A stretch of 12,244 nucleotides of DNA from a virus. Lineage: Duplodnaviria; Heunggongvirae; Uroviricota; Caudoviricetes. How positions within the stretch are numbered: position 1 is the first letter of the stretch; each line of letters opens with the position of its first letter. The notes under the pieces are model-generated. The model did no database searches. It had not been told where the DNA came from and was given only the letters and a program-made list of their open reading frames with translations. Position numbers and translations under genes: made by a program. This document shows positions 1 through 12,244 of the stretch, piece by piece. The stretch lies in the IMG/VR virus record IMGVR_UViG_2681813321_000010; one strand, 5' to 3'.

Positions 1-140
1 TGCCTGGTGCCTCCAGGTGACGTTAACCAGTTAACAATTAACGCCGGATACAGAGAATCCACCCATAACACTGTTTTTGGTTTTAACTGTTCCGCGTGCG
101 CTCAGCCGCATTCACCGCATCACAAAATTCACTTTAAAAA

Positions 141-193
141 CGGCGGCAGAGCAGTCACGGAGTAAAACTGATACCGCCAAACGTCACCAGAAA
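141..193 (-). ncRNA. dicF: DicF sRNA (ftsZ-targeting antisense sRNA), copy 1
   Basis: The reverse complement of 141-193 reads tttctggtgacgtttggcggtatcagttttactccgtgactgctctgccgccg. I recognise this as the 53-nt DicF of E. coli Qin. A T-run on the minus strand (136-140) follows it. Its position downstream of ydfC matches K-12 synteny. Confidence 0.85.
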
Positions 194-533
194 ATTGATA
201 ACAGAGGGCGTTGCAGCGGGGTTGTCGCTTAAGCGTATGGTCAACCTGACAACCCGGTGTCCTCAACGGGGAAGGAATAACCCCGCCATACTTACCGCCG
301 CGCCATTTCGCGGAGTGCCACAACCGGAAGCGCACGGTCGACGAAAATTTAACGACAGGCTATCTATGAACCAGCTACCTCGCCGTGCGCTTTCGCGTTA
401 TGGTCTGACTTTTCATGGAAATATCCTTTCAGTAAACTGTCAGTGCCGGATGCTCACCCATGTCCGGCGCACGCACTCCACCTCACCCGTGGAGAACTCC
501 TTAATTACCAACCTTAGCTTCGTTGGTTAGCTA
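194..533 (-). other. Untranslated ydfC-dicF spacer of the polycistronic precursor transcript (DicF is processed out of it)
   Basis: It lies between the ydfC stop and the DicF 5' end on the transcribed strand. The only ORFs are R/W/C-rich and overlap dicF. In K-12, DicF is released from the ydfABC-dicF-dicB transcript by RNase E/III processing (recalled knowledge). Confidence 0.5.
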
Positions 534-752
534 TTAACGCGGGTATGTAATCATTCTGGCAATGCTTAATGCCGCTGCTTTTTCCAGCCTGGTGATATCC
601 TGCTCCAGAGCGGACAGATTTTCAGCCTGCTTAGCCCTGGCTTCATTGGCCCATTTCAGATCCTGCGCTGCATTAATTTTCTGGCGCATCCACTCATAAA
701 GTTCATCATCGGTATAGTCTGGCGAGATGATGACGGGTTCTCGTTTCTGCAT
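534..752 (-). CDS. ydfC: YdfC-like small prophage protein (72 aa)
   Basis: ORF-track translation MQKREPVIISPDYTDDELYEWMRQKINAAQDLKWANEARAKQ..., recognised as Qin YdfC. A GAGGA SD precedes the ATG on the minus strand. Synteny is ydfA-ydfB-ydfC-dicF. Confidence 0.85.
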   Translation of the reverse strand: MQKREPVIISPDYTDDELYEWMRQKINAAQDLKWANEARAKQAENLSALEQDITRLEKAAALSIARMITYPR

Positions 753-781
753 ACTGATTCCTCGCGGTGCTGCTTCGCTTA

Positions 782-910
782 TCAGCCGTTAGATTTTGCC
801 GAGCTGGAAAGCGCCTGTTTAAACTCACTGAAGCTGAGAGCTTCTTCGCCTTCGGCAAGGCCTTCGAAGTATTCTTCGTAAGCCTTTTCCATGATTGTGT
901 CGAAATCCAT
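782..910 (-). CDS. ydfB: YdfB-like small protein (42 aa); below the ORF-track length cut-off
   Basis: Hand translation of the minus strand from ATG 910-908 gives MDFDTIMEKAYEEYFEGLAEGEEALSFSEFKQALSSSAKSNG, with stop TGA at 784-782. The start lies 1 nt after the ydfA stop. It matches my recollection of Qin YdfB. Confidence 0.8.
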   Translation of the reverse strand: MDFDTIMEKAYEEYFEGLAEGEEALSFSEFKQALSSSAKSNG

Positions 911-911
911 A

Positions 912-1067
912 TCACTCACCTGAGTTTCTTTCCAGCCAGCGACGGGCACCATTTTCGGTTTTAAACGTTTTGCTTCTGGTATACGTCATCGCGGTAAACG
1001 TGCCGTCCTGGTTGGGAAACACGCCGTACACCAGAGATTCGTTGTTGCCAAGATCGATAGTATCCAT
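912..1067 (-). CDS. ydfA: YdfA-like protein (DUF1391 type, 51 aa from the internal Met)
   Basis: MDTIDLGNNESLVYGVFPNQDGTFTAMTYTRSKTFKTENGARRWLERNSGE. A GAGGT SD sits 4 nt upstream of ATG 1067-1065. The ORF-track start at 1121 has no SD, and K-12 YdfA is 51 aa. Confidence 0.8.
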   Translation of the reverse strand: MDTIDLGNNESLVYGVFPNQDGTFTAMTYTRSKTFKTENGARRWLERNSGE

Positions 1068-1144
1068 GCTGACCTCATTTCCCCTTAACGCTGGGGTAGC
1101 GGAACTGTTTGCTGAGAACACCGTGCGGTGTGTTGATGCAAATA

Positions 1145-1199
1145 AGATTAGCCATGGCTAACATATAGGTCAAGTGATTTTGTATGTTATGGCTAACAT
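1145..1199 (-). promoter_or_regulatory. Promoter and operators of the ydfABC-dicF operon, module 1
   Basis: On the minus strand: -35 TTGACC (1173-1168), a 17-nt spacer, then -10 TAATCT (1150-1145). The palindrome TTAGCCATGGCTAA (1148-1161) lies in the spacer/-10. A second imperfect site, TGTATGTTATGGCTAACA (1181-1198), lies upstream of the -35. Confidence 0.55.
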
Positions 1200-1211
1200 G
1201 ATTGATGTGGT

Positions 1212-1242
1212 AAAAGATAACTCATTGATGATGTTATCTTTT
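1212..1242 (-). terminator. Hairpin overlapping the dicA stop codon; possible (bidirectional) intrinsic terminator
   Basis: Perfect 10-bp inverted repeat aaaagataac (1212-1221) / gttatctttt (1233-1242) with an 11-nt loop. T/U-rich ends are present on both strands. Confidence 0.4.
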
Positions 1243-1641
1243 ATTTGTCCGCTGACGGGCTTTTAGTAATTCTTCAAAGAGTTTATTGAAGTTTTTTACT
1301 CGAGCTCGCATTTCGGCGAGCTGGGTATCCTGTTCTGATTCTGGCAGTGCATTAAACAGCTCAAGGAGCTCTAGTTCTTTGGGGGATAAGGCAACTGGCT
1401 TCTCAACAGGTGGTGTTGGTTGCTTGTCTTCATCGCCAAATAGAATCCATGTTGGTGAGCATTGCAATACTTTGCTGAGGGCAAAAAGGTTCTTCCCTGT
1501 AGGTTCACTATCATCCCGTTCCCATTGTGATACAGACACATGGGAGATTTTCAGGGCTTTAGCAAGAGACCTTTGGGTGTGTTTGAGGTTTTTCCGACGA
1601 TACCTAATGCGTTCGCCGATAGTTAAATTTTTTGTTTCCAT
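1234..1641 (-). CDS. dicA: DicA, XRE-family HTH prophage repressor (135 aa)
   Basis: Translation METKNLTIGERIRYRRKNLKHTQRSLAKALKISHVSVSQWER..., recognised as K-12 Qin DicA. It is divergent from dicC across an operator-rich spacer. There is no S24 peptidase domain. No SD precedes the ATG. Confidence 0.9.
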   Translation of the reverse strand: METKNLTIGERIRYRRKNLKHTQRSLAKALKISHVSVSQWERDDSEPTGKNLFALSKVLQCSPTWILFGDEDKQPTPPVEKPVALSPKELELLELFNALPESEQDTQLAEMRARVKNFNKLFEELLKARQRTNKR

Positions 1642-1643
1642 AG

Positions 1644-1709
1644 TTAGCTAATGCTAAATCGTATTGACTATGTTTTTGTTAACATCTATTTTGTTAGTTA
1701 TGACTAACA
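1644..1709. promoter_or_regulatory. dicA/dicC divergent control region, module 1
   Basis: Palindrome TTAGCTAATGCTAA (1644-1657) lies 2 nt from the dicA ATG. The rightward promoter is TTGACT (1664-1669), a 17-nt spacer, then TATTTT (1687-1692). A perfect 18-bp palindrome TGTTAGTTATGACTAACA (1692-1709) lies at or after the -10. Confidence 0.6.
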
Positions 1710-1724
1710 ATAAAGGTGTTTTAA

Positions 1725-1955
1725 ATGCTTAAAACTGACGCTCTTTTGTATTTCGGTTCAAAAACAAAACTTGCACAAGCAGCAGGTATTCGTTTGGCTT
1801 CGCTTTATAGCTGGAAAGGGGATTTAGTTCCCGAAGGTCGCGCGATGCGTCTACAGGAGGCATCTGGCGGGGAGCTTCAGTATGATCCCAAAGTTTATGA
1901 TGAATATCGTAAGACGAAGCGGGCGGGGCGGTTGAACAATGAAAATCACTCCTGA
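1725..1955 (+). CDS. dicC: DicC, Cro-like / YdaS-family HTH regulator (76 aa)
   Basis: Translation MLKTDALLYFGSKTKLAQAAGIRLASLYSWKGDLVPEGRAMRLQEASGGELQYDP..., recognised as K-12 DicC. It occupies the Cro position opposite the repressor. Confidence 0.9.
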   Translation: MLKTDALLYFGSKTKLAQAAGIRLASLYSWKGDLVPEGRAMRLQEASGGELQYDPKVYDEYRKTKRAGRLNNENHS

Positions 1956-2460
1956 ACAGGCTCGTGAGGCTCTGGATGCCTGGATATGTCGACCAGGAAT
2001 GACACAGGAGCAGGCGACGATATTAATCACTGAAGCATTCTGGGCTTTGAAAGAGCGCCCGAACATCGATGTTCAGCGTGTCACAGATGAAGGTGGCGCG
2101 GTTGATCAGCGAGCGCTTGGCGTTAATCGAGTGAAGATATTCGAACGCTGGAAGGCTATCGACACCAGGGATAAGCGTGAAAAGTTCACGGCGCTAGTGC
2201 CTGCGATTATGGAGGCTATCCGGATTAGTGATTTCAGGTTGTATCGTGAGATCAGTGATGGAAAAAGTATTACGTACATGATCGCCGGGTTAAATAAAGA
2301 ATATGGCGATGTGGTGGAATCCGGACTGCTTTTTGCAGATCCTGCCGTTGTAGATCGTGAAACTGACGAACTTATAGAAAAAGCAATTGCTTTCAAGCTT
2401 GCGTATCGACAGCAATACCAACAAAAAGCTGGATGGAATTATGAGTCTTCTTTTTGCTGA
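1939..2460 (+). CDS. YdaT-family (CII-like) early regulator, 173 aa
   Basis: The ORF overlaps the dicC stop by 17 nt. The segment KIFERWKAIDTRDKREKFTALVPAIMEAI resembles the Rac YdaT region as I recall it. Its position after the Cro-like gene equals the CII/YdaT slot of CP-933P/Rac-type prophages. Confidence 0.6.
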   Translation: MKITPEQAREALDAWICRPGMTQEQATILITEAFWALKERPNIDVQRVTDEGGAVDQRALGVNRVKIFERWKAIDTRDKREKFTALVPAIMEAIRISDFRLYREISDGKSITYMIAGLNKEYGDVVESGLLFADPAVVDRETDELIEKAIAFKLAYRQQYQQKAGWNYESSFC

Positions 2461-3406
2461 ACGCCCACTGGTTATAAACACGCAGCTGGCAATGAAAATT
2501 GGCTTAAACGAAGCCATTGTTTTGCAACAACTGCACTACTGGTTGAGAGATACCAACTCCGGCATGGAATGTGATGGTGTTCGCTGGATTTATAACACAA
2601 CGGAACAATGGCTGGAACAGTTCCCATTCTGGTCAGAGTCAACGTTAAAGCGCGCGTTTGCAAGTCTGAAAACGCTGGGGCTTTTGCGTTGTGAAAAGCT
2701 CAATAAATCAAAGCGCGATATGACCAATTTCTACACGATCAACTACGGGAGCGAGCTTTTAGATGGTGGCAAATTGAGCGAATCCATCGGTTTAAAATGC
2801 GCCGCTCCATCAGGTCAAAATGACACGATGGAAGAGGTCAAAATGAAACGCTCCATTGGTTCAAAACGACTCAATGTCATCGGGTCAAAATGGCCTGATG
2901 ATCTTACAGAGAATACAACAGAGATTACTACAGAGAATAAAAAGACTTCTCGTCCGGAAGCTTCGCAACCGGACCCGCAGACGGTTGAACAGGATTTTTT
3001 AACCCGACACCCTGACGCGGTTGTGTTCAGTGCGAAAAAACGCCAGTGGGGCAGCCAGGAAGATTTGGCGTGTGCGCAGTGGATCTGGGGGCGAATCGTG
3101 AGTCTTTACGAGCAGGCCGCCAGCGATGATGGCGAGATTTCGCGACCGAAAGAACCCAACTGGACCGCATGGGCCAACGACGTGCGCACAATGCGGATGC
3201 TGGATGGCAGAACTCACAGACAAATTTGTGAAATGTTTGGTCGGGTGCAGCGGGATCCATTCTGGGTAAAAAATATCATGAGTCCGTCAAAGCTTCGCGA
3301 AAAATGGGATGAACTGGTTATCCGCCTGGGGCGTTCGTCTGTACAGCGTTGTGTGAATCATATTTCTGAGCCGGATACCGAAATTCCGCCGGGCTTCAGG
3401 GGGTAA
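2441..3406 (+). CDS. Replication initiator, lambda O-like (321 aa from ATG 2441; the ORF is open from 2387)
   Basis: The N-terminal region looks like a winged helix (MSLLFAERPLVINTQLAMKIGLNEAIVLQQLHYWL...). An iteron array plus AT-rich tract lies inside the linker-coding part, as in lambda O/ori. The ATG at 2441 overlaps the upstream stop by 20 nt. Confidence 0.7.
   Translation: MSLLFAERPLVINTQLAMKIGLNEAIVLQQLHYWLRDTNSGMECDGVRWIYNTTEQWLEQFPFWSESTLKRAFASLKTLGLLRCEKLNKSKRDMTNFYTINYGSELLDGGKLSESIGLKCAAPSGQNDTMEEVKMKRSIGSKRLNVIGSKWPDDLTENTTEITTENKKTSRPEASQPDPQTVEQDFLTRHPDAVVFSAKKRQWGSQEDLACAQWIWGRIVSLYEQAASDDGEISRPKEPNWTAWANDVRTMRMLDGRTHRQICEMFGRVQRDPFWVKNIMSPSKLREKWDELVIRLGRSSVQRCVNHISEPDTEIPPGFRG
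2783..2945. repeat. Putative ori, module 1: five iterons plus an AT-rich tract inside the O-like gene
   Basis: The core GGT(C/T)(A/T)AAA(A/C)(T/G)G... (ggtttaaaatg, ggtcaaaatg x3, ggttcaaaacg) begins at 2789, 2813, 2836, 2858 and 2883, with 22-25 bp spacing. Several cores are preceded by tccatc/tccatt. The tract atcttacagagaatacaacagagattactacagagaataaaaa follows (2901-2943). Confidence 0.6.
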
Positions 3407-3446
3407 GTGTTAATTTCTGGTCATGAGGTAATTTTCAGGAGGGCTT

Positions 3447-3869
3447 GTGGCAAAAGTTTTTACACAAGAAGAGCGGGAAAAAATTAAAGGGCAGGTTGTT
3501 GAACTCGTACGCCGGAGTGGGCGTGAGACGTTACGGCAACTGGAAGTCAAGACAGGTGCGACAAGATATCTGATGAGCGTTCTCGCAAGAGAGCTGGTTG
3601 CCAGCGGCGATGTATACAACTCTGGTTACGGGTTATTCCCGTCTGAACAGGCGCGTAAGGACTGGCAAAATGCCCGTAAAAAGCTCTCAAGGGCAAAGCT
3701 GAAGGAACCATCTGCGGTTGATCCGGACCTTATCTGGTCATTACCTGACGGAGAAATACGTCGCTACGACAGGCGTCAGAACATAATCTGTCGCGAGTGC
3801 CGGAAGAGTGAAGTTATGCAGCGCATACTAGCATTCTATCAGGGAAATGCTCGATATTTATTGAAGTGA
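3447..3869 (+). CDS. Conserved early-region protein of unknown function (140 aa, GTG start)
   Basis: A CAGGAGGG SD lies 3 nt upstream of GTG 3447. The paralogue in module 2 is highly similar, with mostly conservative changes. I recognise no family. Confidence 0.6.
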   Translation: MAKVFTQEEREKIKGQVVELVRRSGRETLRQLEVKTGATRYLMSVLARELVASGDVYNSGYGLFPSEQARKDWQNARKKLSRAKLKEPSAVDPDLIWSLPDGEIRRYDRRQNIICRECRKSEVMQRILAFYQGNARYLLK

Positions 3870-4121
3870 TGAGATTAAAGTTTATTAGTTCAGATATTGA
3901 TTGGCTCTTTTGTGGAGTAGGGTAGAGTTAGTGTGTTTGTCTGCTTGGTGCCAGCAGCGGATATGTTTAACAACAGAAAGCATTCAGCATGGTTAGTGGA
4001 TTTGCAAAGTGGATTAGGATTTGAGAAACTTTGATGAAGTTGTAAAGCTTGTTTCTATAAAAATAGAAATTTAACTAATAGTTAAACACACCTCCAGCTT
4101 CATTGAAAAGGATTATTAGCT

Positions 4122-4547
4122 ATGATTGATCCACTTATTAGAAACTTACAGAGTGATATTGCACTACTCCAGCTTTATATCGCGCAACGCAAACAGGCAG
4201 GCTTTCATGACATGGAAAGAATAATTGAGTCATTGACCATCTTTATGTTTCGCGCGCTGAAAATGGGTGAACTGGTAAACATGAATCAGATTAAAGTTAA
4301 TTTTCCCGCCATTGATTTAGCTGATAATAAAAACATGATAGCAGTTCAAGTTACTACGAATGCAAGTCCAGCAAAAATTAAAAAAACTATCGAATCTTTT
4401 GAGAAAATAAATGAAATAGGAGAGAGTCTGAAAGATAAATACTCTACTTTATATATTTTTGGTTTTAACTGTTCCGCGTGCGCTCAGCCGCATTCACCGC
4501 ATCACAAAATTCACTTTAAAAACGGCGGCAGAGCAGTCACGGAGTAA
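4122..4547 (+). pseudogene. SMEK-domain protein N-terminal fragment, truncated at the module junction (4455/4456)
   Basis: AT-rich ORF. The motif ...VNFPAIDLADNKNMIAVQVTTNASPAKIKKTIESF... matches the SMEK-domain signature as I recall it (N..AIDL.D...IA.QVT....KI..T...F). After about codon 112 the frame runs into dicF-flanking repeat DNA and stops at 4547, antisense to dicF. Confidence 0.55.
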
Positions 4548-4575
4548 AACTGATACCGCCAAACGTCACCAGAAA
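4523..4575 (-). ncRNA. dicF: DicF sRNA, copy 2 (sequence identical to copy 1)
   Basis: Same 53-nt sequence and T-run as copy 1. It lies inside the perfect repeat. Confidence 0.85.
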
Positions 4576-4915
4576 ATTGATAACAGAGGGCGTTGCAGCG
4601 GGGTTGTCGCTTAAGCGTATGGTCAACCTGACAACCCGGTGTCCTCAACGGGGAAGGAATAACCCCGCCATACTTACCGCCGCGCCATTTCGCGGAGTGC
4701 CACAACCGGAAGCGCACGGTCGACGAAAATTTAACGACAGGCTATCTATGAACCAGCTACCTCGCCGTGCGCTTTCGCGTTATGGTCTGACTTTTCATGG
4801 AAATATCCTTTCAGTAAACTGTCAGTGCCGGATGCTCACCCATGTCCGGCGCACGCACTCCACCTCACCCGTGGAGAACTCCTTAATTACCAACCTTAGC
4901 TTCGTTGGTTAGCTA

Positions 4916-5134
4916 TTAACGCGGGTATGTAATCATTCTGGCAATGCTTAATGCCGCTGCTTTTTCCAGCCTGGTGATATCCTGCTCCAGAGCGGACAGA
5001 TTTTCAGCCTGCTTAGCCCTGGCTTCATTGGCCCATTTCAGATCCTGCGCTGCATTAATTTTCTGGCGCATCCACTCATAAAGTTCATCATCGGTATAGT
5101 CTGGCGAGATGATGACGGGTTCTCGTTTCTGCAT
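4916..5134 (-). CDS. ydfC: YdfC-like protein, copy 2 (identical 72 aa)
   Basis: The ORF-track translation is identical to 534-752. Confidence 0.85.
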   Translation of the reverse strand: MQKREPVIISPDYTDDELYEWMRQKINAAQDLKWANEARAKQAENLSALEQDITRLEKAAALSIARMITYPR

Positions 5135-5163
5135 ACTGATTCCTCGCGGTGCTGCTTCGCTTA

Positions 5164-5292
5164 TCAGCCGTTAGATTTTGCCGAGCTGGAAAGCGCCTGT
5201 TTAAACTCACTGAAGCTGAGAGCTTCTTCGCCTTCGGCAAGGCCTTCGAAGTATTCTTCGTAAGCCTTTTCCATGATTGTGTCGAAATCCAT
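5164..5292 (-). CDS. ydfB: YdfB-like protein, copy 2 (42 aa)
   Basis: Coordinates are copy 1 +4382. The stop tca was verified at 5164-5166. The DNA is identical. Confidence 0.8.
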   Translation of the reverse strand: MDFDTIMEKAYEEYFEGLAEGEEALSFSEFKQALSSSAKSNG

Positions 5293-5293
5293 A

Positions 5294-5449
5294 TCACTCA
5301 CCTGAGTTTCTTTCCAGCCAGCGACGGGCACCATTTTCGGTTTTAAACGTTTTGCTTCTGGTATACGTCATCGCGGTAAACGTGCCGTCCTGGTTGGGAA
5401 ACACGCCGCATACCAGAGATTCGTTGTTGCCAAGATCGATAGTATTCAT
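5294..5449 (-). CDS. ydfA: YdfA-like protein, copy 2 (51 aa; MNTIDLG..., 2 aa differences from copy 1)
   Basis: Internal Met of ORF 5294-5503. It differs from copy 1 at D2N and Y14C. Confidence 0.8.
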   Translation of the reverse strand: MNTIDLGNNESLVCGVFPNQDGTFTAMTYTRSKTFKTENGARRWLERNSGE

Positions 5450-5526
5450 GCTGACCTCATTTCCCCTTAACGCCGGGGTAGCGGAACTGTTTGCTGAGAA
5501 CACCGTGCGGTGTCTTGGTGGAGATT

Positions 5527-5580
5527 AATTTAGAATAACCTAACAAATGTAGCAAGTATTTTTGTTAGATTGGTCTAACA
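5527..5580 (-). promoter_or_regulatory. Promoter and operators of the ydfABC-dicF operon, module 2
   Basis: On the minus strand: -35 TTGCTA (5555-5550), a 17-nt spacer, then -10 TAAATT (5532-5527). TTAGAATAACCTAACA (5530-5545) lies in the spacer/-10. A perfect 18-bp palindrome TGTTAGATTGGTCTAACA (5563-5580) lies upstream of the -35. The architecture matches module 1 but the bases differ. Confidence 0.55.
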
Positions 5581-5616
5581 AAAAGAGTGAGGGAATCTAA
5601 GTATCTGAAAGGAGTG

Positions 5617-6024
5617 TTATTTTATTGATTTGTTTTTACGTGCTTTAAGCATTTCTTCGAAGAGTTTATTGAAATTCTCTACTCTTGCGCGCATTTCAGA
5701 CAGTAAGGCTTCCTGCTCGGAGGAGGGAAGAGCATCGAATAATTCGATCAATTCTTTGTGGCTGGGAGTTAACTCGGTTTCCACATGAAGTTCTTGTGCT
5801 GGCACTGGTGCCTTGTCTTCGTCACCAAACATTAGCCATGTAGGCGAGCACTTCAGCGCATCAGCTAAAGCAAATAACCGCTTCCCGACCGGTTGGGTTT
5901 CGTCTCTTTCCCATTGTGAAATTGTGACGTGAGCTACCCCAGCGAGGCGTGCAGCTTCTCGTTGTGTTAGGCGTAATTCTTTTCGTCGTGCCAGAACTCG
6001 CTGGCCTAGGGTTCTTGTATCCAT
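5617..6024 (-). CDS. DicA-family XRE HTH repressor, second allele (135 aa)
   Basis: Same length and position as DicA. By eye it is roughly half identical: MDTRTLGQRVLARRKELRLTQREAARLAGVAHVTISQWER... versus DicA. The shared blocks are CSPTW..FGDEDK and MRARV.NFNKLFEE.LKAR. Confidence 0.85.
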   Translation of the reverse strand: MDTRTLGQRVLARRKELRLTQREAARLAGVAHVTISQWERDETQPVGKRLFALADALKCSPTWLMFGDEDKAPVPAQELHVETELTPSHKELIELFDALPSSEQEALLSEMRARVENFNKLFEEMLKARKNKSIK

Positions 6025-6026
6025 AG

Positions 6027-6091
6027 TTAGGTAATTCTAATTTTTCTTGACTTAGGTATCCCGCGCACATTACTGTTAGGAATATCTAACA
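6027..6091. promoter_or_regulatory. Repressor/Cro-like divergent control region, module 2
   Basis: TTAGGTAATTCTAA (6027-6040) lies 2 nt from the repressor ATG. The rightward promoter is TTGACT (6047-6052), an 18-nt spacer, then TACTGT (6071-6076). An 18-bp site TGTTAGGAATATCTAACA (6074-6091) overlaps the -10. Confidence 0.55.
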
Positions 6092-6104
6092 AGAGGGGGC
6101 TTTG

Positions 6105-6332
6105 ATGCTTAAAGTTGACGCAATTACTTTTTTTGGCAGCAAAACAAAACTTGCCAATGCCGCAGGAGTGAAACTGGCAAGTGTTGCTGCATGGGGGGAA
6201 CTGGTTCCTGAAGGTCGCGCGATGCGCCTGCAAGAGGCATCCGGCGGGGAACTTCAGTACGACCCCAAAGTTTATGACGAATATCGTAAGGCAAAGCGGG
6301 CGGGGCGGTTGAACAATGAAAATCACCCCTGA
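6105..6332 (+). CDS. DicC/YdaS-family Cro-like regulator, second allele (75 aa from ATG 6105)
   Basis: An AGAGGGGG SD lies 5 nt upstream of ATG 6105; the ORF track starts at TTG 6102. The N-terminal HTH half is diverged from DicC. The C-terminal half (LVPEGRAMRLQEASGGELQYDPKVYDEYRK.KRAGRLNNENH) is nearly identical. Confidence 0.85.
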   Translation: MLKVDAITFFGSKTKLANAAGVKLASVAAWGELVPEGRAMRLQEASGGELQYDPKVYDEYRKAKRAGRLNNENHP

Positions 6333-6837
6333 ACAGGTTTGTGAGGCTCTGGATGCCTGGGTATGCCGACCAGGAATGACACAGGAGCAGGCGACGATAT
6401 TAATCACGGAAGCATTCTGGGCTCTGAAAGAACGCCCGAACATCGATGTTCAACGCGTCACGTTTAATGATGGCGAGGTTGATCAACGGGCGTTGGGCGT
6501 TAACCGGGTGAAGATATTCGAACGCTGGAAAGCTATCGACACCAGGGATAAGCGGGAAAAATTCACGGCGCTGATTCCGGCAATTATGGAGGCTATCCGG
6601 ATCAGCGATTTCAGGTTGTATTGTGAAATTACTGACGGAAAAAGCATTACGTACATGATCGCCGGGTTAAACAAAGAATATGGTGATGTGGTGGAGTCCG
6701 GGCTGCTTTTTGCGGATCCATCTGTTGTGGAACGTGAGACTGACGAGCTTATAGAAAAAGCTATTGCTTTCAAGCATGCGTATCGTCAGCAATACCAACA
6801 AAAAGCTGGATGGAATTATGAGCCTTCTTTTTGCTGA
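6316..6837 (+). CDS. YdaT-family (CII-like) early regulator, copy 2 (173 aa)
   Basis: Paralogue of 1939-2460 with few substitutions. It has the same 17-nt overlap with the upstream gene. Confidence 0.6.
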   Translation: MKITPEQVCEALDAWVCRPGMTQEQATILITEAFWALKERPNIDVQRVTFNDGEVDQRALGVNRVKIFERWKAIDTRDKREKFTALIPAIMEAIRISDFRLYCEITDGKSITYMIAGLNKEYGDVVESGLLFADPSVVERETDELIEKAIAFKHAYRQQYQQKAGWNYEPSFC

Positions 6838-7783
6838 ACGCCCACTGGTTATAAACACACAGCTTGCGATGAAGATTGGCTTAAATGAAGCCATTGTGTT
6901 GCAGCAGTTGCATTACTGGTTGAGAGATACCAGTTCCGGTATGGAATGTGACGGGGTTCGCTGGATTTATAACACAACAGAACAATGGCTGGAACAGTTC
7001 CCGTTCTGGTCAGAGTCAACGTTAAAACGCGCATTTGCAAGTCTGAAAACGCTGGGGCTTTTGCGTTGCGAAAAGCTCAACAAATCAAAGCGTGATATGA
7101 CTAATTTTTACACGATTAATTACGAGAGTGAGCTTTTAGATGGTGGCAAAGTGAGCGAATCCATCAGGTCAAAATGCGCCGCTCCATCGGGTCAAAATGA
7201 CACGATGGAAGAGGTCAAAATGGCACGCTCCATTGGTTCAAAACGACCCAATGTCATCGGGTCAAAATGGCCTGATGATCTTACAGAGAATACAACAGAG
7301 ATTACTACAGAGAATAAAAACACTTCTCGTCCGGAAGCTTCGCAACCGGACCCGCAGACGGCTGAACAGGATTTTTTAACCCGACACCCTGACGCGGTTG
7401 TGTTCAGTGCGAAAAAACGCCAGTGGGGAAGTCAGGAAGATTTGGCGTGCGCACAGTGGATCTGGGGACGAATCGTGAGTCTTTACGAGCAGGCTGCCAG
7501 CGATGATGGCGAGATCACGCGACCGAAAGAACCAAACTGGACCGCATGGGCCAATGACGTGCGCACAATGCGGATGCTGGATGGCAGAAGCCACAGACAA
7601 ATTTGCGAAATGTTTGGTCGGGTACAGCGAGATCCATTCTGGGTAAAAAACATCATGAGCCCGTCAAAGCTTCGCGAAAAATGGGACGACCTGGTCATCC
7701 GCCTGGGGCGTTCACCTGTACAGTGTTGTGTGAATCATATTTCTGAACCGGATACCGAAATTCCGCCTGGTTTCAGGGGATAA
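6818..7783 (+). CDS. Replication initiator, lambda O-like, copy 2 (321 aa)
   Basis: By my count there are 14 aa differences from copy 1 over 321 aa. It is intact and contains the second iteron array. Confidence 0.7.
   Translation: MSLLFAERPLVINTQLAMKIGLNEAIVLQQLHYWLRDTSSGMECDGVRWIYNTTEQWLEQFPFWSESTLKRAFASLKTLGLLRCEKLNKSKRDMTNFYTINYESELLDGGKVSESIRSKCAAPSGQNDTMEEVKMARSIGSKRPNVIGSKWPDDLTENTTEITTENKNTSRPEASQPDPQTAEQDFLTRHPDAVVFSAKKRQWGSQEDLACAQWIWGRIVSLYEQAASDDGEITRPKEPNWTAWANDVRTMRMLDGRSHRQICEMFGRVQRDPFWVKNIMSPSKLREKWDDLVIRLGRSPVQCCVNHISEPDTEIPPGFRG
7160..7322. repeat. Putative ori, module 2: five iterons plus an AT-rich tract
   Basis: ggtcaaaatg cores start near 7167, 7190, 7213 and 7260, with ggttcaaaacg at 7235. 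The same acagagaatacaacagagattactacagagaataaaaa tract follows. Confidence 0.6.
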
Positions 7784-7823
7784 GTGGTGATTTTAGGGCA
7801 TAAAGTAATGTTCAGGAGGACTT

Positions 7824-8231
7824 ATGGCAAAAGTATTTACACAGGAAGAGCGGGAAAAAATTAAAGGACAGGTGGTGGAACTCGTGCGCCAGAGCGGTCG
7901 TGAGACGTTACGGCAACTGGAAGCTAAAACAGGTGCGACAAGATATCTGATGAGCGTTCTTGCCAGAGAGCTGGTTGCCAGTGGTGATGTATATCACTCT
8001 GGCTATGGGGTGTTCCCGTCAGAACGGGCTCGTAAGGACTGGCAAAACGCCCGCAAAAAACTCTCGAGGGCAAAGGTGAAGAAACCTGTTGTGGTTGATC
8101 CGGGCCTTATCTGGACATTACCCGACGGAGAAATACGCCGCTACGACAGGCGTATGAACATAATCTGTCGCGAGTGCCGGAAGAGCGAAGTTATGCAGCG
8201 TGTATTGGCGTTCTATCAGGGATATGCCTAG
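7824..8231 (+). CDS. Conserved early-region protein of unknown function, copy 2 (135 aa, ATG start)
   Basis: A CAGGAGGA SD is present. It is the paralogue of 3447-3869 and differs mainly at the extreme C-terminus. Confidence 0.6.
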   Translation: MAKVFTQEEREKIKGQVVELVRQSGRETLRQLEAKTGATRYLMSVLARELVASGDVYHSGYGVFPSERARKDWQNARKKLSRAKVKKPVVVDPGLIWTLPDGEIRRYDRRMNIICRECRKSEVMQRVLAFYQGYA

Positions 8232-8599
8232 AATTGTCACAGGTAATGAAATTAAAGAGTATTGGTTCGGATATGAATTGACATTTTCGCGGCACAGAGC
8301 TAAAAATAGCCTACTTGTTGGTTTTGTGTGAAAAGCAGACATTTTGAGGCTCAGGATTTGTTATCAAATAAGACCAATACTTATCTATATTAATACACAT
8401 TAAATACTGTGCAATACATTATTGCATTTTATTAGATAAGCGATATTTAGGGAAAAGAAAAGTCATAGAAAACAGGCCGCTATTTGTTGTTGGATTTTAT
8501 AGGCTATATCTAGATTATCTTGCCACTGCGGTCTCTGTTTACCTAACAGCTTGGGCTTCTTTGCATGCAAGTTTGTAATAACAAGAGTAATCAAACGGA

Positions 8600-9631
8600 A
8601 TGTCTATTAATCCTAAACTTAAGCGTATCGCGCGACGCTATCCAGCGTTATTCCAATATGAGTCCCCCTATATGGCAAGAAAATTAATAATATTCGGCAA
8701 CGGTCTCGGTATGGCTTTAGATCCTGCTCACTTCTCCTTAGACAGAGCGTTGGAAGAAATTTGGCATCGCCCCAATTTTTTAAAAGATATCCACAAGCAA
8801 CTTATCGAGCGTTGTCTTCAGCGGCAAGGTCCACCAGAAGGAGAACATGAGTTGGATACCCTTCACCAGGCTGTCACATATTGTAAAGCTCTTGCTCAAA
8901 TTGGAGAGGGGAACGTGCATTGGCTTACTGAAGATGGACTAAACTTCCCCAAAATTACCGCCACTTATATTCACAAAGTTGCAACCAGGTTGCATAATTA
9001 CGATAAAGGTTTGCCACAAAGATTCGAAAATGCGCTTGTGGAGTTTGTAAAGAACACACACTCACATATCGCGACATTAAACTATGACAAATTATTATAC
9101 AATTCATTCATAGATAATGATATATTCAACGGGTATGATGGGGTTTTAGTTGATGGGATGCTAAGCCACGGATTTTCCTCTGCAGCGCTCGAACGGAAAT
9201 ACAATCGTAGGTTTGGTTATTATTTGCACTTGCATGGTTCACCACTATTTATTAATCAGCATGAAAATGTTTTAAAACTTTCACGCTCACAACTTACTCT
9301 TGACATAGATGAACCTAGTGAGCATATAGTGTTAACTCATATAAAAAGAAAACCGTCAGTTATAGCAGCATCTAATGTTCTTTCTACGTACTGGGATTAT
9401 TTGCAGTTTGCATTATTTGAATCAGAAGAAATAATATTGTTTGGTTACTCTGGTCTCGATATTCACCTTAACCTGCTTATTCGACCTTACCTAACCTCTA
9501 AGCCTTTAAGAGTAATTGAGTGGAGCGGTGCTGGTGAACAAAACGCTCGTGAGATATATTGGAAAAACCAGTTGAGACGGGAAGTTACTGTAATTAGGTT
9601 GGATAACATCACTGATTTTATTGATTGGTAG
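8600..9631 (+). CDS. Stand-alone SIR2-like (DHS-like NAD-binding fold, SIR2_2-type) protein, 343 aa; candidate defence NADase
   Basis: Four motifs occur in the order typical of prokaryotic SIR2_2 proteins. These are LIIFGNGLG (aa 29-37, cf. GAGxS), IATLNYDKLL (aa 157-166, cf. TTNYD), YLHLHGSP (aa 208-215, cf. xHLHG) and IILFGYSGLD (aa 278-287, cf. GYSxxD). The gene and its 370-bp upstream region are visibly AT-rich relative to the flanks. Confidence 0.6.
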   Translation: MSINPKLKRIARRYPALFQYESPYMARKLIIFGNGLGMALDPAHFSLDRALEEIWHRPNFLKDIHKQLIERCLQRQGPPEGEHELDTLHQAVTYCKALAQIGEGNVHWLTEDGLNFPKITATYIHKVATRLHNYDKGLPQRFENALVEFVKNTHSHIATLNYDKLLYNSFIDNDIFNGYDGVLVDGMLSHGFSSAALERKYNRRFGYYLHLHGSPLFINQHENVLKLSRSQLTLDIDEPSEHIVLTHIKRKPSVIAASNVLSTYWDYLQFALFESEEIILFGYSGLDIHLNLLIRPYLTSKPLRVIEWSGAGEQNAREIYWKNQLRREVTVIRLDNITDFIDW

Positions 9632-9701
9632 CGCAATGCGAAGTTAAAGAGGCAGCCTCATATTTATCAGAGCTGGTGTACGTCCAATACAGGAGGTTAT
9701 C

Positions 9702-9791
9702 GTGCTGGTTCTCAAATGCGCGCTGGCTATTGCGGCTGTAGTGGCAATTTATTGTCTTGCTATTGTTCTTATGGATCGCCTTTCTGATTGA
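9702..9791 (+). CDS. Candidate 29-aa hydrophobic peptide (VLVLKCALAIAAVVAIYCLAIVLMDRLSD)
   Basis: A perfect AGGAGG SD (9691-9696) lies 5 nt upstream of GTG 9702. The peptide has a single predicted TM-like helix plus a charged tail. No terminator is visible between it and the SIR2-like gene. Confidence 0.4.
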   Translation: MLVLKCALAIAAVVAIYCLAIVLMDRLSD

Positions 9792-9887
9792 TTTTATATT
9801 GGCGAGGTGACGGGAGTTAAGTAGAATTGCTGCGGGTGCTTGAGGCTGTCTGCCTCGGGCATGCCACCGTAAGGCAGACAGAGAAAA

Positions 9888-9955
9888 GCCCCAGTTAACA
9901 TTACGCGTCCTGCAAGACGCTTAACATTAATCTGAGGCCCAATCTATGCTTCACA
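9888..9955 (-). ncRNA. sok: Sok-like antisense RNA (approximate ends)
   Basis: On the minus strand: promoter TTGCCT (9989-9984), a 17-nt spacer, then TAACCT (9966-9961). The transcript would be antisense to the mok start and leader. It contains the hairpin gcgtc/gacgc (9905-9920) and then a cttttctc tail. Confidence 0.4.
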
Positions 9956-10158
9956 AACGTAGGTTAGCCTCTTACGCGCCGAAAGGCAAGGAGAAGCAGG
10001 CTATGAAGCAGCAAAAGGCGATGTTAATCGCCCTGATCGTCATCTGTTTAACCGTCATAGTGACGGCACTGGTAACGAGGAAAGACCTCTGCGAGGTACG
10101 AATCCGAACCGGCCAGACGGAGGTCGCTGTCTTCACAGCTTACGAACCTGAGGAGTAA
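9946..10158 (+). CDS. mok: Mok-like regulatory reading frame (70 aa, in-frame N-terminal extension of Hok)
   Basis: ORF MLHKRRLASYAPKGKEKQA followed by Hok. The arrangement resembles chromosomal mokC/hokC-type loci. Confidence 0.6.
   Translation: MLHKRRLASYAPKGKEKQAMKQQKAMLIALIVICLTVIVTALVTRKDLCEVRIRTGQTEVAVFTAYEPEE
10003..10158 (+). CDS. hokD: Hok-family type I toxin, HokD/RelF-like (51 aa)
   Basis: MKQQKAMLIALIVICLTVIVTALVTRKDLCEVRIRTGQTEVAVFTAYEPEE, recognised as K-12 HokD. A GGAG SD lies inside mok. Confidence 0.9.
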   Translation: MKQQKAMLIALIVICLTVIVTALVTRKDLCEVRIRTGQTEVAVFTAYEPEE

Positions 10159-10226
10159 GAGACCAGGCGGGGGAGAAATCCCTCGCCACCGCTGATGTGT
10201 CAGGCATCCTCAACGCACCCGCACTT

Positions 10227-10258
10227 AACCCGCTTCGGCGGGTTTTTGTTTTTATTTT
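10227..10258 (+). terminator. Rho-independent terminator of the hok mRNA
   Basis: Stem (aa)cccgc / gcggg(tt) with loop ttcg (10229-10242), followed by tttttgtttttatttt. Confidence 0.8.
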
Positions 10259-10374
10259 CAACGCATTTGAAGTTCTGGACGGTGTCGGAATAGAATCAAA
10301 AATACTTAAGTAGCGCGCAGGGATAAGAGGGATGGTCCCTTAAAGGGGAGAGCTAATTATCCGGAAGGATTCTG

Positions 10375-10626
10375 ATGATGAACATCGAAGAACTGCGTAA
10401 AATTTTTTGTGAAGATGGCCTCTATGCTGTGTGCGTTGAAAATGGAAATATTGTTAGTCATTACCGCATTGTGTGTTTGCGAAAGAATGGGGCTGCGTTA
10501 ATTAATTTTGTGGATGGTCGAGTGACAGACGGATTTATCTTGCGCGAAGGTGAGTTTGTCACTTCATTACAGGCACTGAAAGAGATCGGAATAAAAGCTG
10601 GCTTTTCTGCTTTTTCAGAAGAATAA
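10375..10626 (+). CDS. rem: Rem-like prophage protein (83 aa)
   Basis: MMNIEELRKIFCEDGLYAVCVENGN..., recognised as Qin Rem. A GGAAGGA SD is present. It lies next to hokD, as in K-12. Confidence 0.8.
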   Translation: MMNIEELRKIFCEDGLYAVCVENGNIVSHYRIVCLRKNGAALINFVDGRVTDGFILREGEFVTSLQALKEIGIKAGFSAFSEE

Positions 10627-10692
10627 ACTCATCTACAATCTTGCGCGGGGCTGAACTCCCGCTGAGTAACACCGTGCCGCCGGAGGAAACCG

Positions 10693-10971
10693 ATGGCACG
10701 CAACGCAAAATATTACAATCATGATAATTCGACCGTTCTTGCCCACACGCACGAGCGGTATTCTCACGCATTTAAGTCAGACTGGTACCAGCATCCCCCA
10801 TGCACTGAAGAACAGGCCGAATGGCTCATTCAGTGTTACCGCAGGCGCGGATGCGAGGTTAAAAAAGCCCTTAGCCTCGACTACCGTCACTGGATAATCT
10901 CCGTCGGGCTTCCTTACTCCGAACGCCCACCGCGTCTGTCCCGCACATTCCAGCAACGCATCTGGAGGTAA
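10693..10971 (+). CDS. Hypothetical prophage protein (92 aa)
   Basis: A GGAGGA SD lies 6 nt upstream. The stop is 1 nt before the ydfU GTG start, suggesting translational coupling. I recognise no family. Confidence 0.55.
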   Translation: MARNAKYYNHDNSTVLAHTHERYSHAFKSDWYQHPPCTEEQAEWLIQCYRRRGCEVKKALSLDYRHWIISVGLPYSERPPRLSRTFQQRIWR

Positions 10972-10972
10972 C

Positions 10973-12022
10973 GTGCGGGTATTACTTCGACCTGTTCTGG
11001 TACCGGAACTCGGGCTGGTGGTCCTTAAGCCCGGTCGCGAATCACTGCCGGTTTTTCATTGCGGCAGGGTGCTGGTGGAGCCGGAACCGAAAAGCATGCG
11101 CGGTCTGCCGTCCGGAGTCGTCCCTGCCGTTCGCCAGCCGCTGGCGGAGGATAAATCATTACTGCCATTTTTCAGCGATGAGCGTGTGATTCGTGCTGCT
11201 GGCGGCGCTGGCGCACTGTCTGACTGGCTCCTGCGTCATGTCAAATCCTGCCAGTGGCCTCATGGTGACTACCATCACAGTGAAACCGTCATACATCGTT
11301 ATGGTACCGGCGCAATGGTGTTGTGCTGGCACTGCGACAACCAGCTGCGCGACCAGACCTCCGAATCACTCGGGCAACTTGCTCACCAAAACCTGTCTGC
11401 ATGGATGATTGACGTCATACGCCATGCAATGAATGGCTCGCAGGAACGGGAATTATCGCTGGCTGAATTATCCTGGTGGGCGATCCGCAATCAGGTGGCG
11501 GACGCGCTACCGGAAGCGGTATTACGTCGTTCGCTGGGGTTGCGTGCGGAAAAAATCCGCTCAATGTACCGTGAAAGCGACATCGTACCGGGAGAGCAGA
11601 CCGCCACCAGCATACTGAAACAGCGCACAAAAAATCTTGCGCCGCTGCCTCACGCCCACCAGCAACAGAACCCGCCACAGGAAAAGACGGTGGTCAGCAT
11701 TGCTGTTGATCCGGAGTCTCCGGAATCTTTAATGAAGCGACCTAAACGTCGCCGTTGGGTAAATGAGAAATATACGCGCTGGGTAAAGACACAGCCGTGT
11801 GCGTGTTGTGGTAAGCCAGCCGACGATCCCCATCACCTGATTGGTCATGGTCAGGGCGGAATAGGGACAAAAGCCCACGATATTTTCACGCTACCGTTGT
11901 GCCGGGAGCATCACAACGAACTTCATGCTGATCCGCTGGCATTTGAAGAAAAGCATGGTTCCCAGATTGATTTAATTTTTCGTTTTCTTGATCGCGCCTT
12001 TGCAACCGGCGTGCTCGGGTAA
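10973..12022 (+). CDS. ydfU: YdfU, DUF968-family protein (349 aa) with a C-terminal Cys/His HNH-like motif
   Basis: MRVLLRPVLVPELGLVVLKPGRES..., recognised as Qin YdfU. The C-terminus reads CACCGKPADDPHHLIGHG...CREHHNELH. It has a GTG start preceded by GGAGG. Confidence 0.85.
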   Translation: MRVLLRPVLVPELGLVVLKPGRESLPVFHCGRVLVEPEPKSMRGLPSGVVPAVRQPLAEDKSLLPFFSDERVIRAAGGAGALSDWLLRHVKSCQWPHGDYHHSETVIHRYGTGAMVLCWHCDNQLRDQTSESLGQLAHQNLSAWMIDVIRHAMNGSQERELSLAELSWWAIRNQVADALPEAVLRRSLGLRAEKIRSMYRESDIVPGEQTATSILKQRTKNLAPLPHAHQQQNPPQEKTVVSIAVDPESPESLMKRPKRRRWVNEKYTRWVKTQPCACCGKPADDPHHLIGHGQGGIGTKAHDIFTLPLCREHHNELHADPLAFEEKHGSQIDLIFRFLDRAFATGVLG

Positions 12023-12034
12023 AAGAGGTTACTG

Positions 12035-12244
12035 ATGCGTATAGAGTTTGTTTTGCCTTACCCGCCGACGGTGAACACCTACTGGCGACGTCGTGGCAGC
12101 ACATATTTTGTGTCAAAAGCCGGTGAGCGTTATCGCCGGGATGTGGCACTTATTGTTCGCCAGCAGCGGCTGAAATTAAACCTGTCCGGAAGGCTGGCGA
12201 TAAAGATTATTGCAGAGCCACCGGATAAGCGCCGCCGCGACCTG
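12035..12244 (+). CDS. rusA: RusA-like Holliday-junction resolvase, 5' partial (runs off the window)
   Basis: Hand translation gives MRIEFVLPYPPTVNTYWRRRGSTYFVSKAGERYRRDVALIV...EPPDKRRRDL. The PDxRRRDL motif is typical of RusA. An AAGAGG SD lies at 12023-12028. Confidence 0.75.
   Translation, partial: MRIEFVLPYPPTVNTYWRRRGSTYFVSKAGERYRRDVALIVRQQRLKLNLSGRLAIKIIAEPPDKRRRDL

What the first reader, a model, noticed from the sequence alone, without database searches (positions are those of the whole stretch)
74..8290. Tandem, mosaic duplication of an entire prophage immunity-plus-replication module, with both copies intact
Two 4.4-kb units lie head to tail. Each carries dicF, ydfC, ydfB, ydfA, a repressor, a Cro-like gene, a YdaT-like gene, an O-like gene with ori, and a 135-140 aa protein. 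Identity comes in three blocks. The first ~940 bp (74 to ~1015) appear 100% identical, with a few SNPs up to 1130. The immunity core is strongly diverged. The replication genes are roughly 90% identical. In the first ~300 nt of the O-like gene I counted about 28 differences, of which only 2 change the amino acid; over the whole protein 14 of 321 residues differ. Both copies therefore evolved under purifying selection as functional orthologues in different phages. They were probably joined later by recombination, rather than arising by in-situ duplication and decay. A prophage carrying two complete immunity/replication sets is unusual. It could give dual superinfection immunity, two origins, or a regulatory hierarchy between the two switches.
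Basis: seen in the sequence. Interest (0 to 1): 0.7.

Follow-up and report, generated by a model that had tools for sequence, protein, structure and literature searches.

The report
Two prophage control modules joined head-to-tail
Two different versions of a prophage's "on/off switch plus DNA-replication" block sit head to tail in this E. coli contig, built from two prophages that live separately in known sister strains; the joints look like real recombination, but the window is a short-read contig that runs through a repeat twice, so the side-by-side arrangement still needs long-read or PCR proof.

Summary
Unit 1 (74-~3897) and unit 2 (4456-~8274) are head-to-tail: 953 bp at 100%, a diverged switch, then 2.08 kb at 90%. 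Both units are complete.

The pieces come from two prophages that co-reside, 1.2 Mb apart, in E. coli O111:H2 12A and FDAARGOS_1059. Window 1-1026 and 4456-12244 equal prophage B (at yccA). Window 1027-4466 equals prophage A (Qin-type DicA/DicC). There are two joints:
- a B-to-A switch inside 1003-1026 (ydfA);
- an 11-nt microhomology, TTTTTGGTTTT, that truncates A's SMEK gene and joins it to the dicB-dicF spacer.

No other public sequence searched carries the second joint.

The window ends fall exactly on k=77 de Bruijn vertices defined by A/B SNPs, so it is almost certainly a whole SPAdes-type short-read contig. The 953-bp repeat is its only repeated 77-mer stretch. The contig is therefore one pass round a simple graph loop. 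Both joints need read support, but the 100% identity is automatic. An integrated tandem and a free 4,382-bp lambda-dv-like circle plus intact B have identical k-mer content.

Both switches share TTAG-N6-CTAA operators, so "dual immunity" is unproven. My estimates: tandem as drawn about 0.5; interest about 0.35.

The parts
1..73 (.). dicB-dicF spacer, the entrance to the repeat. Window base 1 is the first base after two A/B SNPs (B5998, B6000).
   Evidence: position 1 = L001 6001; A and B are identical over 1-116
74..1026 (.). Repeat R, copy 1 (B-type dicF-ydfC-ydfB-ydfA 3' part), 953 nt
   Evidence: all 26 A/B-diagnostic sites at 117-1002 are B-type; the only repeated 77-mers in the window
74..84 (+). 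TTTTTGGTTTT, the 11-mer in the dicB-dicF spacer (partner of the junction microhomology)
   Evidence: 2 occurrences in the window, 0.04 expected
141..192 (-). DicF sRNA, copy 1
   Evidence: Rfam RF00039, 72.5 bits
534..752 (-). ydfC, copy 1
782..910 (-). ydfB, copy 1
   Evidence: PGAP annotation of the identical parent
912..1067 (-). ydfA (DUF1391), B/A hybrid allele
   Evidence: Pfam PF07151; markers
1003..1026 (.). Interval containing the B-to-A switch (junction RX). 77-mers starting at 951-1002 are absent from both parents.
   Evidence: a third prophage type cannot bridge at k=77
1148..1161 (.). Operator-like TTAG-N6-CTAA site in the unit 1 dicBp (PL-like) region
1234..1641 (-). DicA repressor (135 aa, HTH_3, no peptidase domain), unit 1, A-type
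1644..1657 (.). Operator-like site next to the dicA start codon
1691..1710 (.). DicA operator Oc, identical to the published K-12 sequence
   Evidence: and PMC3441716
1725..1955 (+). dicC (Cro-like), unit 1
1939..2460 (+). YdaT / CII-like regulator, unit 1
2441..3406 (+). O-like replication initiator (321 aa), unit 1
   Evidence: phrog_391, E=4.5e-95
2785..2941 (.). ori-like array, unit 1: 5 x 23-bp iterons (2785-2900) plus A-rich 12-mers (2906-2941)
3447..3869 (+). DUF977 / Ren-like protein (140 aa), unit 1
4122..4547 (+). Truncated SMEK gene: 115 native residues plus a 26-residue read-through tail (junction-specific fusion ORF)
   Evidence: product not on record
4456..4466 (+). Novel junction J. 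The 11-nt microhomology TTTTTGGTTTT is shared by A's SMEK gene and the dicB-dicF spacer.
   Evidence: three-way alignment; P(>=11 nt at a random join)=6.5e-6; 77-mers starting at 4391-4455 are non-parental
4456..5408 (.). Repeat R, copy 2 (identical to copy 1)
4523..4574 (-). DicF sRNA, copy 2 (no dicB downstream of it)
4916..5134 (-). ydfC, copy 2
5164..5292 (-). ydfB, copy 2
   Evidence: offset 4382
5294..5449 (-). ydfA, copy 2 (B-type)
5530..5578 (.). Two TTAG-N6-CTAA sites in the unit 2 PL-like region
5617..6024 (-). Repressor B (135 aa, HTH_3; 76/133 identical to DicA)
6027..6092 (.). Unit 2 operators: 6027-6040, and the Oc counterpart CTGTTAGGAATATCTAACAA at 6073-6092
6105..6332 (+). Cro-like gene, unit 2
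6316..6837 (+). YdaT / CII-like regulator, unit 2
6818..7783 (+). O-like initiator, unit 2
7162..7318 (.). ori-like array, unit 2: iterons (7162-7277) plus A-rich repeats
7824..8231 (+). DUF977 protein (135 aa), unit 2
10375..10626 (+). rem, the only antirepressor gene in the window (context for how the switches would be released)
   Evidence: PGAP name; function from PMC10448788
12168..12244 (.). Terminal 77-mer. It begins one base after the last A/B SNP (12167), the signature of a k=77 graph vertex.

Best explanation
The window is a whole short-read (k=77, SPAdes-type) contig from an E. coli of the O111:H2 12A / FDAARGOS_1059 lineage. It records a real 4,382-bp recombinant unit made from two co-resident lambdoid prophages. 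Most simply, that unit is inserted head-to-tail into prophage B (at yccA), so that a Qin-type DicA/DicC immunity-replication module from prophage A lies directly upstream of B's own module.

Two joints define the unit. One is a homologous exchange within 1003-1026 of the shared ydfA block. The other is a short-homology illegitimate exchange at TTTTTGGTTTT, which cuts A's SMEK gene after codon 115 and fuses it to the spacer upstream of dicF. The structure is topologically a circle (B 74-1026 plus A 1027-4455) integrated by homologous recombination into repeat R of prophage B.

How it would work (inferred):
- Each unit is a complete switch: a 135-aa repressor without a cleavage domain, TTAG-N6-CTAA operators at PL- and PR-like promoters, Cro-like and CII-like regulators, and an O-type initiator with iterons inside its gene.
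- In the tandem, the leftward operon that reaches dicB and the recombination, excision and integration genes would be controlled by the unit 1 (DicA) operators.
- The rightward operon that reaches SIR2, hok/sok, rem, Q and the late genes would be controlled by unit 2.
- Unit 2's leftward transcript would give YdfABC and DicF but no DicB, and would converge on unit 1's rightward transcript.
- Because both repressors share operator half-sites and a near-identical recognition helix, cross-repression is likely.
- The two origins appear to have one specificity.
- The 953-1,062-bp direct repeat makes the structure unstable. One RecA-type crossover restores plain prophage B and releases the circle.
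For: Shown:
- Architecture and boundaries.
- Parentage. Window 4456-12244 is 7,789/7,789 identical to 12A prophage B. Window 1-1026 is identical to B, with all 26 diagnostic sites (117-1002) B-type. Window 1027-4466 is identical to FDAARGOS_1059 prophage A, and has 1 difference from 12A prophage A, at 1710.
- The junction alignment shows A identity up to 4466 and B identity from 4456.
- The 11-mer occurs only at 74 and 4456 in the window (0.04 expected).
- P(>=11-nt microhomology at a random A x B join) = 6.5e-6, and only 3 shared 11-mers exist in the relevant space.
- Contig-end signatures: start = SNP+1, end = last SNP+77.
- At k=77 the only internal repeat is R. The only non-parental 77-mers are those starting at 951-1002 and at 4391-4455. 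A de Bruijn path cannot invent these, so both joints must be present in reads. The graph is a simple loop whose unique traversal with single-copy X and Y is the contig as written.
- A third prophage type that carries the same ydfA allele overlaps B-type sequence by only 69 nt, so it cannot bridge at k=77.

Module function:
- Pfam, PHROG and Rfam assignments; iterons.
- All 7 TTAG-N6-CTAA sites lie in the four control regions (0.14 expected).
- Window 1691-1710 equals the published DicA operator Oc (PMC3441716).
- DicA-type repressors are released by the antirepressor Rem (PMC10448788).

Literature:
- E. coli illegitimate recombination uses microhomologies of about 9 nt (PMC3375238).
- Phage and prophage exchange at diverged homology is frequent (PMC3945230).
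Against: - No reads, coverage or long-range links are available.
- R (953 nt) exceeds a typical short-read insert. What lies beyond each R copy was decided by the assembler's loop resolution. A free circle plus intact B has identical k-mer content.
- The junction is found nowhere else: 5,426 complete E. coli genomes, including the three closest relatives, phage records, three contig collections and the protein-position index.
- There is not one private mutation, so the event is very recent, present only in a subpopulation, or artefactual.
- Formation in prophage B needs two B-derived strands and one A-derived strand. It cannot be a single reciprocal exchange.
- If the source also held a standard prophage A (as 12A does), unit 1's interior would be a two-copy 3.4-kb repeat and the contig should have broken there. 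So either the source lacks a standard A or the path is less secure than it looks.
- No RecET or Red-type recombinase was identified in prophage B. Its 'exonuclease' has only an Rv2179c-like domain.
Confidence: 0.5

Rival explanations
1. The recombinant unit is real, but the contig mis-states its context. It exists as a free 4,382-bp circle (B 74-1026 plus A 1027-4455). The circle carries ori, the O-like initiator, cro-like, CII-like and repressor genes, so it resembles lambda-dv. Alternatively the unit is a tandem duplication at another locus. In either case prophage B is intact and separate. The assembler simply walked the loop once and left through B.
For: - Identical k-mer content and graph topology to the tandem.
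- R is longer than a usual insert.
- A double exchange between A and B (homologous at 1003-1026, illegitimate at the 11-mer), with the crossover order opposite on the two molecules, yields exactly this circle (inference).
- The unit contains the replication and regulation gene set of lambda-dv plasmids (lambda-dv background in PMC3349717).
- Circle and tandem interconvert by one crossover in R.
Against: - No P-like helicase loader gene lies in the unit, and autonomous replication is untested.
- A coverage-guided loop resolver would be expected to write several turns for a multicopy circle (from my own knowledge of the assembler, not tested here), but only one is written.
- A circle derived from prophage A alone is excluded. 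Junction 77-mers carry B-type markers at 4499 and 4523.
- Natural lambda-dv-like elements have not been reported, as far as I know.
Confidence: 0.25
2. Artefact. One or both novel joints come from chimeric library molecules, template switching in vitro or an assembly error, and the strain simply carries prophages A and B separately, as in 12A.
For: - Both parents co-reside in the nearest complete genomes.
- There are no private mutations, and the junction is unique in all databases searched.
- Template-switch chimeras can use microhomology.
Against: - A k=77 graph cannot join sequences that share 11 nt or 24 nt, so the joints need real reads.
- Singleton chimeric edges are normally removed by assemblers.
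- Two independent chimeras would have to close one coherent 4,382-bp cycle.
- A random ligation would show >=11 nt of microhomology with P about 6.5e-6.
Confidence: 0.15
3. In-situ tandem duplication of one module, followed by divergence or decay of the copies.
For: The head-to-tail layout, and the microhomology at the joint, are typical of spontaneous duplications.
Against: - The interiors differ by 10% to over 40%, while the flanking block is identical.
- dS is 0.29-0.48 or saturated, with dN/dS of about 0.1.
- Each interior is 100% identical to a separate prophage in sister strains.
Confidence: 0.01

Closest known systems
Qin cryptic prophage dicA-dicC / dicBF locus of E. coli K-12 (and functional relatives such as phage mEp460_ev081)
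   Same: - Unit 1 is this locus: DicA (135 aa, no cleavage domain), divergent DicC, and ydfA-ydfB-ydfC-dicF leftward.
- Its operator Oc is identical to the published 20-mer.
- Unit 2 has the same layout, and its operator half-sites sit at the same positions.
- A rem antirepressor gene lies downstream.
   Different: - Two such loci lie head to tail, and the second has a 57%-identical repressor.
- The second dicF has no dicB behind it.
- There is only one rem for two repressors.
Spontaneous tandem duplications in phage lambda, and short-homology illegitimate recombination in E. coli (lambda bio / Spi- assay)
   Same: - The novel joint lies at a short direct repeat (11 nt here; about 9 nt is typical, PMC3375238).
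- The product is head-to-tail.
- It is expected to be lost by homologous recombination between the repeats. The classical lambda duplication work is cited from my own knowledge.
   Different: The two copies are not sisters. The interior of copy 1 comes from another prophage, so a second, homologous exchange is needed.
Lambdoid mosaicism by exchange with resident or defective prophages (De Paepe et al. 2014, PMC3945230)
   Same: - Exchange occurs within a diverged (97%) homologous block between co-resident prophages.
- Prophage A has a frameshifted integrase, so it is probably defective.
- Natural reassortants of these modules exist, for example DicA/DicC with SIR2 in an Stx2e prophage.
   Different: That work found homologous exchange to dominate and illegitimate events to be rare. 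Here one joint is illegitimate, and the product keeps both alleles instead of replacing one.
Lambda-dv plasmids
   Same: The 4,382-bp unit contains the repressor, cro-like, CII-like and O-like genes with an internal ori. It closes on itself in the assembly graph.
   Different: - No P-type loader gene is present.
- It also carries dicF and ydfABC.
- Circularity and autonomous replication are untested.
Tandem polylysogeny (e.g. Stx2 phage plus PPompW tandem prophages, LC567818 and similar records)
   Same: Two lambdoid immunity regions lie close together on one chromosome.
   Different: Those are whole prophages integrated side by side at an att site. Here only a 4.4-kb internal segment is repeated, with no att-type joint.

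Membership tests
Qin-type DicA/DicC immunity locus | Short (135-aa) HTH repressor that lacks a LexA/S24 self-cleavage domain | tested here: met
   Both repressors have HTH_3 only and are 135 aa. PGAP names unit 1's parent DicA.
Qin-type DicA/DicC immunity locus | Divergent Cro-like gene, with the Oc operator TTGTTAG-N6-CTAACAA between the two genes | tested here: met
   Unit 1: P22_Cro hit; Oc is identical to the published 20-mer. Unit 2: CTGTTAGGAATATCTAACAA at the same offset. Binding was not tested.
Qin-type DicA/DicC immunity locus | Leftward ydfABC-dicF(-dicB) operon that carries DicF RNA | tested here: met
   DicF at 72.5 bits, twice. dicB lies just outside the window in the parent for copy 1 and is absent behind copy 2.
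Qin-type DicA/DicC immunity locus | Cognate antirepressor Rem | tested here: inconclusive
   There is one gene that PGAP names rem (10375-10626). It has no Pfam model. Which repressor it acts on is unknown.
Lambda-type O/ori replication module | Initiator gene with iterons and an A/T-rich tract inside its coding sequence | tested here: met
   phrog_391 at E=4.5e-95. Five 23-bp iterons plus A-rich repeats lie in both genes.
Lambda-type O/ori replication module | Separate P-type helicase loader next to O | tested here: not met
   The gene after O is DUF977/Ren-like. The only sign of loader function is DnaD-like similarity within the O-like protein.
Simple tandem duplication by short-homology illegitimate recombination | Novel joint at a short direct repeat present at both ends of the unit | tested here: met
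   TTTTTGGTTTT at 74 and 4456.
Simple tandem duplication by short-homology illegitimate recombination | The two copies derive from one progenitor segment | tested here: not met
   The interiors match two different prophages.
Simple tandem duplication by short-homology illegitimate recombination | Physical continuity of copy 1, joint and copy 2 on one molecule | not testable with these tools
   It needs reads that span the 953-nt repeat. The contig is a loop traversal.
Lambda-dv-like autonomous circle | Circular, self-replicating fragment carrying ori, the initiator and cro-type autoregulation | not testable with these tools
   The gene content is compatible and the graph cycle is compatible. 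Topology and replication are unknown.
Whole de Bruijn-graph contig containing a resolved loop | Contig ends coincide with k-mer vertices at branch points between co-resident repeats | tested here: met
   The start is the first base after the A/B SNPs. The end is the last A/B SNP (12167) + 77 = 12244.
Whole de Bruijn-graph contig containing a resolved loop | The repeated segment is exactly identical and is the only stretch sharing k-mers | tested here: met
   Only 74-1026 / 4456-5408 repeat at k=77. The longest other shared runs are 72 and 66 nt.

The most novel reading that the evidence does not exclude
The 4,382-bp unit is a naturally formed hybrid mini-replicon. It is a lambda-dv-like circle assembled from two co-resident prophages by one homologous and one 11-nt microhomology exchange. 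It shuttles between a free form and an integrated tandem form in prophage B. That would make it a caught-in-the-act intermediate of immunity/replication module exchange in lambdoid phages. Resolution through the 90% block would yield an immunity-swapped phage.
Probability: 0.15. Interest if true: 0.6.

Novelty: new variant of a known kind. Interest (0 to 1): 0.35.

Why it matters
How lambdoid phages swap whole functional modules is still debated: homologous exchange at conserved linkers versus random illegitimate joins followed by selection. If real, this structure is a product with zero mutations since it formed. Both parents are known to the base, one joint of each type is present, and both alleles are still there. 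Such intermediates are normally erased by later recombination.

It would also be a natural test bed for three questions:
- cross-talk between two DicA-type switches that share operator half-sites;
- control of the toxic dicBF operon by a foreign repressor;
- whether an O-plus-ori segment of this phage group can replicate on its own.

There is also a practical lesson. A perfect internal repeat in a short-read contig can be a graph loop, and the contig ends can reveal the assembler's k.

Tried and rejected
1. **Other instances of the joint.** None found. I tried an exact look-up of the fusion protein; exact 35-nt junction scans of genome, viral and metagenome contigs; megablast of 3700-4700 against 5,426 complete E. 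coli genomes; and the phage records.
2. **Tandem modules as a common arrangement.** 0 of 96 related loci (80 viral contigs, the genome-contig loci that carry the module, and the first four fetched E. coli loci) have two O-like, YdfC, YdaT or DUF977 genes within the fetched flanks.
3. **The 11-mer as a natural module boundary.** ETEC hits begin at query position 8. Rejected, because dicB is still to the left there and the offset is only a local SNP.
4. **A private operator mutation at 1710 marking post-event evolution.** Rejected. FDAARGOS_1059 prophage A has the same base, and it is the canonical Oc base.
5. **The B-to-A switch as a graph path through a third prophage with the same ydfA allele.** That allele occurs in 71 genomes. 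Rejected at k=77, because its exact overlap with B-type sequence is 69 nt.
6. **A circle or duplication formed from prophage A alone through its own two 11-mers** (L002 4374 and 8757). Rejected as such, because the junction 77-mers carry B-type markers at 4499 and 4523 and copy 1 is B-type up to 1002.
7. **A single reciprocal inversion between the inverted prophages A and B.** This gives a tandem with A-type R in copy 1 and removes the parental B junction. It does not fit without extra conversion events.
8. **A RecET or Red system in prophage B as the agent.** Not supported. The 823-aa 'exonuclease' shows only an Rv2179c-like domain.
9. **In-situ duplication and divergence.** Refuted.

Full report
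**1.

Self-comparison gives two head-to-tail units. Positions 74-1026 equal 4456-5408 exactly (953 nt), and five SNPs follow up to 1132. The stretch 1136-1817 is only about 51-68% identical. The stretch 1818-3897 matches 6195-8274 at 90.1% over 2,083 columns. Similarity ends at about 3897 / 8274.

Rfam finds DicF twice (141-192 and 4523-4574, minus strand) and sok once.

Each unit has ydfC, ydfB, ydfA, a 135-aa HTH_3 repressor, a P22_Cro-type gene, a YdaT/CII-like gene, a 321-aa O-like initiator (phrog_391, no Pfam family) and a DUF977/Ren-like gene. Both O-like genes contain five 23-bp iterons followed by A-rich repeats (2785-2941; 7162-7318), so 'O with ori' is justified.

The O-like proteins are 307/321 identical. 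dN/dS is 0.07, 0.10 and 0.12 for the O-like, YdaT and DUF977 pairs. The repressors are 76/133 identical, with saturated dS.

**2. Where the pieces come from**

- Window 4456-12244 is 7,789/7,789 identical to a prophage integrated next to yccA in E. coli O111:H2 strain 12A (NZ_CP077479). I call it prophage B.
- The same strain carries a second lambdoid prophage, A, 1.2 Mb away in the opposite orientation. It has DicA/DicC immunity, and downstream of DUF977 it has a 299-aa SMEK-domain gene where B has a SIR2 gene.
- A three-way alignment shows that window 1-1002 carries all 26 B-type diagnostic sites, and that from 1027 on the window is A-type.
- Window 1027-4466 differs from 12A's prophage A at one base (1710). 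It is identical to prophage A of the sister strain FDAARGOS_1059.

So the window is B | A | B with no private mutation.

**3. The two joints**

- *Joint RX* lies inside 1003-1026 (ydfA), within a 1.06-kb block that is 97% identical between A and B.
- *Joint J* is illegitimate. A's intact SMEK gene matches the window up to 4466, and B's dicB-dicF spacer matches from 4456. The overlap is TTTTTGGTTTT.
- That 11-mer occurs only at 74 and 4456 in the window (0.04 expected).
- A random A x B join would show at least 11 nt of microhomology with P = 6.5e-6. Only three 11-mers are shared in the relevant space.
- The joint leaves a fusion ORF (4122-4547): 115 SMEK residues plus a 26-residue tail.
- This size of microhomology is typical of RecA-independent illegitimate recombination in E. 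coli, which uses about 9 nt (PMC3375238). Exchange between diverged prophage sequences is well documented (PMC3945230).

**4. Rarity**

- No complete E. coli genome (0 of 5,426) spans 3700-4700. Matches stop at 4466.
- The exact junction is absent from the genome, viral and metagenome contig collections, and no phage record covers it.
- The fusion protein is not on record.
- Among 96 related loci, none has a second module within the fetched flanks.

**5. What kind of sequence the window is**

A and B differ at B5998 and B6000, and the window starts at B6001. At the other end, the last A/B difference is at window-equivalent 12167 and the next is at 12988. The window ends at 12244 = 12167 + 77.

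Both ends therefore sit exactly on vertices of a k=77 de Bruijn graph at branch points between the two prophages. From my own knowledge, 77 is the top default k of SPAdes for 150-nt reads. I estimate the joint probability of these coincidences at roughly 1e-4. I conclude that the window is a complete short-read contig from a genome that also holds A-type flanks.

At k=77 the only repeated 77-mers in the window are 74-1026 / 4456-5408. The interiors of the two units share none (longest exact runs 72 and 66 nt). The only 77-mers absent from the parental loci are those starting at 951-1002 (RX) and at 4391-4455 (J).

Three things follow.

- Both joints must be present in reads, because a graph path cannot switch haplotype across 24 or 11 shared bases. 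A third prophage type that carries the same ydfA allele (71 genomes) overlaps B-type sequence by only 69 nt and cannot bridge.
- The local graph is a simple loop: entrance, then R, then either X or Y, with X returning through J to R. The contig is one traversal of it. The 100% identity of the two R copies is therefore automatic.
- An integrated tandem, and a free 4,382-bp circle (B 74-1026 plus A 1027-4455) alongside an intact prophage B, have identical k-mer content. R is longer than a usual insert, so the contig cannot tell them apart.

**6. Origin (inferred)**

The unit is topologically a circle integrated by homologous recombination into R of prophage B. A double exchange between A and B produces exactly that circle: homologous at 1003-1026, illegitimate at the 11-mer, with the crossover order opposite on the two molecules. 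Integration into another copy of B then gives the tandem.

Equivalently, the structure could arise by copy-choice with two template switches. In either case it needs two B strands and one A strand, so it is not a single reciprocal event. A circle or duplication from prophage A alone is excluded, because the junction k-mers carry B-type markers at 4499 and 4523. No phage recombinase could be assigned.

**7. How the structure would work (inferred)**

Unit 1 is the Qin-type switch. Window 1691-1710 is the published DicA operator Oc (TTGTTAGTCATAACTAACAA on the other strand; PMC3441716). DicA-type repressors lack a cleavage domain and are released by the antirepressor Rem (PMC10448788).

All seven TTAG-N6-CTAA sites in the window (0.14 expected) lie in the four control regions, at matching offsets from the repressor and cro start codons. 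Unit 2's Oc counterpart is CTGTTAGGAATATCTAACAA. The recognition helices are SHVSVSQWERD and AHVTISQWERD. The two 'diverged' switches therefore probably share operator half-site specificity, so dual heteroimmunity is not established and cross-repression is plausible.

In the tandem:
- the leftward operon that reaches dicB and the recombination, excision and integration genes would be under unit 1 operators;
- the rightward operon that reaches SIR2, hok/sok, rem, Q and the late genes would be under unit 2;
- unit 2's leftward transcript would yield YdfABC and DicF but no DicB, and would collide with unit 1's rightward transcript;
- the iterons and the O N-terminal regions are almost identical, so the two origins are redundant rather than different;
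- the 953-1,062-bp direct repeat predicts frequent loss by one crossover, which would regenerate plain B and release the circle.

**8. Verdict**

The anatomy is confirmed, and the recombinational origin is confirmed with both parents identified. The physical side-by-side arrangement is plausible but unproven. My probability estimates are:

| Reading | Probability |
|---|---|
| Tandem as drawn | about 0.5 |
| Circle or other phasing | about 0.25 |
| Artefactual joints | about 0.15 |
| In-situ duplication and divergence | about 0.01 |

The remainder covers arrangements I have not listed. This is a new variant of known things: Qin-type modules, short-homology duplications, lambdoid mosaicism and lambda-dv. 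It is of moderate interest unless reads or PCR confirm it.

Noticed in passing
window 1148-1161, 1644-1657, 1694-1707, 5530-5543, 5565-5578, 6027-6040, 6076-6089: All seven TTAG-N6-CTAA palindromes in the window (0.14 expected) fall in the PL- and PR-like control regions of the two units, at matching offsets. Two repressors that are only 57% identical seem to share operator half-sites. This suggests an immunity 'family' with possible cross-talk among DicA-type prophages.
   Followed up: partly
window 1710; L002 about 6011: Strain 12A's prophage A has G at the outermost base of the DicA operator Oc. The window, FDAARGOS_1059 and the published K-12 operator have A. Only 21 of 727 genomes match the window's 61-mer (1680-1740) exactly, so this control region is polymorphic.
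   Followed up: partly
window 8672-9631 vs L002 8423-10998: The slot between DUF977 and hokD is a variable cargo site. It holds a SIR2-family gene in B. PADLOC gives only weak hits to pAgo-associated SIR2 and to PDC-S21. In A the slot holds a SMEK-domain gene (N-terminal match to an Aga_REase-PNTD model, 1.4e-20) plus a class I methyltransferase and a hypothetical gene. These are likely anti-phage cargo.
   Followed up: partly
window 9834-10158: A hok/sok-type type I toxin-antitoxin lies here (Rfam sok 116 bits; hokD at 10003-10158), downstream of SIR2. It is present once and is not part of the repeat.
   Followed up: no
L086, L089, L103 (genome contigs): Contigs binned as Bacillota, Veillonella parvula and Collinsella MAGs encode this E. 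coli prophage O-like protein at 94-100% identity. They are almost certainly mis-binned Escherichia prophage contigs.
   Followed up: no
L110 (E. coli O139:H1 W13-16): An Stx2e-converting prophage combines DicA/DicC immunity with the SIR2 cargo gene and the tRNA-Ile/Arg cluster upstream of stx2e. This is a natural reassortant of the A-type switch with B-type downstream cargo.
   Followed up: no
window 2872-2943 = 7249-7320; 2986-3051 = 7363-7428: The longest exact runs shared by the two O-like genes are 72 and 66 nt, just under k=77. This is why the assembler could pass through both units without further branching. At k=55 the graph would be tangled.
   Followed up: yes
L002 14-1064: Prophage A's integrase is annotated as frameshifted in strain 12A, so A is probably a defective prophage that serves as a donor of modules.
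   Followed up: no
L113-L115 about 5956-6108: The exact ydfA haplotype of window 958-1106 also occurs in a third prophage type with a LexA-family (cleavable) repressor, in 71 complete genomes. So ydfA is a recurrent crossover zone between immunity types.
   Followed up: partly

Follow-up and report, generated by a model that had tools for sequence, protein, structure and literature searches.

The window, the whole 12,244 bp stretch analysed here (IMG/VR virus record IMGVR_UViG_2681813321_000010, Caudoviricetes), holds two side-by-side copies of the DicA/DicC (P22-type) repressor switch of the Qin prophage. Module 1 is of the Escherichia coli K-12 type and module 2 is of a second common immunity type, in which one contacted operator base is changed; both are homologues of P22 immC. 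Each module comprises a leftward ydfABC-dicF operon, the short non-cleavable repressor DicA, and, divergent from it, the P22-Cro-like protein DicC, and the two are joined head to tail at an offset of 4382 bp. The features of the first unit, up to the junction, are:

141-192, minus strand: dicF sRNA copy 1, at the end of the module-1 leftward operon (Rfam RF00039, 72.5 bits against a gathering score of 48)
534-1067, minus strand: open reading frames ydfC (534-752), ydfB (782-910), and ydfA/DUF1391 (912-1067), annotated likewise in K-12 and FDAARGOS_1059
1145-1173, minus strand: predicted dicBp-type promoter, from sequence reading and K-12 alignment (-35 TTGACC at 1168-1173, 17-nt spacer, -10 TAATCT at 1145-1150)
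1148-1161: OL1-like operator, TTAGCCATGGCTAA, in the spacer and overlapping the -10 (class-1 matrix score 26.4)
1183-1196: degenerate OL2-like operator, TATGTTATGGCTAA, upstream of the -35
1234-1641, minus strand: dicA-1, repressor of 135 aa with helix SHVSVSQWER (NCBIfam NF007257, 235.6 bits against a cut-off of 101)
1644-1657: ATG-proximal, OR3-like operator, probably 'Oa', holding the dicA -10 TAGCAT (1651-1656, minus strand) and the transcription start (1644)
1664-1692, plus strand: dicC-1 promoter, TTGACT-17-TATTTT, from a promoter scan
1691-1710: Oc, the DicA operator, TTGTTAGTCATAACTAACAA on the minus strand, with a 14-bp core at 1694-1707; same as the Oc sequence in PMC3441716
1725-1955, plus strand: dicC-1, Cro-like, 76 aa (NF007282, 159.5 bits; Pfam P22_Cro)
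4122-4466, plus strand: truncated SMEK-domain gene ending at the duplication junction (NF033859)
4456-4466: junction of the two units, with an 11-bp microhomology, TTTTTGGTTTT

The features beyond the junction are:

4523-4574, minus strand: dicF sRNA copy 2 (Rfam RF00039)
4916-5449, minus strand: open reading frames of ydfC, ydfB, and ydfA, copy 2
5527-5555, minus strand: predicted dicBp-type promoter, from sequence reading and alignment with module 1 and K-12 (-35 TTGCTA at 5550-5555, 17-nt spacer, -10 TAAATT at 5527-5532)
5530-5543: OL1-like operator, TTAGAATAACCTAA (class-2 matrix score 22.8)
5565-5578: OL2-like operator, TTAGATTGGTCTAA (class-2 matrix score 22.2)
5617-6024, minus strand: dicA-2, repressor of 135 aa with helix AHVTISQWER (NF007257, 224 bits against a cut-off of 101)
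6027-6040: ATG-proximal operator, TTAGGTAATTCTAA, with a predicted -10 TAGAAT (6034-6039, minus strand) and a start predicted by homology at 6027
6047-6052, plus strand: -35 TTGACT of the predicted dicC-2 promoter, from sequence reading, its position kept in module 1 and P22, with a weak -10 (ATTACT or TACTGT); the promoter scan gave no complete promoter here
6076-6089 (18-mer 6074-6091): Oc-equivalent operator, TTAGGAATATCTAA (class-2 matrix score 25.1)
6105-6332, plus strand: dicC-2, Cro-like, 75 aa (NF007282, 166.7 bits; Pfam P22_Cro)
10375-10626, plus strand: rem, antirepressor of DicA and sole copy in the window (79 of 83 residues identical to K-12 Rem)

Module 1 is the characterized dicA-dicC-dicBp locus of K-12 Qin (Bejar & Bouche, 1988; Yun, 2012; Ragunathan & Vanderpool, 2023), with the same Oc, ydfABC-dicF operon, and leaderless start, and with rem downstream. 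Its repressor differs from K-12 DicA in one residue (G43D), dicC-1 is identical to K-12 DicC, one of 95 aligned positions differs in the intergenic region, and its Oc is identical to the K-12 Oc that has been experimentally defined and bound in vivo (PMC3441716). Module 2 is also a Qin-type locus, with a divergent DicC of the P22_Cro family and a ydfABC-dicF operon after dicA, and shares the gene order, spacing, and operator positions of K-12. It differs in its repressor (58 % identical to dicA-1), in a purine at half-site position 5, and in having no dicB, since its leftward operon is cut 67 nt downstream of dicF copy 2; K-12 Qin also lacks the tandem arrangement. The copy-2 ydfC, ydfB, and distal ydfA are identical to copy 1, whereas ydfA has a few changes nearer the promoter, and dicC-2 is 83 % identical to dicC-1, the differences lying in the N-terminal helix-turn-helix (HTH) half. 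Module 2 is a widespread allele with the same backbone and attachment site as module 1; the two alleles are present in 851 and 566 of 5,426 complete E. coli genomes. Because the modules are the K-12 type and a second common type, most of the biology is unremarkable, and what is unusual is their tandem arrangement alone.

Both DicA proteins have HTH-type domains only (Pfam HTH_3 in both, and also Phage_CI_repr in dicA-1). No Peptidase_S24 or LexA-type autocleavage domain was found in either with Pfam, and DicA is without an Ala-Gly cleavage site (PMC10448788). The N-terminal domain matches P22 c2 structures at E=8e-20. The translations bear out the recognition helices SHVSVSQWER and AHVTISQWER reported in the initial annotation, which have H, V, S, Q, W, E, and R in common.

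Seven exact matches to TTAG-N6-CTAA (TTAGNNNNNNCTAA) are present in the 12,244 bp (1148, 1644, 1694, 5530, 5565, 6027, and 6076), against 0.14 expected, and at least seven were seen in none of 200 shuffles. At 1692, 5563, and 6074, the match extends without mismatch to TGTTAG-N6-CTAACA. In each module, the leftward ydfA-operon promoter has one operator that takes up its spacer and runs into the -10, and another upstream of its -35; the remaining two sit between the repressor and the Cro-like gene. These are the four regulatory positions at which the initial annotation had placed them. Its statement that all sites fit the motif holds for the seven exact matches and fails for the eighth (1183-1196), which has two mismatches, both in one half-site; the OL2-like position is imperfect in those class-1 loci with a detected site. 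This leaves module 1 with three perfect sites, in agreement with the three that had been listed, and a degenerate one. The inner operator bases do differ between modules as claimed, and systematically so: the base after TTAG is a pyrimidine in 8 of 8 module-1 half-sites and a purine in 8 of 8 module-2 half-sites.

DicA dimers would bind the 14-bp cores in each module, one overlapping the start region of the dicC promoter (Oc) and two at the ydfA-operon promoter; the fourth lies directly against the repressor ATG, includes the transcription start and the -10 (TAGNAT) of the repressor gene itself, and could shut off dicA, as OR3 does in lambda. In K-12, Oc is bound by DicA and a single A-to-C change in CTAA abolishes binding (PMC3441716); putative -35 and -10 sequences for dicC are underlined in the dicA-dicC intergenic region (Yun et al., PMC3441716). 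The dicBp promoter is repressed by DicA in K-12 (PMC10448788), the DicA sites there being rated low-evidence and of unknown location (PMC7567609). The initial annotation took all eight sites as repressor operators, but DicA is reported to have bound neither Oa nor Om alone in vivo (Yun et al., data not shown, PMC3441716). The ATG-proximal site may thus serve chiefly for DicC, or binding there may require cooperativity.

Because this site carries the repressor -10 and transcription start, the repressor mRNA would have a leader of approximately 3 nt. In K-12, transcription of dicA begins 3 nt before its ATG (PMC4681348 Table S3), and module 1 differs from K-12 at one base from -90 to +3. The suggestion of a leaderless repressor mRNA is therefore right for module 1, the only one to which this start applies, yet it is not new; the dicA-2 start is a prediction based on conservation of TAGAAT and AACTATG. 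The sequences gCTAACTATG and cCTAACTATG stand at the two repressor starts as described, and no Shine-Dalgarno-like motif was found at -18 to -5 in either module or in 22 of 25 distinct family upstream sequences. A TAnnnT hexamer lies at -15/-14 in 17 of these 25 and is shifted by a few nucleotides in four more. As for lambda cI transcribed from PRM, the mRNA has essentially no leader and no Shine-Dalgarno sequence, and the operator nearest the ATG overlaps the repressor promoter; the dicA leader is 3 nt, whereas lambda has none. DicA stimulates its own transcription, and in K-12 activation maps to Oc, the OR1-equivalent (Yun, 2012, PMC3441716). This may be relief of competition from the overlapping dicC promoter and not an OR2-type contact. 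The switch architecture is as claimed and is already documented for the K-12 dicA locus (Oc: PMC3441716); both Oc and the leaderless feature are published, and the established picture of lambdoid immunity is unchanged by these results.

Likeness to P22 immC (c2, Cro, OR/OL; PDB 2R1J, 3JXB) extends from the homologous N-terminal domain, with its conserved recognition-helix valine, and membership of DicC in the P22_Cro family to the layout of the DNA. The OR3-type site abuts the ATG with AACTATG conserved (ATTTAAGATGACTTAACT abuts the c2 ATG in P22), the rightward-promoter -35 TTGACT is at the same place, and the operator TpA steps are 10 bp apart. Unlike P22, the half-site is TTAG-Y or TTAG-R and not TTAAG, DicA has a short C-terminal domain with no S24 peptidase domain and is not RecA-cleavable, and there are two recognizable sites on each side, not three OR and three OL; the middle OR2-type site is degenerate and keeps at most one half-site.

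The spacing of the TpA steps, being that of P22, places half-site position 5 on the conserved G that is the fifth base of the P22 half-site TTAAG (PMC5175364). Aligned in this way, the base that differs between modules is not spacer. It also covaries with the recognition helix in a set of 11 repressor lineages from several genera, clustered below 85 % identity (four SHVSV, class 1; seven AHVTI, class 2). Position 5 is a pyrimidine in 64 of 64 half-sites of the SHVSV clusters, and each AHVTI cluster is purine-majority (87 of 96 half-sites in total), so that SHVSV pairs with TTAG-Y and AHVTI with TTAG-R across all 11, while neighbouring positions vary freely. Helix SHVSV would read TTAG-Y-Y-A and helix AHVTI would read TTAG-R-W-W, and each repressor should therefore mainly control its own promoters. 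Since position 5 covaries with the helix and aligns with the P22 conserved G, DicA-1 and DicA-2 are most likely hetero-immune. We regard it as probable that these are two P22-immC-type, Qin/DicA-class modules of different alleles that are mainly self-controlling, with any coupling likelier to run through DicC and Rem. The helix classes may each be monophyletic, in which case the covariation could be one ancestral change that was kept and not repeated co-evolution.

Full homo-immunity, in which the inner bases would be spacer that is not contacted and all eight sites would answer to either repressor, would fit the identical outer half-sites and the lack of contact with central operator bases in P22 and 434. 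It is highly improbable, because only the central 4 bp correspond to the P22 spacer by the TpA alignment, position 5 falling on the conserved G, the Y/R split by helix class is strict, and the diverged segment is bounded as in classical immunity-region replacement. Comparison of the two units gives 100 % identity in the left arm over approximately 900 bp, about 50-67 % in the immunity region (approximately 1130-1860), and about 84-98 % in the right arm, a classic immunity-region mosaic. As in the lambdoid replacements imm434, imm21, and immP22, conserved flanks surround a diverged repressor, operators, and N-terminal half of Cro; modules 1 and 2 differ from these in keeping the outer four half-site bases, and the distance between them is smaller than that between lambda and 434.

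Partial cross-reaction, with DicA-2 acting on the module-1 Oc and/or DicA-1 on the module-2 Oc-equivalent to couple both switches, is unlikely. The modules share the outer TTAG/CTAA and the seven common helix residues, and class-2 loci accept a pyrimidine at position 5 in 9 of 96 half-sites; the module-1 Oc has T there in both halves. Of the count-based matrices, that of class 2 gives this Oc 19.0, close to its value for the weakest module-2 site (20.2, in a range of about 20-25), and that of class 1 gives the module-2 Oc-equivalent 12.1, where the module-1 ATG-proximal site has 12.5; some weak cross-binding is therefore possible at Oc-type sites. Against this, every class-1 lineage is 100 % pyrimidine at position 5 and every class-2 lineage purine-majority, a partition which, despite freely varying neighbours, argues for selection for discrimination, and the loss of binding on a single Oc base change (PMC3441716) indicates that DicA is sequence-sensitive. 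Genomes with both alleles are rarer than expected (23 observed, 89 expected), as cross-reaction would predict, but this deficit is explained by the use of the same attachment site next to rspB. On the question raised in the initial annotation, hetero-immune or cross-talking, the comparative data favour two specificities, and the 'coupled double switch' through repressor cross-binding would be the less likely reading.

If the hetero-immune modules are coupled, this is more likely to be via DicC and the single Rem antirepressor. These routes were not considered in the initial annotation. The same DicC HTH (N-terminus 91 % identical) accompanies both a class-1 locus (L003) and a class-2 one (L009), and the DicC ChIP-seq motif is TT(A/C/T)G...C(G/A/T)AA (PMC11430063); from this one clear natural swap, DicC appears to read only the common TTAG/CTAA. 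Rem relieves DicA repression in K-12 (PMC10448788), is 95-100 % identical whichever allele is linked, and may act on both repressors. A precedent is found in Gifsy-1 and Gifsy-3, where GfoR and GfhR are likewise short non-cleavable repressors with different operators (hetero-immune), and shared antirepressors couple the co-resident prophages (Lemire et al., 2011, PMC3121763). DicA is named as a member of this group (PMC3121763), and Rem was found through GfoA. The antirepressor gene lies in the same prophage here too; the difference is in LexA control, as no match to CTGT-N8-ACAG with up to one mismatch was found upstream of rem. A layered, asymmetric coupling can be proposed, with repressors kept orthogonal by the position-5 purine/pyrimidine code and helix S-V versus T-I, and with DicC and Rem cross-acting. 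DicA-1 would then govern the left (dicB-side) operon and DicA-2 the right one (replication, rem, lysis), and a single signal from DicC or Rem would turn over both switches, which is not simple hetero-immunity. We hold this fuller scheme to be doubtful.

The tandem itself could be an artefact of assembly or of chimeric reads, or could stem from a single rearrangement in a strain with two Qin-like prophages, in which case no 'double switch' has been selected for. The junction was not found in 5,426 complete E. coli genomes, IMG/VR, or JGI metagenomes, and all 46 natural loci with the anchor sequence continue like copy 1. It truncates the SMEK gene, similarity to intact SMEK genes ending at 4466, and cuts the module-2 operon before dicB; the strains nearest to the window (H54) carry both alleles in separate places, and the left arms are 100 % identical over approximately 900 bp with right arms at about 90 %. 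However, a microhomology of 11 bp is what genuine illegitimate recombination typically shows, and the reading frames are intact in both units; the reading of the tandem as an artefact or a one-off event is considered possible, if on the unlikely side.

[quoted passage not shown] The rule pairing TTAG-Y with SHVSV and TTAG-R with AHVTI would let the immunity groups of Qin-like prophages be predicted from sequence, and would likewise allow the design of orthogonal P22-type repressor/operator pairs. If DicC and Rem do work on both alleles, joint induction of such prophages would be expected in poly-lysogens, as has been shown for the Gifsy phages.

The two immunity units lie in a 4382 bp direct repeat, in which position 74 is the counterpart of 4456. 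Identity between the units is 100% over 74 to ~970 (dicF, ydfC, ydfB, and distal ydfA), 49–67% per 100 bp interval across roughly 1130–1860, and ~84–98% in the rightward genes; judged on sequence, this is the pattern of a classical lambdoid immunity-region replacement mosaic. That the left arms are identical (100% over ~900 bp; 74–1000 versus 4456–5382) and the right arms are not (~84–98%; 1860–3860 versus 6237–8237) suggests that one side alone has recently undergone gene conversion or recombination, or that the consensus collapsed in assembly. With 235.6 and 224 bits, the repressors score above the cut-off of the curated DicA model (101); they contain HTH-type domains only, the S24 peptidase domain being absent. 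The two Cro-like proteins are likewise accepted by the DicC model and by Pfam P22_Cro, and DicF is matched twice in the window (Rfam). The 173 aa gene that follows dicC (1939–2460 and 6316–6837) is annotated as 'toxin YdaT family', with a weak match to Pfam YdaT_toxin; its position in K-12 is occupied by the pseudogene ydfX, and both modules keep an intact copy.

On sequence comparison, module 1 is of the K-12 Qin type, its DicA being one residue from that of K-12 (G43D), its DicC identical, and its dicA–dicC intergenic region different at 1 of 95 aligned positions. The module-2 repressor is 58% identical to that of module 1, and its allele is common. It or a close relative is encoded on more than 230 IMG/VR contigs, allele 2 is present in 566 of 5,426 complete E. 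coli genomes (allele 1 in 851 of 5,426), and an allele-2 prophage can reside at the attachment site beside rspB, which in K-12 is taken by Qin.

The operators proposed in the initial annotation were borne out, since TTAGNNNNNNCTAA has seven matches in the 12,244 bp window (at 1148, 1644, 1694, 5530, 5565, 6027, and 6076) against an expectation of 0.14, and seven were reached in 0 of 200 dinucleotide-preserving shuffles. Perfect copies of the extended form TGTTAG-N6-CTAACA lie at 1692, 5563, and 6074. The recognition-helix strings reported there (SHVSVSQWER and AHVTISQWER) and the ATG contexts (gCTAACTATG and cCTAACTATG) are correct in the sequence, and neither repressor gene has a Shine–Dalgarno motif upstream. 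A third, middle operator (Om/OR2) was considered and rejected as a site, since module 1 has no more than a short palindrome there and module 2 one half-site.

Operator and promoter features of the two modules
1183–1196: degenerate eighth operator, TATGTTATGGCTAA, the module-1 counterpart of 5565 in module 2
1644, minus strand: equivalent of the K-12 dicA start and outermost base of the ATG-proximal operator
1651–1656: dicA-1 −10, TAGCAT, inside the ATG-proximal operator
6034–6039: module-2 counterpart of the dicA −10, TAGAAT
1664–1692: rightward module-1 (dicC-1) promoter, TTGACT-17-TATTTT, from the promoter scan, with Oc directly downstream
Module 1: leftward promoter, TTGACC-17-TAATCT, with an operator in the spacer overlapping the −10 and another upstream of the −35
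Module 2: leftward promoter, TTGCTA-17-TAAATT, with an operator in the spacer overlapping the −10 and another upstream of the −35

Only the dicC-1 promoter was found by the promoter scanner; the dicA promoters and the leftward ydfA-operon promoters (dicBp) were assigned by eye and by homology. An inverted repeat, AACACACCGCACGGTGTT (minus strand), lies in the ydfA-operon leader of both modules (1113–1130 and 5495–5512) and in one other locus (L015); it could form a hairpin with a role in processing or antitermination.

Much of this is known for the K-12 locus. The 20-mer at 1691–1710 is exactly the Oc of Yun et al., TTGTTAGTCATAACTAACAA, which DicA binds in vivo, binding being lost when an A in the CTAA half-site is changed to C; from Oc, DicA acts as a repressor of dicC and a stimulator of dicA, and the other predicted sites, Om and Oa, were not bound by DicA when tested alone (PMC3441716). 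By differential RNA-seq, leaders shorter than 10 nt are listed for five E. coli mRNAs, one of them dicA (PMC4681348), its leader being 3 nt (PMC4681348 Table S3), as confirmed by RLM-RT-PCR. Operators of this form and a leaderless repressor mRNA are therefore already known for the module-1 sequence; the suggestion of a leaderless transcript was right, but had been published.

The −10 hexamer at the same place in module 2 predicts a dicA-2 start at 6027, an A positioned 3 nt ahead of the ATG. Among 25 distinct upstream sequences in the family, a TAnnnT hexamer starts at −15/−14 in 17 and is shifted by a few nucleotides in four more, and 22 lack a Shine–Dalgarno motif. In P22, ATTTAAGATGACTTAACT adjoins the c2 ATG. 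Together with the K-12 start and the −10 inside the operator, this identifies the operator 2 nt from the ATG as the OR3/PRM arrangement of P22-type immunity regions; no paper on leaderless P22 c2 mRNA was found in the literature. The distal half-site of the ATG-proximal operator also serves as the dicA −10, which accounts for the low matrix score of the site and for inner bases that, in class 1 (TTAGCAT), are atypical. The dicA −35 region sits within the spacer of the module-1 rightward promoter, so that 'activation' of dicA by DicA on Oc may be the removal of a competing polymerase.

Whether the two repressors are hetero-immune or bind each other's operators was addressed with 196 related loci, in which operator sites were taken at conserved positions and repressors clustered at 85% identity. 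Enterobacterial DicA loci also turned up on contigs assigned to Gram-positive MAGs (L001, Collinsella; L015 and L016, Bacillota and Veillonella), most likely through binning contamination. In the four clusters with the SHVSV helix (class 1; Escherichia, Citrobacter, Serratia, and a viral contig), the base after TTAG (position 5) is a pyrimidine in 64 of 64 half-sites. All seven AHVTI clusters (class 2; Escherichia, Buttiauxella, Citrobacter, Enterobacter, Pantoea/Erwinia, Rahnella, and Symbiopectobacterium) have a majority of purines there (87 of 96 half-sites in total), and each helix/operator class may trace back to one change in a common ancestor. Where family members have another helix (SxxSISLWE, SHVTIFKWE, or the P22-like SNVAISQWE), the half-sites at these positions are also different, TTGAG and TTAAG being examples. 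The operator TpA steps are 10 bp apart, matching the P22 operator, in which they are contacted by Val33 (PMC5175364). This puts position 5 in register with the conserved G of P22 TTAAG, outside the non-contacted central 4 bp, which favours distinct repressor specificities. Scores on count-based matrices leave a margin on this point, module-1 Oc scoring 19.0 on the class-2 matrix (module-2 sites, 20–25) and the module-2 Oc equivalent 12.1 on the class-1 matrix. Hetero-immunity at the level of the repressor is the better-supported answer. The interpretation in the initial annotation is thus upheld in part: it was sound on the leaderless transcript, but it suggested that each repressor might bind partly to the other's operators, and the comparative data favour hetero-immunity. 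No paper on hetero-immunity among DicA alleles was found in the literature.

The units meet at 4456–4466 in an 11 bp microhomology, TTTTTGGTTTT, where a SMEK-domain gene is truncated. At the junction the module-2 operon breaks off 67 nt past dicF, ahead of dicB, which is thus missing from it. Searches for the tandem junction, with a 37 nt exact pattern or a 411 nt query, gave no match in the 5,426 complete E. coli genomes, IMG/VR, or JGI metagenomes, and 46 of 46 natural loci with the anchor sequence continue like copy 1. Either one rearrangement involving two prophages or an artefact could account for the tandem. Both alleles occur at separate places in 23 genomes, against 89 expected (union search); this deficit was rejected as evidence of immunity, as it is explained by the attachment site next to rspB that the alleles share.

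Between the DUF977 gene and hokD, the cargo varies from prophage to prophage (3900–4547 and 8400–9631 in the window; 8699–10090 in locus L198; 12065–14851 in locus L199). It comprises SMEK, accompanied by a methyltransferase in natural loci, a SIR2-like protein, relBE/flxA in K-12, and, in XJ6.1, an ABC-three-component system, which gives this position the look of a hot spot for genes of defence or accessory function.

Two other regulators could couple the modules. The strongest DicC ChIP-seq peaks flank dicA on both sides, with the palindromic motif TT(A/C/T)G...C(G/A/T)AA (PMC11430063); DicA is not mentioned in the ChIP compendium paper. There was no clean covariation between the DicC recognition helix and operator class, the helix types not partitioning by class. 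The DicC proteins of a class 1 locus of Citrobacter (L003) and a class 2 locus of Buttiauxella (L009) have the same HTH and share 91% identity over their N-terminal 45 residues; for the repressor DNA-binding domains of these loci, identity is only 54%. These observations and the relaxed ChIP motif suggest that DicC recognises nothing beyond the shared TTAG/CTAA and that both modules could be its targets. Likewise, the window has a single rem gene (10375–10626), and Rem is 95–100% identical whether linked to allele 1 (K-12) or allele 2 (FDAARGOS_1059 and XJ6.1), and both repressors probably respond to this one antirepressor. Such sharing would parallel the Gifsy system, in which antirepressors act across hetero-immune repressors (PMC3121763). 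No LexA box was found upstream of rem; a sok antisense RNA (9834–10158; Rfam, 116 bits) with a hokD-type toxin ORF (9946–10158) lies there.

The proposed coupled double switch, if real, would more likely operate via DicC or Rem. Little here is new beyond a second example of a familiar type of switch and a simple, testable specificity rule.

Follow-up and report, generated by a model that had tools for sequence, protein, structure and literature searches.

A 3'-truncated and most likely non-functional SMEK-domain cargo gene at a probable recombination junction between two DicF-type prophages of E. coli

The window, by which we mean the entire 12,244-nucleotide stretch of DNA analysed here, covers the early region of an E. 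coli lambdoid prophage of the DicF type (Qin/Rac-like), which is present here as two tandem modules. In module 1, a DUF977/Ren-like gene encoding 140 aa (3447..3869, + strand; Pfam PF06163, 2e-30; PHROG 142 'Ren-like exclusion protein', 3.4e-46) is followed 252 bp later by an open reading frame (ORF) at 4122-4547 on the + strand, which encodes 141 aa and has 34% GC overall. The 5' spacer between the two (3870..4121, +) is AT-rich, with 34.5% GC, and is 100% identical to that of prophages carrying an intact SMEK gene (hereafter SMEK prophages). GC content is 33.8% over the ORF part 4122-4455 and ~49-52% in the flanks, and the AT-rich ORF that an earlier note had placed after the 140-aa gene is thus present. 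An AGGA Shine-Dalgarno-like motif lies 9 nt ahead of the ATG, and a promoter and terminator scan of 3800-5000 returned nothing exceeding the shuffled background.

The ORF is composed of two parts. Codons 1-115 (4122..4466, +) are identical in DNA to the first 115 of 299 codons in the genes for WP_000566848.1 and encode the SMEK_N domain of Pfam and NCBIfam. Translation comparison showed that the remaining 26 codons, NCSACAQPHSPHHKIHFKNGGRAVTE, and the stop (4467..4547, +) are read from DNA of a second prophage type, which carries a SIR2-family gene (the SIR2 prophage). These foreign codons run out of frame into the flank of the small RNA gene dicF and end at a stop at 4545-4547. An intact dicF (copy 2; 4523..4574, - strand; Rfam RF00039, 72.5 bits, full-length model match) lies at this end of the ORF, and an identical copy 1 lies at 141-192 on the - strand (Rfam). 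The frame had been described as running 29 more codons antisense through dicF; only its last 25 nt overlap the gene, antisense to the 3' part of copy 2. Likewise, a division into 112 and 29 codons is the right arithmetic when counted from 4456, but the SMEK protein is in fact matched identically at aa 1-115, which leaves 26 aa for the foreign tail.

The proposal that the first ~112 codons encode a SMEK N-terminal domain was borne out by profile searches, with scores far above chance. The ORF product matched Pfam PF21941 (SMEK_N) at E=1.1e-22 and 80.8 bits (cut-off 27), with aa 9-114 aligned to positions 2-102 of the 140-position profile, and NCBIfam NF033859 at 107.9 bits (cut-off 30; 1.8e-31). 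The PADLOC match reached no further than the N-terminal REase region of Aga_REase-PNTD1-PNTD2, a model of an Argonaute-associated protein. A profile of 32 homologues matched one solved structure, PDB 26bh, the Mrr domain of the Kordia jejudonensis Mrr-APAZ pAgo (E=5.7e-12, profile positions 20-138), with the common motif NFPAIDLAD...IA(V/F)Q(V/I)T(S/T)...KI. The literature on short Argonautes describes SMEK as an Mrr-like PD-(D/E)xK nuclease effector fused to APAZ (PMC10810196; bioRxiv 10.1101/2023.06.08.544223), and the only SMEK relatives reported there as nucleases are those associated with pAgo (PMC10810196). The earlier attribution of SMEK to bacterial 'conflict systems' found no support in PMC7159879 and PMC8195603, from which the word 'SMEK' is absent; the usable literature is that on short Argonautes.

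Within the alignment of 32 homologues, E36, N60, D65, Q76, T78, K85, T89, G114 and F115 are invariant. The putative active-site residues E36, D65, Q76-x-T78 and K85/K88, all invariant or nearly so in this alignment, are present in the ORF of the window. A second conserved set, which includes H158, H165, P166, D169, R182, H187, E192 and G193 among others, lies in the C-terminal half of the full-length protein and is lost here.

We found the full-length gene through BLAST with window 3870-4455, a search suggested in the earlier note. This segment is held by 151 of 5,426 complete E. coli genomes, in 146 of them at an identity of at least 99%, and each match underlies a gene of 900 bp annotated 'SMEK domain-containing protein', whose 299-aa product is WP_000566848.1. 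A search of 5.8 billion protein clusters recovered 108 homologue clusters from Enterobacterales, Pseudomonas, Vibrio, Xanthomonas, Cupriavidus and others across Proteobacteria, nearly all of them 293-305 aa long with ~100% query cover and 42-99% identity. None of these ~100 clusters supports a form of ~140 aa, and all keep the ~300-aa architecture, which implies that the C-terminal domain is required. Because the homologue clusters are almost all 293-305 aa long, the copy in the window is truncated; a natural end near residue 140, which would have spoken against truncation, was not seen. Its product is identical to the full-length protein at residues 1-115 before the 26 unrelated residues begin, and it lacks the full-length architecture (SMEK_N plus a C-terminal helical domain in 293-305 aa), making the ORF a fragment of a family member. 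The gene had been called 'decapitated': it is indeed cut, but the missing part is the 3' end (aa 116-299), not the head. The lost 184 aa, along with the rest of the cargo that accompanies the gene in SMEK prophages, were found nowhere else in the window.

The AlphaFold2 model of the full-length protein (pLDDT 85) combines an alpha/beta N-domain with a helical C-domain. The C-terminal part, residues 132-299, is all-helical and matches generic helical bundles only, and the full-length protein has no Pfam match beyond SMEK_N and no recognisable fold match for its helical domain. The break falls inside the strand LYIFGF, within core strand 109-118, and strand 127-130 is gone as well. The recognisable effector-like module, SMEK_N with its Mrr-like nuclease core, is therefore probably the part largely kept, and the conserved helical domain the part lost. 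This probably reverses the initial expectation that an effector domain had been removed, since SMEK_N is itself the Mrr-like nuclease module (26bh, E=5.7e-12; PMC10810196).

The cut gene occupies one copy of a cargo slot. Homology between the modules (1818-3897 versus 6195-8274) runs at ~90% and then decays, which puts the left edge of the slot at ~3897/8274, 28 nt past the module-1 DUF977 stop and 43 nt past that of module 2; the '~45 bp' first given for this distance was close. The module-2 DUF977 gene (7824-8231) stops five codons earlier than its module-1 counterpart (135 versus 140 aa). The PHROG 142 match of the DUF977 proteins places the slot at the position after ren in phage lambda. 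In module 2, the slot (8275..9648, +) is 1,374 bp long and holds only a SIR2-family gene (ORF 8600-9631; Pfam SIR2_2, 1e-05; 'SIR2 family protein' in RefSeq). BLAST block boundaries show the two prophage types becoming homologous again at 9649, upstream of the sok antisense RNA (9834-10008; Rfam, 116 bits) and the hokD/mok reading frame (9946-10158), which together form the conserved right flank. The SIR2 ORF is 343 aa from its first ATG and 319 aa in the RefSeq annotation of strain 12A (locus L002, 13290-14249); it scores just above the Pfam SIR2_2 threshold (26.1 versus 24.5 bits), and its candidate PADLOC models are PDC-S21 and Aga_SIR2.

In intact SMEK prophages the slot spans 3,188 bp and holds the SMEK gene together with a class I methyltransferase gene and a gene for a 231-aa hypothetical protein, the latter two on the opposite strand (locus L001, 8467-9828; locus L003, 10467-11828). 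The 231-aa protein has no family match. The methyltransferase, a class I SAM enzyme with a weak PADLOC mad2 match, is annotated with 594 bp in strains 12A and FDAARGOS_1059 and by 654 bp in C7 and EC7518. Other E. coli prophages carry between DUF977 and hokD two hypothetical genes, a DUF5677 gene, a QueH-like gene with a hypothetical gene and a KwaB-like gene, or a HEPN gene, and E2348/69 has a larger, different insert in this interval. The QueH-like gene and the gene for the KwaB-like (Kiwa) domain protein lie at 4597-7110 of locus L018 (NZ_CP092452.1), and the stand-alone HEPN gene lies at 4592-5524 of locus L019 (NZ_CP053731.1). The KwaB-like and HEPN occupants suggest a rich defence hotspot. 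The earlier view that one relative locus holds two different defence-like cargo genes, SMEK in module 1 and SIR2 in module 2, agrees with this picture of a variable slot between conserved DUF977 and sok/hokD flanks.

Next to the slot, the window contains a perfect repeat: 74-1026 equals 4456-5408 base for base, with no mismatch at an offset of 4382, and the first mismatch to the left falls at 73/4455. A switch at 4456 into sequence identical to 74 onward had been noted before and is exactly what we found. The window remains identical to the intact SMEK gene up to 4466, an 11-bp overlap with the repeat. A three-way comparison of the window with locus L003 (SMEK gene) and locus L002 (SIR2 prophage) identified this 11-bp microhomology, TTTTTGGTTTT (4456..4466), as the recombination junction. 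In the SIR2 prophage the same 11 bp occur at the breakpoint too, downstream of dicF, and no other 11-mer is common to the SMEK-prophage patch and the initial ~950 bp of SIR2-prophage sequence. The sharp junction proposed at 4455/4456 is therefore in the right place, but the join is not blunt.

Both parents of the window were found in sequenced strains. At yccA, E. coli O111:H2 strain 12A carries a SIR2 prophage with 100% identity to window 4456-12244 (7,789 bp) and also to window 1-1026. Window 1003-4466 differs by one mismatch from the SMEK prophage at serU/mtfA of 12A and not at all from its counterpart in FDAARGOS_1059. The homologous crossover, where SIR2-prophage sequence gives way to SMEK-prophage sequence, falls in a 24-bp interval (1003..1026) bounded by the last SMEK-prophage-type mismatch at 1002 and the first SIR2-prophage-type mismatch at 1027. 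To the left of it, window 117-1002 differs from the SMEK prophage by 25 mismatches and one indel, and the 25 SNPs diagnostic of the SIR2 prophage are all present in both 953-bp copies. In 12A and FDAARGOS_1059, the SMEK and SIR2 prophages are separate, ~1.2 Mb apart and in opposite orientation. By sequence comparison, then, the window is a mosaic of SIR2 prophage (1-1026), SMEK prophage (1003-4466) and SIR2 prophage again (4456-12244). The net change is a 4,382-bp insertion made up of a 3.4-kb SMEK-prophage patch and a 953-bp duplication that includes dicF. A single event had been proposed to have joined the modules and cut the SMEK gene; the gene was indeed cut by the joining, but the arrangement is a two-junction patch (SIR2 to SMEK to SIR2) and not an end-to-end fusion.

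The rearrangement leaves two immunity regions in tandem. Module 1 carries DicA/DicC (1234-1641, -; 1725-1955, +), and module 2 carries an HTH repressor and a Cro-like gene (5617-6024, -; 6102-6332, +) that are unrelated in sequence to DicA/DicC. Two repressors would act on such a hybrid prophage, DicA on dicB, exo and int, and the other repressor on the late genes. Copy 2 of dicF is no longer followed by dicB and faces the SMEK remnant instead.

We considered whether the junction, and with it the truncation, could be an artefact in which an assembler mis-join, or a chimeric read or amplicon of co-resident prophages, disguises a SMEK gene that is really intact and two prophages that really lie apart, as they do in 12A and FDAARGOS_1059. 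Megablast of 4300-4620 found no sequence spanning the junction among 5,426 complete E. coli genomes (0/5,426) or 50,697 phage records, an exact 35-mer across it had no occurrence in the genome, viral and metagenome contig collections, and an exact look-up of the 141-aa product returned no record. For the second breakpoint, window 700-1400 had no exact match in complete genomes, the best being 99.0%. The junction accordingly has no independent confirmation. An artefact would be consistent with the uniqueness of both breakpoints to the window and with the 100% identity of each parental segment to one of the separate prophages in sequenced sister strains; these prophages also have in common long near-identical repeats of the kind that confuse assemblers, and microhomology junctions also arise by template switching in vitro. 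However, absence from the collections is weak evidence, because the source record is evidently not in them. From the way assemblers work, a repeat-driven mis-join at 11 bp and 24 bp, shorter than the usual k-mers or overlaps, would be improbable, and a random chimeric ligation would not land on the sole shared 11-mer. Moreover, a coherent patch between SIR2 flanks, entered by one homologous junction and left by one microhomology junction, is typical of template switching in vivo. We therefore regard an artefact as unlikely.

The reading we favour, and consider likely, is that the patching of SMEK-prophage DNA into a SIR2 prophage left this ORF behind as what remains of a single-gene prophage cargo, truncated at its 3' end and most likely without function. 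We assume that the loss of function would be complete. The remnant still has its own upstream region, start codon and Shine-Dalgarno-like motif, and none of the invariant residues in the nuclease core is missing. These features could instead point to a 141-aa product that is made and active, whether as an unregulated mini-nuclease or as a dominant-negative or decoy for full-length SMEK, and since the frame and any read-through transcript enter dicF (4523-4574) in antisense, a transcript from a SMEK promoter might act against dicF copy 2. Against such activity, the break disrupts core strand 109-118 and removes both strand 127-130 and the whole conserved C-domain, a 141-aa form is conserved in no lineage, the ~300-aa architecture is kept throughout the homologue clusters, and no promoter-like site rises above background upstream. 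We saw no evidence of selection on the remnant and hold an active product to be very improbable.

If the remnant arose as we propose, the lineage of origin would have been very close to E. coli O111:H2 12A and FDAARGOS_1059 and would have carried both prophages as separate elements. A 3.4-kb SMEK-prophage stretch, containing ydfA, dicA, dicC, ydaT, a replication gene, DUF977 and SMEK codons 1-115, would have been copied or recombined into the SIR2 prophage. It would have been entered by a homologous switch within 1003-1026 and left by an illegitimate switch at the 4456-4466 microhomology, landing 953 bp upstream of the entry point. Such an event would leave the prophage with a tandem pair of immunity and replication modules and with a SMEK gene that breaks off at codon 115. 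The mechanism may have been MMBIR-type template switching, or else the SIR2 prophage may have received the patch through two crossovers; a RecE-like exonuclease of the prophages themselves may have helped. Simpler origins were rejected, namely one crossover or inversion between the two prophages, tandem duplication between sister chromatids, and Campbell-type insertion of a SMEK-prophage circle. Under each of them, one of the 953-bp copies should contain SMEK-prophage-type SNPs or the two immunity regions should be the same, yet both copies carry all the SIR2-type SNPs and the immunity regions differ.

The intact 299-aa protein is probably a stand-alone anti-phage nuclease in which the helical domain would serve in sensing or regulation. 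The neighbours of distant ~300-aa homologues vary and include LmuB/AAA_15, Abi_alpha, SLATT_5, SymE, integrases and resolvases, as would be expected if the gene stands alone in defence islands and mobile elements. We rejected the methyltransferase and the 231-aa hypothetical protein as conserved partners, since both are absent beside the distant homologues. A literature search returned no paper on the stand-alone ~300-aa SMEK family and no experiment tying it to phage defence, and PADLOC has no full-length model for it.

The remnant itself adds only a damaged copy to a gene family that already has an annotation, and prophage-prophage recombination of this kind is commonplace in E. coli. The rearrangement, resolved to the base pair and with both parents identified in sister strains, is nonetheless a clean example of how polylysogens make mosaic, dual-immunity prophages. 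It also flags the DUF977(Ren-like)-hokD interval as a cargo hotspot, whose stand-alone SMEK gene has no published function and is a candidate phage-defence nuclease. More tentatively, the intact SMEK proteins of ~300 aa may constitute a single-gene anti-phage system not yet characterised, as one of many cassettes that are swapped in the Ren-to-hokD hotspot of DicF-type lambdoid prophages, and the window may at the same time record a real, very recent template switch, a combination that we find possible though doubtful. If true, a template switch would have built a prophage with two immunity regions, two dicF copies and split repressor control, in which the SMEK remnant marks the breakpoint. 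For work on defence systems, both the full-length SMEK gene and the Ren-hokD hotspot offer leads that are sensible if modest.

Among known systems, the Mrr/type IV restriction PD-(D/E)xK nucleases resemble the SMEK protein in a predicted alpha-beta-beta-beta-alpha-beta core with a conserved E...D...QxT/K, and the SMEK protein also has a weak structural match to a phage 'restriction endonuclease'. In contrast to these enzymes, no winged-helix or other DNA-recognition domain was detected in the putative SMEK nuclease, and the canonical Lys of (D/E/Q)xK is a Thr, with conserved Lys residues in the next helix. The Mrr-APAZ partners of short pAgo, as in Kordia jejudonensis (26bh), have a homologous N-terminal domain and the common motif. 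Full-length SMEK relatives, unlike these partners, lack APAZ and end in an unrelated helical domain, and we found no Argonaute (PIWI) gene beside the SMEK gene in E. coli, Pseudomonas, Vibrio, Citrobacter or Enterobacter contexts.

The closest counterpart is WP_000566848.1 itself (299 aa), encoded in DicF-type lambdoid prophages at serU/mtfA, to which window 3870-4466 is 100% identical in DNA, with the same spacer and the same place after DUF977. The window copy differs in lacking codons 116-299, the methyltransferase and the 231-aa hypothetical protein, and in carrying the 26-aa foreign tail instead. The rearrangement resembles microhomology template switching or illegitimate recombination between co-resident lambdoid prophages in its identifiable parents, its 24-bp homologous and 11-bp microhomology junctions and its duplication; it differs from known cases in that the mechanism here is deduced purely from the DNA. 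Temperate phages such as P2/P4 and lambdoid prophages carry variable 'moron' or defence hotspots at fixed positions. The slot described here is like these in its conserved flanks (Ren-like DUF977 and sok/hokD) and in its swapped, AT-rich and often defence-like cargo, but differs from them in that one of its two copies was broken by rearrangement and not filled by a complete cassette.

Follow-up and report, generated by a model that had tools for sequence, protein, structure and literature searches.

How might a SIR2 enzyme be held in check, and how might it be triggered, if it is encoded with nothing but its effector domain? SIR2 NADase effectors are usually paired with a sensor, be it HerA, a TIR or SLOG module, pAgo, STAND or a large C-terminal domain. 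The question is raised by a gene in a 12,244-nucleotide stretch of Caudoviricetes DNA (IMG/VR record IMGVR_UViG_2681813321_000010; hereafter, the window), which a first-pass annotation had flagged as a stand-alone, candidate single-gene anti-phage NADase. The family to which this gene belongs has no module besides the effector domain; even so, it is conserved and mobile, and its expression is apparently tolerated.

The gene had been placed at 8232-9631, with a 343-aa product. An intact open reading frame does span 8600..9631 on the plus strand, counting 343 aa from its first ATG, but 8232-8599 turned out to be non-coding upstream sequence and the product is likely to be 319 aa long. The coding features are as follows:

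8672..9631, plus strand: SIR2-family coding sequence, 319 aa, starting where RefSeq WP_000101550.1 and nearly all homologues start
8600..8671, plus strand: 24 further in-frame codons, with which the ORF reaches 343 aa; more likely a 5' leader or weakly constrained tail

RefSeq labels WP_000101550.1 a 'SIR2 family protein' of 319 aa, which starts at Met25 of the 343-aa ORF (window position 8672), and nearly all homologues, at 316-325 aa, begin at the equivalent methionine. The extension stays open in enterobacterial alleles, where it carries the loose motif RxALRYPxLFQ, and its pN/pS is about 0.55, as against a dN/dS of 0.06-0.14 for the core; stop codons interrupt the frame in Serratia, and Klebsiella has no start codon there. 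We therefore take 8672..9631 as the coding sequence, with Met25 as the probable true start. A structure model of the 343-aa form, built from a shallow alignment, had a mean pLDDT of 68, falling to about 55 over the extension. Folding of 8560-8700 gave z = -0.12, and an RNA element in the leader of the gene was rejected as a candidate.

Is the product a SIR2 protein at all? The first-pass annotation had named four SIR2_2-type motifs in a fixed order and had put Asn161 and His212 at the catalytic positions. All four motifs were found, in that order:

8693..8710, plus strand: FGNGLG, the glycine-rich Rossmann loop, residues 32-37 in the 343-aa numbering (8-13 in the 319-aa numbering)
9074..9088, plus strand: TLNYD motif, residues 159-163 (343-aa); Asn161/Asp163 correspond to Asn137/Asp139 (319-aa)
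9227..9238, plus strand: HLHG motif, residues 210-213 (343-aa); His212 corresponds to His188 (319-aa)
9440..9460, plus strand: FGYSGLD motif, residues 281-287 (343-aa), running on into a conserved D-x-H-x-N

The two residues are likewise where they had been said to be, within a SIR2 fold with Asn, Asp and His. Among 119 family representatives, N137 and D139 are kept in 98-100% and H188 in 99%, and the positions kept in at least 95% of these representatives (which share 29-66% identity) are N137, Y138, D139, D161, H186, H188, G189, K202, K227, D263, H265 and N267. The profile search that had been proposed as a check gave a marginal pass for Pfam SIR2_2 (PF13289), with 26.1 bits against a cut-off of 24.5 (E 1e-5, residues 156-302).

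The predicted structure agrees with this assignment. An AlphaFold2 model of the 319-aa protein (pLDDT 90.7, pTM 0.89) consists of a SIR2-type Rossmann core, which begins at residue 4, and a helical insertion at about residues 23-130, with SIR2 as the sole domain. The SIR2 fold alignment spans 271 of the 319 residues, in agreement with the earlier claim that no sensor domain is fused to it. A fold search, suggested in the first-pass annotation as a comparison with the SIR2 domains of ThsA and DSR2, also returned SIR2-fold matches: the best Foldseek matches were to the SIR2 of SIR2-HerA (E 6.6e-11), followed by DSR2 and then by CobB and sirtuins, and the fold neighbours were the SIR2 of SIR2-HerA, then KomC, ThsA, Avs5 and DSR2. 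Sequence-profile searches of the PDB yielded no SIR2 match, with chance matches only at E 0.2, so that fold comparison is the only link to solved SIR2 structures; among the viral structures of BFVD, there were only weak sirtuin-type matches (E about 5e-4, TM about 0.4). As modelled, the window protein is thus a SIR2-fold protein with a catalytic Asn/Asp/His set.

Canonical deacylating sirtuins lie farther off in this fold comparison, and the four-cysteine zinc-binding small domain that they possess is absent from the model, in which the helical insertion takes its place. C71 is the only cysteine that is invariant among close homologues, and none is found among the residues kept in at least 90% of representatives. 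As an alternative, the gene might encode a protein-modifying sirtuin-like enzyme, a deacylase or ADP-ribosyltransferase with a host or phage protein as its substrate and a part in lysogenic conversion or regulation, which we regard as unlikely. As a side observation, SliP of C. jejuni, a DUF4917 SIR2-like protein, is reported to be a secreted, host-directed deacetylase (PMC10421069), which speaks against a NADase reading.

In the surroundings of the gene, the following features were identified:

7824..8231, plus strand: DUF977 gene (Pfam DUF977, E 1.7e-29; annotation), the end of the replication module and left anchor of the slot
8281..9648, no strand: inserted AT-rich islet (1368 bp, 38.1% GC), with the DUF977 replication-module gene to its left and the hok/sok flank to its right
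8281..8599, plus strand: AT-rich upstream non-coding region, containing a promoter-like site
8278..8307, plus strand: putative promoter-like site TTGACA-18-AAAAAT, a consensus match alone
9834..10158, plus strand: right anchor of the slot, an Rfam 'sok' match at 9834-10008 (RF01794, 116 bits) and the hokD coding sequence at 10003-10158 (annotation)

Homology to a prophage of the E. coli C3 type, which carries different cargo, breaks off after 8280 and restarts at 9649, and the islet between these borders contains the SIR2 gene alone, together with an AT-rich upstream region of about 320-390 nt. An estimate by eye of about 40% GC or less, versus about 50% in the flanks, was borne out by measurement, with 37.8% for 8232-9631, 48.2% for the left flank (6764-8280) and 52.1% for the right flank (9649-12244). 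In an Rfam scan of the window, DicF (twice) and sok were the sole families matched.

The content of this slot differs from one prophage to the next, as a survey of related prophages, also suggested at the outset, made clear. In the Qin prophage of K-12, the slot beside hokD holds relB, relE, ydfV and flxA, just as stated in the first-pass annotation; in E. coli C3, it holds a SMEK-domain gene, a methyltransferase and a hypothetical gene, and in other E. coli strains the same slot is occupied by QueH, by HAD and NUDIX hydrolases, by an alpha/beta hydrolase, or by a methyltransferase with DUF7167. The proposal that this is a variable accessory or defence cargo site therefore stands as far as variation is concerned, but some of the occupants (QueH, the methyltransferases and the NUDIX/HAD hydrolases) do not have the look of defence genes: the slot between the DUF977 gene and hokD is a variable accessory site, but it is not reserved for defence.

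Of 5426 complete E. coli genomes, 46 contain the whole SIR2 segment. In strain K_EC180, it lies in the same slot of a prophage with a different repressor protein (annotated DicA), and the same holds for the IMG/VR prophages with an 89%-identical SIR2 allele. Prophages with the gene occur in pathogenic E. coli lineages, including O55:H7, O111:H2 and porcine ETEC isolates. Taken together, a discrete insert of deviant GC content, conserved phage genes around it and other occupants in related prophages identify the SIR2 gene as a 'moron', a single accessory gene carried as cargo in a variable slot of Qin/Rac-like lambdoid prophages.

The gene might instead serve the lytic/lysogenic programme of the prophage itself, or counter-defence, for instance by remodelling NAD+ or ADP-ribose pools or by destroying NAD-derived immune signals, and not exclude other phages. 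Its position would suit such a role, since it is co-oriented with the early-right replication genes and lies directly downstream of them, with no terminator-like site between, and the QueH, methyltransferase, NUDIX and HAD cargo of the slot is typical of counter-defence. However, homologues also occur outside phages, in integron cassettes and on chromosomal islands by defence systems, the islet brings an AT-rich upstream region of its own, in which a promoter-like site is seen, and the literature searched held no report of a SIR2-fold counter-defence protein. We consider this explanation quite improbable.

We also assessed the extent and conservation of the family. A word-indexed search recovered 794 relatives, the best 120 of which are 56-99% identical and come from Pantoea, Serratia, Citrobacter, Klebsiella, Aeromonas, Vibrio, Pseudoalteromonas and others. 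When 1.84 billion cluster representatives were searched exhaustively with a profile, only 356 were recovered at E <= 1e-3; among the best 150 of these, 119 are full-length, at 300-400 aa (almost always 310-370), and the rest are shorter fragments. The family is thus small, sharply bounded and almost uniformly stand-alone. Comparison with six enterobacterial alleles gave dN/dS values of 0.06-0.14 where these were computable, from which it follows that the gene is functional, and purifying selection is uniform over the helical insertion and the core, with no fast-evolving segment. In IMG/VR, 21 viral contigs carry the gene; these include at least three other phage types, in which its positions are unrelated; a tblastn search of the isolated phage genomes in INPHARED gave no match to the protein. 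At 64 of 78 loci, the gene is AT-richer than its flanks, the median difference being -9 points.

Does the protein have a partner? The first-pass annotation had seen none, apart from a tiny downstream ORF:

9702..9791, plus strand: 29-aa hydrophobic ORF with a GTG start and AGGAGG upstream, outside the SIR2 unit and within the conserved hok-side flank

No partner gene was found in the window. The tiny ORF proved to lie outside the insert, and it was rejected as a SIR2 partner or antitoxin: the flank that contains it is 94% identical in a prophage with SMEK/methyltransferase cargo. As this flank is common to prophages with other cargo, the ORF is not a SIR2-specific partner.

For about 80 genome loci, every ORF of 60 aa or more that lies no farther than 5 kb from the gene was entered into a clustering. 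In line with the earlier claim, no conserved neighbour emerged across these loci, HerA, TIR, pAgo and STAND proteins included, apart from neighbours specific to subclades. At eight alpha-proteobacterial loci, the gene is overlapped by an upstream 204-aa ORF; the Rhodobacteraceae homologues are syntenic and adjoin pncB or enolase; and there are Vibrio forms fused to an N-terminal domain of 190-220 aa, which has no Pfam match and no relative among the loci studied.

The individual neighbourhoods include mobile and defence-like ones. The V. parahaemolyticus homologue (75% identity) is a promoterless single-gene integron cassette with attC-like repeats, which adjoins an IntI-type integrase. Citrobacter farmeri has its homologue on an integrase island, with a DNA methylase on one side and Hachiman HamA/HamB on the other. 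In Serratia plymuthica, SoFic lies nearby, as does a 680-aa protein that matches AAA_16 weakly. The Pantoea homologue adjoins an Ogr/Delta gene, and a ParE/Phd pair lies about 5 kb from it; the neighbours in V. aestuarianus are an integrase and a CHAT protein. A prophage of another type, Pseudomonas-like in its similarity to genome loci L015-L020, has the gene in a cargo island between the portal and scaffold genes, and in two further viral contigs it follows a spanin gene and a methyltransferase gene or precedes HNH, endolysin and terminase genes. The Klebsiella and Aeromonas homologues lie among ordinary genes with no mobile-element marks, and those of Rhodobacteraceae beside pncB or enolase likewise show none. 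A census of the two nearest genes per side at about 36 loci (134 proteins) includes type I restriction R subunits, DpdE, GajB, ZorD-like helicases, PbeA, resolvases and MvaT silencers, along with housekeeping genes; HerA is absent from the most frequent PADLOC/Pfam families of this census.

These data bear directly on the idea that the gene is the orphaned or decaying SIR2 subunit of a two-gene system, either SIR2-HerA-like or a toxin with the tiny ORF as its antitoxin, and is non-functional or toxic when alone. The best structural matches are indeed SIR2 subunits that depend on HerA, the 29-aa ORF is well placed, 70 nt 3' of the SIR2 gene with a strong ribosome-binding site, and the alpha-proteobacterial subclade has its overlapping upstream ORF. 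Against this, neither HerA nor any other neighbour is conserved across the 80 loci, the tiny ORF belongs to a flank shared by prophages without the SIR2 gene, the stand-alone gene is conserved at the low dN/dS given above, and it moves as a one-gene integron cassette. The orphan-subunit idea is largely refuted by this context, and we give it very little probability.

What remains to be considered is how a lone SIR2 protein would work. We infer NADase chemistry, a defence role and a mode of activation from fold similarity and genomic context: the fold is nearest to those of NAD+-hydrolysing immune SIR2s, the zinc module is absent, and the gene, which turns up in prophages, integrons and defence islands, behaves like a mobile unit complete in itself; together, these points argue for an NAD+-consuming anti-phage protein. 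As an NAD+ glycohydrolase, it would deplete NAD+ and thereby guard the lysogen against other phages, with abortive infection or growth arrest as the outcome. Integron cassettes are generally expressed from the integron promoter. Given the promoterless Vibrio cassette and the lack of a partner, the protein would seem to be tolerated when expressed, which in turn points to auto-inhibition. By analogy, a conserved infection cue may switch the protein on through a change of oligomeric state or filament formation, as the PDB assemblies of ThsA, KomC, Avs5, SIR2-HerA and FAM118B are helical, filamentous or dodecameric. The even purifying selection suggests that this cue is itself conserved, such as a metabolite, a state of the host or some conserved feature of phages, and that it is not a phage protein that evolves rapidly. 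Overall, there seems to us to be about an even chance that the window protein is a sensor-less, NAD+-consuming anti-phage effector that is auto-inhibited at the protein level and carried as prophage cargo. Counting against a defence role, a sensor of phage proteins would be expected to have a fast-evolving region, and none is seen. It may also be observed that several homologues lie among metabolic genes, that the prophage slot holds cargo without the look of defence, that INPHARED has no copy and that PADLOC v2, NCBIfam and PHROGs give weak hits or none, which likewise tell against defence.

If this reading is right, the family would show how a SIR2 enzyme can be gated and triggered without an accessory module, and its members would be among the smallest self-sufficient NAD+-depleting defence proteins. 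At 319 aa and with a confident model, the protein would be a convenient system in which to study such a switch, and prophages in pathogenic E. coli lineages would have an extra defence gene. Should defence not be its role, the gene is simply one more uncharacterised accessory gene of a prophage.

How does the protein compare with known systems? The first-pass annotation had held that a hit to an already named defence family with known partners would refute its proposal. In PADLOC v2, the matches reach only 17-24 bits (Aga_SIR2, PDC-S21 and SIR2; best, Aga_SIR2 at 24 bits), so that no named family is matched, and there is no Dsr hit. The match to the PADLOC candidate PDC-S21 (23 bits, E 8e-6) covers residues 26-230 only, which suggests a distant relative rather than membership. 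NCBIfam gave no hit, and PHROGs only one at chance level (E 0.3). A check against DUF4917 (PF16263), which had also been proposed, placed the window protein outside that family, with no hit at E <= 1 (cut-off 28 bits), although a homologue reaches 18 bits; DUF4917 proteins resemble the window protein in being stand-alone and SIR2-like, and some of its relatives get weak PF16263 hits. In the literature, we found no paper that names WP_000101550 or treats this SIR2 family; the parts of the DefensePredictor supplements that were available held no match to it, and an integron-defence preprint makes no mention of sirtuins. [quoted passage not shown]

Among characterised systems, the SIR2 subunit of SIR2-HerA/Nezha (PDB 8w9l, 8j4u, 8uae) shares 14-18% identity with the window protein. 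SIR2-HerA chains are about 360-400 residues long in the PDB and work in a complex with the HerA ATPase encoded next door, whereas the window protein has no HerA in the window, in the islet or at the 80 related loci. Like DSR1 and DSR2, which are single-gene anti-phage SIR2 proteins with structurally related SIR2 domains (8wyd_B, E 7.9e-6), it is encoded by one gene; the DSR2 chain in the PDB, however, has 953 residues, mostly outside SIR2, and the window protein corresponds to the SIR2 domain alone. The large C-terminal region of DSR2 senses a phage tail-tube protein. In Thoeris, ThsA has a SLOG sensor domain and requires the TIR protein ThsB; both the SLOG/STALD domain and the TIR neighbour are absent for the window protein, which has 319 aa and SIR2 only. 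KomC of Kongming has a ThsA-like Sir2 domain and requires KomA and KomB, and the KomA deaminase and KomB HAM1-like genes are absent from the islet and from the conserved neighbours. The comparison with SPARSA, in which SIR2-APAZ is paired with a short pAgo, ends at the weak Aga_SIR2 hit, with no short pAgo in the window or among the conserved neighbours, and the fused STAND NTPase and sensor repeats of Avs5 are absent from the window protein. Human FAM118B is a eukaryotic, distant fold match, with no sequence-level relation detected.

The closest precedent in concept within the literature searched qualifies the novelty that had been claimed for a minimal stand-alone SIR2 defender. Sole-Sir2, from a preprint on CRISPR-supervised immune systems (CRISIS; bioRxiv 10.1101/2024.12.27.630466), is a NADase in vitro, and E. 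coli is protected against T2 and T4 by one of its close homologues. The protein, which is encoded inside type I-C cas operons, has about 440 aa, with an extra substructure at the N-terminus and the Sir2 domain at the C-terminus. In both cases, one small Sir2 protein is proposed to be the whole defence system; judged from its description, sole-Sir2 is set apart by size and architecture from the 319-aa window protein, in which SIR2 begins at residue 4. The idea of such a defender is therefore not new in itself, but the family at hand matches none that has been named, and is probably an uncharacterised new family within a well-known class of immune proteins. Somewhat more tentatively, and with a likelihood that we put a little short of even, the window protein may be the founding member of a single-gene immune family, in which a domain-only SIR2 NADase, with neither sensor nor partner, would sense infection through its helical insertion or through a conserved metabolite or host-state cue and would spread by way of prophages and integrons.

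Two different Qin/Rac-like early regions are joined head-to-tail in the window, and each of them carries one copy of the DicF small RNA, as listed here.

Window 1-4466: first part, 99.2% identity to the prophage of E. coli C3
Window 4456-12244: second part, 100% identity to the prophage of O111:H2 12A
Window 4456-4466: junction, an 11-nt overlap of both parts
Window 141-192, minus strand: DicF small RNA, copy 1 (Rfam)
Window 4523-4574, minus strand: DicF small RNA, copy 2 (Rfam)

The C3-like part stops 345 nt inside the SMEK-domain gene of the C3 prophage, which explains the truncated 141-aa ORF at 4122..4547 that runs on into foreign sequence, and the 12A-like part begins within the dicB-ydfC spacer. 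Since this two-part arrangement was absent from every complete E. coli genome searched, the join reflects a deletion between two tandem prophages, or else it is an assembly chimera.

In other E. coli prophages, the slot bounded by the DUF977 gene and hokD is occupied by further cargo, including the epoxyqueuosine reductase QueH, a pair of HAD and NUDIX hydrolases, an alpha/beta hydrolase, or a SAM methyltransferase together with DUF7167. This mixture of occupants suggests that, besides defence genes, the slot receives DNA-modification or counter-defence cargo. Downstream of the SIR2 gene, the window itself contains the following features near hokD.

Window 9702-9791, plus strand: unannotated hydrophobic ORF of 29 aa, GTG start with AGGAGG 6 nt upstream
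Window 9834-10008, plus strand: Rfam 'sok' antitoxin family match that runs into the start of hokD

The 29-aa ORF, translated as VLVLKCALAIAAVVAIYCLAIVLMDRLSD (the first residue being Met in vivo, given the GTG start), lies within the conserved flank upstream of hok/sok, is common to prophages with other cargo, and could encode a small membrane peptide. A SIR2 homologue was also found at a different position in the IMG/VR prophage L103, where it belongs to an inserted block of about 7 kb (8245-15154), consisting mostly of unknown genes, that separates the portal gene from the scaffold gene in the head module. This portal-scaffold gap is an unusual cargo site.

Among more distant relatives, an alpha-proteobacterial SIR2 subclade (38-44% identity) has a 204-aa ORF upstream of the SIR2 gene at all 8 loci (at approximately 7380-8000 in each of L041, L049, L051, L054, L058, L065, L069 and L071). 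These ORFs, which abut or overlap the SIR2 start, share 29-74% identity with one another and have no Pfam match; they are a possible partner gene, for this subclade only. In Rhodobacteraceae, five syntenic loci (L053, L059, L060, L062 and L080) have a distant homologue immediately after pncB, which encodes the NAD salvage enzyme nicotinate phosphoribosyltransferase, while five others (L066, L074, L075, L077 and L078) have theirs downstream of enolase; identity across these homologues is 32-43%. At both sets of loci, the GC content of the homologue is 9-21 points below that of its flanks.

The Vibrio variants P0042 (506 aa) and P0044 (541 aa) combine the SIR2 core with a fused N-terminal domain of 190-220 aa; these N-terminal domains share 30% identity and returned no Pfam match, and P0044 (L110 2990-4615) adjoins an integrase and a CHAT-domain protein. 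The V. parahaemolyticus homologue P0026 (L114 7851-9090), which is 75% identical to the window SIR2 protein, is encoded by an integron cassette holding one gene, within an array of nine attC-like repeats that adjoins an IntI-type integrase and also contains ccdAB and an Mrr-like cassette.
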